Part shown: positions 1 to 64,000 of the stretch, one piece after another
Position numbering within the stretch: the first letter of the stretch is position 1
Layout of the letters: the number at the start of each line of letters is the position of its first letter
Source: Escherichia coli
Lineage (GTDB): Bacteria; Pseudomonadota; Gammaproteobacteria; Enterobacterales; Enterobacteriaceae
Strand: one strand, 5' to 3'
Assembly: GCF_016903815.1 (NCBI RefSeq)
Contig: NZ_CP069973.1
DNA: 64,000 nt
Position numbers and translations under genes: made by a program
Notes under the pieces: generated by a model
The model's database searches: none
What the model was told of the DNA's origin: nothing
What the model saw: the letters and a program-made list of their open reading frames with translations, nothing else

Positions 1-19
1 GGACTCGCAAATTCCCCTT

Positions 20-54
20 GAAAATACTCCGGTAGCGTTAGCCACCGGAGGGGG
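20..54 (-). terminator. putative intrinsic terminator downstream of hisP
   Basis: Inverted repeat ctccggt(27-33)/accggag(44-50) just 3' of the hisP stop on the minus strand, followed by a T-rich tract (tatttt) on that strand. Confidence 0.5.
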
Positions 55-56
55 AA

Positions 57-830
57 TTATTTCAGCGATCCCTTAAGGAACTGTTGCAGACGAGGGCTTT
101 GCGGGTTACCAAATAACTGTTCTGGCGCGCCCTCTTCTTCTATTTTCCCCTGATGGAGGAAAATGACGTGAGTAGAAACATGGCGAGCAAAGCCCATTTC
201 GTGAGTCACTACCACCATGGTTTTCCCCTCTTCTGCCAATTGCTGCATAATACGTAACACTTCGCCTACCAGTTCAGGATCGAGCGCCGAGGTAGGTTCA
301 TCAAACAGTAAAACTTCCGGTTCCATCGCCAGCGCCCGCGCGATAGAAACACGCTGTTGCTGACCACCGGACAGGTGCACCGGGTATTTCCCCTGCGCAC
401 GTTCGTCTATCCCGACTTTCGCCAGATACTTCACCGCCCGCTCGCGCGCTTCCTGCTTGCTCAGGCCCAACACCTGAATCGGCGCTTCCATGACGTTTTC
501 CAGCACCGTCATATGGCTCCAGAGATTGAAGTGCTGGAATACCATCGTCAGGCGTGTGCGCAGTAAGCGCAGCTGATTTTTATCGGCGACTTTGAGTTGA
601 CCGTCTTTGTCGCGCACCAGATTGATCGTCTGGCCGTTAACCACGATCGATCCTTCGCTCGGTTTTTCGAGGAAGTTAATGCAGCGCAGAAAGGTACTTT
701 TCCCCGATCCCGACGATCCGATGATGCTTATGACATCTCCGGCATTCGCTTGCAGTGAGACCCCTTTCAGCACTTCGTGTTCGCCGTAGCGTTTGTGCAA
801 ATCGATAACGTTTAATTTATTCTCGGACAT
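57..830 (-). CDS. hisP: histidine/lysine/arginine/ornithine ABC transporter ATP-binding protein HisP
   Basis: 257-aa ORF with Walker [13 protein letters not shown] signature LSGGQQQR and Walker [12 protein letters not shown]. Matches HisP as recalled. Last gene of the argT-hisJQMP cluster. Confidence 0.97.
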
Positions 831-837
831 CGTATTC

Positions 838-1554
838 TCAGTGCGTTGAAGAAGGTTTCACATGCTGCAACCAGCGTTTTTCCGCTCTGCGAAAGAGGCT
901 GATCAGGACATAAGAGATGATTAAATAGAGCACCGCGGCAATGCCGAAGGCGGTAAAAGGTTGATACGTGGCGGCGTTAATATCGCGGGCTATTTTCAGC
1001 AGATCCGGCACAGTAGCGGTGAAAGCCAGCGCAGTAGAGTGCAGCATCAGGATCACTTCGTTGCTGTAGGCCGGTAACGCAATACGCAGCGCCGATGGCA
1101 AAATAATGCAGCGATACATTTTAAAGGTCGAGAAGCCATAGGCTCTGGCGGCTTCGATTTCCCCATGCGGCACTGAACGGATCGCTCCGGCAAAAATCTC
1201 GGTGGTGTAAGCACAGGTGTTAAGCGTCAGCGCCAGCACGGTACAGTTCAGGCCACTGCGAAAAAAGGCGTTAAGAAACTCGGTCCCCTTAACAATCTCC
1301 AGCGTATACATGCCGGAATAGAACACCAGCAACTGAACATACAGCGGCGTACCGCGAAAAATATAGGTAAATAACCAGATTGGAAACTGGATGTATTTAT
1401 TACTGGAGACACGACCAATCGCCAGAAACAGCGCCAGAACTCCGCCTATCACTACCGACAAAATCAGCAGCCACAGGGTGATCGCCACGCCAGTAAAGCG
1501 ATAACCGTCGGTCCACAACAACGGTTTCCAGTATTCATGTAAGATTTCGATCAC
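838..1554 (-). CDS. hisM: polar amino-acid ABC transporter permease HisM
   Basis: 238-aa multi-TM ORF with permease EAA-type loop (EAARAYGFS). Sits between hisP and hisQ and overlaps hisQ by 4 nt. Confidence 0.95.
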
Positions 1555-2237
1555 AGGTCAGCCCTCTTCACACCCACGGAGTAGCGGCGCTCAAGGACCA
1601 GCAGCACACCATTGGAAACAGTGGTGAAAACCAGGTAAATCACGCCACAGACGATGGCGAAATAGAACGGTTCCCAGGTACTTTTGCCTGCCAGCTGCGT
1701 GGCTTTGACCACATCTTCCAGGCCAAGTAACGAAACCAGAGCGGTAGATTTGAGGATCACCTGCCAGTTGTTGCCAATGCCTGGCAGGGCGTAACGCATC
1801 ATCGCCGGAAACATGATCCGCCGAAACACTTGCCCACGAGTGAAACCGAACGCCGTCGCCGCCTCTATATGTCCTTTCGGCACTGCCATAAAAGCGCCAC
1901 GGAACGTTTCGGTAAAATAAGCACCGTAGATAAAACCGAGAGTAATAATACCAGCGACCATCGGATCGATATCAATCTGCCCGACGCCCATCGCCTCCGT
2001 CACCGTGTTTAGTGCAATCTGCAAACCGTAGAAAATTAGCAGCATCAACACCAAGTCCGGCACGCCTCGAATCAGCGTGGTGTACCCTTCGAAAATCAGC
2101 CCCGAAAGCCGATTTTGCGAGAGCTTACCGCCAGCGCCAATTAAACCGATGATTACAGCGAGCACTACAGAGCTGATAGCCAGCTCCAGCGTGACGAGCG
2201 CACCCTGTAAAATAACACCTGAAAACCCATACAACAT
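1551..2237 (-). CDS. hisQ: polar amino-acid ABC transporter permease HisQ
   Basis: 228-aa multi-TM ORF with EAA-type loop (EAATAFGFT). Operon position matches hisQ. Confidence 0.95.
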   Translation of the reverse strand: MLYGFSGVILQGALVTLELAISSVVLAVIIGLIGAGGKLSQNRLSGLIFEGYTTLIRGVPDLVLMLLIFYGLQIALNTVTEAMGVGQIDIDPMVAGIITLGFIYGAYFTETFRGAFMAVPKGHIEAATAFGFTRGQVFRRIMFPAMMRYALPGIGNNWQVILKSTALVSLLGLEDVVKATQLAGKSTWEPFYFAIVCGVIYLVFTTVSNGVLLVLERRYSVGVKRADL

Positions 2238-2326
2238 GCTGCCTGTCCTGTCGTGTGTGGTGAATTACCGCCTCTTGTCTCCCTCCGGTTACCCGAAGGG
2301 AGCGGACTTTCTTTCACCGATGGCGA

Positions 2327-3109
2327 TTAACCACCATAAACATCAAAATCGAAGTACTTTTTCGCTAATTTCTCGTAAGTACCGTCAGCGCGCATTTCGG
2401 CAAAGGCTTTGTTCAGTGCCTCGCGCAGTTCGTTATCTTCTTTACGCAGGCCCATGCCGGTCCCTACGCCAAACAGTTTTTCATCTTTAACAGACGGACC
2501 ACCGAATTTGTAATCTTTACCGACGGGTTGTTTGAGGAAACCTTCGCTGGCTGCGACCTCATCCTGGAACGCGGCATCAATACGTCCGGCAGTCAGGTCA
2601 GAATAAATATTGTCCTGCCCCTGATAAGAAACGATTTCAATGCCTTTTGGTGCCCAGTGTTCGTTACCGAACGTCTCCTGGGTGGTGCCCTGCAATACGC
2701 CTACCCGTTTGCCTTTCAGCGATTCGACTGTCGGCTGAATGTCGGAATTTTTCGCCACCACCAGACGAGAATCGGCTGCGTATAGTTTGTCGGTGAATGC
2801 TATTTCTTGCTGACGTTTTTCCGTAATGGAAAGCGATGACATGATGGCGTCAATCTTCTTCGCTTTTAAGGACGGGATTAACGCATCCAGTGGGTTTTCG
2901 ACAAACGTACATTGCGTATTGATGCGTTTGCACAACTCCTTTGCCAGATCGATATCGAAGCCAACCAGTTCACCTTGTGAATTTTTTGATTCAAATGGCG
3001 CATAGGTCGGATCGGTACCGATGCGGATGTTTTGCGGAATCGCAGCAAACGCCACAGTTGCGCTGGAGAAGGCCAGAACCAGAGAGAGCGATAGCACCAG
3101 TTTTTTCAT
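2327..3109 (-). CDS. hisJ: periplasmic histidine-binding protein HisJ
   Basis: 260 aa with signal peptide [22 protein letters not shown]. Family-3 periplasmic binding protein, a clear paralog of the adjacent argT product. Confidence 0.95.
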
Positions 3110-3329
3110 AATGTCCTCAACTGACAGTCTTTTTATAGGGAATATTTACAGGTTTGTTACACTTATCGTGCCATAAAATTGACCATCAAGGCAAAATATC
3201 CCGCCCCGTTAGACGTATTATTTTTCATTAAAAATGCTTAAGTATGCATTTCAATGCACCACGATAGTGCAACAAACCTGCCGTGCACCATGATGATCAT
3301 TCCATCAGGTACAGCTTCCCTGCGACGTA

Positions 3330-4112
3330 TCAGTCACCGTAGACATTAAAGTCAAAATACTTTTTCGCCATCTTGTCGTAGGTGCCGTCCTGACGCAGCT
3401 CGCCAAGCGCCTTATTAAACGCCGCCGTCAGTTCCGCATCATCTTTACGTAGCCCTACACCGGTGCCGTCACCGAAGTATTTTTTGTCTTTCACTGATGA
3501 GCCAGCAAAGGCGAAGTCTTTACCAGCAGGTTGCTTGAGGAATCCTTCGCTGGCAGCAACTTCATCTTGTAACGCAGCATCCAGACGTCCTGCAGCCAGA
3601 TCGGAATAGACCAAATCCTGGTTGGCATAGGCCACCACATCCACACCTTTGCTACGCCAGGTCTCGTTAGCGTAAGCTTCCTGGGTTGATCCCTGCAGCA
3701 CACCAACATGTTTACCTTTCAGTGAATCCAGCGTTGGCTGAATCGGCGAACCTTTGGCGGCAATCAAACGAGAATCTGCGGCGTACAGCTTGTCGGAGAA
3801 AGCAATCTCCTGCTGACGTTTATCGGTAATGGAAAGCGACGAAATAATGGCGTCGATTTTTTTCGCTTTCAGTGAGGGGATCAGCGCGTCAAAGTCACTG
3901 GCAACCCAGGTACATTTCACCTGCATCCGTTTGCACATCTCGTTACCGAGATCGATATCAAAGCCAACAAAGTCACCTTTGGCATCTTTCGATGAGAACG
4001 GCGCATAGGTGGTATCAGTTCCGATACGTACCGTCTCCGGTAGCGCCGCATAGCTGGAAGCCGCTGCGGAGAGACCGACTAACAAAGACAGAGCGAGAAT
4101 CGACTTCTTCAT
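3330..4112 (-). CDS. argT: periplasmic lysine/arginine/ornithine-binding protein ArgT
   Basis: 260 aa with signal peptide [22 protein letters not shown]. Paralog of HisJ, in the position upstream of hisJQMP. Confidence 0.95.
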
Positions 4113-4180
4113 ACATAACCCTCAAGTGAAAATGGCTTTTTTATGTTGTGTATTGTGTTGTGTGTTTGCAGGCTCTTTCA

Positions 4181-4196
4181 TGCAGGTCTTATGCCA
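4181..4196 (-). promoter_or_regulatory. sigma54 (-24/-12) promoter of argT
   Basis: The minus strand reads TGGCATAAGACCTGCA, which has the GG-N10-GC spacing of the TGGCAC-N5-TTGCA consensus. It lies about 70 nt upstream of the argT ATG. argT is a known Ntr-regulated gene. Confidence 0.65.
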
Positions 4197-4377
4197 TCTT
4201 TACGACAGCAGTAACATTCAACGTTAAACATGTTAATAAGACGTTGCATTATTGTCCTGAAGTTGAAGATAGCAGGTATGGCGGTTGAATCGCAGCGTTT
4301 CGATTCATCGAAAGGAACAAAATGTCGAGGATTTGATCGCGGTTGCAAAATTGCCCTGAAACAGGGCAACAGCGGAG

Positions 4378-4947
4378 TTATGCGCCCTGCCAGCGGGCAA
4401 AGAGATCTTCAGGAAGCGTTATGGCGAATTGATCGAGTACACGGTTAACCGTCTGATTTATCACATCATCAAGGGATTGCGGGCGATGATAAAACGCCGG
4501 AACGGGAGGCATAATCACCGCACCGATTTCTGCTGCCTGAGTCATTAAACGCAGATGGCCTAAGTGCAATGGTGTTTCACGTACGCAGAGCACCAACGGG
4601 CGACGCTCTTTCAGCACCACATCTGCCGCACGGGTCAGTAAGCCATCAGTATAGCTATGGACAATGCCGGACAGGGTTTTGATTGAACAGGGTAAAATCA
4701 CCATCCCCAGTGTCTGGAAAGAACCGGAAGAAATGCTGGCAGCAATATCGCGCGCATCGTGCGTCACATCGGCTGATGCCTGCACTTCGCGCAGGGAAAA
4801 ATCCGTTTCGAGGGATAAGGTCTGGCGCGCGGCCTGGCTCATCACCAAATGCGTTTCAACATCTGCGACATCGCGCAGAACCTGTAATAAGCGCACGCCA
4901 TAAATCGCGCCGCTGGCACCGCTGATGCCTACAATGAGTCGTTTCAT
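4378..4947 (-). CDS. ubiX: flavin prenyltransferase UbiX
   Basis: 189-aa ORF with N-terminal flavoprotein fold motif GISGASGAIYG. Synteny next to purF. Confidence 0.95.
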   Translation of the reverse strand: MKRLIVGISGASGAIYGVRLLQVLRDVADVETHLVMSQAARQTLSLETDFSLREVQASADVTHDARDIAASISSGSFQTLGMVILPCSIKTLSGIVHSYTDGLLTRAADVVLKERRPLVLCVRETPLHLGHLRLMTQAAEIGAVIMPPVPAFYHRPQSLDDVINQTVNRVLDQFAITLPEDLFARWQGA

Positions 4948-5041
4948 AAATAGTTGCCCTGTCAGACTTGCAGGCAGACTTTGCAGGATTTCGGCGGGAG
5001 TTGCAAGTCAGGGTGCCAGACCGGCACCCTGAGCGAAGGCA

Positions 5042-6559
5042 TCATCCTTCGTTATGCATTTCGAGATTTTCCACTTCGTTCTGACGTTGCACTGCTTTGG
5101 CGTCATCATTACGTAACGTATCGAGGAAATCGAGGTAGCCCTGATCAACATCTTTGGTGACGTAGACGCCGTTGAACACCGAACACTCAAACTGCTGAAT
5201 ATCCGGGTTTTCAGCGCGAACGGCTTCGATCAGATCGTTCAGATCCTGGAAAATCAACCCGTCAGCACCGATGATCTGGCGAATTTCATCTACTTCGCGA
5301 CCGTGAGCGATAAGCTCCGTAGCGCTCGGCATATCGATACCGTAAACGTTCGGGAAGCGAATCTCCGGTGCCGCAGAAGCGAGGTACACTTTCTTCGCTC
5401 CGGCTTCGCGTGCCATCTCGATAATCTGCTCAGAAGTGGTGCCACGGACGATGGAGTCGTCGACCAGCAGGACGTTTTTATCGCGGAACTCGGCGCGGTT
5501 GGCGTTCAGCTTACGGCGCACGGACTTACGACGCAGTTGCTGACCCGGCATGATGAAGGTACGGCCTACATAGCGGTTTTTAACGAAGCCCTGACGGTAC
5601 GGTTTGCCCAGAATACGAGCAATTTCCAGCGCGATATCACATGAGGTTTCCGGGATCGGGATCACCACGTCGATATCCAGATCTTCCCATTCGCGGGCAA
5701 TTTTCTCGCCCAGCTTCGTGCCCATATTCACACGCGCGCTGTAAACGGAAATTTTGTCGATGAACGAGTCCGGGCGAGCAAAGTATACATACTCAAACAG
5801 GCACGGATTGCTGACCGGATTGTCAGCACATTGACGGGTAAACAACTGCCCTTCTTCAGTGATGTAAATCGCTTCGCCCGGCGCGACGTCACGCAGGAAA
5901 TCAAAGCCTAGTGTATCGAGCGCAACGCTTTCGGAAGCGACCATATATTCTGTGCGGTTCTCGTCAATATCACGTTTTCCCAGTACCAGCGGACGAATAC
6001 CGTTAGGATCGCGGAAAGCAACCATACCGTGGCCGATAATCATCGCCACACAGGCATACGCGCCGCGGATTAAGCGGTTTGTGGCAGCAATGGCAGCGAA
6101 AATATTGTCGGCTTCCAGCGGGTAGTGGCGGAAGTTGTCCAGCTCGCTGGCGAAGATATTAAGCAGAATCTCCGAGTCGGAAGTGGTATTGATGTGGCGG
6201 CGTTTTTCTTCAAACAGTTTTTTACGCAACTCGTGAGCGTTGGTCAGATTGCCGTTGTGGGCAAGCGTAATGCCATACGGAGAGTTAACGTAAAACGGCT
6301 GCGCTTCAGAGGCGCTGGAGCTGCCAGCCGTAGGGTAACGCACATGACCAATGCCCATATTGCCCTGCAAACGCTGCATATGGCGAGCTTCAAATACATC
6401 GCTCACCAGCCCGTTCGCTTTACGCAAACGGAAGCAGTTATTGGCATCTATGGTGATGATGCCGGCGGCATCCTGACCGCGATGCTGAAGCACCGTTAAG
6501 GCATCATAAATCGACTGGTTAACCGGCATAACACCGGCGATACCGACAATACCGCACAT
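5042..6559 (-). CDS. purF: amidophosphoribosyltransferase PurF
   Basis: 505 aa starting MCGIVG (Ntn Cys nucleophile), with PRTase motif [13 protein letters not shown]. Confidence 0.97.
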
Positions 6560-6595
6560 ACGTCTTTTTCCTCGTTAAGCCACATCTCAGAGCAC

Positions 6596-7084
6596 TTACG
6601 CTCTGGGCAAGAAACTTGACGAGCTTTGCAGATAATCAAAAAACCATCTGATGATAAAACTGAACTGCGGGATCAGCTGTGATTTGCTCCAGTCTTCGCT
6701 TTTCGACACCCCGGTAAAGGAGTCGAGAAAGAAGAGAATGGCGGCAACAATCAACACACCGCGCAACGCACCGAAACAGACGCCCAGCACCCGATCGGTG
6801 CCTGACAACCCCGTTTTCTCCACCAACTGGCCTATCACGAAGTTCACGATAGCACCAACGATCAGGGTAGCGATAAACAGTACCGCGATGGCAATCCCAT
6901 TTCGAACCAGTTCGTCTTCAAAGCCCGTAAACCAGACTGACAGGTAAGTGTAGTAATGACTGGCAACAAAGAAAGCACAACCCCATGTCACCAGCGATAA
7001 CGCTTCACGAACAAAGCCGCGGATCAGGCTAACCAGAGAGGAAAAAGCAATCACCGCGATTATGGCGTAATCAATCCAGACCAT
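6596..7084 (-). CDS. cvpA: colicin V production / membrane protein CvpA
   Basis: 162-aa multi-TM ORF immediately upstream of purF in the same orientation (cvpA-purF operon). Confidence 0.93.
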   Translation of the reverse strand: MVWIDYAIIAVIAFSSLVSLIRGFVREALSLVTWGCAFFVASHYYTYLSVWFTGFEDELVRNGIAIAVLFIATLIVGAIVNFVIGQLVEKTGLSGTDRVLGVCFGALRGVLIVAAILFFLDSFTGVSKSEDWSKSQLIPQFSFIIRWFFDYLQSSSSFLPRA

Positions 7085-7140
7085 ATGTGTCCCACGATTT
7101 TACGCCCTGTCATCCTGTTCGGGGCGCATTCTAACAGAAA

Positions 7141-7156
7141 AAGAAAACGTTTGCGT
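7141..7156 (-). promoter_or_regulatory. PurR operator (PUR box) of the cvpA-purF operon
   Basis: The minus strand reads ACGCAAACGTTTTCTT, a 16-bp PUR-box palindrome (consensus ACGCAAACGTTTGCGT), 57 nt upstream of the cvpA ATG. Confidence 0.8.
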
Positions 7157-7249
7157 AGGGATTTCCTTCCCACGCATCAATAAAAATGGCGCTGAAAAAA
7201 TATTCAACGCCATCGACTTTTTATGCCTTTGCGGCATCGGGCAATGCGT

Positions 7250-7335
7250 GTCGGATGCGGCGTAAACGCCTTATCCGACCTACGTTTCTACTCCTGCGTA
7301 GGACTGATAAGACGCGCCAGCGTCGCATCAGATAA
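7250..7335. repeat. REP/BIME element (two inverted REP units)
   Basis: gtcggatgcggcgtaaacgccttatccgacctac followed by gtaggactgataagacgcgccagcgtcgcatcagataag. These are typical E. coli REP palindromes, here in the cvpA-dedD intergenic region. Confidence 0.85.
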
Positions 7336-7342
7336 GACCGTA

Positions 7343-7993
7343 TTAATTCGGCGTATAACCCATTACCACGCCACTTAAGCCAGAAAGTTGCTTCAACTCA
7401 CCCAGCGAACCTTTCAGCTTATCTTTCGAGGCATCTGGCCCAACCAGAATACGAGTAATTTTACCCTGCACTGGCGTGGATGGCGACGTATAAACCCGAT
7501 AACCGGCACCGCGCAGCTTACCGACAATCTCATTCACTTTATCGGCATTTTTCAGTGCGCCCAGTTGTACAACATAGGCTTTACCCGTTGGCGCTGCTTT
7601 TTCTTCCACGACCGGCTTCGGCGCAGGTGGTGCTTCAACCTTCGGTTTCGGCGGCTCTACCGGTTTCGGCTTCGGTGGGACGACCGGTGCAGGTTCCGGT
7701 TCAAACTCGGTGTTATTGGCTGCAATAGTGGCCGGATCGAGCGACGGTGCTGCGGCATCACCTGCCCGCACCTCTTCCGCTGCGCCTTCCGGCGGCTGCG
7801 TCGGCAGCGCCTGGGTGGCGGCTGGCATCATATCAGGCTCATCGCGATCGCCCGCTTTTGGCACCAGCGGGATAGCCGCGAACTCATCCTGATAATGTTT
7901 TTTCTGCCCGTCCAGCAGCCCTGGAAGTACAATCACCCCCAGCGCCACCAGCACGATCGTGCCCACTAACCGATTCTGAAACTTACTTGCCAC
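7343..7993 (-). CDS. dedD: cell-division SPOR-domain protein DedD
   Basis: N-terminal TM segment (LVGTIVLVALGVIVLPGLL), Pro/Lys-rich linker and C-terminal SPOR-like domain. The ORF track starts at a TTG at 8011. The GTG at 7993 gives MASKFQNRL as I recall for K-12. Overlaps the folC stop by 11 nt. Confidence 0.88.
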   Translation of the reverse strand: MASKFQNRLVGTIVLVALGVIVLPGLLDGQKKHYQDEFAAIPLVPKAGDRDEPDMMPAATQALPTQPPEGAAEEVRAGDAAAPSLDPATIAANNTEFEPEPAPVVPPKPKPVEPPKPKVEAPPAPKPVVEEKAAPTGKAYVVQLGALKNADKVNEIVGKLRGAGYRVYTSPSTPVQGKITRILVGPDASKDKLKGSLGELKQLSGLSGVVMGYTPN

Positions 7994-9251
7994 CGCTTCT
8001 CCTCGCGTCAATCACTTCCATGACATGTGCGACCGTGTGGAACGAACCACACACCAGCACGGTATCTTCCGCTTTAGCGTCCGCCATTGCGGCATCCCAT
8101 GCCTGCGCCACGCTATCAAATGATTTGCCGTTACCCAAATGCTCAAGCAGTTGTTCTGCCGTGGCACCGCGCGGCCCTTCCAGTGGCGCACAATACCAGT
8201 CATCAACCACGCTTTTCAACCAGGCCAGAGTTCCGGCAATATCTTTATCATGTAGCATACCGATAACCGCCAGCACGCGCCCGTTTTTCGGTAGCGCTTT
8301 CATACGCCCGGTGAGATATTCCGCCGCATGTGGATTATGCGCGACATCAAAAATAACGCGTGGTGACTCGCTCACAATCTGGAAACGTCCCGGCAAAATT
8401 GCGTTGGCAATCCCGTCGCGAATGGCATTTTCACTGACCTCCAGCCCGCTGGCACGCAGTGCCGCCAGCGCCGTTGCGGCATTCGGTTGCGGGACAAGCG
8501 GCAACGGCAGATTTTCCAGCGTGCCGTGAGCATCGCTAAACGCCCAGTCATGATCGGTGACGGAATAGTTCCACTCAACGCCCCGACGTTGTAACAGTGC
8601 ACTTTTTTCCTGCGCCACATCAGCAATGGTAGAAGGCATTTCCGGCTCACCGACAATTGCCGGTTTTTCGCTGCGGAAGATGCCTGCTTTCTCGCGACCA
8701 ATGCTTTCGCGATCTGGCCCCAGCCAGTCGGTATGATCCAGCGCAATGCTGGTTACTACCGCAACATCGGCATCGACAATATTGGTTGCGTCCAGACGAC
8801 CGCCCAGCCCTACTTCCAGAATCACCACGTCAAGTTGTGCCTGTTTGAACAGCCACAACGCCGACAGCGTACCGTACTCGAAATAGGTCAGGGAAATATC
8901 ACCGCGTGCCGATTCAATCTCCGCAAAAGAGGCGGTGTGGGCCGATTCCGGCAATTCCTGCCCCTGCACACGTACGCGCTCGGTATAACGCACCAGATGC
9001 GGTGAACTGTAGACGCCCACTTTGTACCCTGCCGCCATCAGAATCGACTCCAGCGTACGGCAGGTGGTGCCTTTGCCATTCGTACCCGCAACGGTAAACA
9101 CAAATGGCGCTGGTTTCAGAACGCCAAGACGCGCCGCGACCTGGCTCACGCGCTCAAGGCCGAGATCGATAGTTTTACTGTGCAGGTTTTCCAGATAAGA
9201 AAGCCACGAAGCCAGAGGCGACGCGGCTTGAGGAGTGCGTTTGATAATCAT
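7983..9251 (-). CDS. folC: dihydrofolate synthase / folylpolyglutamate synthase FolC
   Basis: 422 aa with Mur-ligase P-loop VAGTNGKGTT. Synteny accD-folC-dedD. Confidence 0.96.
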   Translation of the reverse strand: MIIKRTPQAASPLASWLSYLENLHSKTIDLGLERVSQVAARLGVLKPAPFVFTVAGTNGKGTTCRTLESILMAAGYKVGVYSSPHLVRYTERVRVQGQELPESAHTASFAEIESARGDISLTYFEYGTLSALWLFKQAQLDVVILEVGLGGRLDATNIVDADVAVVTSIALDHTDWLGPDRESIGREKAGIFRSEKPAIVGEPEMPSTIADVAQEKSALLQRRGVEWNYSVTDHDWAFSDAHGTLENLPLPLVPQPNAATALAALRASGLEVSENAIRDGIANAILPGRFQIVSESPRVIFDVAHNPHAAEYLTGRMKALPKNGRVLAVIGMLHDKDIAGTLAWLKSVVDDWYCAPLEGPRGATAEQLLEHLGNGKSFDSVAQAWDAAMADAKAEDTVLVCGSFHTVAHVMEVIDARRSGGK

Positions 9252-9281
9252 GGTATCCGCTGATTCGTTACGGTGAGAATA

Positions 9282-9312
9282 GCAAAAGGGCAGAGCCAGT
9301 GGCCCTGCCCTT
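9282..9312 (-). terminator. putative terminator/attenuator between accD and folC
   Basis: 12-bp stem aagggcagagcc/ggccctgccctt (1 mismatch) right after the accD stop, followed on the minus strand by ttttgc. Confidence 0.5.
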
Positions 9313-9320
9313 ATCAGTTA

Positions 9321-10235
9321 TCAGGCCTCAGGTTCCTGATCTGGTACCGGTGGCACCACTACGCCTTCACGCGGCGCTTCAGGATTCGGCGCTGGCAGAT
9401 TCATCAACTTCGCCAGAATACTCGCCAGTTTCAGGCGCATTTCCGGACGACGGACGATCATGTCGATCGCGCCTTTCTCGATCAGGAATTCACTGCGCTG
9501 GAATCCTGGCGGCAGTTTTTCGCGAACGGTCTGTTCGATAACACGCGGACCGGCAAAGCCGATTAACGCTTTCGGTTCAGCGATGTTGAGATCGCCCAGC
9601 ATGGCGAAACTTGCAGAAACACCGCCCATGGTCGGGTCGGTCAGCACGGAGATGTACGGCAAGCCGCGCTCCTGCATTTTTGCCAGTGCCGCAGAGGTTT
9701 TCGCCATCTGCATCAGCGACATCAGTGCTTCCTGCATACGTGCGCCACCAGAGGCGGAGAAGCAGATCAGTGGGCAGTTATCTTCCAGCGCCTGCTCAAC
9801 GGCACGCACGAAACGTGCACCTACCACAGACCCCATGGAACCGCCCATAAAGGCGAACTCGAATGCCGCAGCGACAACCGGCATTCCATACAGGGTGCCT
9901 TTCATCACCACCAGCGCATCTTTTTCGCCGGTTTCTTTCTGCGCAGATGCCAGACGGTCTTTATACTTCTTGGAGTCACGAAACTTCAGCACATCTTTCG
10001 GCTCAAGCTCGCTACCCAACTCCACAAGGCTTCCTTCATCTAACAGGCTATGCAGGCGATTACGCGCTGTCATACGCATGTGATGGTCACACTTCGGACA
10101 GACCTCAAGATTACGTTCCAGCTCAGCGCGGTATAAAACCTGACCGCAGCTATCACACTTAGTCCACACCCCTTCAGGAATGCTCGCCTTGCGGGTGGGA
10201 GTAATGTTGCTTTTAATTCGTTCAATCCAGCTCAT
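9321..10235 (-). CDS. accD: acetyl-CoA carboxylase carboxyltransferase beta subunit AccD
   Basis: The ORF-track frame extends to 10319, but the ATG at 10235 gives [10 protein letters not shown] (304 aa) as in AccD. Zn-ribbon CDSCGQ...CPKCDHH is present. Confidence 0.95.
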
Positions 10236-10390
10236 TAGGGACCTTTCTGTCTGAACCTGGTTCGATGCCAGTTTTATCTTTGGGGACGCATAATGCCATT
10301 TTTGCCCCCAACAGACCATGAATGTTGCACATTAAAACATAACAGCCCGAAACTTTGGATAAAAAAGTGGTCGAACCGCGGAGTTACTTT

Positions 10391-11050
10391 TTATTTTGCG
10401 GCGCGTGCCGCAGCGCGTTTGTGGCGAATAAATTCGAAAACACCTGGCAATATTGAAACAAAAATAATGCCAACAATCATCAGTTTAAGGTTGCTCTGAA
10501 TGAAGGGGAGCGTTCCGAAGAAATAGCCTGCGTAGGTAAAAAGCAGTACCCACAACAGTGCGCCGATCACGTTATAAGCGGCGAAATGACGGTACGACAT
10601 GTGGCCCATTCCCGCAACAAACGGGGCGAACGTTCTGACGATCGGCACAAAACGGGCGAGAATAATCGTTTTGCCGCCATGTTTCTCATAAAACTGATGA
10701 GTCTTATCAAGATAACTGCGACGAAAGATTTTCGAATCCGGATTACTGAACAGTTTGTCACCAAATAACCGTCCAATGGTGTAGTTCACCGCGTCACCCA
10801 CAATCGCGGCGATCAGCATCAGCACCACCATCATATGGACGTTGAGATCGTTGGTTTCCAGTGATGCCAACGCACCGGCAACAAACAGCAATGAATCACC
10901 CGGTAAAAACGGCGTTACCACCAAACCGGTTTCACAGAACAAAATTAAGAACAAAATGGCATAAACCCAGACGCCATACTCCGCGACCAGTTCTGCCAGA
11001 TGCACGTCAATGTGCAGGATAAAATCGATGAGGAAATAAATCAGGTCCAT
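10391..11050 (-). CDS. dedA: DedA-family inner-membrane protein
   Basis: 219-aa multi-TM ORF; DedA/SNARE-associated family by recall and synteny. Confidence 0.93.
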
Positions 11051-11132
11051 ATTAGCCTATGCCTTGTACTCGTCATCTTTCAGGCTGTAACTACGTTGGC
11101 TACAGCCTGAAATGTTCCGAGCATTATTCTTG

Positions 11133-11945
11133 TTAGTCCGCCAGAAATAGCGGGCCCATTGGCGGTTTTGGAAGATCATACCGGTCAGGGTAATCCACCG
11201 CGACCAGATACAGCCCTTCCGCTTTTGCCGTTGCTGCCGCCAGCGTTCTGTCCTTTGCCGCCAGCAACTCTGCTATCCAGCTCTCCGGCTGGTTGTGGGC
11301 ACCGACTTCCATCAGGCTGCCGACAATATTCCTGACCATATGATGTACAAAGGCATTCGCTTTGATATCTACCACCACATAAGGACCGTGACGCGTGACA
11401 TTAATATGCATAACGTTGCGCCACGGGGTTCGGGATTGGCACTGCACCGCACGGAACGAGGTGAAATCATTCTCGCCCAGCAAGCATTGCGCGGCCCGAT
11501 GCATCCGTTCAGCGTCCAGCGGTTCGTAAAAATGGGTTACCCCTTTACTCAGTACCGCCGGGCGCAGCCGATGATTGTAGATGATGTAGCGATAACGGCG
11601 AGCCGTGGCGCTAAATCGGGCATGAAAATCATCAGGTACAGCTTTAACCCAACGCACGGCGATGTCACCAGGTAAATTCGCATTTACGCCCAACGTCCAC
11701 GCAGCGTCTTTGCGCTGCGCGGTCGTTTCGAAATGCACAACCTGCCCGGTGCCGTGTACACCTGCGTCAGTACGCCCGGCGCAGAAGACGGTGATCGGTT
11801 CGTTCGCCACCTGGGAGAGCGCCTTTTCCAGCTTCTCCTGCACACTGCGGACTTCGTTCTGCCGTTGCCAGCCGTAATACTTACTGCCGTCGTACTCAAT
11901 GCCCAGCGCAATTTTATAAACTGGCGGTTGTTGCTGGTCGGACAT
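11133..11945 (-). CDS. truA: tRNA pseudouridine(38-40) synthase TruA
   Basis: 270 aa with catalytic-Asp motif GRTDAGVH. Confidence 0.96.
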
Positions 11946-12958
11946 TAGTACAGATACTCCTGCACCAGTTTCTCGGCGATTTTTACTGCCATCAGCGCGC
12001 CGCCAAAGCGAACGTTATCGGCCACCGACCAGAACTGAACTTGCTCCGGCATACCGTAGTCATTACGTACGCAGCCAACGGAAAGATGCGGCGTACCAGA
12101 AGCATCCCCCACCTGAGTCGGGAATTCGTTCTCTTCAGAGAGCACAATATCTTCGCCCTGAGCAAACGCATCACGCGCTTCTTCTGCCGCCAGCGGACGC
12201 AGAGCTTCAAAGTTGACCATCTGGGCATGACCGTAGAATACCGGTGCCTGGACGACGCTTGCCGAAATCATCAGCCCTTCGTCCTGCAGGATTTTGCGTA
12301 CTTCGTCAACGATACGACGTTCTTCACGCACGCTACCTTCGCTATCCGGCAGTAACGGCAGCATGTTGAACGCCAGCTGACGCCCGAAGAAATCTTCTTC
12401 ATCAATCGGAATGCCGTTGAGCAATTTAGCACTCTGCCCCGCTAACGCATCGACCGCTTTTTTGCCCTGGGCGGAGGCTGAAATCAGGCTGGTAACGCTG
12501 ATACGCGACAAACCGCCCTGATCGATTAACGGTTTCAGTGCCGCCAGCAGCTGACTGGTCAGACTGTCTGGTACGGCGATGACATTCCGGTTGCGGTAAT
12601 CGGTCAGTACAAACGGGTTTACTTCCGGCACCACCAGCGGTACGTCGGGTTCGAGAGCAAACAATCCGCTGCTGTCGATCACCAGGCAACCTGAGTTGGT
12701 CGCTTCTTCAACCCAGGCAGCGGTAGCTTCTTTGCCTGCGACAAAAAACGCCAGCTGCGCCTGCGTCCAGTCGAATTCAGCGGCATCCTGCACGGTGATT
12801 GTCTTACCACCAAAGCGCAGTTGTTCGCCTGCGCTTTCGTTACGTGCCAGTGCATAAATTTCCCCAACCGGGAACTGACGTTCAGCCAGCGTTTCAAGCA
12901 GGGCTTCGCCCACAGCGCCAGTTGCGCCCAGGACGGCAATGTTCCAGCCTTCAGACAT
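11945..12958 (-). CDS. usg: USG-1 protein (aspartate-semialdehyde dehydrogenase homolog)
   Basis: 337 aa with NAD(P)-binding N-terminus VLGATGAVG. Overlaps the truA start by 1 nt, consistent with the pdxB-usg-truA operon. Confidence 0.93.
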
Positions 12959-13023
12959 GGTGGTTTACTCCAGAAATAGCAAAGCTCCCTGCCAATATTA
13001 CAGCAGAGAGCATGAAGAAGAGA

Positions 13024-14160
13024 TTAACGTGCCGGATGATGAACGGCGTTAAAACCCAGTTTACACAGCAATGATGCCGCGCTGGCGTCATCACAAATTA
13101 CATACAGAGATGACCATTCACGGCGCTCAAGATAGTTTTTGCGCAGCTTATCGAACTCACCCGGTATTCCGGCGACTTTACGCAGCGGTGCGTCATCGCG
13201 GCGCACATCATACACCAAATGCACCAGCCTTTTCAGCGTCGGTTGATCGAGCGGGCCATGCAGCGTAATGCGGCCAAACTCTGGCGCGGGCAGCAACGTA
13301 TCCAGCGCAACGTGTTGTTCATGCCCAATAAACTTGCTATAAGCTTCAAACACTTGCGTAGTACCGCGTGCTTTACCTTCCAGGGTATAGCCTGCGATAT
13401 GCGGCGTGCCGATATCCACTTTTTTCAGCAATTCCACGTTGAGTTCCGGTTCGCCTTCCCAGACATCCAGCACTACGCTTAACTTCTGGCCTTCGTTCAG
13501 ACAGGTCAATAGGGCAGTATTATCGACGACTGCGCCACGGCAGGCGTTAATCAGAATCGCTCCGGGCTTCAGGCTACGGATCAGTTTTTCATCCGCCAGA
13601 TGTAGCGTTTTGTACGGACCATCTTTAAAGAGTGGCGTATGGAAAGTCAGAATATCCGCATGCTGAACTAATTCATCCAGCGAGCGGAAATCACCCTCAT
13701 CCCCACGGTCGGCGCGAGGCGGATCGCAAAGTAAGGTTTTAATCCCTAACGCTTCCAGTCGTGCCTGTAAACGCCGACCAACGTTACCAACGCCCACGAT
13801 CCCCACGGTACGCTCGCGCAGTGAAAATCCATCGCGTTCGGCAAGCATCAGCAGGGAGGAGAAAACATATTCCACCACCGCAATCGCATTACAGCCAGGT
13901 GCCGCGGAAAAACCAATTCCCGCCTGCTTTAACCACGCTTCATCGACATGGTCGGTCCCCGCGGTGGCAGTGCCAACAAATTTAATGGGTTTTCCTGCCA
14001 GCAAAGATTCATTCACTTTCGTGACCGAACGCACCATCAGCGCATCCGCGTCTGCCAGTTGAGCGACGGGGATTGGACGCCCGGGAACCGCGGTCACCTC
14101 ACCCAAACGGCTAAATAAGTCGCGGGCATAAGGCATATTTTCATCAACAAGGATTTTCAC
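13024..14160 (-). CDS. pdxB: erythronate-4-phosphate dehydrogenase PdxB
   Basis: 378 aa, D-2-hydroxyacid dehydrogenase family, with NAD-binding motif [12 protein letters not shown]. Confidence 0.96.
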
Positions 14161-14258
14161 GTTTGTGTTACCTGTATGAGACGAGAGTTAACCGGACAAG
14201 TGTGCCATAATCTCGCGGCCAGGCATACTTGCGAAGATTTCAGGTATAAGGATACGTA

Positions 14259-16432
<2,174 letters not shown>

Positions 16433-16625
16433 TTACTCCAGAATGCAGCGCAAGGCGAGGAGTCTCCCCGTCTCATCTCTCTGGTTTTCAGGGTTACGGT
16501 GCGTTGGCAGGATTTAACGCGTACGTCTTTTCAGAAGGAAATCGACAAAGCGGGAAGTTTGCCTGGAACAGGCGGCGATTGTCAATAATGTGAAAAAGGG
16601 AACCATCAGGTTCCCTTTTGCGTTA

Positions 16626-16700
16626 GTGTCGGATGCCGCATTGGCGCGTAATGTTGGATGCGACGCTGGCGCGTCTTATCCGACCTACTCCGGCCTACTG
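16626..16700. repeat. REP/BIME element
   Basis: gtgtcggatgccgcattggcgcg...ggatgcgacgctggcgcgtcttatccgacctac; REP-type palindromes between yfcJ and fabB. Confidence 0.8.
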
Positions 16701-16704
16701 CGAA

Positions 16705-17925
16705 TTAATCTTTCAGCTTGCGCATTACCAGCGTGGCGTTGGTGCCGCCGAAGCCGAAGCTGTTAGACATAACGGTGGTCAGTTCGCGATCGGTCGTTTC
16801 GGTCACGATGTTCAGACCCGCAGCCTGCTCGTCCAGCTCTTCAATGTTGATGCTCGGGGCGATAAAGCCGTGTTCCAGCATCAGCAGAGAGTAGATAGCT
16901 TCCTGTACGCCAGCAGCGCCCAGAGAGTGACCGGTCATTGCTTTGGTTGCAGAAATCGCCGGGCTCTTATCGCCGAATACTTCACGGATAGCCGCCAGCT
17001 CTTTCACGTCGCCAACCGGAGTCGAAGTACCGTGAGAGTTCAGGTAGTCGATTGGGGTATCAACACCGTGCATCGCCATCTTCATGCAGCGCACTGCGCC
17101 TTCGCCAGACGGAGCAACCATGTCTGCGCCATCAGACGTTGCGCCGTAGCCAACGATTTCAGCGTAGATATGAGCACCACGTGCCAACGCGTGTTCCAGT
17201 TCTTCGACCACCACCATACCGCCGCCGCCAGCGATAACGAAACCGTCACGGTGAGCGTCATAAGTACGGGAGGCTTTTTCCGGGGTGTCGTTGTATTTGG
17301 TAGACAGCGCACCCATCGCGTCGAATTCGCAAGCCATTTCCCAGCACAGCTCTTCGCCGCCGCCAGCAAACACGATGTCCTGTTTGCCCAGTTGGATCTG
17401 CTCTACTGCGTTACCGATACAGTGTGCGGAAGTCGCACACGCGGAGCTGATGGAGTAGTTAACGCCGTGAATCTTAAACGGCGTGGCGAGGCAGGCAGAA
17501 ACGCCGGATGCCATCGCTTTGGTGACCACATACGGGCCTACCGCTTTCAGGCCGCGCGGGCCGCGCATTGCGTCAGCGCCGAACACCTGAAAACGCGGGG
17601 AACCGCCGCCGGAACCTGCAATCAGGCCAACGCGCGGGTTATTCTGGTAAGCTTCCGGGGAGAGGCCAGCATCTGCAATTGCCTGCTCCATAGAAAGGAA
17701 TGCATAAATGGATGCGTCGCTCATAAAGCGCACAACTTTGCGGTCAATGAGGCCAGTGGTATCCAGTTTTACGTTGCCCCAGACGTGGCTACGCATGCCG
17801 GAATCCTTCAGCTCCTGAGAGAAAGTGATCCCTGAACGTCCTTCACGCAGAGATGCCAGGACTTCCTGCTGGTTATTACCGATGCTGGAAACAATGCCCA
17901 GGCCAGTAATCACTGCACGTTTCAT
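16705..17925 (-). CDS. fabB: 3-oxoacyl-ACP synthase I (KAS I) FabB
   Basis: 406 aa with active-site Cys context [10 protein letters not shown] and C-terminal [10 protein letters not shown]. Confidence 0.97.
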
Positions 17926-17972
17926 TCAATACCTCTGTAAGTCGCACATAGAGTAAGTTTCGAATGCACAAT

Positions 17973-18007
17973 AGCGTACACTTGTACGCCGAACAAGTCC
18001 GATCAGC
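17973..18007 (-). promoter_or_regulatory. fabB promoter operators (FabR palindrome plus adjacent FadR-like box)
   Basis: Palindrome agcgtacacttgtacgc (17973-17989) abuts gaacaagtccgatcagc (17991-18007), which resembles the FadR consensus. Both lie 50-80 nt upstream of the fabB ATG. Assignment is from recalled fabB regulation. Confidence 0.55.
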
Positions 18008-18017
18008 CAATTAATAG

Positions 18018-20090
<2,073 letters not shown>

Positions 20091-20107
20091 TCTCCTTTGG
20101 CAGTGTT

Positions 20108-20139
20108 TGCCGGATGCGGCGTGAACGCCTTATCCGGCA
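20108..20139. repeat. REP element
   Basis: tgccggatgcggcgtgaacgccttatccggca, between the convergent genes mnmC and yfcL. Confidence 0.8.
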
Positions 20140-20145
20140 CATTAC

Positions 20146-20424
20146 TTACTGCTGTGACGCCTGCTGAAACAGGTTTTCCCACATATCGGTCACCAGCGCC
20201 TGGTCACGCGGCGACAACTCACCGGCACCAATGGCTTTTTCCAGACTCTGGCTAACGGTTGTATGTACCGCCTGGGCGGAGTGGTCATCACCACTTTCCA
20301 GTTCTGCGATGGCTAATGTCAGGTGGCCACGCAAATACCCACTGGCAAACAACTCATCATCACTGGCATGGTCAACCATACCGTCGATTAATGCCAGAAT
20401 GCGTGATTCAAACTCCGCGATCAT
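20146..20424 (-). CDS. yfcL: YfcL-family small protein
   Basis: 92-aa ORF, first in the co-directional run yfcL-epmC-yfcA-mepA-aroC-prmB. Named by synteny and recall. Confidence 0.88.
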
Positions 20425-20457
20425 CTTCTTTCCTCATTGTAAAACGTGGCGCTGGCT

Positions 20458-21006
20458 TTAGTTGAGCGCTTCCGGCCACGGGAACTGTTCCGCCGTAAGT
20501 TCCGGCGTGTGATAATAATTTTGTAATGCTTTAATGAAGCGTGCCGGGCGTTCAGGAATGCCGTTTTCCAGATAATCCATCACCTGTGCATGTACCCGCC
20601 GTTGAAATACCACGCGGTCCGGTTCGAAATCCCCTTCCAGATTGTCGCAGCTAACATTAAACGGATATCCCGCCGCCACACAGAACAACCAGTCGAACGC
20701 CTGCGGCTTCACTTCAACATCTTCAAACTGGCTTTGCGTTTGGGCATCGCGTCCGTCCGGGCAATACCAGTAGCCGAAATCAACCAGCTCACGGCGCGCT
20801 TTCCCGGCAATACACCAGTGCGAAATCTCATGAATTGCGCTGGCATAAAAGCCATGAGCAAAGACGATTCGGTTATACGGTACTTCCGCATCAGCAGGAA
20901 GATAGATCGGTTCGTCGTCGCCTTTAATCAGACGGGTATTAAAATCATCGGCAAAGCAGCTATTAAAAATTTCAATCAACTGCTCATAGTGGTGTGTACT
21001 GTTCAT
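20458..21006 (-). CDS. epmC: EF-P beta-lysyl-Lys34 hydroxylase EpmC (YfcM)
   Basis: 182-aa ORF. Named by synteny and recall of the YfcM sequence. Confidence 0.88.
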   Translation of the reverse strand: MNSTHHYEQLIEIFNSCFADDFNTRLIKGDDEPIYLPADAEVPYNRIVFAHGFYASAIHEISHWCIAGKARRELVDFGYWYCPDGRDAQTQSQFEDVEVKPQAFDWLFCVAAGYPFNVSCDNLEGDFEPDRVVFQRRVHAQVMDYLENGIPERPARFIKALQNYYHTPELTAEQFPWPEALN

Positions 21007-21815
21007 TAGTTAATCCCCAACCAGTGGAGGATCTCCTGTCCGTGGCTATCGTAAAGTAATTTGGCACTCATCACCGCTGAGACAATAACAATCATCGGGC
21101 GGATCAGCTTTTGTCCTTTGCTCAACACCAGTCGTGAACCCATGCGCGCGCCGAGGAACTGCCCCACCAGCATCACGAATCCTGTCGCCCAAATCACTTT
21201 GCCACCGAGAATAAACAGCAGTAAACCGCCGATATTTGACGTTGCGTTGAGTAATTTGGCGTGAGCCGTGGCTTTGGCGAGGTTGAATCCGCACAGCGTA
21301 ACAAAGGCCAGCGCGTAAAACGATCCCGCTGCCGGACCAAAGAAGCCGTCATAAAAACCGACGCAGCCACCGGCAATTAACGCGAAGGGTAAACCGTACA
21401 TCCGGCGCTGGCGATCTTCTTCACCCAGCTTTGGCATCAGCAAGAAATAGAGGCCGATACAAATCACCAGAATGGGCAAAATCTGCCGTAAGACATCAGC
21501 CTGAACATACTGCACCAGCAATGCGCCGCTCATTGAGCCGACAAAGGTCATGGCGATATTGAGTTTCTGATCGCTTAAACTAACCACTTTGCGGCGAATA
21601 AAGTAGATAGTGGCGGAAATAGAGCCGCCGCAGGCTTGCAGTTTATTGGTTGCCAGCGCGTTAGCGGGAGACATCCCCGCCGCCATCAATGCCGGAATAG
21701 TGAGTAACCCACCGCCACCGGCAATCGAGTCGATAAATCCCGCCAGCATGGCGACAAAAAAGAGAACTCCCAGCAACAGCGGGGAAACCATAAACAGGCT
21801 ATTAAACGTTTCCAT
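21006..21815 (-). CDS. yfcA: TSUP (TauE/SafE) family membrane protein YfcA
   Basis: 269-aa multi-TM ORF. Overlaps neighbouring genes by 1 nt at both ends. Confidence 0.9.
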   Translation of the reverse strand: METFNSLFMVSPLLLGVLFFVAMLAGFIDSIAGGGGLLTIPALMAAGMSPANALATNKLQACGGSISATIYFIRRKVVSLSDQKLNIAMTFVGSMSGALLVQYVQADVLRQILPILVICIGLYFLLMPKLGEEDRQRRMYGLPFALIAGGCVGFYDGFFGPAAGSFYALAFVTLCGFNLAKATAHAKLLNATSNIGGLLLFILGGKVIWATGFVMLVGQFLGARMGSRLVLSKGQKLIRPMIVIVSAVMSAKLLYDSHGQEILHWLGIN

Positions 21816-22639
21816 TAGATCACGTGCTCATCCAGTAGCGCCTGGCAGGAAGGCGGCAACGGAGGCGGTGTCTTCTTCTCAGGCTTTGTTGTTCCCGGTT
21901 TTGGAGGTTCAAACCAGCTTTGCAGTTCTGCCCCGCAACCATCGCCCGGTGGCGGTAAAGGTTGATCTTCACACTCCAGACTATCGGCAGGACAACGTAA
22001 TCGTACATGCATATGCGCGCGATGCTGGAACCAGGGTCGCACTTTGCGCAACCAGTCGCGATCGGTGCCCGCATCAAGGCAAAGTTGTTGTTTAATCGCC
22101 GGATTAACAAAAATGCGTGTGACGTCTTTGTCCTGGGCGGCGAGTTTGATCAAGCTGAAAATTTCCGGCTTCCACAGCGTCGGGACAACGTGTTTACCGT
22201 CGCGGGAAACTAAATCTAACGCTTGCGGGCGCAAGAGCTGCGCGGAGGTCCAGCGTGTTTTTGGCAGTTGCAGGAAGATGTCCACATCCAGTCCGGTCTG
22301 GTGGCTGGCGTGACCGCCGTTGAAACGACCACCAGCAGGCATCCCCATATCGCCAATCAGCACCGTGCCCAAGCTCAGATTGCTCACCTGGCTACTCAGA
22401 CGCTGGATAAACATCACCAGATCCGGATGTCCGAAATAGCGACGCTGATCGGTACGCATGACCTGATAATGTTCGGACTGTATCGGCAGCGTGTCAGCGC
22501 CGACGATACAACCATTAGAAAAACTGCCTATCGATTGTGCGCTACCCGGCACAGGTTGGGTTATTTTTTGCCACGGCGTCGCTGCCAGGCTGGCGCTACT
22601 GGCAAGCAGGGCCAGCAGCGCAATCGCGGTTTTGTTCAT
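21815..22639 (-). CDS. mepA: penicillin-insensitive murein DD-endopeptidase MepA
   Basis: 274 aa with signal peptide [19 protein letters not shown]. Position downstream of aroC. Confidence 0.93.
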
Positions 22640-22642
22640 TTT

Positions 22643-23728
22643 TTACCAGCGTGGAATATCAGTCTTCACATCGGCATTTTGCGCCCGTTGCCGTAACAGG
22701 TGATCCATCAAAACGATCGCCAGCATCGCTTCTGCGATCGGCACCGCACGGATCCCAACACAAGGATCGTGACGGCCTTTGGTGATCATCTCAACTTCTT
22801 CGCCAAAGCGGTTAATGGTACGCCCTGGCACGGTAATGCTGGAGGTTGGCTTCAGCGCCATATGGGCAATGATTTGCTGCCCGCTGCTGATGCCGCCAAG
22901 AATGCCGCCTGCATGGTTGCTCTGGAAACCGTCTTTAGTGATTTCGTCGCGGTTCTGGCTGCCACGCAGCGCCACCACGTCAAAACCATCACCAATTTCT
23001 ACGCCTTTCACCGCATTGATGCTCATCAGCGCATGGGCGATGTCGGCATCCAGGCGGTCAAAGACCGGCTCGCCAAGTCCGGCGGGGACGCCACTGGCAA
23101 CAACGGTGACTTTCGCGCCGATGGAGTCGCCCTCTTTTTTCAGCGCGCGCATCAGTTCATCTAACGCGTCGATTTTGTCCGGGTCCGGGCAGAAAAACGG
23201 ATTTTGCTCGACCTGCGACCAGTCTTTGATTTCCAGCGGAATGTCACCCATCTGGGTCAGGCAGCCGCGAATCTCAATGCCAAATTTCTCGGCGAGATAT
23301 TTTTTTGCAATCGCCCCTGCCGCCACGCGCATGGCGGTTTCACGAGCGGAAGAGCGCCCGCCGCCGCGATAATCGCGCAGACCGTATTTTTGTTCGTAGG
23401 TGTAATCGGCATGGCCTGGACGGAAAACGTCTTTAATGGCGCTGTAATCCTGAGAACGCTGGTCGGTATTTTCGATCAACAAGCCAATGCTGGTGCCGGT
23501 AGTAACGCCTTCAAAAACACCGGAGAGAATTTTGACCTGATCCGGCTCACGACGCTGGGTGGTGTAGCGCGATGTCCCAGGGCGACGACGATCAAGGTCA
23601 TGTTGCAGGTCCGCTTCCGTCAGCGGAATGCCTGGCGGAACACCATCGACGATGCAGCCGAGCGCCAGCCCGTGCGATTCGCCGAAGGTGGTTACGCGAA
23701 AGAGTTGTCCAATTGTGTTTCCAGCCAT
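22643..23728 (-). CDS. aroC: chorismate synthase AroC
   Basis: The ATG at 23728 gives [20 protein letters not shown] (361 aa). The ORF-track start at 23731 is a GTG one codon upstream. Confidence 0.96.
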
Positions 23729-23762
23729 CACGGCTCCGTTATTGTTGTGTTTGCGTGTTTAC

Positions 23763-24695
23763 TTAATCTTTATAAATCGCGAAATGTTCACGGGCCGCCA
23801 GCAGCTGCTCTTTGGTGAGCATAAACACACCATCGCCGCCGTTATCAAACTCCAGCCAGGTGAACGGAACATCCGGATATTGTTCCATAAGATGTACCAT
23901 GCTGTTGCCCACTTCACAAATCAGCACGCCATCATCAGCGAGGTAATCTGCCGCGTTTCCGAGAATGCGACGCGTCAGTTTCAGGCCGTCGGTGCCAGAT
24001 GCTAGGCCCAGTTCCGGCTCGTGACGGTATTCGTTTGGCAGGTCGGACATATCTTCCGCATCGACATACGGCGGGTTAGTGACAATCAGGTCGTACTGCA
24101 CTTTCGGTAAATCACGGAACAGATCAGAGCGAATCGGAATGACGTTGTGGATCAGACCGTGTTCTTCGATGTTCTGTTCAGCAACCGCCAGCGCGTCGGG
24201 AGAGATATCCACCGCGTCAACTTCCGCATCCGGGAAGGCATAAGCACAGGCAATGGCGATGCAGCCGCTACCGGTACACATATCTAAAATATGCTGCGGT
24301 TGCTTGCTGATAAGTCCGGCAAATTTATTGTTGATCAATTCACCAATCGGCGAGCGCGGCACCAGCACACGTTCATCGACGTAAAATTCATGACCGCAGA
24401 ACCACGCTTTGTTAGTCAGGTAAGCCACCGGAATGCGTTCATTGACGCGGCGGATCACGCGCTCAACAATACGGTGTTTTTCGCTGGAGGTCAGACGCGC
24501 GGTGCGCATATCTTCCGGGATATCCAGCGGCAGGTAGAGTGAAGGCAACACCAGTTGCACGGCTTCATCCCACGGGTTGTCAGTGCCGTGGCCGTACCAG
24601 ATATTCGCCGCGCTGAAGCGGCTCACCGACCAGCGCAACATGTCCTGAATGGTTTGCAGCTCATTTACTGCTTCATCAACGAAAATTTTATCCAC
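23763..24695 (-). CDS. prmB: ribosomal protein uL3 Gln N5-methyltransferase PrmB
   Basis: The frame is open to 25028, but the GTG at 24695 follows a GGAGG Shine-Dalgarno sequence (24701-24705, minus strand) and gives (M)DKIFVDEAV, 310 aa. SAM motif [10 protein letters not shown] and NPPY motif VTNPPYV are present. Confidence 0.93.
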
Positions 24696-24860
24696 GTATT
24701 CCTCCAGGGCATGATCGCAATAATTTCGGCGGCTAGTTTGCCATGAAGATGACGATAAATCAGCATTCACGCGCGGTGAGTGAGGAAAAATACGTTTAAA
24801 ACGATCGATTGCGCTACGAGTCGGGTAAACTGTAGGAAAATTAGAAATAGAGACAGATAA

Positions 24861-25412
24861 ATGAAAAAGAAAACAACACTTAGCGAGGAGGACCAGGCTC
24901 TGTTTCGCCAGTTGATGGCGGGGACTCGCAAGATTAAGCAGGACACGATTGTCCACCGACCGCAGCGTAAGAAAATCAGCGAAGTGCCGGTGAAACGGTT
25001 GATTCAGGAGCAGGCCGATGCCAGCCATTATTTTTCCGATGAATTTCAGCCGTTATTGAATACCGAAGGTCCGGTGAAATATGTTCGCCCGGATGTAAGC
25101 CATTTTGAGGCGAAGAAGTTACGCCGTGGCGATTATTCACCGGAGCTGTTTTTGGATTTGCACGGTTTGACGCAGCTGCAAGCCAAGCAGGAGTTAGGCG
25201 CATTGATTGCCGCCTGTCGCCGCGAACATGTGTTTTGTGCCTGCGTGATGCATGGTCATGGGAAGCATATTTTGAAGCAGCAAACGCCGCTGTGGCTGGC
25301 GCAACATCCGCATGTGATGGCATTTCACCAGGCACCAAAAGAGTACGGTGGTGATGCGGCATTGCTGGTGTTGATTGAAGTGGATGAGTGGTTGCCGCCG
25401 GAATTACCGTGA
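24861..25412 (+). CDS. smrB: Smr-domain ribosome-rescue endonuclease SmrB (YfcN)
   Basis: 183 aa with a C-terminal Smr domain ([11 protein letters not shown]...). Divergent from prmB. Confidence 0.92.
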
Positions 25413-25425
25413 ATGCTGGCATCGA

Positions 25426-25461
25426 ATGCCTGATAAGACGCTTCAGCGTCGCATCAGGCAT
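25426..25461. repeat. REP element
   Basis: atgcctgataagacgcttcagcgtcgcatcaggcat; a perfect REP-type palindrome between the convergent genes smrB and yfcO. Confidence 0.8.
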
Positions 25462-25481
25462 CAGTGCACAACGACGAGCTA

Positions 25482-26345
25482 CTACAGCATATTCAGTACG
25501 TACTGGAATCGACAGGTAGAATCAATAGGTTGCCGCGAGGTGGTATCCACGCGAAGCACCATATCATGAAGCTCTTTGTCGGTAATGGGGTGACGATTTG
25601 GTGTTACCGTCACTTTGGCATTGTCACAGCCCGATGAGGTGAAGGTGAGCATCTGCGACACCCAACGACAATAAGCACCACGATCGTCAGTATCACCAAA
25701 TTTGCTGCCGTCACACAGTTTGCCGTCTTTCATCAGGTAGGTGGAGAGCGTTTTTTCAATTATCCCGCCGGTAGACTGGAGCGCTAACGTCTTATCATGC
25801 ACAACCCGACTTTCATTCCAGGAGACATCATAAGGCCCTAACGGTATAGGTGGACAAGAAGAGTTACTGACTGTGCGTCCGGAATAGGTTCCCGGAGCAG
25901 GATCAATAAGATCAATGCTATCTGCATGTGTCGATACCAGCCACGGGCAGCCATGAACGCTGGAGTCTTCCTTCCAGACTTCCATTCGTATTTCATAACA
26001 AGTCCACATCGTCCTTTGCGCACGGCTGTCATACTCTGCAAGCCCCGGACAAGATGATTGTGATATCGCTGTCATCGATATGACTTTTAATGATGGTGCA
26101 GGGCCAGGTCCCGTCCAGCTTTTCAAAGGTATCCATCCAGTGATTAAACCGGTGTTATTTGGTGTCTCATAAACACCGTGATTGACGCTATCGGGGGTAA
26201 GAACATCAAGATAATAAGTTATCTTCGTAGAATAGCTTGCATACCCTATCGGTGTATACATTGTTGCAACAATGACATTCGCCTGAACTGCTGTACTGAA
26301 GAAAAGTGATATCAGCAGGCCCAAAATCCAGCGCATTATTTTCAT
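25482..26345 (-). CDS. yfcO: YfcO-like exported protein, distal gene of the yfc fimbrial operon (putative tip/adhesin component)
   Basis: The ATG at 26345 gives MKIMRWILGLLISLFFSTAVQA, a signal peptide. Last gene of the chaperone-usher cluster. The adhesin role is inferred from position only. Confidence 0.8.
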   Translation of the reverse strand: MKIMRWILGLLISLFFSTAVQANVIVATMYTPIGYASYSTKITYYLDVLTPDSVNHGVYETPNNTGLITGWIPLKSWTGPGPAPSLKVISMTAISQSSCPGLAEYDSRAQRTMWTCYEIRMEVWKEDSSVHGCPWLVSTHADSIDLIDPAPGTYSGRTVSNSSCPPIPLGPYDVSWNESRVVHDKTLALQSTGGIIEKTLSTYLMKDGKLCDGSKFGDTDDRGAYCRWVSQMLTFTSSGCDNAKVTVTPNRHPITDKELHDMVLRVDTTSRQPIDSTCRFQYVLNML

Positions 26346-26346
26346 C

Positions 26347-26892
26347 TTAAATATACTCAAACGTTGCGGTTAACTGGGCGGTAAAATTACCAGGTGTTAC
26401 ATCACGCCCCTCTTTTGCCTGTAACCATGCTCTGAAATTAAGACTGTTATTGCCATCATTCAGCACAAAGGTCACTCCCGTCGTGTTATTAATAGCAACA
26501 GCAGTACCATCAGTAGTTTCCATACCAATGCCTACGCCCTGTGCACCAGAGGTATCATCCAGAGCCAGAAATCCCGGTTGCCCACTGTCTTCTGTTCCGG
26601 TCAGAGTAACTTTTACGCTGTACTGCGCTGGCCCACGGCAATCTTTCAGGCGAAAAACCACCGGTACACGATCGGACTGACCGCGCACCATCAAATCTTT
26701 GTGGCTAATATTCGCAAACTGTACCTCTGCCAACGTTCCAGCCTGTTCCACCGGAGTACAGGTTTTGCTCATCAGGTTGCCGTAAAAATGCAAATTATTA
26801 GCTGCCAGTGCTGAATGACTCGCCAGCACCAGCACACCGCCCAACAGAAAGGTTTGCACCCTGATACATTGATATTTCTTCAGTTTGTTCAT
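26347..26892 (-). CDS. yfcP: fimbrial minor subunit YfcP
   Basis: 181 aa with a signal peptide and a C-terminal pilin beta-strand ending ...LTATFEYI, typical of type-1/P-like pilins. Confidence 0.88.
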   Translation of the reverse strand: MNKLKKYQCIRVQTFLLGGVLVLASHSALAANNLHFYGNLMSKTCTPVEQAGTLAEVQFANISHKDLMVRGQSDRVPVVFRLKDCRGPAQYSVKVTLTGTEDSGQPGFLALDDTSGAQGVGIGMETTDGTAVAINNTTGVTFVLNDGNNSLNFRAWLQAKEGRDVTPGNFTAQLTATFEYI

Positions 26893-27368
26893 TGATAATC
26901 CACCTGCAATGTGGCGTAAGCGGAAAAGTTACCGTCAGTCAGCGTGGCATCGGAAGCTTTTACAGGTGCGGCCTTCAACTTCGGCAGGTTGGCGGGTGTC
27001 ACGTTAAGCGGGGTATTCAGCTTAAAGGGCTGACCGTTTTGCTGGAGTTCAATCCCTAATCCCGTGACATCCGTCTGAATCGCCGCATCGTTATAGTTGG
27101 TCTGTGTACCGGTCCAGGTTAGCGTCATTACCCAGGCGTCATCGGTAATATCAGGGTCACACGTTATCTGGTACGGAACATCTTTGCGGTAATTAACCCC
27201 GTCAATATTGTCGATAATGACGTCGATAAACTGGATCTCAATATCATCACCATTGCTGACGGTGCAGACCGGAGGTTCGATCAGCGTACCCGTGAAGGTG
27301 ATATCTTCCGGTGCGGCATGCGTTATGGTGCAAAAAGCGGATAATAAAATTAACGAGAGTCGTTTCAT
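26889..27368 (-). CDS. yfcQ: fimbrial minor subunit YfcQ
   Basis: 159 aa with signal peptide MKRLSLILLSAFCTITHA and a pilin-like C-terminus ...ATLQVDYQ. Confidence 0.88.
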   Translation of the reverse strand: MKRLSLILLSAFCTITHAAPEDITFTGTLIEPPVCTVSNGDDIEIQFIDVIIDNIDGVNYRKDVPYQITCDPDITDDAWVMTLTWTGTQTNYNDAAIQTDVTGLGIELQQNGQPFKLNTPLNVTPANLPKLKAAPVKASDATLTDGNFSAYATLQVDYQ

Positions 27369-27856
27369 TGGTAATCCACCACCATTGTCATGCTGGCGTT
27401 AAACTGTGCGCCTGTCAGCGTCACGCCATTCTGTTTGACTGGCACTGCTTTTAGTTGTGGCTGGCTACTGACGCTAAATGGAGTCCAGGTATTGTCGCCA
27501 ATCGCAAACAGAGAGTTATCTGCTGCATTTTCAATACGAATGCCAAACCCGGTAATTCCCGTGCTTAACACCGTTTCGCCATTGATCGTGGTGGTTGTGC
27601 CCTTAAACTGCATCTGAAGGTCATCGCTCAGGCTATTGGCACAGTTCAGGGTATAACCTGCATCTTTGCGATATTCAGTACCATTGATTTTTTTGATGAT
27701 CACATCACCAAAATCGACGTTACTGCCTTTTACGGTACAAGGAGGTGGTGGGTCTACCAGTACGCGCAATGTCAATGGCACACTTTTCGTTTCACCGGCA
27801 AGAGCACTGCCCGTAAGCAGCACTCCTCCCAGCCCGGCCAAAAGTAGTCGTTTCAT
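27365..27856 (-). CDS. yfcR: fimbrial minor subunit YfcR
   Basis: 163 aa with a signal peptide and a pilin-like C-terminus ...MTMVVDYQ. Paralogous to YfcQ. Confidence 0.88.
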   Translation of the reverse strand: MKRLLLAGLGGVLLTGSALAGETKSVPLTLRVLVDPPPPCTVKGSNVDFGDVIIKKINGTEYRKDAGYTLNCANSLSDDLQMQFKGTTTTINGETVLSTGITGFGIRIENAADNSLFAIGDNTWTPFSVSSQPQLKAVPVKQNGVTLTGAQFNASMTMVVDYQ

Positions 27857-27871
27857 CTCACACTCCCGGCC

Positions 27872-28621
27872 TCAGCCTTTGCGGCTCTGCTCTTCATCAA
27901 CCTGGCAACTGTTACCGTTGCAGGTGAAAAAGAGCGGCATCCGAGCGCCATAGTCGTTGACATAGGTCAGTACCGGCACACTCCCCATCTTCACATTCAG
28001 CGGTGCAGAGGTTTTCGGCGACATCACTATTGGCGAGAAACCGGCTGCCGGATTGCCATTTTTCTGTGCGCTGGCATTACTGAAAATGACGTAATACGGC
28101 GTCGGGTTATTGACAGTAAATTCCTGACCGTTGCGGGTTAAGGTCACTTTATGCTGCCACGGGTTTTGCGTGGTGTTTTTTTCCAGAGCTTTCGGTCGCC
28201 AGAAAAGTTTGATACGCGTCTGAAGAGCGATTTGTAGCGTGTTGGATTTGTTCGATTTCGGCGGAATTTCGCGCACGTTGAAATAGAACATCGATTCCCG
28301 ATCGGCAGGTAATTTATGAATATCCGGCAGGCCCTGAATTTTAACCTGGCCATTCATCATTGCTTCAATGCGCTGTACAGGCGGCAATACCGCCAGCGGC
28401 GAGCTGATCTTGACGCCCTTTTCATCTTCAATCCAGCTTTGCGCCAGATAAGGCAGTTTGGGGTCGTTATTACGCAGCGTCACACTGATAGATTTATCGC
28501 TTTCATTAAAAATCAGGCGAGTACGATCGGGCGTTACTGACGCCTGGGTAGAAAAACTTACCGTTGCTGCCAGTAACGACAGTACCGTTGTCAATGTTTT
28601 GGCAGAGAGATATTTAGTCAT
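27872..28621 (-). CDS. yfcS: PapD-like periplasmic fimbrial chaperone YfcS
   Basis: 249 aa with a signal peptide, then the chaperone N-domain signature (TRLIFNESDKSISVTLRNN...PYLAQSWIE). Confidence 0.92.
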   Translation of the reverse strand: MTKYLSAKTLTTVLSLLAATVSFSTQASVTPDRTRLIFNESDKSISVTLRNNDPKLPYLAQSWIEDEKGVKISSPLAVLPPVQRIEAMMNGQVKIQGLPDIHKLPADRESMFYFNVREIPPKSNKSNTLQIALQTRIKLFWRPKALEKNTTQNPWQHKVTLTRNGQEFTVNNPTPYYVIFSNASAQKNGNPAAGFSPIVMSPKTSAPLNVKMGSVPVLTYVNDYGARMPLFFTCNGNSCQVDEEQSRKG

Positions 28622-28640
28622 GGATCATTCCTTAATCACG

Positions 28641-31292
28641 TTATTGGTTCGATGAAACAGACATCGGCGGTTCCATTGGTGTCACCTGTTGTGTCTGCTC
28701 CTGAATGACGGGTTGAATATCATGCGGTATGACGGGAGAACTTCCCCCCTTTTGCTGGCATGGCAACAACAAGCCATTGAACAGGTCATTCGGTAACGGG
28801 TCTGGCAGGCTGATATCGCAGTGAGATTCACCCTCCCAGAAAACGGTCATATGTTCACCCGGTTTAACGCCTGCCAGATAAACATTACCTTCGTCATCAA
28901 CCAACCCTACTTGTTGTTGATTATCGTTTTTCACTTCCGCCCCAAATGGCGGATGGCTGCCATCCTGCAAGCGCAGCACTGCCATCGCCTTCTCACCGCT
29001 GATTACCGCAAATTTACGGTAGCCAATAGCGCCTTCCGTCAGCGTTGCCTGAACCACTGATTTTGTAGCTTCAGCGTTTTCCGGCAGTTTGTTCAAATCG
29101 ATATAAGCCTGGTTGCGGTAGTAATCATTAACATCTGCCACCACCGCTTTGCCGAACATGTTGGTATAAACGGCGGAACCATTACCTTCAACCGGCACAT
29201 TAGCAACGCCATCAGCGTCGATTAACAGACGTGTACCGCCCATGTTTTGTGTACGATGCAGTGCCCCGCCATGAGCGGTCAGCGTTGCCCCGCCCTGTAA
29301 AGAGATCCCTGCTGAGGTGTATTGCCCTTCATGGTAGTTGGCACTGAGATCCACTTTTGCCAGAGTACCATCGTGGCTGTAGTAGCCATCCACGCTGCTG
29401 TGGTTTTCGCTGGTTCCGGCGCTTAACGTGTAGTGGCTGGCGTCATCAATGCGGTGATACAGACTCACCTGATTGCTGTCGGCACCGCTGCCATAGTTGC
29501 CGTTGTAACTGATGGTGCTGTTGTCGCCCCACGGCAAACTTAAGGACAGATAAACACCCTTGTCAGCACTTTTATCGTATTCGTAGCGATAACCGGTCAG
29601 AGAAACGCTCAGGTTGCGAAGGCTTCCTAAATTAAAATAATGAGAAAGCATCATGTTGTAGTTGGTCTGATCCTGGCGATCCCAGTAGGTATGGTGGGAA
29701 TAGTTGAGATAGACCGAAACGCGCGCATCCGTGAAGTTCTGGTTATAGGTGACCGTATACATCTCTTTGTCGTTACCGGTGCGCGCCCGGTCGTCGTCGT
29801 TCGCATCCAGATACTCGCTCATGGTCATGTAGTTTTTTTCAGAGAAGCGGTATCCAGCAAACGTCACCCGACTGTTGAGTTCATCAAAATCTTTGGCATA
29901 GCTGACGCGATAAGAGTTGCCGTCCAGCGTTTTGTTGCCATACACGCTGTTATCGTCGAGTTGAACACGAGAGTGAGTGACATCAAACGCTAACGCGCCT
30001 AGCAGCGCCAGGTCACGACCGAGGCCCAGCGCCGCCGACTGGTAGTTTTCATCGGCTAACGCACCGCCGTAGAGCGACCAGCCATTGGCAATCCCCCAGG
30101 ATGCCTCGCCGCCCGAGAAGAAGCTACCTGCAACCTGATGGTCCCAGTTTTGTGGACGCCCCATTGTCACTTTGTAACGCACCTGGCCGGGGCGAGTCAG
30201 GAACGGCATGGACGCCGTGCTGACGTCGTATTCCTGTACCTGGCCGTTTTGTTCTTCAATGCGGACATGCAGCGTGCCAGAGACGGAATCGCCAATATCC
30301 TGGATGCGGAATGGACCTGCGGGTACCTGGGTTTCGTAAATGACACGGCCCATTTGGGTTACGGTCACTTTAGCGGTAGTGTGTGCAACACCTGAAATAT
30401 CGGGGGCGTAGCCGCGCAGGTTTGGCGGTAACATTTGATCATCGGTACTGATGCTGCCGCCAATGTAACTGAAGCCATCAAAAATATCGGAGTTGAGATA
30501 ATCTTCGCCCAGCGAAAGTTTGGCTTTTAATGACGGCAAGGCGCGCCAGGCGTAGTAACGACTCCACTCCCAGTTTTTTTGCGTACCGCTATCGTCAGTG
30601 TCGCCGTCATCGTTACTGCGGGTATGCTGATAATCGCTCTGCCAGTCAGCTCGTAAGCGCCACGGCCCAACGTTAACGCCGACCGTACCATTACCGCAGA
30701 TGTCGTTAGTGTCATCACCCCCATTTTCATGCCGGGTTTGCGCGTTGATACTGTAATCGGCAATAAGCCCAGGGATACCGTCATCCCAGCGCGAAGGCGG
30801 ATCCCACTCGCTGTCGGTATATTCCAGATAAGCCTGCGGTACAGAAACAAGGAGTGCAGACTGGCCTAAATCGCCGCTAATTTCTGTACCTGCTAAAAGT
30901 GCCGTATTCAGACACTGACCATCGCGGATCCATTGCAAATTCTTTGCAATATCTTCCTTCAGACCAAACTGGGCAACCAGCTCTGGCGATAAGCAGGCAT
31001 ATGATTTATTCGGATCGTTTTCAGTTGCGTACCAGTAGATATCGTAGTCGTCAGGTAACGGCTGATTATTTACATGAACGCGTAAGTTATATTTTCCCGG
31101 TTCTACATAGCCTTTTTGCGAAAAACGGCCCAAATCAATTTTGGTATTGCCTTTTAAATCAAGAAATCGGCCATCAAACTGAATGGTATCGTCTGCCAGG
31201 GCATTAAATGGACTTCCAGAAATTGCCAGAGCAATCCACCACGAAAGCCCCCGTAAACGGAGAAAAGAATGTTCTGGCATCGGCGTATCCAT
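28641..31292 (-). CDS. yfcU: fimbrial outer-membrane usher YfcU (uninterrupted here)
   Basis: Single 883-aa ORF with a signal peptide and usher N-terminal motif (IQFDGRFLDLKG). As I recall, yfcU is annotated as a pseudogene in K-12 MG1655. Confidence 0.9.
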   Translation of the reverse strand: MDTPMPEHSFLRLRGLSWWIALAISGSPFNALADDTIQFDGRFLDLKGNTKIDLGRFSQKGYVEPGKYNLRVHVNNQPLPDDYDIYWYATENDPNKSYACLSPELVAQFGLKEDIAKNLQWIRDGQCLNTALLAGTEISGDLGQSALLVSVPQAYLEYTDSEWDPPSRWDDGIPGLIADYSINAQTRHENGGDDTNDICGNGTVGVNVGPWRLRADWQSDYQHTRSNDDGDTDDSGTQKNWEWSRYYAWRALPSLKAKLSLGEDYLNSDIFDGFSYIGGSISTDDQMLPPNLRGYAPDISGVAHTTAKVTVTQMGRVIYETQVPAGPFRIQDIGDSVSGTLHVRIEEQNGQVQEYDVSTASMPFLTRPGQVRYKVTMGRPQNWDHQVAGSFFSGGEASWGIANGWSLYGGALADENYQSAALGLGRDLALLGALAFDVTHSRVQLDDNSVYGNKTLDGNSYRVSYAKDFDELNSRVTFAGYRFSEKNYMTMSEYLDANDDDRARTGNDKEMYTVTYNQNFTDARVSVYLNYSHHTYWDRQDQTNYNMMLSHYFNLGSLRNLSVSLTGYRYEYDKSADKGVYLSLSLPWGDNSTISYNGNYGSGADSNQVSLYHRIDDASHYTLSAGTSENHSSVDGYYSHDGTLAKVDLSANYHEGQYTSAGISLQGGATLTAHGGALHRTQNMGGTRLLIDADGVANVPVEGNGSAVYTNMFGKAVVADVNDYYRNQAYIDLNKLPENAEATKSVVQATLTEGAIGYRKFAVISGEKAMAVLRLQDGSHPPFGAEVKNDNQQQVGLVDDEGNVYLAGVKPGEHMTVFWEGESHCDISLPDPLPNDLFNGLLLPCQQKGGSSPVIPHDIQPVIQEQTQQVTPMEPPMSVSSNQ

Positions 31293-31331
31293 CCATGATT
31301 TTTTATAATTTAGTTATTTGGTAGTTATAAA

Positions 31332-31355
31332 CCCCATAACTTTGCAGCTATGGGG
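31332..31355 (-). terminator. hairpin between major-subunit gene yfcV and usher gene (putative intra-operon attenuator)
   Basis: ccccata(31332-31338)/tatgggg(31349-31355) directly after the yfcV stop on the minus strand, followed by tttat. Comparable hairpins follow major pilin genes in other chaperone-usher operons. Confidence 0.45.
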
Positions 31356-31363
31356 GAAATACA

Positions 31364-31930
31364 TTAGAGATACGTGATCTGGAACGTCGTCAGCGTTTCA
31401 AACGGTGCCGGTGTTGGTGTTACAGCATCCGTTTCACCCACTAACCATGCTTTAAAGTTCAGAGTTTGTTTAGGCTTGCCTTTTCCCGTTGAACTGTCCT
31501 TCACGATAGGTTGCTTAATCTCTGCTCCCAGTGCATAACCTGTACCGTGCTGGTCACCGATAACCAGGCTAACGTTTGGAATTTCAGTTCCATTATCCAT
31601 GTTAGACAGAGAATAGTTATCTGCGTTAGTGGAGTACGGATTACCGGTGAATGTGGTAGCCATTGTCGTTTCTGTATTGAAATTACAGTCCTGTAAACGA
31701 ATCTGGAAATCTTTTGGTGTGGTTGTTTTGCCGCCGGTTAAAGAACCCGTACCGATGCTGCCCATATCCACTTCCAGTTTATGATCGTCAGGAACAATTG
31801 AGCACGGGGAGTCTTCAATTGTGCCGTAAAATCTCACTGTACCGTTGTTCCCTGCGGCAACGACTGATGCTGAAGTCAGCGCCCCCATGAGCATTGCCGT
31901 GGCAACTGCTGCTTTTACAAACTTACTCAT
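31364..31930 (-). CDS. yfcV: major fimbrial subunit YfcV
   Basis: 188 aa with signal peptide MSKFVKAAVATAMLMGALTSASVVA and pilin C-terminus ...TTFQITYL. First gene of the operon. Confidence 0.92.
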   Translation of the reverse strand: MSKFVKAAVATAMLMGALTSASVVAAGNNGTVRFYGTIEDSPCSIVPDDHKLEVDMGSIGTGSLTGGKTTTPKDFQIRLQDCNFNTETTMATTFTGNPYSTNADNYSLSNMDNGTEIPNVSLVIGDQHGTGYALGAEIKQPIVKDSSTGKGKPKQTLNFKAWLVGETDAVTPTPAPFETLTTFQITYL

Positions 31931-32540
31931 TATTTGTCCTTAAATCATAAATAATTAGAATATAAGCCAACTGAAATATTGACGTAGAGCTTCTTCAATT
32001 TTTACAGCGACTTTTAAGCAGCCAATGAACAGATTTTCAGCTCCTGAAAAAACAGGTTCCTTGATATAATATTCTTTGGCGTGCCGAACATGTTGATATT
32101 TTAATATGACTGATGCAATTTAAATTTTCTAACATTCAAAGTTAGAAATACTTAATTAATGGACGGGGATAATAATTACTGAAATTTTTCATCTCAGTTA
32201 TGAAGAATGAGTTCAAAAAAACGGCAAATGCAAAAACTCAGTGAATAAATCAAAGTCAAAAACAATCACATGGCAATGACTATCTTGTGATATTAATTTC
32301 GCAACGATATAATATTAAAACACTATAATTAATATAAAATCAAGACCCAATAATATTTTTCACTTTAGTCATTATTTACCTAAAAATGCTTCCAGAAAAA
32401 TAATTTATGAATAAAAGTAAATTCTCTTTCAATATGTAAATTTTTACAAATAAAAGCGTCATGCCGTATAAAATAAAGACCATTCGATCACAAGCGGATC
32501 ATTGTTAGTACAATAAGATTGCATAAATTCAACATTGCCA

Positions 32541-32580
32541 GAAAAAAATAAAGGCCCGATAGATTACACCAGCGGGCCTT
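32541..32580 (-). terminator. intrinsic terminator of sixA
   Basis: aaggcccg(32551-32558)/cgggcctt(32573-32580) just after the sixA stop, followed on the minus strand by a T7 run (plus-strand A-run at 32542-32548). Confidence 0.8.
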
Positions 32581-32591
32581 GTGCATGCGTA

Positions 32592-33077
32592 TTAAATCGC
32601 TTTTGCCATCTTCAGATTACACGGGCTCATCTGCCAGTTGAATGTGCCGTTTCCGCTTTCATCAAGCGTTACGCTGGCAATGGCCGAGGTGGTAAACATA
32701 GGCGGCGTTTCGCCCGGACATAACTCAGCAACCAGATACCCGACTAAGGGTAAGTGGGAGATCACCAGTACCGAAGCAACACCTTCATTGGTCAACGCCT
32801 GTAAATAGGCACTGACCAGACCAACATCGCCGCAGGGCGTTAACTCCGGCAGAACTTCTGCACTGGAAGGCAGGTTCAGACAATCCCCTACTTCTTCCAG
32901 TGTTTGCTCGGCTCGCAGGAACGGGCTCACCAGAACGCGTTCGATTTCCACTTTTTGACCTTTCAGCCAGTTCGCCATCAGGCGAGATTCGTCACAACCG
33001 TTAGTAGTCAGAGGACGAACCGAATCACTGGCGGCATCGAGGGCTGCGTCGCCGTGACGCATGATAAAAACTTGCAT
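32592..33077 (-). CDS. sixA: phosphohistidine phosphatase SixA
   Basis: 161 aa with an N-terminal RHG motif (MRHGDA) of the histidine-phosphatase superfamily. Confidence 0.95.
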   Translation of the reverse strand: MQVFIMRHGDAALDAASDSVRPLTTNGCDESRLMANWLKGQKVEIERVLVSPFLRAEQTLEEVGDCLNLPSSAEVLPELTPCGDVGLVSAYLQALTNEGVASVLVISHLPLVGYLVAELCPGETPPMFTTSAIASVTLDESGNGTFNWQMSPCNLKMAKAI

Positions 33078-33279
33078 ATTGCACCGCTTTTGTTAACCAG
33101 ATTCGCCCGTTTTCTTTCATCTGAAACCAGAGAAAGAAAACGGTGGCCGGCATTGTGCCTTATCCATTCACCGAATGAAACGCTGTTTTTTACCTCAATG
33201 GCGTAAGTATAGTCAATATGCGTTTACATTTTGAGCAACACTCCGCCATTCAGCGCGGATTCATATAGCTTTGACCTTC

Positions 33280-35424
33280 TTATTGCAGGTCAGTTGCAGT
33301 TGTTTTCCAAAAACTTTCCCCACGCTTGCTCATCTCGACTAAACGCTCGCAAGGGGTAAAACGGGAACCATACTGCGTGGCCAGTCGTTGCATTATTGCA
33401 ACCACTTCACCCGCACCGAGAGAATCGATGTAGCGGAACGGACCACCGAGAAATGGCGGAAAACCAATGCCAAATACCGCGCCAATATCTCCGTCACGCA
33501 CGCTACGGATAACCTGCTCGTCCAGACAACGTACTGCTTCATTCAGCATCAACATCACACACCGTTCAGCTACCTGCGGTGCGGAGAGTCGCCCCTGCCC
33601 TTGTGTGCCAATCAGCGGGTAAATGGCGGGATCGACCTGTTTTTTGCTTTTACGCCCTTTCTGACCATAAAGATAGAAACCCCGACCATTTTTTCTGCCT
33701 TTGCGATCGTCGTTCAAAATTGAAGAAACAACATTTGCAGGCGCGCTAAAACGTTCTCCATAAGCGGCTTCCAGTACAGGAATAATTTTAGTCCCGGTGT
33801 CGATTCCTACCTCATCCAAAAGTTGGATTGGGCCTACCGGAAAACCAAATTTCACCAGCGCGGCATCAATGTGCTCTACCCGTTCACCTTCGGTCAACAT
33901 GCGGATAGCTTCATTAATGTAAGGCGCTAAAATGCGATTGACGTAAAACCCGGCTTTGTCACGCACGACAATGGGCGTTTTACCCTGTTTTTTCGCCAGT
34001 TTTACTGTGGTAGCGATGGTTTGCGCCGATGTCCCCGCATGAGGAATAATCTCCACCAGCGGCATTTTTTCCACCGGACTGAAGAAATGCAGGCCAATAA
34101 CTTGCTCAGGTCGCGTAGCGTGAGCGGCGATATCACCAATCGGTAAAGATGACGTATTCGAAGCAAAGATGGTATGAGCGGCGCAATTTTGCTCAACTTC
34201 CGCCACCATTTGTTGTTTTAATTCGAGATTTTCAAACACCGCTTCAATAATCAGATCGCGATGGGCAAAGCCGCGATAGTCCGTCGTTCCGGAGATTAAT
34301 GCCAGCTGTCTGTCACGTTCGCTGGCTTTGAGATGACGACGGCGAACTTTGCCCTCCAGCTGATCCCAACTGTACTTCAGCGCATGATTTATGCCCTGCG
34401 GGTTGATATCTTTAATTCTGACCGGAAGCCCCGCTTTACAAGCAGTGACGTAAGCAATACCGCCGCCCATCAAGCCACCACCTAAAATTCCCACGCTGTT
34501 TAATGGCGCAGGCGGCGCATCACTGCCAGGATCTTTCTTCACTTCCGTACTGGCAAAAAAGATACTACGCAGCGCCTGCGATTGCGGCGTCATCGCCAGT
34601 TCGCCAAAAGCACGGGCTTCAGCGTCATAGCCGCTACTGGTGCCTTGCGCTAATCCCGTTTCGACAACCTCCAGGATGCGTTCTGTCGCCGGATAGTTAC
34701 CCTGAGTTTTGTGTTCTGTTTTCTTGCCGACCATTTTGAACAGCAGCGCACGACCTAACGGCCCCGCCAGAATACGCTCGCGTACAGGTAGAGGGCGTGA
34801 AGATGGACGATCCTGCTTTGCCAGCTCAACAGCGGCTTCCAGTAAAATGGATTGCGGAACGACGTCATCCACCAGCCCCAGCTTTAATGCCTGTTTCGCC
34901 CGAAGTTGTTTTCCGGTGAGGATCATCTCTAATGCTGTGCTGACGCCTATCAGACGCGGTAAACGCTGGGTGCCGCCTGAACCGGGTAATAATCCAAGTT
35001 GTACTTCAGGCAAACCGAGCACCGTTTTAGGATCGTCAGTACACATGCGACCGTGGCACGCCAGCGCCAACTCCAGCCCACCGCCCAGGCAAGCGCCATG
35101 AATAGCCGCGATAACCGGAACGGGCAAAGCATGAATCTCCGCCATTAACTGTTGACCCTGCCGCGCCAGTGCTTCCGCTTCTTGCGCCGTTTTGCAGTTG
35201 GCGATCATGTTGATGTCTGCGCCAGCAATGAAGTTGTCTGGTTTCGCGGAGATAAACACCACGCCGCGCAACTCTTTGTTTTCACGGAGTTGCTTAATAA
35301 TGGCGCGCACCTGCGAGGCAAACTCCGCCTTCAGGGTATTCATTTTCTCACCCGGTACGTCGATGGTGATAACAGCAATGTTGTCCAGACGGACATTAAG
35401 GGTAAACGCTGATGCCATTTCCAT
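33280..35424 (-). CDS. fadJ: anaerobic fatty-acid oxidation complex alpha subunit FadJ
   Basis: 714 aa with an enoyl-CoA hydratase N-domain and a 3-hydroxyacyl-CoA dehydrogenase domain ([13 protein letters not shown]). Overlaps the fadI stop by 1 nt. Confidence 0.96.
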
Positions 35425-36734
35425 TATTCCGCCTCCACAACCATTGCCGCGCCAAGCCCACCCGCAGCACAGGCGGTCACTAATCCAAATCCACCGCCGC
35501 GACGCCGAAGTTCATGCAATGTCTGGGTAATCATCCGCGCGCCGGTCGCCGCGAAGGGATGCCCGTAAGCAATCGAACCGCCAAGCACGTTAAATTTGCT
35601 ATCGTCCACTTCGCCAGTGGCATGTGCACGCCCCAGTACATCACGAGCAAAACGTTCGCTACCCAGCAACTGAATATTCGCCAGTGTCTGAGCTGCAAAG
35701 GCTTCGTGCATATCGATCAATGTCAGATCGCTCATTGTCAAACCGGCACGTTCCAGCGCCAGCGGCGTTGACCAGGCCGGACCGAGCAACATGTCCTGCC
35801 AGACATCTATCGCAGTAAATGCGTAACTGCGCAGATACCCCAGCGGTACCAGCCCTAATTCTTTCGCCCGGGATTCAGTCATCAGGATCACCGCTGCCGC
35901 GCCATCGGTCAGCGGCGTACTGTTTGCCGCCGTTACCGTTCCGTGTTTGCGATCAAACGCCGGGCGCAGCTTTGCGTAATCGGCAAGCGAGGAATTACCG
36001 CGAATATTGTTGTCTTCGACAAGCGGTTGTTTATAAGGAGGGATAAAGGCAGTCATCACCTCTTCTTTGAGTTTACCGTCTGACCACGCCTGAGCGGCTC
36101 GCTGATGCGAACGGTGCGCTAATGCATCTTGCTGTTCGCGAGTAATACCGTAGGTTTTCGCCATTTGTTCAGCGGTGTCGCCCATCCGTAAGCCAGTAGA
36201 GTATTCCGCCACTGCCGGAGGCACCGGCATTAAGTCGCGCAAACGCAGGCGAGAGAAGAGTTTCAGGCGCTGGCTCATGGTTCGAGCTTTGTTGACATCA
36301 ACCAGCACGCGCGCCAGTTTTTTACTGACGCCAATTGGCAATACGGAAGAGGAATCGGCCCCACCGGCAATCCCCGCGCGAATAGTTCCCGCCATCAGGC
36401 TTTCTGCGACGTTTGCAATCGCCTGGAAACTGGTAGCGCAAGCGCGGCTGACGCTGTAAGCATCGGTATGCACATTCATTCCGGTGCCGAGAACAATTTC
36501 ACGCGCAATGTTGGGGGCTTCCGGCATTTGTACGACCTGACCAAAAACCAGTTGTTCAATCACTTCGGCGGGGATCTCGCTGCGTGCCAGCAGTTCGCCT
36601 ACCACCATCTTCCCTAAATCAACCGCGGGAATGCCATGAAAAGCCGTCGCCTGGCGGGCAAAAGGCGTACGTAAACCGCTAACAATGGCGATACGATCGC
36701 CCTGGCGGGTAACCAGCGGTAAAACCTGACCCAT
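35424..36734 (-). CDS. fadI: 3-ketoacyl-CoA thiolase FadI
   Basis: 436 aa with thiolase active-site Cys context (VSRACATS) and C-terminal CAAGGLG. Confidence 0.96.
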
Positions 36735-36761
36735 AACACTCCCCTGTAAAATAATAAATAA

Positions 36762-36778
36762 AGTGGTCTGACCTGATC
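36762..36778 (-). promoter_or_regulatory. FadR-type operator upstream of fadIJ
   Basis: agtggtctgacctgatc matches the TGGTCNGACCTG core of FadR boxes, about 30-45 nt upstream of the fadI ATG. Confidence 0.6.
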
Positions 36779-36861
36779 ATAGTCTTAACTATTTTTTTAC
36801 ATTTAGCCAAGTGGAGAAAAGGGAAAGTGGGAGCTATGACACAGAGAGAAAAGTAGAAGAG

Positions 36862-36898
36862 AAAATAAAACGCCCCTGCCAACAACTGACAGGGGCGT
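36862..36898 (-). terminator. intrinsic terminator of yfcZ
   Basis: acgcccctg(36870-36878)/caggggcgt(36890-36898) after the yfcZ stop, followed by ttttatttt on the minus strand. Confidence 0.8.
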
Positions 36899-36914
36899 AC
36901 GTACCCGAGAGGAA

Positions 36915-37199
36915 TTAACGCAGACCCAGCTGGAAGATCAGCATTTCAGCTTCGCAGGCAAAAGTGAAATCGATATCCAGGCGCACACCGTCAGACTCTT
37001 CAGTGAAAGTCGGGGTGATTTTGCACGGTTCGGATTCCACGCTACGGGCTTTTTCAGTCAGCGCCGCCAGCGTTTGTTCTGCTTCTGCGCGGTTTGCAAA
37101 CACGCGGCTGTAAGACGCGGTGCAGTCGGAGTTGTCCATAATGGTGCCAACATCCATACAGCAGCAAACCGGGGTTTCATCAGCACTACATTTACTCAT
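36915..37199 (-). CDS. yfcZ: UPF0381-family protein YfcZ
   Basis: The ATG at 37199 gives MSKCSADETPVCCCMDVG (94 aa) as recalled. The ORF-track start is 8 codons upstream. Confidence 0.9.
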   Translation of the reverse strand: MSKCSADETPVCCCMDVGTIMDNSDCTASYSRVFANRAEAEQTLAALTEKARSVESEPCKITPTFTEESDGVRLDIDFTFACEAEMLIFQLGLR

Positions 37200-37444
37200 C
37201 GTTGATTTCCTCTGTATGTGCACCCAAGGTGCCAGATAAACGTTGTGGATATTTTACGCTTCCGGAAAGTGCTGCTCCAGTTGTTAATTCTGCAAAATCG
37301 GATAAGTGACCGAAATCACACTTAAAAATGATCTAAAACAAAATTCACCCGAATCCATGAGTGCGCCACCTCCAAATTTTGCCAGCTGGATCGCGTTTCT
37401 TAGATCATATTTGAAAAAAGATAGAAACATACTTGCAACATTCC

Positions 37445-37483
37445 AGCTGGTCCGACCTATACTCTCGCCACTGGTCTGATTTC
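37445..37483 (+). promoter_or_regulatory. FadR operators of the fadL promoter
   Basis: agctggtccgacctatact (37445-37463) and ctggtctgatttc (37471-37483). The first matches the FadR consensus and the recalled fadL operator. Both lie about 90-125 nt upstream of the fadL ATG. Confidence 0.75.
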
Positions 37484-37570
37484 TAAGATGTACCTCAGAC
37501 CCTACACTTCGCGCTCCTGTTACAGCACGTAACATAGTTTGTATAAAAATAAATCATTGAGGTTATGGTC

Positions 37571-38911
37571 ATGAGCCAGAAAACCCTGTTTACAAAGTCT
37601 GCTCTCGCAGTCGCAGTGGCACTTATCTCCACCCAGGCCTGGTCGGCAGGCTTTCAGTTAAACGAATTTTCTTCCTCTGGCCTGGGCCGGGCTTATTCAG
37701 GGGAAGGTGCAATTGCCGATGATGCAGGTAACGTTAGCCGTAACCCCGCATTGATTACCATGTTTGACCGCCCGACATTTTCTGCGGGTGCGGTTTATAT
37801 TGATCCGGATGTAAATATCAGCGGAACGTCTCCATCTGATCGTAGCCTGAAAGCCGATAACATCGCGCCTACGGCATGGGTTCCGAACATGCACTTTGTT
37901 GCACCGATTAACGACCAATTTGGTTGGGGCGCTTCTATTACCTCTAACTATGGCCTGGCAACAGAGTTTAACGATACTTATGCAGGCGGCTCTGTCGGGG
38001 GTACAACCGACCTTGAAACCATGAACCTGAACTTAAGCGGTGCGTATCGCTTAAATAATGCATGGAGCTTTGGTCTTGGTTTCAACGCCGTCTACGCTCG
38101 CGCGAAGATTGAACGTTTCGCAGGCGATCTGGGGCAGCTGGTTGCCGGTCAGATCATGCAATCTCCTGCCGGGAAGACTCCTCAAGGGCAAGCATTGGCA
38201 GCTACCGCCAACGGTATCGACAGTAATACCAAAATCGCTCATCTGAACGGTAACCAGTGGGGCTTTGGCTGGAACGCCGGTATCCTGTATGAACTGGATA
38301 AAAATAACCGCTATGCACTGACCTACCGTTCTGAAGTGAAAATTGACTTCAAAGGTAACTACAGCAGCGATCTTAATCGTGCGTTTAATAACTACGGTTT
38401 ACCAATACCTACCGCGACAGGTGGCGCAACGCAATCGGGTTATCTGACGCTGAACCTGCCTGAAATGTGGGAAGTGTCGGGTTATAACCGTGTTGATCCG
38501 CAGTGGGCGATTCACTATAGCCTGGCTTACACCAGCTGGAGTCAGTTCCAGCAGCTGAAAGCGACCTCAACGAGTGGCGACACGCTGTTCCAGAAACATG
38601 AAGGCTTTAAAGATGCTTACCGCATCGCGTTGGGAACCACTTATTACTACGATGATAACTGGACCTTCCGTACCGGTATCGCCTTTGATGACAGCCCAGT
38701 TCCGGCACAGAATCGTTCTATCTCCATTCCGGACCAGGACCGTTTCTGGCTGAGTGCAGGTACGACTTACGCATTTAATAAAGATGCTTCAGTCGATGTT
38801 GGTGTTTCTTATATGCACGGTCAGAGCGTGAAAATTAACGAAGGCCCATACCAGTTCGAGTCTGAAGGTAAAGCCTGGCTGTTCGGTACTAACTTTAACT
38901 ACGCGTTCTGA
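37571..38911 (+). CDS. fadL: long-chain fatty acid outer-membrane channel FadL
   Basis: The ATG at 37571 lies 9 nt after GAGG and gives [25 protein letters not shown], a signal peptide. An ATG at 37565 is an alternative. C-terminus ...NFNYAF is an OMP signature. Confidence 0.95.
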
Positions 38912-39276
38912 TAACGCGTTCGCCTGGATAAAGTCACCAGCTATGCAGGTGACTTTAACTCCCCCACTTCACCGAAAGTAGTTTCCTCATTGCTTGCCTC
39001 CTGAGTTTTGCAAACAGCCTGATGGCAGCTTGCCCTTTCAAATCAGTAAGTGGTATCCACAGACAAACCTGAAGGGAAACGCATATTTTCAGGCGTTCTG
39101 CTCGTCCTTCTCAAAGAGTTTACTTTTCTGCATTTCCAGGATACTCAACCTCCCTGGCTATTGTGCGCTCATACACTCAAATTAAAGATAGGCTCTAAAT
39201 AAATGAGCGTTTTTTGATAGTCTATTTTATTAGGTAATATATATTTGTAACAAATCAATCAACATGGAATAAAATC

Positions 39277-40524
39277 ATGCTACCATCTATTTCAATCAAC
39301 AATACCAGCGCAGCTTACCCAGAATCCATCAATGAAAATAACAATGATGAAGTTAATGGATTAGTACAAGAGTTCAAAAACCTTTTTAATGGTAAGGAAG
39401 GAATAAGCACCTGTATTAAACATTTGCTTGAGCTTATAAAAAACGCCATGCGAGTAAACGACAATCCTGATAGATTTAATATTAATAATTCCTCAGTTAC
39501 TTATATTAATATTGATTCCAATGATACAGACTATATTACTATTGGTATCGATAACCAAGAACCAATAAAATTACTTGCGAGCTATAAAGACAAAGAACTC
39601 GCCCGTACTATCATTAATGACAACATAGTTGAGAAGACTCATGATGATATAAATAATGCTGAATTTACTGATGGTAGTATCGTTGTTAGTGGTAATGAGG
39701 GTGCTATTGACTCCAATGATACAGCCGATATTACTAGTGGTATCTATAATCAAGAACCAATAAAATCACCTACGAACGATGAAAACAAAAAAGTCGGCCA
39801 AACCATCATCCATGAAAATGTAGTAGAGAATACTCATGATATCAATAACAAGGAAATGATCTTCAGCGCATTAAAAGAAATATATGATGGAGATCCTGGT
39901 TTTATCTTCGATAAGATATCACAAAAACTCAGACATACGATAACGGAATTTGATGAGAATGGGAAAAGCGAACCAACGGACTTATTTACCTGGTACGGTA
40001 AAGATAAAAAAGGCGATTCTCTCGCTATTGTAATTAAAAATAAAAACGGAAATGATTACTTATCTCTCGGTTACTATGATCAGGACGACTACCACATTCA
40101 AAGAGGAATTCGTATTAATGGTGATAGTCTCACCCAATATTGTAGTGAAAAAGCCAGGAATGCTTCAGCGTGGTTTGAAAGCAGTAAAGCTATCATGGCA
40201 GAATCATTTGCAACAGGTTCCGATCATCAGGTTGTAAACGAGCTCAACGGGGAAAGACTGAGAGAGCCAAACGAAGTTTTTAAACGTTTAGGTCGAGCAA
40301 TAAGATATAATTTTCAAGTGGACGATGCAAAATTTAGACGCGATAATGTAAAAGAAATAATTTCTACTTTAGTCGATAACGAAGTTGACCGTTCTCAAAA
40401 TAAATATGACCACTTTAAGGAAATCGAAGATAAAGTTGAAAAAAGGCTTCAAAATCGCCAGGCTAAATATCAAAATGAAATTAATCAACTATCTGCATTG
40501 GGTGTTAATTTTGATGATAATTAA
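39277..40524 (+). CDS. yfdF: YfdF-like protein of unknown function, with an internal diverged tandem duplication
   Basis: 415-aa AT-rich ORF. N- and C-terminal parts match K-12 YfdF as recalled. aa 79-127 and aa 144-191 are diverged copies of one segment. No signal peptide or TM segment is evident. Confidence 0.8.
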   Translation: MLPSISINNTSAAYPESINENNNDEVNGLVQEFKNLFNGKEGISTCIKHLLELIKNAMRVNDNPDRFNINNSSVTYINIDSNDTDYITIGIDNQEPIKLLASYKDKELARTIINDNIVEKTHDDINNAEFTDGSIVVSGNEGAIDSNDTADITSGIYNQEPIKSPTNDENKKVGQTIIHENVVENTHDINNKEMIFSALKEIYDGDPGFIFDKISQKLRHTITEFDENGKSEPTDLFTWYGKDKKGDSLAIVIKNKNGNDYLSLGYYDQDDYHIQRGIRINGDSLTQYCSEKARNASAWFESSKAIMAESFATGSDHQVVNELNGERLREPNEVFKRLGRAIRYNFQVDDAKFRRDNVKEIISTLVDNEVDRSQNKYDHFKEIEDKVEKRLQNRQAKYQNEINQLSALGVNFDDN

Positions 40525-40661
40525 AATTGTCCAGTTTTTTTGATTTTTCAACGTCTGAATATCGGAAACAGACAATGACGAACATCAGTATTTTTACATA
40601 ATTATGTCCAGGTCATTGTCGGTTTATCTTCTTTTACTTGGGGTAATTGAGGGATAACAAC

Positions 40662-40693
40662 AAAAAAGGTGAGTTTTGTGACTCACCTTTTTT
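40662..40693. terminator. bidirectional intrinsic terminator between yfdF and mlaA
   Basis: aaaaaaggtgagt / tttgtg loop / actcacctttttt: a perfect 13-bp stem flanked by an A-run and a T-run, between convergent genes. Confidence 0.85.
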
Positions 40694-40702
40694 ATTTGTT
40701 TC

Positions 40703-41458
40703 TTATTCAGAATCGATATCTTTTAAATCATCCTGAATCGCTTGCGCGTTCGGATTTTCCTGCGGTTTGAGTTCGCCGCCATTAGCGATGAAATCATGAC
40801 GCTGGAAGTACGCTTCGCGCACCATAATATAAGGATCGGACGACTGACGCAGCAGACCATCGGAATCCAACAACTGCGCACGAGTTTCTATCCCTTCAAG
40901 CGTCCATTTACCCACAGACATCGGCCAGGTCAGCCAGGAAAGAACCGGGTAAAGACCATCCGCCATATCACCACCGTCATCACGCAGCGTGAAGCTACCG
41001 TAGAACGGTAACTGAACGTATGGCCCATAACCCACACCATAATGACCAAGCGTACTACCGAAGCGGTGAGGTTCAGTCCGTTGCAGTTTCGGGTTCGCCA
41101 TCCCTGCAACATCAATAAAGCCGCCCATCCCCAAAATGGTGTTCAGGAAAAAGCGGGTAAAGTGGACCATCCCCTGATAAGGGTCGCCCTGCAAGAAGTA
41201 GTTAACCATCACCGCAGGTTCTTCAAGGTTGCCAGTAAAGTTGCTCAAACCGTTACGCGCCGGTTGCGGAACATAATCACGCCAGGCGACAGCGACCGGT
41301 CGAACAATATACGGGTCTAATACATTGAAGTTGAAGTTGTACATGGTGCGGTTGAACCCTTCTAACGGGTCAGAACGCCCTTGCTGATCTGTACCGGAAC
41401 TCGCACACCCCACCAGAAGCGTAGTTCCCAGAGCAAGCGCCGACAGGCGAAGCTTCAT
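40703..41458 (-). CDS. mlaA: outer-membrane lipoprotein MlaA (VacJ)
   Basis: 251 aa with lipobox LLVGC|ASS. Matches VacJ/MlaA as recalled. Confidence 0.95.
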   Translation of the reverse strand: MKLRLSALALGTTLLVGCASSGTDQQGRSDPLEGFNRTMYNFNFNVLDPYIVRPVAVAWRDYVPQPARNGLSNFTGNLEEPAVMVNYFLQGDPYQGMVHFTRFFLNTILGMGGFIDVAGMANPKLQRTEPHRFGSTLGHYGVGYGPYVQLPFYGSFTLRDDGGDMADGLYPVLSWLTWPMSVGKWTLEGIETRAQLLDSDGLLRQSSDPYIMVREAYFQRHDFIANGGELKPQENPNAQAIQDDLKDIDSE

Positions 41459-41751
41459 AAATGTCTCCCTGTTTTTTTATGGCTTATGCAGTTTGCCATC
41501 CATGACGGAACGATACCGTATCCGCCTGTTTAGGTGTGGGCGATTGTAACAGCACGTCAACTGATGTCCAGACGCCCTGATTTGCTGATTTGATCATAGC
41601 CTGGTAATCGCCGCCCTGTAGGCTACTTGATTCTATAGAAACAGAAAAAGGCAAACGCGGCCTTTTCTACATTTTCAGAGTAACTCCCGCCAGTTGCGAG
41701 CAAAAAAGCCGCTACGCTTTAGCTATACGTGCTAATTCAAGAGAAGAGACC

Positions 41752-42684
41752 ATGGACAACGACAAAATTGATCAACACAGCGACGAAATTGAAGTTGAGA
41801 GCGAAGAAAAAGAGCGCGGCAAAAAAATAGAAATAGATGAAGACCGACTCCCCTCCCGGGCGATGGCAATTCATGAGCATATCCGCCAGGATGGTGAAAA
41901 AGAGCTGGAACGCGACGCAATGGCACTACTGTGGTCAGCCATTGCGGCGGGTCTGTCGATGGGCGCTTCGCTACTGGCAAAAGGGATATTTCATGTCGAA
42001 CTGGAAGGCGTGCCGGGCAGCTTCTTGCTGGAGAATCTCGGTTATACCTTTGGTTTTATTATCGTCATTATGGCCCGCCAGCAATTATTTACCGAAAACA
42101 CCGTGACTGCGGTACTACCCGTCATGCAAAAACCGACAATGAGCAACGTTGGCTTACTTATGCGGTTATGGGGCGTCGTGCTGCTGGGTAATATTCTCGG
42201 GACAGGTATTGCGGCGTGGGCATTTGAATATATGCCAATCTTCAATGAAGAAACTCGCGATGCATTTGTCAAAATCGGCATGGATGTGATGAAGAACACC
42301 CCCAGCGAGATGTTTGCCAACGCGATCATTTCCGGCTGGCTGATCGCCACTATGGTATGGATGTTTCCTGCAGCGGGTGCGGCAAAGATTGTGGTGATTA
42401 TATTGATGACCTGGCTTATTGCCCTGGGTGACACCACTCACATCGTTGTCGGTTCTGTTGAAATCCTCTATCTGGTGTTTAACGGTACGCTGCACTGGAG
42501 CGATTTCATCTGGCCCTTCGCACTACCTACTTTAGCGGGGAACATCTGCGGCGGCACCTTTATCTTCGCGTTAATGAGTCATGCACAGATCCGCAACGAC
42601 ATGAGCAACAAGCGCAAAGCAGAAGCACGCCAAAAAGCAGAACGTGCGGAAAACATTAAGAAAAATGATAAAAACCCGGCATAA
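41752..42684 (+). CDS. yfdC: formate/nitrite transporter-family inner-membrane protein YfdC
   Basis: 310-aa ORF with an acidic N-terminus followed by about 6 TM segments. Position immediately upstream of argW, as in K-12. Confidence 0.9.
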   Translation: MDNDKIDQHSDEIEVESEEKERGKKIEIDEDRLPSRAMAIHEHIRQDGEKELERDAMALLWSAIAAGLSMGASLLAKGIFHVELEGVPGSFLLENLGYTFGFIIVIMARQQLFTENTVTAVLPVMQKPTMSNVGLLMRLWGVVLLGNILGTGIAAWAFEYMPIFNEETRDAFVKIGMDVMKNTPSEMFANAIISGWLIATMVWMFPAAGAAKIVVIILMTWLIALGDTTHIVVGSVEILYLVFNGTLHWSDFIWPFALPTLAGNICGGTFIFALMSHAQIRNDMSNKRKAEARQKAERAENIKKNDKNPA

Positions 42685-42759
42685 ATGGCGAGGGTTTAAG
42701 CAATCGAGCGGCAGCGTACTTACCCCGCAGTCCATTAGCGGGTATACTCATGCCGCATT

Positions 42760-42834
42760 GTCCTCTTAGTTAAATGGATATAACGAGCCCCTCCTAAGGG
42801 CTAATTGCAGGTTCGATTCCTGCAGGGGACACCA
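42760..42834 (+). tRNA. argW: tRNA-Arg (anticodon CCU)
   Basis: 75 nt. Acceptor stem GTCCTCT pairs with AGGGGAC. The anticodon loop is ctCCTaa. T-arm is GCAGG-TTCGATT-CCTGC. The 3' end is an encoded ACCA. Confidence 0.95.
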
Positions 42835-42995
42835 TTTATCAGTTCGCTCCCATCCGTACCAGTCCGCAAAATCCCCTAAATATCAAGCCTTCCGTAGATT
42901 AACAGTTCGTCATGGTTCGCGTCAGATCGTTGACAGCCGCACTCCATGACGGGTAAAAAGTGGATAAAATAATTTTACCCACCGGATTTTTACCC

Positions 42996-44153
42996 ATGCT
43001 CACCGTTAAGCAGATTGAAGCAGCAAAGCCGAAAGAAAAACCATACCGCCTACTCGATGGTAATGGCCTGTACCTTTATGTCCCTGTGTCAGGGAAAAAG
43101 GTATGGCAGCTTCGCTACAAGATTGACGGTAAGGAGAAAATCCTGACTGTCGGAAAATATCCGCTTATGACTTTGCAGGAGGCAAGGGATAAGGCATGGA
43201 CTGCGAGGAAAGACATCTCGGTTGGCATCGATCCGGTAAAAGCGAAAAAGGCTTCGTCTAACAACAATTCCTTTAGTGTGATTTACAAGGAATGGTATGA
43301 GCACAAGAAGCAAGTCTGGTCAGTAGGCTATGCAACTGAACTTGCAAAAATGTTTGATGACGACATTTTACCTATCATCGGCGGCCTTGAAATTCAGGAT
43401 ATTGAGCCTATGCAACTGCTGGAAGTAATCCGCAGGTTTGAAGATCGCGGTGCAATGGAGCGAGCCAACAAAGCACGCAGAAGGTGCGGCGAGGTTTTCC
43501 GTTACGCTATTGTCACCGGCAGGGCTAAATATAACCCGGCACCTGACCTTGCTGACGCCATGAAGGGATACCGCAAGAAGAACTTCCCGTTTCTTCCAGC
43601 AGACCAGATCCCGGCATTCAACAAAGCACTTGCAACATTTTCAGGAAGTATCGTATCGCTCATTGCGACCAAAGTTTTACGCTACACAGCCCTAAGAACG
43701 AAAGAGCTTCGTTCCATGCAATGGAAGAACGTCGATTTTGAAAACAGGATTATCACCATCGACGCCAATGTGATGAAGGGACGCAAAATTCATGTGGTCC
43801 CGATGTCAGACCAGGTGGTTGAACTTCTCACTACGCTAAGCTCAATCACCAAACCAGTCTCAGAGTTTGTTTTTGCCGGGCGCAACGATAAGAAGAAGCC
43901 AATCTGCGAGAACGCGGTATTGCTTGTGATCAAACAAATCGGCTATGAAGGTCTGGAAAGCGGTCACGGATTCAGGCATGAATTCAGCACAATTATGAAC
44001 GAGCACGAATGGCCTGCTGACGCTATTGAAGTGCAGCTGGCACATGCCAACGGCGGATCTGTGCGCGGTATTTACAACCATGCTCAGTATCTCGATAAGC
44101 GCAGAGAAATGATGCAGTGGTGGGCGGACTGGCTTGATGAAAAGGTGGAGTGA
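42996..44153 (+). CDS. intS: prophage tyrosine integrase (IntS-like)
   Basis: The ATG at 42996 gives MLTVKQIEAAKPKEKPYRLLDGNGLYLYV (385 aa), essentially the K-12 CPS-53 IntS as recalled. Catalytic motifs RYTALRTKELRS, HGFRHEF and RGIYNHAQY are present. Confidence 0.93.
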   Translation: MLTVKQIEAAKPKEKPYRLLDGNGLYLYVPVSGKKVWQLRYKIDGKEKILTVGKYPLMTLQEARDKAWTARKDISVGIDPVKAKKASSNNNSFSVIYKEWYEHKKQVWSVGYATELAKMFDDDILPIIGGLEIQDIEPMQLLEVIRRFEDRGAMERANKARRRCGEVFRYAIVTGRAKYNPAPDLADAMKGYRKKNFPFLPADQIPAFNKALATFSGSIVSLIATKVLRYTALRTKELRSMQWKNVDFENRIITIDANVMKGRKIHVVPMSDQVVELLTTLSSITKPVSEFVFAGRNDKKKPICENAVLLVIKQIGYEGLESGHGFRHEFSTIMNEHEWPADAIEVQLAHANGGSVRGIYNHAQYLDKRREMMQWWADWLDEKVE

Positions 44154-44177
44154 ACCACCTTAACCACTATCGAAGAG

Positions 44178-44222
44178 CACAAAACCTTGCAATCAAGTGC
44201 AAAGCTTTGTGTGTTATTTTTT
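44178..44222 (+). terminator. putative intrinsic terminator of int
   Basis: Imperfect 14-bp stem cacaaaaccttgca/tgcaaagctttgtg (12/14 pairs) followed by a T6 run (44217-44222). Confidence 0.55.
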
Positions 44223-44269
44223 ATGGCTATATAAATTATATACTGCCAGTGCTATCTAACATTTAAATA

Positions 44270-44926
44270 TTATGAACTATAATAAGTCCTAATCTTTACA
44301 GATGAAAGCATAATCTTCCAAGCTTGATCGCTACCCAACCACTCATCGTTGGTTGGTTCATTATCACCAGATACTACATAAGTATCTGGCATATCAAAGT
44401 CTATATTGCAAAGGTCTTCTCCTTTGCGCTCCTTAAAAATAAGAAGATCTATTTTTGTTGTTGGGAATTTTTTATCCAAAACACTTCTCAGTTTATACAC
44501 AGCATCTCGTTCTGCATTCAATCTAACGAGTAAAACACGTTCCGACTCATTGATTTTCTCTATAAATCTTTTTCTTCTCGCCTTTATTTTTTTCATCATA
44601 TTAAACAAGCAGACTTCAATACCTTGTTTTTCATAGTCATCAATAAGAATATCGTGAATACTTCGAAATCCAGTCGCTGTATCTGTGATATCAATACAAT
44701 TTTTAAATCTGCCATTAATTTTTATATTTTCAGGCAAGAAAAGGTGGTCGCACCCCTTATTAATTATTTTTGTAACTTGAGGTAGTTTTTGAGAGGCAAA
44801 CCAATCAAATGGTCCACTAAATGTCCTCAACCCAAATCGCTTTAACCTTCCTGCTGGTTGACATTTTTTACCAAGGCTTGCTATAAAATCATACTCTCCA
44901 CAAGGAAGAAAAAGGCCTTTATTCAT
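44270..44926 (-). CDS. moron gene 1: cytoplasmic DUF1796-like (putative papain-fold) protein, function unknown
   Basis: The ATG at 44926 follows AAGGA and gives MNKGLFLPCGEYDFIASLGKKCQPAGRLKRFGLRTFSGPFDWF (218 aa). The SLGxxC...GLRxxSxPFDW pattern is what I recall for Pfam DUF1796. No signal peptide. About 33% G+C. Confidence 0.6.
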   Translation of the reverse strand: MNKGLFLPCGEYDFIASLGKKCQPAGRLKRFGLRTFSGPFDWFASQKLPQVTKIINKGCDHLFLPENIKINGRFKNCIDITDTATGFRSIHDILIDDYEKQGIEVCLFNMMKKIKARRKRFIEKINESERVLLVRLNAERDAVYKLRSVLDKKFPTTKIDLLIFKERKGEDLCNIDFDMPDTYVVSGDNEPTNDEWLGSDQAWKIMLSSVKIRTYYSS

Positions 44927-45043
44927 ATGATTTTCCTTACATTTTATGACGACAAAAATCATAACATTGCCTTATTAATCAGTCAAACAGTTAACAAATG
45001 CAAACAAACAAGTAAGCACATTGTTGATAATTTGTTTATTTTT

Positions 45044-45658
45044 ATGTTTTTGTTATCTATACCATTTTTTTCATTTGCTTCTGATACAAACAAAACGCCA
45101 CCATATCGCATGAGGGAGTCGATGTTTGAGTTATTAAAGGAGCAAAGGGATATTGTTATGCTTGGCGATAGCATAACCGCGCGAGGAGAGTGGAATGAGC
45201 TTCTTCCTAGTTTATCTGTAGCAAATAGGGGCATTGGGGGAGATGAAGTTAAATTTATGAAAAGAAGGATTGATTCTATATTTTTATTAAAGCCCAAATA
45301 TGTATTCATTATGGGCGGAACAAATGATTTCAGAAGAAAAAGAAGTGTTGATGATGTGGTTCGTGACTATAAGCATATAATAAAAAAACTACACAAACAC
45401 AGAATTAATGTATTCATTCAGTCCACCCTTTACGTGTCAAGAGAAAGCAGGTTAAATGACAACATAAAAATATTAAAATTAAACAATGCAATAAATAACT
45501 ATTGCTCTGTATCTAATTATTGTCGTTTCGTAGATCTTAACGTGCACATGGCAAAAGATAGAAAAATACTAGCTAAGTATAGCGATGATGGAGTCCATCT
45601 AAATGGTAATGGGTATTTAATGTGGGCGTCAATCATATACCCTTTAATTAAAAAATAA
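45044..45658 (+). CDS. moron gene 2: exported SGNH/GDSL-family hydrolase (esterase/acyl-transfer fold)
   Basis: All four SGNH blocks are present: I MLGDSITARGEW, II NRGIGGD, III GGTNDF, V DDGVHLNGNGY. The N-terminal hydrophobic segment (NL)FIFMFLLSIPFFSFA|SD is a signal peptide or signal anchor. The start is ambiguous: ATG at 45044, or ATG at 44927, which adds 39 aa. Confidence 0.75.
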   Translation: MFLLSIPFFSFASDTNKTPPYRMRESMFELLKEQRDIVMLGDSITARGEWNELLPSLSVANRGIGGDEVKFMKRRIDSIFLLKPKYVFIMGGTNDFRRKRSVDDVVRDYKHIIKKLHKHRINVFIQSTLYVSRESRLNDNIKILKLNNAINNYCSVSNYCRFVDLNVHMAKDRKILAKYSDDGVHLNGNGYLMWASIIYPLIKK

Positions 45659-45665
45659 GAATAGT

Positions 45666-45696
45666 AAAAAACCATCTCATTATGAGGTGGTTTTTT
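45666..45696. terminator. bidirectional intrinsic terminator between the SGNH gene and the tailspike gene
   Basis: aaaaaaccatctc / 5-nt loop / gaggtggtttttt: a 13-bp stem with one G-U pair, an A-run 5' and a T-run 3', between convergent genes. Confidence 0.8.
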
Positions 45697-45777
45697 ATAT
45701 AGAATAAAGCAATAGAGGTTTATTTTATTTGTTTATCATGGCTTAATGCACTAGTACTTTAATTGAAAAAACTATAT

Positions 45778-48177
45778 TTATTTTAGTATCCATCCGGTAT
45801 TTCCTGTTCCTGTTTTTTTTTGATACCAATCACCATTATAATCAATGTACATTGACCCCTGAGGTGCGGTCACAACACCCTCAGGTGAACCGGAGCCTCT
45901 ATAAATTCCAAAGAGAGTTGTACCTCTTACTTTCTCGTATGCAAACAACAAACCATCTGAAGCCCTTCTGATACGCAACGGTTCGTGCTCTGAGTCCGAT
46001 GCAAATGTAGTGGTGCCGTTTGAATCTGTTTCCCTGGAAAAACTTCCATCTGTTCTTGTTCCTTCAATGATCGAATTTGGGTAGTTTGGATCATCAGATG
46101 AATGTAACCTAATATAGGAACTATTTGATGCTGATACCCCCCTACCCCTTAAAATCAATCCCTTAAATGATGACGTAAATAGTGCCTGGATTGAGCCATA
46201 AACAGTGTTATCACTACCGTTTTGCTGATCGTATATTCTTAGTCTTGAGCTATTATCATACATAATAGCGTTGAAGTACTCACCAAGACGTTCGCTAAAT
46301 GCAACAATATTAAAAGCATTGCGCCATCTAAATGATATATTTCGCCCGCTTTCTCCGGCATCTACACCTGCATTACTTGAAGCATTGGTTATGCCAGAAT
46401 TAAGGTTCTGCTCATCGTTGTTACCAGTCGCTGGTCGTATAGAGTAAATTGTCTTTTTCTCAAGAGAATAGCTACTTCCCCATCCATAATCTGTATCAGG
46501 ACTCCAGTCTCCAGAATTTGCATCCTTGGTTGTTTCCACCCAATAAGAGCCATTTGATGGAGGAACACCAATTATTCCAGAAGTCTCAATAGATGATGCA
46601 GCCCATCTTCTTCCACGCCAGTTTACAATATTAGCTCCTGCCCTCCATGTTTCTATGCAGCTTATAATTATTTCTTCGCCACGAATAGTTAAACCTTCCG
46701 GCTCGAATCTGGCTGGATTCCCAAGAGTTGGATGGTTAAGCAACCCATCGCGCCCATATTGCGACCTTGCATCATCGATATCTAATTTTCTTAGTAAATT
46801 ACCTGTTAAATCATATGTAAAGATATGATGCTTTCCAAAAGCATTAGTGCCTCCCTTAAGTATATGTATATATCTTCCATCAGACGCAATACCTTGTACA
46901 GAGTAAGCGCCTTCAGAAGGTGAGTCGCTCATTTCCCAAACAAACATGGGGTTTGCTAATGTTTTATCTTCAAGTTTATCAATTGATATTTTATCGTATA
47001 TAAATACAGTTCGTTTAGCGGCATCACTCTTTGGTGTATTAACCATTATTAAAAGACGACCGTCAGAAGAAATGGCAATTCCTGCACGATTGTAATCTTG
47101 AAATGGGTGACCGCTACCAGTAATCCCCCATACATTATAACTTTTTACGTCAGACTGAGTTGTTCCTGCCCCTCGCCAAGTTATTTTACTAAACCCTTTG
47201 CCTGCAGACTCCCCATCTTCACCTGAATTGGTTACACTTGATGTATATAAATATACTTGACCATTCTCCACCATGGCAGAAAGATCAAATCCGTGCCCAA
47301 GGTTTAATTCTGGAGAATACGCAACATGGTTTACTACCCTTCCATCATCATAAAGATTAAACTCAACAATACGAACTCTTTCTTTATCCGACCAGGTTGG
47401 CCCAACAGGCCGTTGTGTGACAAATAGTTTTTCAATGCCATTAACACGGCAATATGCGATCCCCTGTAACGCATTTCTGGCATTAGGATAAATTTCTGTG
47501 TTTGTTTCTCCCTGAAAACCAAAAAAAGGTTCCATCATTTTTCTCTGCGCAAGTTTGTCAGTTTCAAGTAGACGAGAAACGGAAATAAGAGAGCCATTAT
47601 CTGCAACAATCCTCCCAATACCTCGAGCAGAAGATACATCAACTTCGAGAGTATTTACTGCAAAATCGCCATCAGGAACAAACATTCTATAGCCTGCGTT
47701 AGAGAATGCCTCAGTAGCGTCAGTTATTCCATCACTGATAGCCCCCCAACCGCGAACATCTTTGTCATCACGCCATCGTGCAATCTGCAATTCGGGATAT
47801 TTTTTAGCACCATCCGGGTCTTCTAACTGCTGCCGTAGCTGATCCGGGTCATACTTCAGCACATTAGGGAAATAGAACTGCTGAGTGCCATATGCATCAT
47901 ATACAGCCATAGAATGGCCTTGAACAGTTACGAATTTGGCAATCTGCCCGTTATATACCGGATATCCAGCAGCGTTAATGATGATTGGCTGCGAAACAGG
48001 AACATGAGAGCCGTCTTCGTTCTCTACATAAACCTGAATCTGGTTTTCTGGACTTACCGGGTCAGTGTCAATTTTTCCGATATAAATTTTGCCGTTGGCT
48101 ACTGCTTTAAAAGAACGCGCCATAGTGAAGAGTTGCGAAGGCATACTCACTACAACATTGGCTGTAATGTCTGTCAT
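45778..48177 (-). CDS. tailspike: P22 gp9-type N-terminal head-binding domain fused to an unrecognised receptor-binding/depolymerase part
   Basis: 799 aa. aa 1-113 ([40 protein letters not shown]...NVLKYDPDQ) match the P22/HK620/Sf6 head-binding domain as recalled. The remainder is AT-rich and not recognisable to me. Confidence 0.9.
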
Positions 48178-48341
48178 TTAATTTTCTCCAGACGTAGCAA
48201 TGCGGAACAAGATGCAACTTGCCCGGCATTGCATTAATGTAAGTTATGATTTGTTAACTATGAGATGAGTCTATGCAAAAAGATCTGTTGAATATTGCGT
48301 TCTATATATTTGGTTTTTGCACATTTCTGGTGTTTGCAAAG

Positions 48342-50339
48342 CTATTCTGACAACGAATCAGACTTAGCCCCCTGCGTCAGAGCGTTAATTGCCTTTTGTG
48401 CCTGCTGCATTGCTTTCTCAAAGGCTGTTGATCCGCGTGGGGTGTTTGCCATTCTGAGCATTGCATTTCTGAATGGTTCGCTCTCATAGGCGCGAGTAAG
48501 AAGTCCGTAGCTTACTGCTGCGCCAGTTGTCGCCGGGTTCATTGCCGTCCCATACCCGATAATGAACGGGATGGTTTGCTGCCCTGTGGGTGTTGTTACT
48601 GCCGCTTTTGCTGCCTGCTGAGTGGACTGAAGGTAATTTTTCAATCCTTTCAGATAAGCAGCATCCTGCCCCTTAAATGTGATGCCAGTCTGGTTTTGCA
48701 GGATGTTAAGCTGCCGAAGGAACTGGTCAGGGGATCCGCCAGATTTCTCCATCGCCTTTCCAATGATGCCATTGCGCATTTGCGCCCTGCCAACACGACC
48801 AACTGAGTTATACAGAGTCTTAATTTCCGATTTGTTCTTGCTGAATAGCATGTTGTTGACAACTTCCGGCGTCAGATCGCCTTTCATGAGAACATTCTTC
48901 AGCCTGGTATTCTTTAGTTTAGCCGCTTCGTCAGCGTAGACGGCATTGGCCTGCTGATATTTACGGAGAGTATCGTTGCCAAGATTCTGACCAATGGCAC
49001 CATTGATATCGTCGGTCATTGCATTGTAAACGCGCTGAATGGCAGCATCGGAACGGTTTGGTAACACTGGTCGCTCACCCTTCACGTCCATTCTGAACTG
49101 GCTGCGCAGATCGCTTAATTGCTTCAAATCCAGATTTACCGGACCATCAGGACCAGCATTGCGAACAAGCTCATCACGATAGGACTGAAGTTTTGAAATT
49201 GTCTCGTTATCAGCCACCTTACCAAGCTTCTGCAGATTAGATATCTCAGTATCAATCTGCTGAATTGCTCGTGCAGGCTGAATGTTTACTCCAGCCATAG
49301 CATTCTGAACCTGCTCCAGTCGATTACCGGCGGCACGACGAATTCCTGATGTTTTCGCTTTAAGGCTGTCAATAACAACCGCTGGATCATACTCACCGAA
49401 TTTATCGGCAAATCTCTGCACCAACTGGCTTCTCGCTTCCTGTTGCGTTGCTCTCATTCCGCTTGTGCCAGCCAGGGGGATATTTTCTGCTGTAGTCTGC
49501 GCCATTTTCCCGACGCGGGAAGTAGGCTGTAACAGGTCTGTGGTGTGCAGAGGAACTCCTTCACGCTCTGCAAACCTGATAGCCTGTTGAGCTTCTGGTG
49601 CTATCGAACCACGAACACCACGATAAGCAGCACCTAATCCACGTCCGGCAGCGTTAATAGCACCGCCAGCCAGCACACCAACGCCTAAATCGGTGGCGAG
49701 TGCTTCCGCATCATCTTTCGCACTGTTTGCAGCAAGTGATCCAACTGCGTTTTCTGCTAGAAGGCGAGTTGCCCCCTGAGCAATTCGACCAGCAAGTGTT
49801 GGTGCCTGTGTTGCCGCTCTCTCAACGCCAGCAGGAGTGAGGTAAGGCAATGCTTCAGCAAATACCCTTCCCTCTGTCGTTTGTGGAGTCAGCGCGCCTT
49901 GCTGAAGGCCAAAGTCCTGCTCTAATCCCTGCGTTGTTACTCGTGGTGCTGGTTGATATGTACCATCGCCAATGCCGAGTTTACCGCCAGCCCAAGCCGC
50001 CGCGCTTGTTACAGCATCGGCAACTGATGCAGGTATGTTTGCCACATTCACGCCAGCCTGCACCAGTCCGCGACCAGTCTCTTTTACTGCTTCGCCAAGA
50101 TCAGACATAAATCCACTTTGCTGTGGTTGTTGCTGTGCTACTGGTTGCGGCGTCTCCACTGGCGACACAGATGGCAATGGATAGGCAGCATAGAAAGCTT
50201 GCTTAGCCTGCTCTGCATTTTCTCCGGCTTGCGGGGCCACGACTTCATTGAAGTATTGCTCCTGAGCCTGCGCTTTTTGTTCTGGTGCTAACGCCTGATA
50301 CTGTGGAGAGGCGATAACATCTTTCCATGCTTTAGCCAT
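48342..50339 (-). CDS. ejection (injection) protein, gp16-like by position
   Basis: 665-aa Ala/Gln-rich ORF, last of three ejection-protein genes before the tailspike. Its start overlaps the stop of the upstream gene (ATGA-type junction at 50339). Confidence 0.75.
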   Translation of the reverse strand: MAKAWKDVIASPQYQALAPEQKAQAQEQYFNEVVAPQAGENAEQAKQAFYAAYPLPSVSPVETPQPVAQQQPQQSGFMSDLGEAVKETGRGLVQAGVNVANIPASVADAVTSAAAWAGGKLGIGDGTYQPAPRVTTQGLEQDFGLQQGALTPQTTEGRVFAEALPYLTPAGVERAATQAPTLAGRIAQGATRLLAENAVGSLAANSAKDDAEALATDLGVGVLAGGAINAAGRGLGAAYRGVRGSIAPEAQQAIRFAEREGVPLHTTDLLQPTSRVGKMAQTTAENIPLAGTSGMRATQQEARSQLVQRFADKFGEYDPAVVIDSLKAKTSGIRRAAGNRLEQVQNAMAGVNIQPARAIQQIDTEISNLQKLGKVADNETISKLQSYRDELVRNAGPDGPVNLDLKQLSDLRSQFRMDVKGERPVLPNRSDAAIQRVYNAMTDDINGAIGQNLGNDTLRKYQQANAVYADEAAKLKNTRLKNVLMKGDLTPEVVNNMLFSKNKSEIKTLYNSVGRVGRAQMRNGIIGKAMEKSGGSPDQFLRQLNILQNQTGITFKGQDAAYLKGLKNYLQSTQQAAKAAVTTPTGQQTIPFIIGYGTAMNPATTGAAVSYGLLTRAYESEPFRNAMLRMANTPRGSTAFEKAMQQAQKAINALTQGAKSDSLSE

Positions 50340-51727
50340 TAATCACCCCATAGTGAAGAAAAGTTACTGCTGGCTGCTGGCTGTGATACCTGTGCAGGTT
50401 GAGATTGCTGCCGCTGAGATTTACCAACATTAACGTTATATTGTTGGTTGTAATTGTTGGTGTATTCCTGAATCTCACGAATCGACTGCTGCATAGCCTC
50501 CGGGCTTGAATAGTCAACCTGCGGCATCCCCTGAAAATACATCTTCGCTTCTGCAACGGTGTTAATACCACTGGCCCCCATGTCCCTTGCTGCCGCCACA
50601 CCCTGATTCTGCATTCTGCCCTGAATACGTTGTGCTGAGTTATATAACTGGCGCTGCTCTTTTCCTGTTAATCTGCTGCGAACATCAGCACCAATTGCCG
50701 GGTTACCTGCGCCGCCGGTCATTCCTGTCATGAAATCGAGAGCAGAAGCGTCTGCATTTGCGATAGCGTCGATATCCTTCTTCATGGCATAGTTTTGTGC
50801 TGATGCAGACGATGTTGCAGGCGCTGCGATTGAACTGGCAGGAACGCGAACCATATTCCCCTCGTTGTCGATGCCTTCGTAGAACGCATTAGCCCCAGCG
50901 CCGTGAAGCTTCCCACCTACCGTTACAGTTCTGCCATCTGATAACTGAACTGTACGCTCATCATTCCCAGCGATTCCTCTTGTTGACGCTCGCTGCATTG
51001 CCAAATCCTGACCTCGTCGCGCAGTAGAAGCAGATAAGTCCTGACCGCGCATCGTGATGTTCTGACCTCGTGCTGTTAGCGCCTCTCCAGCCTGATTGCT
51101 GCGGATTGTCTCTGCCAGTCTGCCTCGGTCAATTTCACGACCAGCCATCTTGTCCTGAACATTGAAGTAGTCAATCGGACCGAGAGCAGCCATCCCAAGG
51201 TGATCAACAAACTCACCAAATCCTGAAGGATTCTGCTGATACATCTGAGCAACGCTGTTAGGGTCAACACCGACGCGAGTCAGTTCCTTGGCGTTGTTTT
51301 GCAGCCATGATTGCATTGCTTCTGGAGACGATGACGCAAGGCGTGCGCCAGCCGCTAAGGTGCCGATAGAATTACGCTGCTCTTCATCAATGAATCCCAT
51401 GCCTTTACGAACGGATTCAATCTGGTCTGGATATTGAGTAGCCAACTGACGCAAAGCACCGCGATCACCAGACGCATAAGCATTAGCGTATGCCTGCTGA
51501 AATTCTTTCTGCCGCTGAGCCTGCTTTTCCTGCTGAAACACCCCCGCAATACCTGAAAGGCCTTGCAAAGCAGTCAGCCCAACATTGTTAGCGCCTGAAC
51601 GCTCAATATCATTGTTCTGCCTGATAAGCTGAAGCGTATTGCCGATGTCATTTACGCTCGGAGCGTTTGAGTTGACGCCGCCGATACCAGCCAACAATCC
51701 GCCGTTTGTTCCTTGCCAAGTAGCCAT
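50339..51727 (-). CDS. ejection protein, gp20-like by position
   Basis: 462-aa ORF (P22 gp20 is about 470 aa as recalled). Gly/Ala/Gln-rich, in the middle ejection-protein position. Confidence 0.75.
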
Positions 51728-51736
51728 GATTACCCC

Positions 51737-52429
51737 TTAAAACAACGAGCCAAGCAATCCGATACCAGCACCAATGCCAGCGCCCCAAGGCGTTGATGTT
51801 CCCAAAAGGCTGGCAAGACCTGCACCGGCAATCGCACCAGACGTTCCGCCACTAATTGCTGTCTGAAGACTTGATGGTTTGTTGGCATTAGCAGCGGCAA
51901 GAGCTGCGCTTTGCTGTGCAATGCTGCTCATGTTGTTGGCGTATGTCTGCCCGGCGTTCGCCTGACCTTGCAGCGCACCAAGGCCAATGTTTGCCAGATT
52001 GTTGTAGTTGCTCATCTGGTTCGACAACCACGACTGACCGAGAGTCGGGGCAATCGTGGCCAGTTGATTGCTTGTGGCTGTCGAGCCAAGTCCCCCCGTC
52101 GCCTCCGCAGCAGCAAGACTCTGGTAACGCGCCTGACCTGCAAGGTCTTTATACTGCTGAGAGTTGTAATACTGATTAAGTGCCTGCCCCTGTCCTTCTA
52201 AACTGGAAAGATTCTGAAGCTGGTTAACATACTGCTCCGCAAGCGGAGTGAACGGAGCAAGGTTTTTCATGATCGTCTGCCACTGTTGATTTTGCAGGTC
52301 TGCGGCATACTTCTGAGCTTCTGCTGCATACTTTGCGCTTTTATCAGAGCTACCACCTTTCCCGCCTTTTTCAGGGCACCAAGGTTCCTCGCCGCGCAGT
52401 TTTCTGCCCAGCTTAAATGCATATAACAT
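51737..52429 (-). CDS. ejection protein, gp7-like
   Basis: 230 aa. The N-terminus MLYAFKLGRKLRGEEP...GGKGGSSDKSAKYAA resembles P22 gp7 as recalled. Gly/Ala-rich hydrophobic C-terminus. Confidence 0.8.
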   Translation of the reverse strand: MLYAFKLGRKLRGEEPWCPEKGGKGGSSDKSAKYAAEAQKYAADLQNQQWQTIMKNLAPFTPLAEQYVNQLQNLSSLEGQGQALNQYYNSQQYKDLAGQARYQSLAAAEATGGLGSTATSNQLATIAPTLGQSWLSNQMSNYNNLANIGLGALQGQANAGQTYANNMSSIAQQSAALAAANANKPSSLQTAISGGTSGAIAGAGLASLLGTSTPWGAGIGAGIGLLGSLF

Positions 52430-52431
52430 GG

Positions 52432-52887
52432 CTATCTCCCGTGATTCAGGAAGTCGATTAGTTCTTCGCGTGTTGCGCTGTAAAACGTCACGTCATCCAC
52501 GCCTTTGAAGTATTTCTTGATGGTTCCTACACGATTAAGGCCAATCATTGCGCAGTACATCTGACCGTGGCGGAATTTGCGTGCAGCGAACGATGTGACG
52601 CACTGAACGGTGGTGTTAGTCAGAATGTATCGCCAGAACGCCAGCCCGATTTCCTTGCTGAAGCCTCGAATCTCTGGCAGGTACATGGCGTGGCAATCGA
52701 ATGTAAGCGGCTGAATCTCCTGATAGTAAACAATGCCGCCGAACTGCCCGTGCACGTTCACCTCAAAGTAACGGCAATCAGGTTTGTAGTCGTATCCATC
52801 ACCGTTGTTGCTCCCGGCGATAATGTCAGGGTGATTTCCTACTGCTTCTATCAGGTCGATGTTTCGCGTTGGTTTGAATGTAATCAT
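52432..52887 (-). CDS. gp14-like ejection-protein assembly factor
   Basis: 151-aa ORF between the needle gene and the gp7-like gene, the P22 gene 14 position. Confidence 0.7.
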   Translation of the reverse strand: MITFKPTRNIDLIEAVGNHPDIIAGSNNGDGYDYKPDCRYFEVNVHGQFGGIVYYQEIQPLTFDCHAMYLPEIRGFSKEIGLAFWRYILTNTTVQCVTSFAARKFRHGQMYCAMIGLNRVGTIKKYFKGVDDVTFYSATREELIDFLNHGR

Positions 52888-53588
52888 CAGTCAATCAGCC
52901 CATGTAATCTAAGTGCTGTTTCAAGCGCCAGAATACGCTGCCGCGCCTGCTCCAAACCTGTAGCGATAGCTGCGACTTCGGATTGTGTGTACGTAGTGCC
53001 GACCGTGTATGACTGGTTAGCGTTGAATGAGCCAAGAAGTGGTGTGCCTGTGGCCGCCGTCCATCCGGTCTGCCTTGCTCCAACGACCTGAATTCCATCA
53101 ACTGAATATGATGTTTTTACATCCAGCGGTGACGCAAGAGACTGCGATTCTGTTACGGTTTTCGATACGTAATCACTCTTAATGCCAGAGACATCGTTTT
53201 CTACGTCATCCAGTCTTTGGTCAACAGTGACCAGATGCGCCTGAATATCGATAACCTCATCCAGCAAGTAATCAACATCGCTACGCAGTACGACTATCTT
53301 CCCTTCGGCAGTTGTTAACCTGACCTCAAGTAGATTTATCGCTTTTGTGTTTGCGGTGATTCTTGCGTCGTGATCAGCCAGTTCGACGTCCTGTTCATCG
53401 TTTTTTACCTGAGCATCGTAAGCGCCCTGACCAGCCTGATTTGCCTTCCCGGCAATTGCGCCAACATCAGCACCCTGATTTATGACATACAGCAGGTAAG
53501 ACTGGCTGAATATATTGCGTGGAAGGATTGATGTATCGAGCCGCGTCGCCTGCACAATAACAGGGGTGTTGAGATTCGAATCAGCCAT
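52887..53588 (-). CDS. tail needle (P22 gp26-like)
   Basis: 233 aa. N-terminus [36 protein letters not shown] and C-terminus ...[13 protein letters not shown] closely resemble P22 gp26 as recalled, with a coiled-coil middle. Confidence 0.9.
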
Positions 53589-53969
53589 TACTCAATCCTC
53601 TGCCTTGCAAACTCTCCAAAATTTTCTGCTCTTGCCATCATTGATGCTGAGATAGCTTCGTCCAGGTCATCGAAGCATCCAACGTGAACCTGTTTTTTAT
53701 TTTTCTTGAAAGAAACAGTCCACTTGCAGAGATTTTTGTGCCAACAGACACCAGGATATCCTGACTTATTATTTCTTTGAATATTCCTGTTCATCCCATT
53801 CTGGGATCTATTTGCCAATCTTAAATTTGAAAATCTGTTATCCGTTCTGTCTCCGTTAATATGATCTATTAAGCAATTTGCAGGTTTTCCTGTCATATAA
53901 AACCAAGCAAGCCTATGCGCTAAGTATCTCTTACCACAGACCATTATCCTTAAATAACCAGTGCACATG

Positions 53970-53974
53970 GTTCC
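53970..53974. repeat. IS2 target-site duplication, copy 1 (GTTCC)
   Basis: gttcc immediately abuts the IS2 end at 53975 and is identical to 55306-55310. Confidence 0.9.
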
Positions 53975-53985
53975 TGGATTTGCCC

Positions 53986-54891
53986 CTATATTTCCAGACA
54001 TCTGTTATCACTTAACCCATTACAAGCCCGCTGCCGCAGATATTCCCGTGGCGAGCGATAACCCAGCGCACTATGCGGATGCCATTCGTTATAATGCTCG
54101 AACGCCTCTGCAAGGTTCTTTGCTGCCGTTAACCCGTCTGGTTTGGGCATGATACTGATGTAGTCACGCTTTATCGTTTTCACGAAGCTCTCTGCTATTC
54201 CGTTACTCTCCGGACTCCGCACCGCCGTGTTCTTCGGTTCAAGTCCCAACATCCGGGCGAACTGGCGTGTTTCATTAGCCCGGTAGCATGAACCATTATC
54301 CGTCAGCCACTCCACTGGAGACGACGGAAGATCGTTGCCGAAGCGGCGTTCCACCGCTCCCAGCATGACGTCCTGTACTGTTTCACTGTTGAAGCCGCCG
54401 GTAGTGACCGCCCAGTGCAGTGCCTCACGATCACAGCAGTCCAGCGCGAACGTGACACGCAGTCTCTCTCCGTTATCACAGCAGAACTCGAACCCGTCAG
54501 AGCACCATCGCTGATTGCTTTCTTTCACGGCCACTCTGCCTGTATGTGCCCGTTTCGATGGCGGTACAGCAGGTTTTCGCTCAAGCAACAGCGCATTCTG
54601 GCGCATGATCCGGTAAACACGTTTGGCATTGATCGCAGGCATACCATCAAGTTCTGCCTGTCTGCGAAGCAGCGCCCATACCCGACGATAACCATACGTG
54701 GGCAGCTCTCCGATAACATGGTGTATACGGAGAAGCACATCCGTATCATCAGTGTGACGACTGCGGCGGCCATCCATCCAGTCATCGGTTCGTCTGAGAA
54801 TGACGTGCAACTGCGCACGCGACACCCGGAGACAACGGCTGACTAAGCTTACTCCCCATCCCCGGGCAATAAGGGCGCGTGCGCTATCCAC
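53986..54891 (-). CDS. insD: IS2 transposase OrfB (InsD), DDE domain
   Basis: 301 aa, (GTG)[23 protein letters not shown]...; matches IS2 InsD as recalled. Confidence 0.95.
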
Positions 54892-55214
54892 TTTTTTGCC
54901 CGTCCATATTCAACGGCTTCTTTGAGGAGTTCATTTTCCATCGTTTTCTTGCCGAGCAGGCGCTGGAGTTCTTTAATCTGCTTCATGGCAGCAGCAAGTT
55001 CAGAGGCAGGAACAACCTGTTCTCCGGCGGCGACAGCAGTAAGACTTCCTTCCTGGTATTGCTTACGCCAGAGAAATAACTGGCTGGCTGCTACACCATG
55101 TTGCCGGGCAACGAGGGAGACCGTCATCCCCGGTTCAAAGCTCTGCTGAACAATTGCGATCTTTTCCTGTGTGGTACGCCGTCTGCGTTTCTCCGGCCCT
55201 AAGACATCAATCAT
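54849..55214 (-). CDS. insC: IS2 OrfA (InsC), HTH protein
   Basis: The ATG at 55214 gives [26 protein letters not shown]... (121 aa); matches IS2 InsC as recalled. Confidence 0.95.
54891..54897 (-). other. IS2 programmed -1 frameshift site (A AAA AAG)
   Basis: The minus strand reads GCA AAA AAG TGG in the insC frame. The GTG of insD begins at the final G. This is the typical IS3-family OrfAB fusion signal. Confidence 0.8.
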
Positions 55215-55305
55215 CTGTTCTCCAATGACTAGTCTAAAAACTAGTATTAAGACTATCACTTATTTAAGTGATATTGGTTGTCTGGAGATTCAGGGGGCCA
55301 GTCTA

Positions 55306-55310
55306 GTTCC
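55306..55310. repeat. IS2 target-site duplication, copy 2 (GTTCC)
   Basis: gttcc immediately after the IS2 end at 55305 and identical to 53970-53974. Confidence 0.9.
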
Positions 55311-55420
55311 CGCTTCATCACCAACGGTGACGCTCGCTGTATTTGATATTTTTCGGGTAAAAACCCCGGTTTCTGGGTCATATGATAAATGACGCTTCAA
55401 CTCTTCATGTGAAATCATTA

Positions 55421-56839
55421 TTACTCCAGCCTAATAGAGCAGCCTGAGAGAGTGACAGGTGATTTAGTGATAACGCGCAATTTGAAGCCGACATTTTTCC
55501 TGATGTGCCCGACTCGCTTCCACAAAACACGTTTGTCATAAACGAACGGTTCATTCTGCTCAATCATCTGCTCACGCCCGTAATTGATGCCGTCAGTGGT
55601 TGCAGAGAGGAACAGGCGGTCGGCGTACTGAGCTACGCCAGTGGATGATTCCACCTCCAGATCGAAGCATCTGGCGTTATCCGCTTTGAACAGTGGAGTA
55701 AACAGCAGGTGTTCCTGTTGAAGCCCATACTGACTGCTGATATCGAACTGCAATTTCCCGGTCACCGATTCCAGCTTATCGCCGCACGTTATCTGATTTC
55801 CTTCGTAAATGAAGTCGATAGCGCGGTACACATCGTCATACAAGCCTGTTTTCAGTACACACCATTGCGGACCATTGGCGCTTGAAGATGCGTCGTACAC
55901 GAGAACATGGCGAGGAAGGTGGATAATCAGCAACTCATGAGCATCAAACCGCAGAGATTCCATCACACCATCAGCCAGTTCATCAGCAGTGTAGGAGCGG
56001 AGGATTTTCTCAATGCTCGCGCTGGCAATTGGTGACACCTGACCGGAGCCGATGATATACACAGACGGCGCACCCGTTGCCGGATTGCTGATGAACGCAT
56101 ACGAATCAGCAAACGGCGTTTTGCAGTAAGTCCCGGCGATGCCTTTTTGCACCATCAGTGATGGCTGTGCGACATACAAAGCAGCACCAACGGTGGTTGC
56201 GCCAGTCAGGGAGAAATATTCAATAGTCGATGAACCAAAGCAGACGATGAAGTCTCGCCATGTCCCGATACCGATGATGCCGTCCGGCTGAGACTCGGCA
56301 CGATATTGTGCGCTGTAACGGTCAGGATGCGATTCGTCTTCAAGGTCAGTGATGAACCATGAATCAGTACCATCTTTTGACCACGCATAACGCCCACGTA
56401 AGCGAGTAATGTCGCGGACTGAGCCTAACTCATACTGCGTGAATCCGCTGTCTGTAGGCCAGTTTGAGACGGTTTTAACCGTGCCATCATAGCGATACTC
56501 GACCAGTTGACCATTAACGCCTACTGCCTGTGATGTCCTACCATGCGCCATTGATACGCGACCACTTCCGGCAACATCACCGACCTCGCTTTCGCCTTTG
56601 TACAGCTTGCCACCACACACGCGATAAACAGCATTCTGCGCCATGTTGTACTCGACGCCACGCGATACGCCGTTCACATCAGAACGTTTGGCAATGCCCG
56701 GGAATGAGCGAAGATATCCGCTGCTGTTAAGGATTTCTTTTGGTGTAGCCAACATATTCACTGGCAGATAGTCGATATAGTCGGCGTTTCGGAAGTCTTT
56801 GCCGACACCTTTCATAAGCGGAAGTTGCTGAATCGGCAT
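55421..56839 (-). CDS. tail hub protein (P22 gp10-like)
   Basis: 472 aa, the same length as P22 gp10 as recalled. Position is between the gp4-like gene and the needle gene. Confidence 0.85.
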   Translation of the reverse strand: MPIQQLPLMKGVGKDFRNADYIDYLPVNMLATPKEILNSSGYLRSFPGIAKRSDVNGVSRGVEYNMAQNAVYRVCGGKLYKGESEVGDVAGSGRVSMAHGRTSQAVGVNGQLVEYRYDGTVKTVSNWPTDSGFTQYELGSVRDITRLRGRYAWSKDGTDSWFITDLEDESHPDRYSAQYRAESQPDGIIGIGTWRDFIVCFGSSTIEYFSLTGATTVGAALYVAQPSLMVQKGIAGTYCKTPFADSYAFISNPATGAPSVYIIGSGQVSPIASASIEKILRSYTADELADGVMESLRFDAHELLIIHLPRHVLVYDASSSANGPQWCVLKTGLYDDVYRAIDFIYEGNQITCGDKLESVTGKLQFDISSQYGLQQEHLLFTPLFKADNARCFDLEVESSTGVAQYADRLFLSATTDGINYGREQMIEQNEPFVYDKRVLWKRVGHIRKNVGFKLRVITKSPVTLSGCSIRLE

Positions 56840-56847
56840 TTATTCAC

Positions 56848-57330
56848 CTATGCGTTTGGGATATCGCCATCAATCAGAGGGAGATCGCCTGGATAATATC
56901 GGTCAGATGTAAACACGTCATATTTATTACCCTGTCCTACAGGAAAATCTCCACGTCGTCGCATTGAAGGAACAACCAGAGTGTCGGTCATCAAGGCATC
57001 ATATGAGCGTTGGGCGTTACTGAGAACTTGCGGAGTTGGTTCAAGGCTGTAATCAGATAGCATTCTCAGCAATAACTGATAGCCTACTGCGTGTTTGTAT
57101 TTTCTTGGAAGACCTGACTCATCATCTGGTAATGGCTGCTCATCTCCAGTTGCGAAAGCGTAACCAATGTCGCCGGGGTTAATCATCCACTCGGACATCA
57201 TATCTTCCAGATCATTTACACCATCTTCAATTGATTGCGGCTCAACATCAGTCAGCGATGCATTAGAAGCAATAGCAAACTTACGAAGCGCAAAAAGGAC
57301 GATCTCACCCTTTGTCAGTACTGTTGCCAT
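56848..57330 (-). CDS. tail adaptor / head-completion protein (P22 gp4-like)
   Basis: 160 aa. ...[35 protein letters not shown] resembles P22 gp4 ([35 protein letters not shown]) as recalled. Confidence 0.88.
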   Translation of the reverse strand: [160 protein letters not shown]

Positions 57331-57490
57331 TGTCTGCCGCCTTACGACCTCGCTTACTGGTCGGTTTCAATTCATCAACTGAGGCAACAAAGCCCAACTT
57401 TTCGAAAAACTGGAAGTCTTTTTCTGCGATAACGGCCTGTACATGTCCGGATTCGTTATCTGCGGCAAGGAATACACTCATGCGATCCAT
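57305..57490 (-). CDS. small hypothetical protein between the coat gene and the gp4-like gene
   Basis: 61-aa ORF whose ATG follows AAGGAA (spacing 5 nt). It lies in the late-operon orientation and its 3' end overlaps the gp4-like start by 26 nt. No recognisable motif. Confidence 0.55.
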   Translation of the reverse strand: MDRMSVFLAADNESGHVQAVIAEKDFQFFEKLGFVASVDELKPTSKRGRKAADNGNSTDKG

Positions 57491-57502
57491 ATTGTTTCCT
57501 TA

Positions 57503-57528
57503 AAACATAAAAGGGGCGGAAGCCCCTT
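57503..57528 (-). terminator. hairpin immediately after the coat gene (putative partial terminator or RNA-stability element)
   Basis: aaggggc(57511-57517)/gcccctt(57522-57528) with a 4-nt loop, 5 nt after the coat stop, followed on the minus strand by ttatgtttt. Confidence 0.5.
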
Positions 57529-57532
57529 GTTA

Positions 57533-58804
57533 TTACGGATTACCGAAGAACTGACCGCCCATGTGAGGGTTAAAGCACACATATGCAGGCAGTAAGTCAA
57601 AGCGCATTTTTTGCACGTTGGCATCGCCATCTGCGTATTTATGTACGCGGATGGAGAAACCTTCATATGTTGCAACAGCAGAATCAATACTGTGCAGTTT
57701 CGGCAGTGGGATAGAGCCAAGTCCACAGAAGAACTTGTTATAGAACAGGTTTGGCTTCATTGTCTGGCTAGCAGTGCCTACTACAGATACGGCATCACCT
57801 GCCGCTACCTGACGACTTACAGAGTTGTACTGCGGGTTTGTAGTGTCATAAATCGGAACACCAGAAAGCGTAACCGTCACATCGCCACTGCTGTCTGAAT
57901 TAGCATCAGCAGTAACCGTTGCAGTGAAGCTAATTGGTGTGGCTCCGTTATACAACGCCTGTTTGGTCTGCTGTTGCAGCCAGTAGGTATTGGTGAATTT
58001 AACCTGATCACCAGCTTTCAGAAAACCTGTAACGCTGGCTGTCGCTCCGGTCAATGTTACAGTGAACTGGTATGAGTCTTTAACTGCGTTATAGGTAACA
58101 GTTGGCTGTGTTTTGACTGTCAGTGTTCCGCCAAATGCCCCCTGCGTACGAGAGGCAAGCCCATTAGACATCAGTGCGCGAATGCCGCCAAAATTGGTTG
58201 GAATCTGCGCATTCTCCCATGCAGTACGAACCAATTGATCTGAAGCGTGCAAACCAGTCTGCGCATCAGCAAGTCGCTGTGCAGACCATGGATCCATTAC
58301 AGCATAGTTTTCACCTACATTAACGCCGAGGTCTTTCAGGAAAGATGCCGTCTGCGCAACATCAGACCATTTGGTGATTGGAGTATTGGGGCTACCAAGT
58401 GACAACGCACCGTTATTCATCATGAAGTGAGCAAGCTCTGTTTCAAGGTCGGTAACGATTCGCTGGCGAACCGGCGCGAGAATTTCTTCCAGTTGGTTAA
58501 GCTTGATCGCTTCCTCCAGTTGCTGATATTCAACAGCAACAGTGATGTAGTTACCTACACGCCCCGTAGCTTTACCTGAGATCAGGTTGTTTTTATTTTG
58601 CCCTGAAATATCACCAGTGGGAGTACGGAGGGATGAGAATTGATGCGGACGTTTAAAGCTAACGCTATCGCCAGTGCTGGAGTTGATTTCACCTGCCAGC
58701 AACTGACGGTCTACGGTTTTCGCCAGAACTAAATCTGACATAAAACCAGGAAGGAATTTTTTCAGAACGATTTGACTGACGTTACTGTCGAGATTGTTAG
58801 GCAT
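57533..58804 (-). CDS. major capsid (coat) protein, P22/Sf6 type
   Basis: 423 aa (the Sf6 coat length as recalled). Position is after the scaffold gene in the canonical order. Confidence 0.85.
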   Translation of the reverse strand: MPNNLDSNVSQIVLKKFLPGFMSDLVLAKTVDRQLLAGEINSSTGDSVSFKRPHQFSSLRTPTGDISGQNKNNLISGKATGRVGNYITVAVEYQQLEEAIKLNQLEEILAPVRQRIVTDLETELAHFMMNNGALSLGSPNTPITKWSDVAQTASFLKDLGVNVGENYAVMDPWSAQRLADAQTGLHASDQLVRTAWENAQIPTNFGGIRALMSNGLASRTQGAFGGTLTVKTQPTVTYNAVKDSYQFTVTLTGATASVTGFLKAGDQVKFTNTYWLQQQTKQALYNGATPISFTATVTADANSDSSGDVTVTLSGVPIYDTTNPQYNSVSRQVAAGDAVSVVGTASQTMKPNLFYNKFFCGLGSIPLPKLHSIDSAVATYEGFSIRVHKYADGDANVQKMRFDLLPAYVCFNPHMGGQFFGNP

Positions 58805-58815
58805 TTATCTTTTCC

Positions 58816-59700
58816 TTATTCGATTTTTGCGCCGGGGCATAATTTGTTGAATTCGTCTTGTTTCGCATCAGCACCGCCACCACGTACTTCCGGCTCTGGC
58901 TTGATGGCTTTCTTTGGTTTTGGAGCAAGGCTTACCTGTTTGCTAATCTGCCCCAAGAGGAATGCTGCGCGAATTGGATCTGTCTCAGCGGCTACACGCT
59001 GGCGTAATTGCTGGCTCTTACCTAAGCCATAGGCGAGTAGTTCAGAGCCTTCGTCTGCACAGTGAATGATGATTTCCTGCTGAATTGGTGGTAGCTCACT
59101 AAGAACAATGGCCTCCATTTCCTGATAATCTTTCACAGGAAGTTTGGCTGCCCGTTGTTTATGCGCTTCTACCCTTTGCTGGAAACGCTGTTGGTATTCC
59201 TGTTGCTGACGTAGTTTTTGTTGCTGCTGCTGTTCGACACGGCCTTTTTTCTCATGCCAATCAGTCAATGCCTGTTCAAACGCCTGTTCGTCATAATCAC
59301 ACGACTCAAGAGTCGGTTTTGGTGGAATAGCGTCTGGTTGTGGTTGCTGATGTTCCGCAGGCTTGGCTAATGCTTCCTCAAGCTGGCGGCGCAACTCACG
59401 ATTTTCTTTCTGTGTTTCTTTGAAGCCTTTGCGAAGATCTTTCACCCATTGCGGTGCAGGTTGCCCGTCAATGTGATCATCATCGTCAGCGTTAAGCTGA
59501 ATTTCTTCATCACCAATACGCAAGGCGTAATCTTCTGGTGTCTCTTCGGTTTTTTCAGGATCAGTTGCCACCTCTTTACCGTTGTCATCCTGGCTTTCAT
59601 TCTCAGGCTGTGACTCTGTTTGGATGATGGTTTCTTCTGCATTTTCCTGTGTTTCAGACAGGTCAATAACCTGACCGTCGATGATCAGTTCGTTTTCCAT
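58816..59700 (-). CDS. scaffolding protein
   Basis: 294-aa highly charged Glu/Gln/Lys-rich helical protein between portal and coat, with a basic C-terminal coat-binding-like tail. Confidence 0.85.
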   Translation of the reverse strand: MENELIIDGQVIDLSETQENAEETIIQTESQPENESQDDNGKEVATDPEKTEETPEDYALRIGDEEIQLNADDDDHIDGQPAPQWVKDLRKGFKETQKENRELRRQLEEALAKPAEHQQPQPDAIPPKPTLESCDYDEQAFEQALTDWHEKKGRVEQQQQQKLRQQQEYQQRFQQRVEAHKQRAAKLPVKDYQEMEAIVLSELPPIQQEIIIHCADEGSELLAYGLGKSQQLRQRVAAETDPIRAAFLLGQISKQVSLAPKPKKAIKPEPEVRGGGADAKQDEFNKLCPGAKIE

Positions 59701-59713
59701 TGATTACTCCTGG

Positions 59714-61840
59714 TTAACTCGGCATTAAGTCTGCCGGTGACTGTGGTGGTGACTGGAATTGCTGTTGTTGTGACTCGGCGACATCTTTCAGAAGGCGTAT
59801 TGCCTCCATCACTGCTTTGTCATCGATGTTTCTGGCTTGAGCCAGTTTATAGACAGTGTTTGCCTGACTCTCCATCGCATCCTGCTGGGCAGTAAATGCT
59901 TTGATTTGAGTTTGAGCGGTTTCGTTAGTTGCTTTTTGCGCTTCTGCCTGCGCTGCTACCATTTGCGCCTGAGCGAGAACCATTTCAGGATTTGGCTGGC
60001 TTTGTGCTGCCATTTGCGCCTGTTGAACAATCTGCTGCTCTTTCTCATTGCGTGGTTTTGCAATACCAGATATCAGCAGTTGGTTTCGGTTGTACTCTTT
60101 GAAGTCATCAAGGCCTTCGCCATCGATATTGTCCAGAATAATACCCTGAATTGCCGGGCGCATTGGGTCTGTTGGAAGCATAGAGCTAAGGACATTTGTC
60201 AGTACAGAAACCGTTGCATCACGTCGTGCTGTGTAGCTTGGTCCAACATCAACCGTCACATCGTATCGACCGACAGAAAGGTCATTTAACGCAACAACAG
60301 CCCCTGTTTGCCTGTCAACAACCTGTGCGCTCAGGACAGCGATATCATCACTTCCATCTTCGTTAACTATGCGCACTTCACGCTCTGAACCGTACACTTC
60401 ACGCGCCATTGACAGCCATACTTCACCAGCGCGTTTAAGACTTTTCGCCATATTGTCCAGATAGATAAACGAAGCCATATCTGCTCTGTTCATCAAGTTG
60501 TTAACCGTTTCCTGAGCAATATTACTTGGCATCTGCTGCATGGCCTGACTGCCGCCTGTAACCTCCTGAATATCAGCACTGGTTTGCTGTAGTAATGCAG
60601 CCAATGCCTGATTCATAACCGCAGGCTGTGTATATCCTGCCGGGGTAGCTCCAGCGATAATGTTGCCAGATTTATCTCTCACTTCGCGCAACGGCAAGAA
60701 CGCTGGGCGTTTCTTGTTACGAGCCTCCCAGTGCTTCTCAAGTCCACGAATTTGCTCCATGCCAACTATAGGGATCTGACCGGGGTCTTGCGCTGCAGTA
60801 TCAGCCAGCATTGATACCTGAAGGTTATACAAACGCTGTGGATCCATTGCTTTTGCAATATGTCCTTCGACACGCTCAATGTCATCAATGAACCAGCGTT
60901 TTCCATAAACCGGGATGAGGGGGATATGCTCACCAGGAATACGTCGAGGTTTCTCAAGGAAACCATCACCATCCACTACGGATACATACACACGACGGCG
61001 CTTCACTGAGCGCCTTGCCACTTCATGAAATCCAGCTATTGCCAGTTCATCTTCAATATCTTCAACCTGATCACTGTCGTATGTTGCAATCTCTCCAGTG
61101 ATTGGATGTCGATAACTGATGACGTCAACAGACTCTTTACGAACTTCGTAATATTTCGCTATGTAAATAACATCTGCATCAAACCAGTCATATTCCCAAC
61201 TGGTCATAGACGTTACATCCAGAGAAGCAGGAGGTTTCTTTCCGTATTCAGCCTCATATTTTTCAGGTGACAACGAATACATGCAGAACGCCCACAACGC
61301 GTCAGATTTGTCGTACTTCTTAGCGTCAGGGTCAAACCACACAGAGCGCGACGGGTCGTATATTGGTTCAATAGCAATGCGCTGACGATCGTCCATGGGG
61401 TCGTATTCATTGACCAGCATCGACGTCAAACGGAAGCAACCGAAACCACCAGTAGCAGCGTCGTCAAATGCATTATCGCAAGCCTCACCGCCATCAGTTT
61501 CTTCGTAGTCAGCACGGAACAGACCATTTAATTTATTGGCTAACTCTTCGCTTGCCTCTCTGTCACCAGGACGAAACTTAACGGTGATTCTGTTATTGCG
61601 GTATTCTGCAATGATGCGGTTAAGTTCAGTTGCTACCTTATTGATTTCAAACTTAGGATACTTCTCGAACTGCTCATCAAGCTTAGTCCCAGCCGCCGTT
61701 GCTCCTTCCCATTGACCTCCGGGGACACGAGCAAACCTCGTAGCTTCAATGCACTTTTCGCGCACTTCCTGCTGTGGAGAATAGGCGCGGTCAAACCTGA
61801 GCATGATCCGCTCATGTTTTTTCTCTAATGTCTCTGCCAT
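59714..61840 (-). CDS. portal protein
   Basis: The ATG at 61840 gives MAETLEKKHERIMLRFD... (708 aa). It starts 2 nt after the terL stop. The ORF-track 24-codon N-terminal extension overlaps terL and is rejected. Confidence 0.88.
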   Translation of the reverse strand: MAETLEKKHERIMLRFDRAYSPQQEVREKCIEATRFARVPGGQWEGATAAGTKLDEQFEKYPKFEINKVATELNRIIAEYRNNRITVKFRPGDREASEELANKLNGLFRADYEETDGGEACDNAFDDAATGGFGCFRLTSMLVNEYDPMDDRQRIAIEPIYDPSRSVWFDPDAKKYDKSDALWAFCMYSLSPEKYEAEYGKKPPASLDVTSMTSWEYDWFDADVIYIAKYYEVRKESVDVISYRHPITGEIATYDSDQVEDIEDELAIAGFHEVARRSVKRRRVYVSVVDGDGFLEKPRRIPGEHIPLIPVYGKRWFIDDIERVEGHIAKAMDPQRLYNLQVSMLADTAAQDPGQIPIVGMEQIRGLEKHWEARNKKRPAFLPLREVRDKSGNIIAGATPAGYTQPAVMNQALAALLQQTSADIQEVTGGSQAMQQMPSNIAQETVNNLMNRADMASFIYLDNMAKSLKRAGEVWLSMAREVYGSEREVRIVNEDGSDDIAVLSAQVVDRQTGAVVALNDLSVGRYDVTVDVGPSYTARRDATVSVLTNVLSSMLPTDPMRPAIQGIILDNIDGEGLDDFKEYNRNQLLISGIAKPRNEKEQQIVQQAQMAAQSQPNPEMVLAQAQMVAAQAEAQKATNETAQTQIKAFTAQQDAMESQANTVYKLAQARNIDDKAVMEAIRLLKDVAESQQQQFQSPPQSPADLMPS

Positions 61841-61842
61841 GT

Positions 61843-63255
61843 TTACCAACCGGAGGATGAGGGAACGTATATTTCTGTTTCTTCGCGGACCAATGCCGGG
61901 CAATGCATACACATCATCAGCGCATCAGCCAGGTTAGGAGATGGGATACCGAGCTTCTGCTTCATTTCGACCTTAGTCATAAGCTCCAGCTTCCCGTTGT
62001 TATTGAATTTGCGCTGAATCTGCGTAAGTTCTGCAAACAGCTTCTCCAGCATCTTCTCGCCTATCGCTTCTTTGTCGAAACTCAGCATGTCGTCGGGGTC
62101 TGCATACTCACCATGGACAACCGCCCGATATGTCAGATACAGCCTGTCAGCCAGCGCGTAATAGAATTGCGCTCGCTTATTGCGGAACACATCGCCAATA
62201 GTGCGAACGTTGTCGCCCTGTACGACTTCATCAGCCCATGCTCCGGCCTGATACGGAGCATCTTCATCGAATGGCGATTCGCTGCCCTTGAACATCGTGG
62301 CGGTGATTTTCTTGCCGGAGAACGCTTCCGTTGTCTGTCTGCGTAGCCCAGCACCAACACCATCACCATCCCACAGGTAGTGGTCAGCGCCGTCTTCAAT
62401 CGCCAGCGAAGTAGCCCAGTCAGCACCCTCGTTGATGTCCATCAGCAGACCTTCGGCAATGCGCTTAACTACAGAACCGTGACGCGATGCATAACCTTTA
62501 GCATCTGGCCCTGTATCTGACGGGTCATGCGCAGAGACAACAGCGCCTTTCGCTTTCCATCCGAGTTTCTTGTGCGCATCGGTTGCGGCTTCAAGCCATT
62601 CACGTTTGATGATTGCCATATCACTTGCGCTTACTGGCTCACCCAGCCAGATGTGACGATACAGTGTCGGGTTTCTGCGTTTACACTCTTCCATCTCCAG
62701 ACGGAGAACTTCAGGAAAGTGCGGGTTGTCGGTGTAGTTCACCGTCAGCAGACAAATATCATCAGGAGGATTTACGACGAATCGCTGATAGGTATCGTCG
62801 AGGATGTTCTTCGGGTTAAAGCTCACCCATATTTCAGAGAACGGCTTACGGATGGTTGGAATCAGGATATCCCATGATTCCTTCGTTACCGCTTCCGCTT
62901 CTTCCACCCAGCAGATATCAATGCCTTCGAGCGATTTAATCTTCGTCGGGTTGTTTTTTATGCCGTAGAACATGAATTCAGCATTCGTTCCGAAATGACG
63001 AATCATTGAACGCTGAATTTCAAACTCAGCCGAATACCCTTCACGCTCGATGGTATCTTCAAGCAACCGGATTACCGAATCGCTGATACTGTTTTGCAGT
63101 TCACGAGCGCAGAGAATACGCACAGGCTGCCGACGCGCCGCTTCAACAAGCAGCCTCGCAATTGCCCATGACTTACCGCTACCTCGACCGCCTTTGGCGA
63201 CTTTGTAGCGATGCGCCTCAATGAACGGTTCAAAGATAGGATTAATCGAGGTCAT
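61843..63255 (-). CDS. terminase large subunit
   Basis: 470 aa with Walker A KGGRGSGKSW near the N-terminus and a nuclease-type C-terminal half. Overlaps terS by 4 nt. Confidence 0.9.
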   Translation of the reverse strand: MTSINPIFEPFIEAHRYKVAKGGRGSGKSWAIARLLVEAARRQPVRILCARELQNSISDSVIRLLEDTIEREGYSAEFEIQRSMIRHFGTNAEFMFYGIKNNPTKIKSLEGIDICWVEEAEAVTKESWDILIPTIRKPFSEIWVSFNPKNILDDTYQRFVVNPPDDICLLTVNYTDNPHFPEVLRLEMEECKRRNPTLYRHIWLGEPVSASDMAIIKREWLEAATDAHKKLGWKAKGAVVSAHDPSDTGPDAKGYASRHGSVVKRIAEGLLMDINEGADWATSLAIEDGADHYLWDGDGVGAGLRRQTTEAFSGKKITATMFKGSESPFDEDAPYQAGAWADEVVQGDNVRTIGDVFRNKRAQFYYALADRLYLTYRAVVHGEYADPDDMLSFDKEAIGEKMLEKLFAELTQIQRKFNNNGKLELMTKVEMKQKLGIPSPNLADALMMCMHCPALVREETEIYVPSSSGW

Positions 63256-63692
63256 TTTCCGAATAGAGTGCTCATCGGTGATGTTTCAATCTGGATTGCG
63301 CCGCCGTCTTTGCCTGTTAGCTCGTGATCAACCTTATCGCGCCATTTATCCTTCTGTCGGTTCTTAAGCCAGAAGATGGCGGCGGTTGTATCAGGCGGGT
63401 AATACTTCTCAAGCGGAGTTTCGACAATTCTGTTTTCAATAACACGAATATCGATGTCTGGAGCCACGAAGCCCATAGCGCGTTGATAAAGACGATCACT
63501 AACTTCTGCATCAGCGACGGCCTTACCCTTTTTTATGGACTCTAAAAACTCCGGATATTCCAATTTCCAATTGTTGATTGTTGCCTCGCTAACTTCAAAG
63601 AAGTCCGCGAGTTCGGCGTCTGTATAGCCCAGCAAGCACAGTTTGCGTGCCTGTTCGGCATACGCCTCTTGATACTTCGTTGGGCGCGCCAT
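63252..63692 (-). CDS. terminase small subunit
   Basis: 146 aa with an N-terminal HTH-like segment (YTDAELADFFEVSEATINNWK). Immediately upstream of terL with an overlapping stop/start. Confidence 0.8.
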   Translation of the reverse strand: MARPTKYQEAYAEQARKLCLLGYTDAELADFFEVSEATINNWKLEYPEFLESIKKGKAVADAEVSDRLYQRAMGFVAPDIDIRVIENRIVETPLEKYYPPDTTAAIFWLKNRQKDKWRDKVDHELTGKDGGAIQIETSPMSTLFGK

Positions 63693-63694
63693 GT

Positions 63695-63937
63695 TTATGC
63701 TCCGGTAGTGAACAGGTCTAACGCTTCCTTCGATTTACGCACCGCTTCGATAGTGCGGGTCGTGATATCTGAATTAGCGCTGCCTGACTGGAAGTGAATT
63801 TTGAATAGCTCAAGCTTCAGCTCGTCAGTGCCAATGAATTGAAATGCTTCTTCTGCGGCTGCGTTCTGGTTCATGACCAGTTTGTAAATCTCTAACTGGA
63901 ATTTCTGTTCTTCAGTCATGGGAATAATCTCTGCCAT
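63695..63937 (-). CDS. small hypothetical phage protein upstream of terS
   Basis: 80-aa acidic, helix-prone ORF whose ATG follows GGAG. Its stop lies 2 nt from the terS start. Confidence 0.55.
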   Translation of the reverse strand: MAEIIPMTEEQKFQLEIYKLVMNQNAAAEEAFQFIGTDELKLELFKIHFQSGSANSDITTRTIEAVRKSKEALDLFTTGA

Positions 63938-64000
63938 TGTTGGCTCCGTTTATCCGTTAAAAGGGATATCAGTTAAGTTATCCCGTGTAGGGTATAAGCC

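What the first reader, a model, noticed from the sequence alone, without database searches (positions are those of the whole stretch)
44154..45777. Unusual two-gene cargo (DUF1796-like protein plus exported SGNH hydrolase) in the lysogenic-conversion slot between int and tailspike
SEEN:
- A 1.6-kb AT-rich block lies between the integrase stop and the tailspike stop. My hand counts of single 60-nt lines give about 32-33% G+C inside the block, against about 53% at the end of int.
- It holds two divergently transcribed genes, bracketed by a terminator after int (44178-44222) and a bidirectional terminator (45666-45696).
- Gene 1 (44270-44926, minus strand) has no export signal. It carries SLGKKCQ...RFGLRTFSGPFDWF, the pattern I recall for DUF1796, a putative papain-fold family.
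- Gene 2 (45044-45658, plus strand) has all four SGNH catalytic blocks: GDS, GIGGD, GGTND and DGVH. It also has an N-terminal hydrophobic export segment.

KNOWN: In P22-like phages this slot carries surface-polysaccharide modification genes. P22 has gtrABC, Sf6 has oac, CUS-3 has neuO, and the K-12 CPS-53 remnant has yfdGHI next to an essentially identical intS at the same argW site.

INFERENCE:
- This pair may be an undescribed seroconversion or superinfection-exclusion module.
- One possible mechanism is periplasmic de-O-acetylation, or another ester or acyl-transfer chemistry, on O-antigen or capsule. The cytoplasmic partner would have an unknown role.
- There is no Gtr flippase or glucosyltransferase, no membrane AT3 acyltransferase and no hexapeptide acetyltransferase. 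If the module modifies polysaccharide at all, its mechanism must differ from the known converters.
Basis: partly seen in the sequence, partly recalled or inferred. Interest (0 to 1): 0.8.

Follow-up and report, generated by a model that had tools for sequence, protein, structure and literature searches.

The report
Phage-borne capsule-modification gene pair
A P22-like E. coli prophage carries, next to its tailspike, two genes (a secreted esterase-type enzyme and an uncharacterised cytoplasmic enzyme) that in Pseudomonas lie inside the gene cluster for the same kind of capsule, so the phage probably rewrites its host's K24 capsule, which is also its likely receptor.

Summary
A 1.6-kb block of 32% G+C lies between the integrase and the tailspike. 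It carries a divergent DUF1796 gene and an SGNH gene with all four catalytic blocks.

The target is probably not O-antigen.
- The same divergent pair sits inside group-2 (Kps) capsule loci of Pseudomonas, beside an exported beta-propeller gene.
- Those loci share orthologous biosynthesis genes with the E. coli K24 capsule locus (alpha-Kdo plus, by gene content, glycerol phosphate). The K24 locus lacks the pair.
- 29 of 33 complete E. coli genomes with the pair carry that rare K24-type locus (60 of 5426 genomes).
- The adjacent tailspike has the fold of the teichoic-acid-binding receptor protein of staphylococcal phage phi11. It is distantly homologous to the capsule-locus propeller.
- The tailspike occurs almost only in K24-type strains.

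I read the pair as a capsule-locus accessory module captured by phages for lysogenic conversion of a teichoic-acid-like capsule.

The chemistry is inferred. The SGNH protein is exported and most resembles sialate O-acetylesterases. DUF1796 is cytoplasmic, has an invariant Cys/His, and is not papain-like in the model. O-acyl addition followed by periplasmic editing is my best guess.

RefSeq truncates the SGNH gene and so removes its signal peptide.

The parts
42760..42834 (+). tRNA-Arg (anticodon CCU, argW), the prophage attachment site
   Evidence: ARAGORN. It is annotated as tRNA-Arg upstream of intS in the identical region of NZ_CP032145.1.
42960..44153 (+). IntS-type tyrosine integrase, at the left end of the P22-like (Lederbergvirus) prophage
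   Evidence: Pfam hits: Phage_integrase 2e-39, Phage_int_M, Arm-DNA-bind_3. Annotated intS or CPS-53-type integrase in public records.
44177..44212 (+). Hairpin followed by a T-run after int; a weak candidate terminator
   Evidence: Folds at -11.7 kcal/mol, z -1.3 against shuffles. Not called by the consensus scan.
44270..44926 (-). Gene 1: cytoplasmic DUF1796 protein, 218 aa, with invariant Cys22 and His91
   Evidence: PF08795 E 7e-16. No hydrophobic segment. AF2 model has pLDDT 93. C22, D41, W42, H91 and R135 are invariant in 45 diverse family members. Family members are fused to GT2, GT4, GT8, RgpF and pyruvyl-transferase domains.
44958..44986 (-). Sigma-70-like promoter for gene 1: TTGACT, 17 nt spacer, extended -10 TG-TATGAT
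   Evidence: Consensus scan, 10 of 12 matches with TG. This is a consensus match only.
45044..45658 (+). Gene 2: exported SGNH/GDSL esterase or acyltransferase, 204 aa from ATG 45044. Alternative starts are TTG 45032 and ATG 44927. RefSeq starts at 45122.
   Evidence: PF13472 2e-21, phrog_14008 1e-32. Catalytic Ser43, Asn94, Asp182 and His185 are invariant, and a Cys154/Cys161 pair is conserved in the DUF1796-linked subfamily. All homologues have signal peptides. Closest solved relatives are sialate O-acetylesterases 7pzg and 6njc, E 1e-24.
45664..45698 (.). Bidirectional intrinsic terminator between gene 2 and the tailspike gene
   Evidence: Folds at -18.9 kcal/mol on the plus strand and -13.0 on the minus strand, z -7.6 and -5.3, flanked by A6 and T6 runs.
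45778..48177 (-). Tailspike, 799 aa: P22 head-binding domain plus a phi11-RBP-like five-bladed propeller receptor module. It is found almost only in K24-type capsule strains.

Best explanation
**What it is.** The two genes are an accessory module of a teichoic-acid-like group-2 capsule pathway, and phages have captured it. The prophage uses the module to alter its host's K24-type capsule (alpha-Kdo and, by gene content, glycerol phosphate). That capsule is probably also the receptor of its own tailspike. This would be lysogenic conversion of a K antigen.

**Shown here.**
- The pair is a conserved divergent unit. It lies inside Pseudomonas Kps capsule loci whose biosynthesis genes are orthologous to E. 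coli K24 region 2.
- E. coli K24 loci lack the pair, and the prophage supplies it.
- In phages the pair always sits beside a receptor-binding protein of one family.
- That protein family is tied to K24-type hosts.
- The SGNH protein is built for export and has an intact catalytic centre.
- DUF1796 has no export signal and has an invariant Cys and His.

**Inferred.**
- DUF1796 acts in the cytoplasm, where group-2 polymers are made. It adds an ester-linked acyl (most simply acetyl) group through a Cys-His acyl-enzyme.
- After export by KpsMT/KpsED, the periplasmic SGNH enzyme removes or repositions part of these groups.
- The modified capsule is bound or processed less well by the phage's own tailspike and by related ones. 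The lysogen is thereby protected from superinfection, and its K epitope changes.
For: **Pair conservation and context.**
- An adjacent, divergent SGNH/DUF1796 pair lies in the Kps capsule loci of P. taetrolens and P. guariconensis and in two metagenomic loci. Each sits next to an exported PF21311 propeller gene.
- The pair also lies beside receptor-binding proteins in four different phage backbones.
- Those four receptor-binding proteins belong to one family, 29-59% identical.

**Link to the K24 capsule.**
- P. taetrolens capsule-locus proteins compared with host E. coli kps region-2 proteins: TagD-like 72% identical, TagF-like 60%, GT29-like 51%, TPR 34%, propeller 26%. No pair is present in the E. 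coli locus.
- This region 2 matches the published K24 reference gene set.
- It is 96% identical to the region 2 of strain A0 34/86, serotype O83:K24:H31.
- K24 contains alpha-Kdo (PMC12887879).

**Co-occurrence in complete E. coli genomes.**
- 29 of 33 genomes with the pair, and 39 of 43 with the tailspike receptor module, fall among the 60 of 5426 genomes that have this region 2.
- Fisher p is 2e-56 and 5e-79 respectively.

**SGNH protein.** The catalytic residues are invariant, all homologues have signal peptides, and a conserved Cys pair is present. Its closest solved relatives are sialate O-acetylesterases, which act on a sugar chemically close to Kdo.

**DUF1796.** Cys22 and His91 are invariant across the family. 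Family members are fused to glycosyltransferases and a polysaccharide pyruvyl transferase.

**Open question in the field.** The 2026 E. coli K-typing paper states that capsule-modifying genes outside kps remain unidentified (PMC13171606).
Against: **Weak points in the chemistry.**
- No chemistry was tested. The acyl group, the modified position and the direction of each reaction are all guesses.
- The Pseudomonas loci already encode a hexapeptide-repeat acetyltransferase. There, DUF1796 need not be the acetyltransferase.

**Weak points in the association.**
- The co-occurrence statistics are inflated by clonality. Many carriers share one genomic arrangement, and three records are one strain.
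- Four carriers are not among the K24-type genomes. The one inspected has a ribitol-phosphate-type region 2, though it also contains the propeller gene.
- In P. paraversuta the pair lies next to a polyketide synthase, with no capsule or phage genes within 10 kb.
- Prophages with the same tailspike module but without the pair exist in LF82 and A0 34/86. Four of four other phages with related receptor proteins also lack it. The pair is therefore optional.

**Export.** The phage copy has a short signal peptide without a basic N-region, and its start codon is unresolved.
Confidence: 0.55

Rival explanations
1. O-antigen seroconversion. The exported SGNH enzyme de-O-acetylates or otherwise re-esterifies the host O-antigen in the periplasm, and the tailspike is O-antigen-specific as in P22, Sf6 and HK620.
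For: - The genes occupy the classical int-tailspike conversion slot of P22-like phages.
- SGNH domains do act on O-antigen in OafA/OafB and in the phage G7C tailspike, as cited in PMC7448272 and PMC13123978.
Against: - The pair itself lies in ABC-transporter (Kps) capsule loci, not O-antigen loci.
- Carriage follows one rare kps region 2.
- The tailspike is not a beta-helix O-antigen hydrolase. It is a phi11-type propeller protein homologous to a capsule-locus protein.
Confidence: 0.08
2. Esterase-only receptor editing. Both proteins are hydrolases. The periplasmic SGNH enzyme strips ester groups, or cleaves the lyso-phosphatidylglycerol anchor, from the exported capsule. DUF1796 does the same to precursors in the cytoplasm. 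The result is a thinned, shed or de-esterified capsule rather than an added modification.
For: - The closest characterised relatives of the SGNH protein are hydrolases: sialate O-acetylesterases at E 1e-24 and PAF acetylhydrolases.
- The Pseudomonas loci carry a separate hexapeptide acetyltransferase that could supply the ester substrate.
- Capsule deacetylation by prophage SGNH domains is documented in Klebsiella (PMC13123978).
Against: - The E. coli K24 region 2 encodes no acetyltransferase, so there is no evident ester substrate in the phage's actual host.
- An anchor-cleaving activity would not explain the restriction of the pair to one capsule type and one receptor-protein family.
Confidence: 0.17
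3. A moron unrelated to the receptor. The SGNH protein is a secreted sialate or carbohydrate O-acetylesterase that helps the lysogen feed on host glycans, like the prophage-encoded NanS-p esterases of EHEC. DUF1796 has a separate role.
For: - The best solved matches are gut Bacteroidetes sialate O-acetylesterases.
- Many carriers are human or animal gut isolates.
- The NanS-p precedent rests on my own knowledge.
Against: - The two genes are strictly paired across Pseudomonas, E. coli and unrelated phages.
- The pair sits inside capsule biosynthesis loci of Pseudomonas.
- In phages it always adjoins one receptor-binding-protein family.
- SGNH and tailspike variants change together while DUF1796 stays 94.5% identical.
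Confidence: 0.07
4. A lytic-cycle helper rather than a conversion module. The pair is expressed during phage growth. It modifies capsule on the dying cell and its debris so that progeny virions are not trapped, acting as a soluble receptor-destroying function.
For: - In phage contigs L015/L016 the pair lies between the receptor-binding protein and the lysis genes.
- Both genes have their own promoter-like and terminator elements, so their timing is independent of the late operon.
Against: - In the window the pair lies in the int-proximal moron position, insulated by terminators. It is AT-rich like typical lysogeny-expressed morons.
- In Pseudomonas the pair is a resident part of capsule loci.
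- This rival is compatible with the same chemistry and is not exclusive of conversion.
Confidence: 0.08

Closest known systems
NeuO of prophage CUS-3 (E. coli K1 capsule O-acetyltransferase)
   Same: A P22-like prophage at argW carries a capsule-modifying gene in the integrase-tailspike region, next to a capsule-specific tailspike. It modifies a group-2 capsule made of an ulosonic acid (sialic acid there, Kdo here). These CUS-3 details are from my own knowledge.
   Different: NeuO is a single cytoplasmic hexapeptide-repeat acetyltransferase with phase variation. Here there is no hexapeptide protein. Instead there is a DUF1796 protein plus an exported SGNH enzyme. The tailspike is a phi11-type propeller, not an endosialidase.
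AT3-SGNH O-antigen acetyltransferases (OafA, OafB; phage Sf6 Oac) and PatA/PatB, OatA peptidoglycan O-acetylation
   Different: Those systems need a membrane AT3 or MBOAT protein to carry the acyl group across the membrane. None is present here. Gene 1 has no transmembrane segment. The substrate polymer is made in the cytoplasm, so a soluble partner can act before export.
Sialate O-acetylesterases EstA of Bacteroides/Phocaeicola (PDB 6njc, 7pzg), the NeuA esterase domain and PAF-AH Ib-type SGNH enzymes
   Same: These are the closest solved relatives by sequence: E 1e-24 across the whole mature domain, with the same four blocks. They act on O-acetyl esters of a nine-carbon ulosonic acid, which is chemically close to Kdo.
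   Different: They are catabolic or precursor-editing enzymes that are not paired with DUF1796. The substrate of the phage enzyme is unknown.
SGNH esterase domains in phage receptor-binding proteins (G7C gp63.1; Klebsiella prophage tail fibres)
   Same: These are phage SGNH enzymes aimed at the host's surface polysaccharide. The Klebsiella study also notes separate 'cysteine protease' and SGNH-fold proteins encoded next to receptor-binding proteins (PMC13123978).
   Different: Those esterases are virion parts used for entry. Here the SGNH protein is free-standing with a signal peptide. It is made by the lysogen and paired with a cytoplasmic protein.
Receptor-binding protein Gp45 of Staphylococcus phage phi11 (PDB 5efv; Pfam PF21311)
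   Different: The host is Gram-negative and the N-terminal adaptor is P22-type. The homologous stand-alone propellers are encoded in the host's own capsule loci.

Membership tests
DUF1796 (Pfam PF08795) | Match to the family HMM above the gathering score | tested here: met
   58.9 bits against a cut-off of 23, E 7e-16, residues 15-149. RefSeq also names it DUF1796.
DUF1796 (Pfam PF08795) | Conserved Cys and His proposed as catalytic residues | tested here: met
   C22 and H91 are invariant in 14 close homologues and in 45 diverse members. Catalysis itself was not tested.
Papain-like cysteine peptidases (the Pfam description of DUF1796) | Papain-like alpha+beta fold | tested here: not met
   [not shown]
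SGNH/GDSL hydrolases (PF13472, PF00657) | HMM match plus the four blocks: Ser (GDS), Gly (block II), Asn (GxND) and Asp-x-x-His | tested here: met
   E 2e-21 and 3e-11. S43, G63, N94, D182 and H185 are invariant in the alignment.
Exported (periplasmic) SGNH enzymes | Cleavable N-terminal signal peptide | tested here: inconclusive
   All homologues show n-h-c signal peptides. The window copy has a hydrophobic stretch ending in SFA|SD, but it has no basic residue when read from ATG 45044, and the start codon is unresolved. No SignalP tool was available.
Sialate O-acetylesterase (EstA-type) | Hydrolysis of 9-O-acetyl sialic acid | not testable with these tools
   Only sequence similarity is available: E 1e-24 to 6njc and 7pzg.
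Known P22-like conversion modules (GtrABC; AT3 Oac/OafA; hexapeptide NeuO) | Position between the integrase and the tailspike | tested here: met
   Gene order is int, DUF1796, SGNH, tailspike.
Known P22-like conversion modules (GtrABC; AT3 Oac/OafA; hexapeptide NeuO) | A Gtr flippase/glucosyltransferase, an AT3 membrane acyltransferase or a hexapeptide acetyltransferase | tested here: not met
   Pfam and NCBIfam give only DUF1796 and SGNH. No other ORF with support lies in 44154-45777.
Known P22-like conversion modules (GtrABC; AT3 Oac/OafA; hexapeptide NeuO) | Changes the receptor polysaccharide and blocks adsorption of the phage itself | not testable with these tools
   This needs capsule chemistry and adsorption assays.
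Accessory genes of group-2 (Kps, ABC-transporter) capsule loci | Homologues located inside kps-type loci between the conserved export and linker genes | tested here: met
   In L007-L013 the pair lies between kpsF and the region-2-type genes, with KpsC/S, KpsD/E and TagD/TagF-like genes around it. One exception is P. paraversuta.
Anti-phage defence systems (PADLOC) | Match to a defence-system protein model | tested here: not met
   No hit for either protein.

The most novel reading that the evidence does not exclude
DUF1796 would be a previously unrecognised class of cytoplasmic polysaccharide O-acyltransferase with a Cys-His centre. Together with a dedicated exported SGNH editing enzyme, it would form a mobile two-gene cassette. 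That cassette moves between capsule loci and phages and converts the serotype of teichoic-acid-like group-2 capsules. [quoted passage not shown] The host capsule loci would also encode a periplasmic homologue of the phage's receptor-binding propeller.
Probability: 0.3. Interest if true: 0.8.

Novelty: new variant of a known kind. Interest (0 to 1): 0.65.

Why it matters
- **Capsule typing.** Capsule type governs virulence, vaccine design and phage therapy in extraintestinal E. coli. The carriers here include carbapenemase-associated and other clinical isolates. [quoted passage not shown] This pair is a specific, testable candidate of that kind for K24-type capsules.
- **DUF1796.** The result gives DUF1796 its first functional context. 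The family has about 2000 representative clusters and almost no literature.
- **Annotation.** It corrects a public gene model that hides the export signal of the SGNH protein.
- **Gene flow.** It points to gene flow between capsule loci and phage receptor modules: a propeller, an SGNH gene and a DUF1796 gene in the same order. It also links a Gram-negative tailspike to the teichoic-acid-binding proteins of staphylococcal phages.

Tried and rejected
- **Literature.** Searches for DUF1796 and PF08795 found one irrelevant paper and none, respectively. A search for phage vB_EcoP-683R2 found only a passing mention.
- **DUF1796 against solved structures.** The sequence profile gave no PDB hit. Foldseek against the PDB gave nothing significant.
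- **AlphaFold database.** The afdb50 library was not available, so the DUF1796 model could not be compared with annotated AlphaFold models.
- **DUF1796 as a divergent SGNH.** A profile-profile comparison of DUF1796 with the SGNH family found no relationship, probability 0.2%. I therefore dropped the idea that DUF1796 is a recognisable SGNH by sequence.
- **Other libraries.** NCBIfam and PHROGs gave nothing for gene 1. PADLOC gave nothing for either gene.
- **Scan of 185,579 species genomes.** The pattern-based scan found only one further locus, in P. paraversuta. It detects close relatives only, so it says little about the wider family.
- **C-X5-R phosphatase-type loop at Cys22.** I considered and rejected this. 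The spacing is C-X4-R, and Arg27 is not conserved outside the subfamily.
- **K18/K22 acetylation puzzle.** I considered linking the pair to it and rejected that. The ribitol-phosphate locus of carrier WCHEC4533 does not have the 1107-aa polymerase of the K18_K22 reference locus.
- **Terminator scan.** The consensus scan missed both hairpins. I checked them by folding instead.
Full report
**1. The observation**

The block 44154-45777 is 32.4% G+C. The integrase is 47.6%, the tailspike 41.3% and the window 49.6%.

Gene 1:
- It runs 44270-44926 on the minus strand and encodes 218 aa.
- It matches Pfam DUF1796 well above threshold, E 7e-16.
- It has a good ribosome-binding site (read) and no hydrophobic segment.

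Gene 2:
- It runs 45044-45658 on the plus strand.
- It matches the SGNH/GDSL families, E 2e-21.
- All four catalytic blocks are present and are invariant among homologues.

Regulatory elements:
- The hairpin at 45664-45698 is a convincing bidirectional terminator, z -7.6 and -5.3.
- The hairpin after int is weak, z -1.3.

Distribution:
- The same 1.6 kb is 100% identical in Escherichia phage vB_EcoP-683R2, a Lederbergvirus.
- It is present in 31 of 5426 complete E. coli genomes, always at argW next to intS.

**2. A gene-model correction**

RefSeq and the phage record start gene 2 at ATG 45122, which gives 178 aa and no signal peptide. Two observations argue for a longer gene:
- Every homologue has a classical signal peptide.
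- All conserve the TPPYRMRxSLFExL motif, which lies upstream of the RefSeq start.

The hydrophobic stretch FLLSIPFFSFA followed by SD aligns with those signal peptides. A Cys154/Cys161 pair is conserved only in the DUF1796-linked subfamily, which fits a periplasmic disulfide. The exact start remains open: ATG 45044, TTG 45032 or ATG 44927.

**3. The pair is a conserved unit that comes from capsule loci**

Close homologues of both proteins sit adjacent and divergent in four kinds of place.

(a) Another E. coli P22-like prophage type. Its SGNH protein is 53% identical and its DUF1796 protein 94% identical.

(b) ABC-transporter (Kps, group-2-type) capsule loci.
- These are in Pseudomonas taetrolens, P. 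guariconensis and two metagenomic contigs.
- The loci hold KpsC/S, KpsD/E, KpsF, KdsA and KdsB-type genes. They also hold a TagD-like cytidylyltransferase, a TagF-like glycerophosphotransferase, a GT29-like transferase, a TPR protein and a hexapeptide acetyltransferase.
- Directly beside the SGNH gene lies a 331-348-aa protein with a signal peptide and a PF21311 'phage receptor-binding propeller' domain.

(c) Two other phage types, each time next to the receptor-binding protein.

(d) One exception: P. paraversuta, where the pair lies next to a polyketide synthase.

**4. The host's own capsule locus is the counterpart that lacks the pair**

In strain 15.TR.026_OXA, which carries the identical prophage, kps region 2 at the pheV island encodes five proteins:
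- a 'phage baseplate protein' (PF21311, E 2e-15);
- a TPR protein;
- a TagF-like enzyme;
- a GT29-like enzyme;
- a TagD-like enzyme.

Identity of the P. taetrolens capsule-locus proteins to these host proteins:

| Protein | Identity |
|---|---|
| TagD-like | 72% |
| TagF-like | 60% |
| GT29-like | 51% |
| TPR | 34% |
| Propeller | 26% |

There is no SGNH, DUF1796 or acetyltransferase gene in the E. coli locus.

This gene set matches the K24 reference locus of the 2026 K-typing catalogue. It is 96% identical to the region 2 of strain A0 34/86, serotype O83:K24:H31. K24 contains alpha-pyranosidic Kdo (PMC12887879). The TagD/TagF-like genes imply glycerol phosphate. I recall the K24 structure paper (Lenter, Jann & Jann 1990, listed) as describing a Kdo-glycerol-phosphate polymer. 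That recollection is from memory.

**5. Co-occurrence**

| Feature | Complete genomes with it | Of these, in the K24-type set of 60 | Fisher p |
|---|---|---|---|
| K24-type region 2 | 60 of 5426 | - | - |
| SGNH/DUF1796 pair | 33 | 29 | 2e-56 |
| Tailspike receptor module | 43 | 39 | 5e-79 |

Clonality inflates these figures.

The four exceptions are not among the K24-type genomes. The one I inspected has a ribitol-phosphate-type region 2, which again contains a propeller gene 80% identical to the K24 one.

Strains LF82 and A0 34/86 carry the tailspike module without the pair. Four other phages with related receptor proteins also lack it. The pair is therefore optional cargo. When the pair is in a phage, however, it always adjoins a receptor-binding protein of this one family.

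**6. The tailspike**

- Beyond the P22 head-binding domain, sequence search finds no solved relative.
- The AlphaFold model has pLDDT 85.
- Residues 288-498 are distantly but reproducibly homologous to the capsule-locus propellers, E about 1e-8 in many pairs.
- The gene order receptor-protein/propeller, then SGNH, then DUF1796 is shared by the P. taetrolens locus and the prophage, with the same relative orientations.

**7. What the two enzymes may do**

The SGNH protein:
- Its closest solved relatives are the sialate O-acetylesterases of Bacteroides and Phocaeicola, E 1e-24. These enzymes act on a sugar closely related to Kdo.

DUF1796:
- It has no characterised relative.
- Cys22, Asp41, Trp42, His91 and Arg135 are invariant across 45 diverse members.
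- Family members are fused to GT2, GT4, GT8, RgpF and polysaccharide pyruvyl-transferase domains. This places the family in cytoplasmic polysaccharide assembly.

Group-2 polymers are built in the cytoplasm (established knowledge of the Kps pathway). A soluble enzyme can therefore modify them before export, and no AT3 or MBOAT membrane carrier is needed.

My best-supported mechanism has three steps:
1. DUF1796 adds an ester-linked acyl group to the nascent polymer.
2. The exported SGNH enzyme trims or repositions that group.
3. The altered capsule is a poorer receptor for the phage's own tailspike.

All three steps are inference.

The two E. coli variants of the cassette keep DUF1796 at 94.5% DNA identity. 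Their SGNH proteins (53% identical) and tailspike receptor modules (54% identical) have diverged together. This fits the view that the two exported proteins see the same polymer feature.

**8. Comparison with what is known**

- In concept, this is lysogenic conversion of a capsule. The closest parallel is NeuO on prophage CUS-3.
- In components, it differs from every described converter. It has no Gtr proteins, no AT3 protein and no hexapeptide acetyltransferase.
- A 2026 study of Klebsiella prophages noted 'cysteine protease' and SGNH-fold proteins encoded next to receptor-binding proteins, without explaining them.
- The E. coli K-typing paper lists unidentified modifying genes outside kps as a gap.

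I therefore rate this a new variant of a known kind. Interest is moderate to high, because the hypothesis is specific and cheap to test.

**9. Verdict**

The target should be re-assigned from O-antigen to a K24-type capsule, and the papain-fold label for DUF1796 should be dropped.
- Confidence that the pair is a capsule-directed conversion module is about 0.55.
- Confidence in the specific order of acyl addition followed by editing is about 0.3.

Noticed in passing
window 45044-45658 (RefSeq start at 45122): RefSeq (WP_060579112, 178 aa) and the phage record ON470594 start the SGNH gene at an internal ATG. This cuts off the signal peptide and a motif conserved in all homologues. The phage record also extends gene 1 to 230 aa, whereas homologues begin at the 218-aa start.
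   Followed up: yes
[not shown]
   Followed up: yes
L018 21625-22593 (NZ_CP032145.1 kps region 2); L020 6463-7422; L007 7847-8842: E. coli K24-type and ribitol-phosphate-type capsule loci, and the Pseudomonas capsule loci, each encode an exported PF21311 propeller protein, annotated 'phage baseplate protein'. It is homologous to the phage tailspike. Its role in capsule biogenesis is unknown.
   Followed up: partly
L006 9300-10760 versus window 44270-45658: The two E. coli versions of the cassette are mosaics. The DUF1796 genes are 94.5% identical in DNA. The SGNH genes are too diverged for megablast (53% protein identity), and the adjacent tailspikes are 54% identical. This implies a recombination breakpoint in the divergent promoter region.
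   Followed up: partly
L020 1971-7422 (NZ_CP028589.2, strain WCHEC4533): A strain with the same genomic arrangement and the same prophage has a different kps region 2. It encodes a TagF-like protein, a CDP-ribitol-synthase-like protein, a hypothetical protein and a propeller. This suggests a capsule switch after lysogeny, or a broader polyol-phosphate specificity. The locus does not match the K18_K22 reference gene sizes.
   Followed up: partly
L023 9183-10711 (Pseudomonas paraversuta): Here the SGNH/DUF1796 pair stands alone between GMC-oxidoreductase and beta-lactamase-like genes and a 2505-aa polyketide synthase. No capsule or phage genes lie within 10 kb.
   Followed up: partly
L003-L006 10937-11149; L015 4813-5037; L030 7612-7824: A small 70-74-aa ORF directly follows the receptor-binding protein gene in several related phages. 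It is absent between the tailspike and the SGNH gene in the window. Its function is unknown.
   Followed up: no
P0155, P0164, P0181, P0225, P0258: DUF1796 domains occur fused to GT2, GT4, GT8, RgpF, polysaccharide pyruvyl-transferase and DMFA2_C domains in large multidomain proteins.
   Followed up: partly

Follow-up and report, generated by a model that had tools for sequence, protein, structure and literature searches.

The stretch of Escherichia coli DNA analysed here (the window; 64,000 nucleotides of contig NZ_CP069973.1, assembly GCF_016903815.1) carries a P22-like (Lederbergvirus) prophage at tRNA-Arg(CCT), with argW as its integration context, and the list of open reading frames places its tailspike gene at 45778..48177 on the minus strand (799 aa plus stop). 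The gene order is that of P22-like phages, with the spike gene at the end of the late operon after three injection-protein genes; two upstream ORFs of 665 and 462 aa have their counterparts in the 683R2 and Gally 'DNA transfer proteins', and an integrase gene and the tRNA-Arg lie downstream. An SGNH esterase-like gene adjoins the spike gene, a DUF1796 gene is also adjacent, and the two accessory genes downstream of the spike form a stretch of 32-34% G+C. A promoter and terminator scan around the spike gene returned nothing above chance. Within the gene, G+C content is 43.7% in the head-binding part and 41.0% in the remainder (window mean 49.6%), and third-position G+C drops from 42% to 28% between the N-domain and the rest. 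The fall after the junction mentioned in the preliminary description is thus present, but the distal value of about 35% given there was too low.

The first 113 residues (47839..48177, minus strand, as are all features below) form the head-binding, or virion-attachment, domain that had already been recognised by eye: PF09008 (Head_binding) matches aa 1-113 over its full length with 222.5 bits (cut-off 24, E 1e-66), and aa 1-118 match the tailspike N-domains of Sf6 gp14 (E 3e-64) and P22 gp9 in the PDB. Because DNA similarity to Sf6-type spikes (88.7%) stops at gene nucleotide ~339 (codon ~113), the junction is as sharp as claimed, and the unfamiliar part, for which a 10-residue starting string had been quoted, does begin at aa 114 (nt 47838). 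A second junction lies further inside, with aa ~114-155 forming a separate short linker module. This linker or neck (aa ~114-148, 47734..47838) matches the spikes of CUS-3, phiv205-1 and the K1F/K5 type: aa 114-159 share 76-78% amino acid identity with the spikes of CUS-3 and phiv205-1, aa ~114-155 share ~75% DNA identity with K1F/K5/CUS-3-type spikes, and the linker matches residues 214-278 of PDB 9vvr_A (E 6e-13).

The cassette that is exchanged between phages begins at about aa 134-149 and opens with a small β domain (aa ~149-205, 47563..47733; AF2 strands at model residues 36-86), which is where the cassette shared with the spike of A0 34/86 starts (aa ~149). This domain contains a motif that begins with 'GA.', at which related family members score on the Pect-lyase-like family PF12708. 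It is followed by a predicted five-bladed β-propeller 'platform' (aa ~206-582, 46432..47562), with the inner-strand motifs QGIAY238, GHGFD294, AGIAI364, QGIAS428 and EPEGL492. All motifs quoted in the preliminary description are found (a 22-residue segment at aa 140, QGIA at 238 and 428, SDGR at 371 and 432, EPEGL at 492, and the C-terminal motif at 774), and its suggestion that the repeats represent blades agrees with the model, where they fall on the innermost strands of the propeller. Blade 5 carries an insertion of ~55 aa (aa ~513-569, 46471..46641), seen as a gap in the pairwise alignment with Bacillus phage GA-1 gp12, which lacks it; the insertion, which includes segments of 13 and 11 residues, is conserved among the Gram-negative relatives. 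The β-rich distal domain that comes next (aa ~583-725, 46003..46431; AF2 strands at model residues 509-612, pLDDT 71-90) is conserved across the family and occupies the position of the phi11/P68 'tower'. The C-terminal module (aa ~726-799 plus stop, 45778..46002; pLDDT below 50) ends in a 26-residue motif and stands where most relatives have a Peptidase_S74 chaperone; the C-termini of relatives show either this end motif or PF13884. Its 'GTGNTGW' end is common to the spike and to the relatives P0003, P0005 and P0008, and the motif recurs up to five times in large unrelated proteins, in which no Pfam domains were found. Searched as fragments, the blade-5 insertion, the distal domain and the C-terminal module gave no Pfam match. 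AF2 modelled a single chain, and the final ~70 residues of the model cannot be relied upon.

Sequence comparison identifies the cassette as a homologue of GA-1 gp12, which aligns over the propeller and the following domain (BLASTP E 1e-53, 26% identity over aa 209-659; Foldseek E 5e-44, TM 0.61) and keeps Q238, H295, K327, W334, D372, D395, Q428, E492 and E494. GA-1 is a phi29-like phage of a Gram-positive host, and its gp12 differs in its N-terminal anchor, in lacking the blade-5 insertion and in ending in a Peptidase_S74 intramolecular chaperone, which is found in 10 of 14 aligned relatives and is absent from this spike. In its predicted fold, a five-bladed platform closed by an N-terminal strand, the cassette also matches the teichoic-acid-binding receptor-binding proteins of the staphylococcal phages phi11, 80alpha and P68. 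At the sequence level, likeness to this PF21311 group (phi11 Gp45, 80alpha, P68 gp17 and NF5; PDB 5efv, 6v8i, 6iab, 9m7x) is marginal: PF21311 scores 16.5-16.9 bits, below its cut-off of 23.7, and reaches E<0.05 in one of 14 family members, while hhalign to phi11 plus P68 gives E 1.6e-4 at a probability of 50% and lines up the GHG, QGI and FEPEGL motifs. The phi11-group proteins come from phages of Gram-positive hosts, bind GlcNAc on ribitol-phosphate teichoic acid, and possess a coiled-coil stem, iron-containing in phi11, where this spike has a P22 head-binding domain and linker; where they have two repeated 'tower' β domains, the model predicts a β-rich region at aa 583-725, with 70 low-confidence residues at its end. 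The family is large (clustering at 50% identity gives 644 clusters at E<=1e-3, 111 of them at E<=1e-30), and the spike matches phrog_16355 over its full length and phrog_19921 at E 3e-35. Against PDB sequences, single-sequence and profile searches with the distal part found only 9vvr for the linker and, via relatives, S74 chaperones, the profile search missing phi11 and P68; no family in Pfam (whole part or sub-fragments) or NCBIfam scored above its threshold; and the spike has no match to a CAZy-type or esterase family.

Among spikes of P22-like phages, P22 gp9, Sf6 gp14 and HK620 gp9 share the N-domain (E 1e-44 to 3e-64), the gene position and, presumably, the trimeric state. Their distal parts, however, are right-handed parallel β-helices that cut O-antigen, a fold that the prediction for this spike does not show, whereas here we find a predicted propeller whose occurrence does not track O type. 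CUS-3, a K1-specific prophage of the P22-like group, shares both the head-binding domain and the linker (76% over aa 114-159) with this spike and has a propeller-containing distal part. We take its spike to be adjoined by neuO, a capsule-modifying accessory gene, at the position that the SGNH esterase-like gene occupies here. The CUS-3/K1F endosialidases combine a six-bladed GH58 sialidase propeller with a β-barrel insert, a stalk and an S74 chaperone; endosialidases have no sequence match to our distal part and only a weak fold likeness (phi92 endosialidase, Foldseek E 5e-6). The preliminary description was right that this is a modular spike, its distal part being unrelated to the catalytic domains of P22, Sf6, HK620 and CUS-3. 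A literature search for propeller tailspikes in coliphages found nothing relevant, nor did one for the receptor of Gally.

The cassette occurs in 43-44 of 5426 complete E. coli genomes and in three phage contexts, namely the argW prophage, Gally, described as integrating in front of torS, and another prophage with a different 192-aa N-terminus. Its carriers span O102, O83 and O11 (typed via PGAP wzy/wzx names), and copies that are 98-100% identical at the DNA level are found in all three, although their O-antigen gene clusters differ. Going by this typing, carriers of three O types led us to reject any one O-antigen as the receptor, though the three may share an epitope; the O-antigen substrate implied in the preliminary description is not supported, the near-identical copies tracking one capsule locus instead. 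Many carriers come from one O102 clone, presumably ST405.

Of 39 listed carriers (four more lie outside this list), 35 hold one and the same group 2 capsule locus (kps region 2), which is present in just 60 of the 5426 genomes (Fisher p ~1e-69, relatedness of genomes ignored); 25 of the 60 locus-bearing records are outside the listed carriers, one of them a second LF82 record. The pattern also holds within O83, where six of the seven locus-bearing records are listed carriers, the seventh being that second LF82 record, and none of the 28 records without the locus carries the cassette. The occurrence of the cassette is thus tied to the K locus rather than to the O type, as expected of a capsule-specific tailspike. 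Situated between kpsFEDUCS and kpsTM, the locus contains a gene for a CDP-glycerol glycerophosphotransferase; the O83:K24:H31 probiotic strain A0 34/86 has it at 100% identity, and we refer to it as K24-like. K24 contains α-Kdo. We take it to contain glycerol phosphate as well, as judged also from gene content rather than from a structure. The four carriers without this locus are three WCHEC strains, from Chengdu (a location confirmed for WCHEC4533 only), which have an E. coli B-type region 2 instead, and WW2.

A related spike of the same family, P0014 (36% identical), provides a second case. It is found in exactly five genomes, which are exactly the five with another kps region 2 of the CDP-glycerol-transferase type, and a hexapeptide acetyltransferase gene adjoins it. 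The five carriers may be one lineage. The E. coli B-type capsule locus (that of WCHEC4533) was considered as the partner of P0014 and discarded, P0014 carriers being without it.

On this evidence we consider it probable that the protein is a capsule-specific tailspike that recognises a group 2 K24-type capsule through its propeller. Like the N-domains of P22 and Sf6, aa 1-113 attach the presumably trimeric spike to the tail, and the short linker common to capsule-specific coliphage spikes joins this anchor to the exchangeable cassette. The receptor would be the K24-type capsule and not O-antigen, that is, an acidic polymer with Kdo and, by its biosynthesis genes, probably glycerol phosphate, and it is this glycerol phosphate, read from the genes, that would make it teichoic-acid-like. 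The polymer may be held in the polar central cavity of each propeller, lined by Q238, H295, Q428, E492 and E494 as putative counterparts of the phi11 cavity residues, and through binding the short tail would reach the outer membrane. According to the phi11 paper, a putative sugar cavity of that protein contains Gln165, Thr211 and Gln330; in the hhalign alignment, Q428 aligns with Gln330 and G294-H295-G296 with G208-H209-G210, while Q238 is paired with Gln165 by motif only and Thr211 is replaced by F297.

Whether the domain would also cut the polymer, at a phosphodiester or Kdo linkage, or bind it alone is in our analysis an almost evenly balanced matter, with a slight lean towards cutting, since every capsule-specific podovirus spike so far characterised is, to our knowledge, a depolymerase (examples are the K1F and CUS-3 endosialidases and the K5 lyase). 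A version of the capsule reading in which the domain is a pure adhesin that binds reversibly without cleavage appears rather unlikely, though it is the strongest of the alternatives. The structures nearest to the domain belong to receptor-binding proteins for which enzyme activity has not been reported, phi11 Gp45 and P68 gp17 being thought to bind teichoic acid reversibly; the conserved cavity residues are those proposed to hydrogen-bond sugar in phi11; and no family-specific acid/base residues were found beyond those in phi11 and P68. The 'different enzymatic specificity' proposed in the preliminary description is not supported: the fold is that of the phi11/P68 receptor-binding proteins, for which no enzyme activity is described, and no catalytic signature was identified. 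Besides the precedent of the known capsule-specific spikes, it speaks against a pure adhesin that a short-tailed virion must cross the capsule, that the next-best structural neighbours, glutaminyl cyclase and GH43/62/32, have their active sites in the same central cavity, and that a His and two Glu do not vary between family members from such distant hosts as Bacillus and E. coli. Phi11 and P68, for which no enzyme activity is known, have nearly all of the family-invariant residues too, so their invariance is in itself no argument for catalysis.

It seems improbable that the co-occurrence with the K locus reflects merely the shared ancestry of a few clones, the receptor being something else, such as the LPS core, ECA or an outer-membrane protein. 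Prophages are inherited vertically, the association test ignores phylogeny, and four carriers lack the K24-like locus. Yet no fewer than three phage backbones or adaptors carry the cassette, which occurs in two or more integration contexts and in hosts of three O types, with one K locus bar those four exceptions; the divergent P0014 is matched one to one in the same way with a different K locus, and the linker is that of K1- and K5-specific spikes. Very unlikely, finally, is an endoglycosidase of the P22/Sf6/HK620 kind with a new O-antigen substrate: O-antigen is the classical receptor of P22-like phages, anchor domain and gene position are typical, and carriers are strongly enriched in O102 and O83, but near-identical cassettes sit in hosts of three O types, carriage within O83 follows the K locus, and the distal part, which shows no β-helix, matches none of the known O-antigen hydrolases, lyases and esterases.

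By sequence, the same protein is already present in two known phages, where it is uncharacterised. Over aa 114-799, it is 100% identical to the tailspike of vB_EcoP-683R2 (URC09351.1), which also shares the downstream esterase, a hypothetical gene and a CPS-53-type integrase, and 99% identical to that of Gally from E. coli LF82 (CAH1189517.1), where an Mnt/immI-like region lies upstream of the spike gene and the genes downstream are others. Both are annotated only as 'tailspike', the sequence and literature searches found no characterised homologue with a known substrate, the kind of hit that by the preliminary description would remove the novelty of the distal part, and the papers mentioning Gally or 683R2 did not study the receptor or fold of the spike.

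With its phi11-type propeller, the spike would represent a third kind of architecture among P22-like spikes, beside the β-helix and the sialidase propeller. A K24-type receptor would be the first to be predicted for Gally, which is the most active prophage in LF82, a Crohn's-associated strain, and likewise for a prophage common in the multidrug-resistant O102 lineage, and would make the spike a candidate reagent to type or strip K24-type capsules. More tentatively, the GA-1 gp12/phi11-type propeller could be a cross-phylum module for polyol-phosphate polymers, that is, for teichoic acid and teichoic-acid-like group 2 capsules; Gram-positive phages would then use it on wall teichoic acid, and coliphages, P22-like ones among them, would have taken it up for such capsules (K24 and its relatives), each variant matched to one K locus. 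In its strongest form, the module may be a capsule depolymerase of a new class, a propeller that acts as a phosphodiesterase or cleaves at Kdo, with the invariant His/Glu/Glu cavity as its catalytic centre, in which case the 'binding' platforms of staphylococcal phages might be enzymes as well. The parallel between teichoic acid and teichoic-acid-like capsules offers a testable claim on the movement of receptor-binding modules between very distant phages, and the approach taken here, in which the spike cassettes of prophages are compared with the K loci of many genomes, can provide receptor assignments for further orphan spikes.

The tailspike gene (45778..48177, minus strand) encodes 799 amino acids, the first 113 of which are a full-length match to the Pfam Head_binding family (E 1e-66) and also match PDB structures of Sf6 and P22 tailspike N-domains (E 3e-64 to 2e-44). 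The preliminary description placed a sharp junction behind this domain, and this is borne out at the DNA level, where the similarity to Sf6-type spikes (88.7%) ends at gene nucleotide ~339, that is, codon 113 (query position 461-471), as does the similarity to many P22-like phages. It missed a second module: codons ~120-155 show ~75% DNA identity to the spikes of K1F-, K5- and CUS-3-type phages, 76-78% protein identity to those of CUS-3 and phiv205-1, and a match to residues 214-278 of the solved spike 9vvr_A. Anchor and linker of the spike can be read directly from these matches. The cassette that travels between phages starts behind the codon-113 junction, roughly at aa 134-149. A distal part with 97% identity also occurs in the probiotic strain A0 34/86, where the N-terminus to which it is joined (192 aa) is unrelated and the prophage has its genes in another order. 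The G+C content does fall behind the N-domain, from 43.7% to 41.0% (third positions, 42% vs 28%), but not to the ~35% first described; for comparison, G+C is 51% in the adjoining virion genes and 49.6% over the window. The stretch that is really AT-rich (32-34% G+C) is a pair of accessory genes downstream, between spike and integrase.

The distal part (aa 114-799) is covered by no curated family in Pfam, NCBIfam or Pfam searches with sub-fragments, its sole, sub-threshold match being PF21311, the "phage 5-bladed beta-propeller receptor-binding platform" (16.5 bits vs a cut-off of 23.7). It has 26 close homologues in one database and, in an exhaustive search, 644 homologue clusters at 50% identity, 111 of them with E<=1e-30. 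Their N-terminal adaptors are diverse (P22 head-binding, T7 tail-fibre N-domain, tail-collar), and at the C-terminus most carry a Peptidase_S74 chaperone, absent from the spike described here. For an AlphaFold2 model built from 14 sequences (pLDDT 76, pTM 0.71; reliable except for the last ~70 residues), Foldseek ranked NF5, 80alpha, phi11 and P68 highest (E 1e-10 to 1e-12) and, among predicted viral structures, GA-1 gp12 first (E 5e-44), a protein with clear sequence homology to the distal part (E 1e-53). The motifs quoted in the preliminary description were all found in place, and of its two readings of the repeats, as blades or rungs, the first agrees with the predicted fold, where the strands form five groups of four whose innermost strands hold QGIAY, GHGFD, AGIAI, QGIAS and EPEGL. 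Profile-profile comparison with phi11 Gp45 and P68 gp17 brings GHG, QGI and F.E.EG into register (E 1.6e-4, probability 50%). From these structural ranks, the GA-1 gp12 homology, the strand groups and the motif register, we conclude that the distal part is a propeller platform of the phi11/P68 type; a beta-helix was rejected in its favour. In phi11, Gln165, Thr211 and Gln330 line a central cavity proposed as the sugar site. The aligned counterpart of Gln330 is Q428, Gln165 is matched to Q238 by motif only, and Thr211 is replaced by F297 at the aligned position, directly after the conserved motif with His295.

Blade 5 carries an insertion of ~55 residues (aa ~513-569; 46471..46641, minus strand), which the Gram-negative relatives conserve but GA-1 gp12 lacks. 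The aromatic pattern of the insertion, W..G..W......G..P.....YW, is reminiscent of small carbohydrate-binding modules. Pfam found no match in the window copy of this insertion; CBM_5_12 scored somewhere in one of the 14 aligned members. The C-terminal module (aa ~726-799; 45778..46002, minus strand; GSPEG...GS.Y......W..K.G.GNTGW) is also present, in up to five copies each, in large unrelated proteins (P0126, of 3821 aa, P0154, P0156 and P0161), in which no Pfam domains were found. The family C-terminus alternates between this GNTGW-type module and the S74 chaperone.

P22-type injection-protein genes lie upstream of the spike; downstream follow the SGNH/GDSL esterase-like and DUF1796 genes and a CPS-53-type tyrosine integrase (42960..44153, plus strand) adjoining the integration site, tRNA-Arg(CCT) (42760..42834, plus strand). 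The host genes to the left (1..42.7 kb) are presumably in K-12 order, with ORF sizes that fit hisP-hisJ, purF and fabB. Layout and spike are identical in vB_EcoP-683R2, and the spike of Gally, the active prophage of E. coli LF82, is 99% identical. The protein is thus already deposited, uncharacterised: both copies are annotated only as "tailspike", and the papers mentioning these phages do not address its fold or receptor, although one reports 6-40-fold induction of the Gally spike region in macrophages. The gap between the spike and the last injection-protein gene is only 164 bp (48178..48341). In Gally this position holds three additional genes, an Mnt repressor among them, as it does in the prophage of the related spike P0014; the window prophage therefore lacks this immI-like region.

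Among 5426 complete E. coli genomes, 44 contain cassette DNA, 43 of them at full length. Judged by NCBI wzy/wzx names, carriers belong to O102 (at least 17), O83 (6 listed) and O11 (STEFF_1), which makes a single O-antigen unlikely as the receptor. Four genomes have two copies (NZ_CP195804.1, NZ_CM142668.1, NZ_CP166713.1 and NZ_CP182182.1); in the first, 19AR1724 (O83), one copy is 100% identical to the window, a variant otherwise found in O102 strains.

The cassette co-occurs with a capsule locus. In NRG 857C (O83:H1), kps region 2, between kpsFEDUCS and kpsTM, holds genes for a cytidylyltransferase-like protein, a "GT29" protein, a CDP-glycerol glycerophosphotransferase and a TPR protein. 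A 3.6-kb segment of this region is present in only 60 of the 5426 genomes, and 35 of the 39 listed carriers are among these, with the O11 strain and every O83 carrier included (Fisher p ~1e-69, ignoring the relatedness of genomes). Of the seven O83 records that have the locus, six are listed carriers and the seventh is a second LF82 record; of the 28 that lack it, none is a carrier. The locus is present at 100% identity in A0 34/86, the Colinfant strain, whose serotype is O83:K24:H31. The K24 capsule is counted among those with alpha-pyranosidic Kdo; we take it to be a Kdo/glycerol-phosphate polymer, which agrees with the genes of the locus. Of the four exceptions, three are WCHEC isolates of O102 (WCHEC4533 comes from Chengdu), in which the E. 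coli B type has taken the place of this region 2. This replacement (genome L014, NZ_CP028589.2, 813971..819422) is identical to the IS1-disrupted locus of E. coli B/BL21 and encodes a CDP-glycerol glycerophosphotransferase, a cytidylyltransferase/SDR fusion and, oddly for a capsule locus, an annotated "phage baseplate protein". In NRG 857C (L018, NC_017634.1), an ISEc39 transposase (3093772..3094980) lies between kpsS and region 2.

Another P22-type spike from this propeller family, P0014 (36% identical, S74 end), occurs in exactly five genomes. In one of these, MS 16-3, kps region 2 likewise includes a CDP-glycerol glycerophosphotransferase gene, and this region 2 is present at full length in those five genomes and no others.

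By inference, the spike would recognise K24-type capsule in the central cavity of its propeller. That it might also cleave the polymer can be argued both ways: to our knowledge, the characterised capsule-specific podovirus spikes are all depolymerases, the cavity is where structurally related enzymes have their active site, and His295, Glu492 and Glu494 do not vary between phages of Bacillus and of E. coli; on the other side, phi11 and P68, known solely as binders, conserve these residues too. Searchable literature yielded neither a phi11-type platform on a P22-type anchor nor a link of this family to teichoic-acid-like capsules; the spike as such belongs to the known modular tailspike kind. 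Where this prophage carries its SGNH/GDSL esterase-like gene (44858..45658, plus strand; Pfam E 5e-21; annotated in 683R2 as the shorter 45122..45658), the longer ORF of which begins with a hydrophobic, signal-like N-terminus, and its DUF1796 "papain-like" gene (44270..44962, minus strand; E 8e-16), other P22-like prophages have O-antigen- or capsule-modifying genes, and a hexapeptide acetyltransferase gene follows P0014. The two genes may modify the capsule of the lysogen.

Follow-up and report, generated by a model that had tools for sequence, protein, structure and literature searches.

How does a gene annotated as an HNH endonuclease come to lie in two pieces between the head-closure gene gp10 and the tail-needle gene gp26 of a prophage, and which of the sequences found there are intruders? 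The window, i.e. the whole stretch of 64,000 nucleotides analysed here (Escherichia coli, RefSeq assembly GCF_016903815.1, contig NZ_CP069973.1), carries at this place a P22-like (Lederbergvirus-type) prophage of E. coli. All genes of the gp10–HNH-AP2–gp26 locus are on the minus strand, and the following coordinates were rechecked against the window and all agree:

55421..56839, minus strand: gp10 (head-closure / DNA-stabilisation protein), 472 aa; Pfam Phage_stabilise 8e-299, PHROG_578 'head closure Hc3'
55306..55418, minus strand: 5' fragment of the HNH-AP2 gene, codons 1-37 plus 2 nt, 113 nt; identical to intact genes
55310-55306, minus strand: first copy of the IS2 target duplication, GGAAC, the last 5 nt of the 5' fragment
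53975..55305, minus strand: IS2, 1331 bp, ends TAGAC... and TGGATT...; Pfam HTH_Tnp_1, rve and rve_3, RefSeq annotation
55305-55264, minus strand: IS2 IRL, terminal sequence
55214-54849, minus strand: IS2 orfA; HTH_Tnp_1 2e-19
54897-54891, minus strand: IS2 A6G frameshift window AAAAAAG, read from the sequence
54891-53986, minus strand: IS2 orfB; rve 1e-18, rve_3 2e-18
53975-54015, minus strand: IS2 IRR, terminal sequence
53970..53974, minus strand: second copy of the target duplication, GGAAC (GTTCC on the plus strand)
53588..53969, minus strand: 3' fragment of the HNH-AP2 gene, codon 38 to stop, with the HNH_3 motif and the AP2-like domain
53588..54001, minus strand: hybrid ORF of 137 aa, 9 IS2 IRR codons fused to HNH codons 37-164; RefSeq 'HNH endonuclease', as if intact
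52887..53588, minus strand: gp26 tail needle, 233 aa; PHROG_1219 'tail needle protein' 2e-113

The first-pass annotation, made from the sequence alone, had described an IS2 of exactly 1331 bp at 53975-55305 flanked by a perfect GTTCC duplication, and this description is correct to the base. The left end at 55305 reads TAGACTGGCC... and the other end at 53975 reads TGGATTTGCC..., in agreement with the IS2 end sequences published in PMC3299598. The element shares with IS2 its length of 1331 bp, the ends 5'-TAG...TTAA (IRL) and 5'-TGGATT...TTAA (IRR), the orfA and orfB frames with the A6G -1 frameshift window, the rve (DDE) domain and the 5-bp target duplication; no difference was detected here, and apart from its new location the copy is ordinary. 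It is the single IS2 copy in the window, its transposase gene and the late operon of the phage have the same orientation, and RefSeq labels it 'IS3-like element IS2 family transposase, programmed frameshift', without a pseudogene flag.

Joining 55418-55306 to 53969-53588 yields a single frame of 495 nt (164 aa), which is 100% identical over its entire length to the intact genes in the phage record ON470594.1 and in 6 E. coli genomes; 7 more E. coli genomes carry an intact gene at least 99.6% identical to it. Thus, the pre-insertion sequence with a single GGAAC exists, the earlier proposal that removal of IS2 and one repeat restores a 164-codon gene holds, and the restored frame is, to judge from the sequence comparison, not a chance product. 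As repeats can mislead assemblers, and IS2 is multicopy in E. coli, the split could be regarded as an assembly artefact or as the product of recombination between two IS2 copies rather than of simple transposition. We give this almost no credence: the 5-bp duplication is perfect and affects a sequence that is single in the intact genes, the element has full-length ends and its complete 1331 bp, both flanks are collinear with an IS2-free prophage, and the same split is found in two separately deposited complete genomes. These two, both Houston isolates (strains 2779 and 5283), are the only genomes with IS2 at this site, and 10,974 nt of the prophage beside IS2 are 100.0% identical to five IS2-free prophages; from these comparisons the arrival of IS2 is very recent, as had been supposed.

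The restored protein was predicted at the outset to combine HNH and AP2 domains, and the profile searches bear this out fully for the former and in part for the latter. The HNH_3 model matches aa 53-97 with 58.7 bits (Pfam cut-off 24.8), and PHROG_99 'HNH endonuclease' matches at 4e-70. The motif residues are D73, H74, N86 and N95; across 45 homologues the first three never vary, and the conservation of N95 is at least 90%. The family profile also matches I-HmuI (PDB 1u3e), a solved HNH homing endonuclease (4e-6), with D73-H74, N86 and N95 aligned to D74-H75, N87 and N96, which we take to be its catalytic Asp-His and metal-binding Asn residues. The Pfam AP2 model, in turn, scores only 23.3 bits (E = 8e-5) for the restored protein, under the cut-off of 33.3, while a precomputed AP2 match is present in many homologues, and the family profile compared with solved structures retrieves the AP2 domain of WRI1 (5e-8) and TEM1 (9e-4). 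In the predicted model (pLDDT 92) the region aa 107-153 is built around strands 112-115, 120-127 and 130-137 and helix 140-158, and nearly all the best Foldseek matches of the model are AP2 domains (rmsd to TEM1 2.2 Å for 56 aligned columns, to AtERF1 1.5 Å for 48). Profile match and model together confirm a C-terminal AP2-like domain with a three-stranded sheet packed on a helix, like solved AP2 domains.

In HK620, CUS-3, Sf6 and IME10, gp10 and gp26 are direct neighbours (HK620, CUS-3 and Sf6, rather than P22 itself, served as the reference for this adjacency), and they are directly adjacent also in several hundred E. coli prophages. The first reading had placed the HNH gene between the two, after the gp10 stop. 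Its ATG at 55418 indeed lies 2 nt past that stop and its own stop TAA (53590-53588) overlaps the gp26 ATG (53588-53586), but alignment with empty sites indicates that the inserted cassette begins inside the last gp10 codons, for which it supplies a replacement. Its edges are:

55421..55438, minus strand: left edge, the recoded last six gp10 codons TCTATTAGGCTGGAGTAA (S-I-R-L-E-stop)
53585..53599, minus strand: right edge AGGATTGAGTAATGG, the original gp10 3' end (R-I-E-stop)

At the empty sites gp10 ends with CAGATAAGGATCGAGTAA (Q-I-R-I-E-stop). The right edge is the same as the HK620 empty site and one base off those of CUS-3, E4 and MS21; the C-terminus of the HNH protein is thus the former gp10 end, with the TAATG stop/start overlap with gp26 kept. 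The sequence proper to the cassette amounts to about 512 bp, for a net gain of 497 bp; on its two sides the gp10 end recurs as an imperfect direct repeat of 13-16 nt (AGGCTGGAGTAAT ... AGGATTGAGTAAT). The recoded gp10 end occurs only together with the cassette, which is present in 15 of the 681 records of E. coli P22-like prophages (~2%). Strains Nord1 and 98224 are examples of cassette-bearing lysogens.

With its translation tied into the late operon and an essential gene on each side, the ORF might be taken not for an insertion but for a conserved functional phage gene, e.g. a packaging-associated HNH protein or a component of the tail; the earlier annotation had itself considered a conserved structural gene. 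The gene can persist, as shown by a distant relative (gp10 only 71% identical) that has a copy with 78% identity in the same position. Such a role is nevertheless extremely improbable: the gene is accessory, lacking in about 98% of related E. coli prophages as well as in HK620, CUS-3, Sf6 and IME10, it does not adjoin the terminase genes, and apart from IS2 the disrupted prophage does not differ from intact ones. The 78%-identical copy beside so divergent a gp10 shows long vertical residence as well as spread, and the association of the HNH gene with the gp10/gp26 junction is, on these sequence identities, old.

The pattern of spread is seen in seven backgrounds, among which the cassette is 99.8% identical on average, against 93-95% for gp10 and about 84% for the initial 100 nt of gp26. 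The cassette itself remains at least 99.6% identical across backgrounds with flanking genes 5-16% different, and its divergence is about 25-fold lower than that of the flanks. The same sharp edges recur in eleven further viral contigs; in all, the edges are identical in at least 18 loci. Polymorphisms outside the cassette start within ~10 nt of both edges, so that co-conversion tracts are essentially absent beyond the 18-nt recoded gp10 end, which always travels along. In phage HZ41, and in 16 other genomes of E. coli, an unrelated NUMOD4-HNH gene is found at this junction. The nearest homologues in other phage types show 45-54% identity, and a scan of species-representative genomes returned no relatives but distant ones (39-40%) from other genera; the close HNH-AP2 family appears, by these identities, to be confined to enterobacterial P22-like phages. 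The literature searched for an HNH gene between P22 genes 10 and 26 contained no description of one.

Part of this picture would also suit a passive accessory gene (a 'moron') moved by homologous recombination in the conserved flanks, its own nuclease uninvolved: co-conversion tracts are undetected past the cassette edges, and different gp4, capsid and needle types surround one and the same cassette, i.e. the P22-like genomes are visibly mosaic here. We consider this unlikely, although it is the alternative that deserves most weight, in view of the low divergence and identical edges of the cassette, the conserved catalytic residues, the second, unrelated HNH gene at the same junction, the absence of the recoded gp10 end wherever the cassette is missing, and an architecture typical of a known homing-endonuclease family. 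The combination of an N-terminal HNH and a C-terminal AP2 domain is described as such a family in PMC10448857, which cites Magnani 2004. The protein found here shares this arrangement with the phage HNH-AP2 homing endonucleases (Magnani et al. 2004; 'IPA-HNH', Barth et al. 2023, PMC10448857), and they have in common also that the gene is small and free-standing, is squeezed in among structural genes that are essential, and occurs patchily among close relatives. According to PMC10448857 the ICP1 IPA-HNH genes fail the canonical Pfam HNH_3 model, whereas the gene analysed here matches it. With I-HmuI (the nicking enzyme of Bacillus phage SPO1) the similarity covers the N-terminal and HNH regions, including the aligned D-H, N and N; I-HmuI is, however, intron-encoded and has helical C-terminal DNA-binding modules, while the gene at this junction is free-standing and has an AP2-like domain.

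The late operon probably contains two selfish elements at this locus, one inside the other: a homing-type HNH-AP2 cassette and then IS2. The two successive invasions of the tail-gene cluster that had been suggested are each backed by a corresponding state without the element, i.e. intact cassettes that lack IS2 and junctions that lack the cassette. From family membership and the population pattern we infer that the cassette spread by cleavage-driven homing. It encodes a free-standing putative HNH-AP2 endonuclease of 164 aa at the gp10/gp26 junction, and wherever a related phage or prophage without the cassette shares the cell, the enzyme would nick or cut the intact junction. Repair templated on the cassette-bearing copy would then copy the cassette into the cut junction, while the cassette-bearing allele would be immune to its own enzyme because its junction is split and its gp10 end recoded. 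Against this reading count the near absence of co-conversion tracts, which homing usually leaves as a footprint, and the long vertical residence indicated by the 78%-identical copy; ordinary recombination at the borders of the cassette could also produce the pattern.

The seg and mob genes of T4 (e.g. SegG, SegE) are likewise intergenic selfish nuclease genes, inherited by cleaving the gene-less allele, and they mark genetic-exchange boundaries between related phages. The seg genes differ from the HNH gene in belonging to another nuclease family (GIY-YIG), and the T4 systems show measurable co-conversion of the flanks, which is not evident for this cassette. Since co-conversion is essentially absent and the cassette is bracketed by the imperfect 13-16-nt repeat, it might move in a more precise, cassette-like manner than by classical break-repair homing, e.g. 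by nick-primed copying with resolution in the short repeats. In this reading, which we find quite improbable, the cassette and the NUMOD4-HNH gene together might be mainly a weapon that sets the head-completion/needle recombination boundary between competing P22-like phages.

In the preferred reading, a homing cassette invaded later by an insertion sequence, IS2 transposed by the copy-out/paste-in route into codons 37/38 of the HNH-AP2 gene, duplicating GGAAC. The conserved N-terminus (38 residues) is thereby cut off from both the HNH and the AP2 domain, and because of this separation the nuclease is most likely inactivated, as judged from the sequence. The N-terminus of the 137-aa hybrid ORF is read from the IS2 end, as noted previously (its first 9 codons, from 54001, are IS2 sequence); the ORF is devoid of the conserved N-terminal 36 residues, including Y13, P15, T17, G18, F20, G33 and A36, and of strands 11-14 and 19-22 of the predicted model. 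The disrupted copy would represent the degeneration stage of the homing-element life cycle. A scan of 53300-55700 for promoters and terminators found none above shuffled expectation and none on the coding strand, and gave no sign of an IS2-created outward promoter or of one borne by the cassette. The intact HNH-AP2 gene is presumably expressed from the late transcript, as it has no evident promoter of its own, starts 2 nt after the gp10 stop and ends in the overlap with the gp26 ATG. IS2 may lower the expression of the downstream tail and ejection genes. The idea that IS2 pushes the genome past the headful limit was dropped: the prophage proper is about 38 kb, and therefore an additional 1.3 kb should not exceed a P22-type headful.

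One mobile element within another is a tidy but ordinary case, both elements are of well-known kinds, and the current understanding is unchanged by this locus. The locus does offer a clean natural series (an empty site, many backgrounds with the intact cassette, a competing HNH gene in the same position and an IS-killed copy), which could serve as a simple system for homing in temperate P22-like phages; to our knowledge, homing in temperate phages is far less studied than in T4-like phages. The practical value is mostly in annotation, given that RefSeq presents the 137-aa hybrid as an intact 'HNH endonuclease' and that the intact gene in ON470594.1 carries the GenBank label 'endolysin'. The intact HNH-AP2 protein is WP_021529423.1. 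The record ON470594.1 (43,142 bp) is itself a predicted prophage region that includes the bacterial csc sucrose genes (bioRxiv 10.1101/2022.06.29.498070). A candidate second homing endonuclease at 63252-63692 in the window, just upstream of the large terminase gene and labelled 'HNH homing endonuclease' in the same record, was rejected: Pfam detects a weak Terminase_5 match and no HNH domain, and by sequence its product is probably the small terminase subunit.

The junction between the head-closure/DNA-stabilisation gene gp10 and the tail needle gene gp26 carries two nested insertions, an HNH-AP2 gene and, within it, an IS2 element; both are real, and the interpretation proposed in the first-pass annotation is essentially right. 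The elements are of well-known kinds, the landing of an IS in a prophage gene is routine, and the homing activity of the HNH-AP2 protein is putative. Only three points are of modest interest: a recoded gp10 end always accompanies the cassette (i.e. the HNH-AP2 gene plus that end), co-conversion tracts are nearly absent, and two unrelated HNH genes compete for one junction. The features at the junction are:

55421-56839, minus strand: gp10, ending CTG GAG TAA
55310-55306 and 53974-53970: target duplication GGAAC, on both sides of IS2
53975-55305: IS2, 1331 bp, far end ...GGGGCAAATCCA at 53975
54897-54891: IS2 frameshift window AAAAAAG

Reading of the minus strand of 53400-55600, combined with the ORF list and a script, reproduced every coordinate of the first-pass annotation, including the exact IS2 length of 1331 bp and the perfect 5-bp repeat, found as GGAAC at both ends. 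The HNH-AP2 ATG lies at 55418, two bases past the gp10 TAA, and its frame is interrupted after 113 nt by the IS2 left end (TAGACTGGCCCCC...) at 55305. Removal of IS2 and one repeat restores the gene, as had been anticipated: 55418-55306 and 53969-53588 joined in silico form one 495-nt, 164-codon ORF, the stop of which (53590-53588) shares TAATG with the gp26 ATG. The 137-aa ORF of the ORF list begins 27 nt within IS2, and its N-terminus is indeed read from that element. The outer element is IS2: it contains one pair of ORFs, matching HTH_Tnp_1 and rve/rve_3 of Pfam, and both of its ends agree with the described IRL (5'-TAG...TTAA) and IRR (5'-TGGATT...TTAA) of IS2 (PMC3299598). IRL faces gp10, therefore the transposase direction is that of the phage late operon. 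E. coli strain 2779 (NZ_CP103521.1) is identical to the window over 8387 bases, and there RefSeq labels the element 'IS3-like element IS2 family transposase, programmed frameshift'.

The HNH-plus-AP2 reading of the restored protein is supported by the Pfam and PHROG matches, profile matches and the model fold, although AP2, scored on one sequence alone, stays under the threshold set by Pfam. HNH_3 matches aa 53-97 with 58.7 bits (curated cut-off 24.8), while AP2 (aa 107-153) reaches 23.3 bits, below the cut-off of 33.3; of the two domains proposed earlier, HNH was confirmed by Pfam directly and AP2 by profile and fold. PHROG_99 ('HNH endonuclease') aligns end to end (4e-70), and many of the 4952 database relatives at E ≤ 1e-5 possess both domains; the nearest ones beyond the protein's own near-identical cluster show 78%, 75% and then at most 54% identity. 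The family profile, built from 45 homologues, matches the WRI1 AP2 domain (5e-8) and the HNH homing endonuclease I-HmuI (1u3e, 4e-6), of which D74-H75, N87 and N96 align with D73-H74, N86 and N95 of the restored protein. The best PDB matches identified by Foldseek for the AlphaFold model, which is confident (pLDDT 92.3), are almost all AP2 domains (TEM1: rmsd 2.2 Å over 56 columns, AtERF1: 1.5 Å over 48). The same domain architecture is described for a homing endonuclease family from phages, cyanobacteria and protists in the account of PMC10448857, citing Magnani et al. 2004.

Comparison of related prophages shows the HNH-AP2 gene to be an insertion rather than a conserved structural gene: gp10 and gp26 are adjacent in most of them, and some have an intact HNH gene. 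When the end of gp10, fused directly to the gp26 start, served as query, 665 E. coli records covered at least 80% of it; among the matches listed, nearly all are contiguous with a span of ~895-897 nt, and the cassette-bearing ones span 1392-1394 nt. The two genes also abut in HK620, CUS-3, IME10, Sf6 and others. Among 5426 complete E. coli genomes, 13 possess the intact gene and two (strains 2779 and 5283, both Houston) the IS2-split version. All intact copies examined encode WP_021529423.1 and occur in prophages of varied gp4, capsid and needle types. Across seven cassette-bearing loci the cassette averages 99.8% identity, compared with 93-95% for gp10 and ~84% for the initial 100 nt of gp26; 11 IMG/VR contigs agree, and flanking differences begin within ~10 nt of both cassette edges. 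In IMGVR_UViG_2547132415_000014 (~2555-2560 of the locus), a 1-nt deletion in the GGGGTTTTT run at codons 18-20 of the HNH gene would shift the frame; the copy may be a second one in decay, or the deletion a sequencing error.

The gene had been described as inserted between gp10 and gp26, and the location at the junction stands, but simple placement after the gp10 stop does not. Empty sites read ...GGCTGC CAGATAAGGATCGAG TAATGG..., with gp10 ending ...CQIRIE-stop and overlapping the gp26 ATG, and cassette sites read ...GGCTGC TCTATTAGGCTGGAG TAATA ATG...[HNH]...GCAAGGCAG AGGATTGAG TAATGG.... According to this alignment, the last HNH codons (R-I-E-stop, with the TAATG overlap) therefore correspond to the original gp10 end, and the cassette, with a net gain of 497 bp, provides a recoded substitute, S-I-R-L-E-stop. 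A 46-nt probe for the recoded end, compared with the 681 records matching that part of gp10, found it in exactly the 15 cassette-bearing genomes (others: ≤87%). A split and recoded junction would be expected if the intact junction is the putative target of the enzyme. The needle gene start (window 53586-53560, within the first ~40 nt of gp26) exists in at least three sharply distinct sequence types (MADSNLNTP..., MVDSSLNDP... and MADSNLNV/EP...), which diverge right after the start codon, at the cassette edge itself.

A metagenomic P22-like phage (ENA ERZ1755718 NODE_352, 1011-3765) carries a 78%-identical HNH-AP2 copy at the same junction and therefore the association of cassette and site is old. 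Its architecture is as here (gp10 ...CSIRVE-stop, 2 nt, ATG; HNH end ...KRIE-stop in TAATGG), with a gp10 protein just 71% identical and a needle protein of 276 aa. The near-identical E. coli copies reflect recent spread. Homologues of ~50% identity adjoin capsid genes in unrelated podophages, and the wider HNH-AP2 family is found in 1059 phage records, mostly labelled HNH or homing endonuclease.

At the same junction phage HZ41 (OM022251.1, locus positions 2020-2565) carries a different gene of 181 aa with NUMOD4, HNH_3 and a weak HTH, beside which ~270 nt of gp10 3' sequence are strongly diverged, in what looks like a long co-converted tract. This gene recurs at ≥98.9% identity in 16 complete E. 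coli genomes, where it too lies between gp10 and the gene for the needle. The junction is a hot spot. One of these copies is:

2001-2546 of the E. coli A39 locus: NUMOD4-HNH gene

The IS2 insertion is recent, as first suggested, and the perfect duplication, complete ends and uninterrupted transposase frames agree with this. Between the integrase and the IS2 site, 10,974 nt show 100.0% identity across five genomes that lack IS2 and the two that carry it. Compared with ON470594.1 (vB_EcoP-683R2), which has no IS2, the restored window shows differences at 2 of 12,495 positions, and there are 3 mismatches in the full ~19.7 kb overlap. The nuclease is most likely dead in the split copy, because IS2 removes residues 1-38, including the conserved Y13, P15, T17, G18, F20, G33, A36 and G37 and two N-terminal strands of the AlphaFold model. 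RefSeq labels the 137-aa IS2/HNH hybrid (window 53588-54001; M5S63_RS07535 in NZ_CP103521.1; WP_204638456.1) as an intact 'HNH endonuclease'. Within the late operon, the genes for needle, ejection and tailspike proteins lie downstream of IS2, which could possibly exert polarity on them; Q-type antitermination might suppress such polarity. An IS2-related concern about genome size was rejected.

The prophage end near the tailspike gene comprises:

42760-42834: tRNA-Arg(CCT)
42960-44153: prophage integrase
44270-44962, minus strand: DUF1796 putative peptidase, between integrase and tailspike gene
44858-45658, plus strand: GDSL-type esterase, between integrase and tailspike gene
45778-48177: tailspike gene

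The integrase lies near the tailspike end and the excisionase (seen in ON470594.1) at the opposite prophage end, an unusual arrangement. The 'phage genome' ON470594.1 is a predicted prophage region including bacterial csc sucrose genes; the positions concerned in this record are 1-5273, 23782-24222 and 32056-32550. It labels the HNH-AP2 gene 'endolysin' and a probable small-terminase gene (weak Terminase_5 match only) 'HNH homing endonuclease'.
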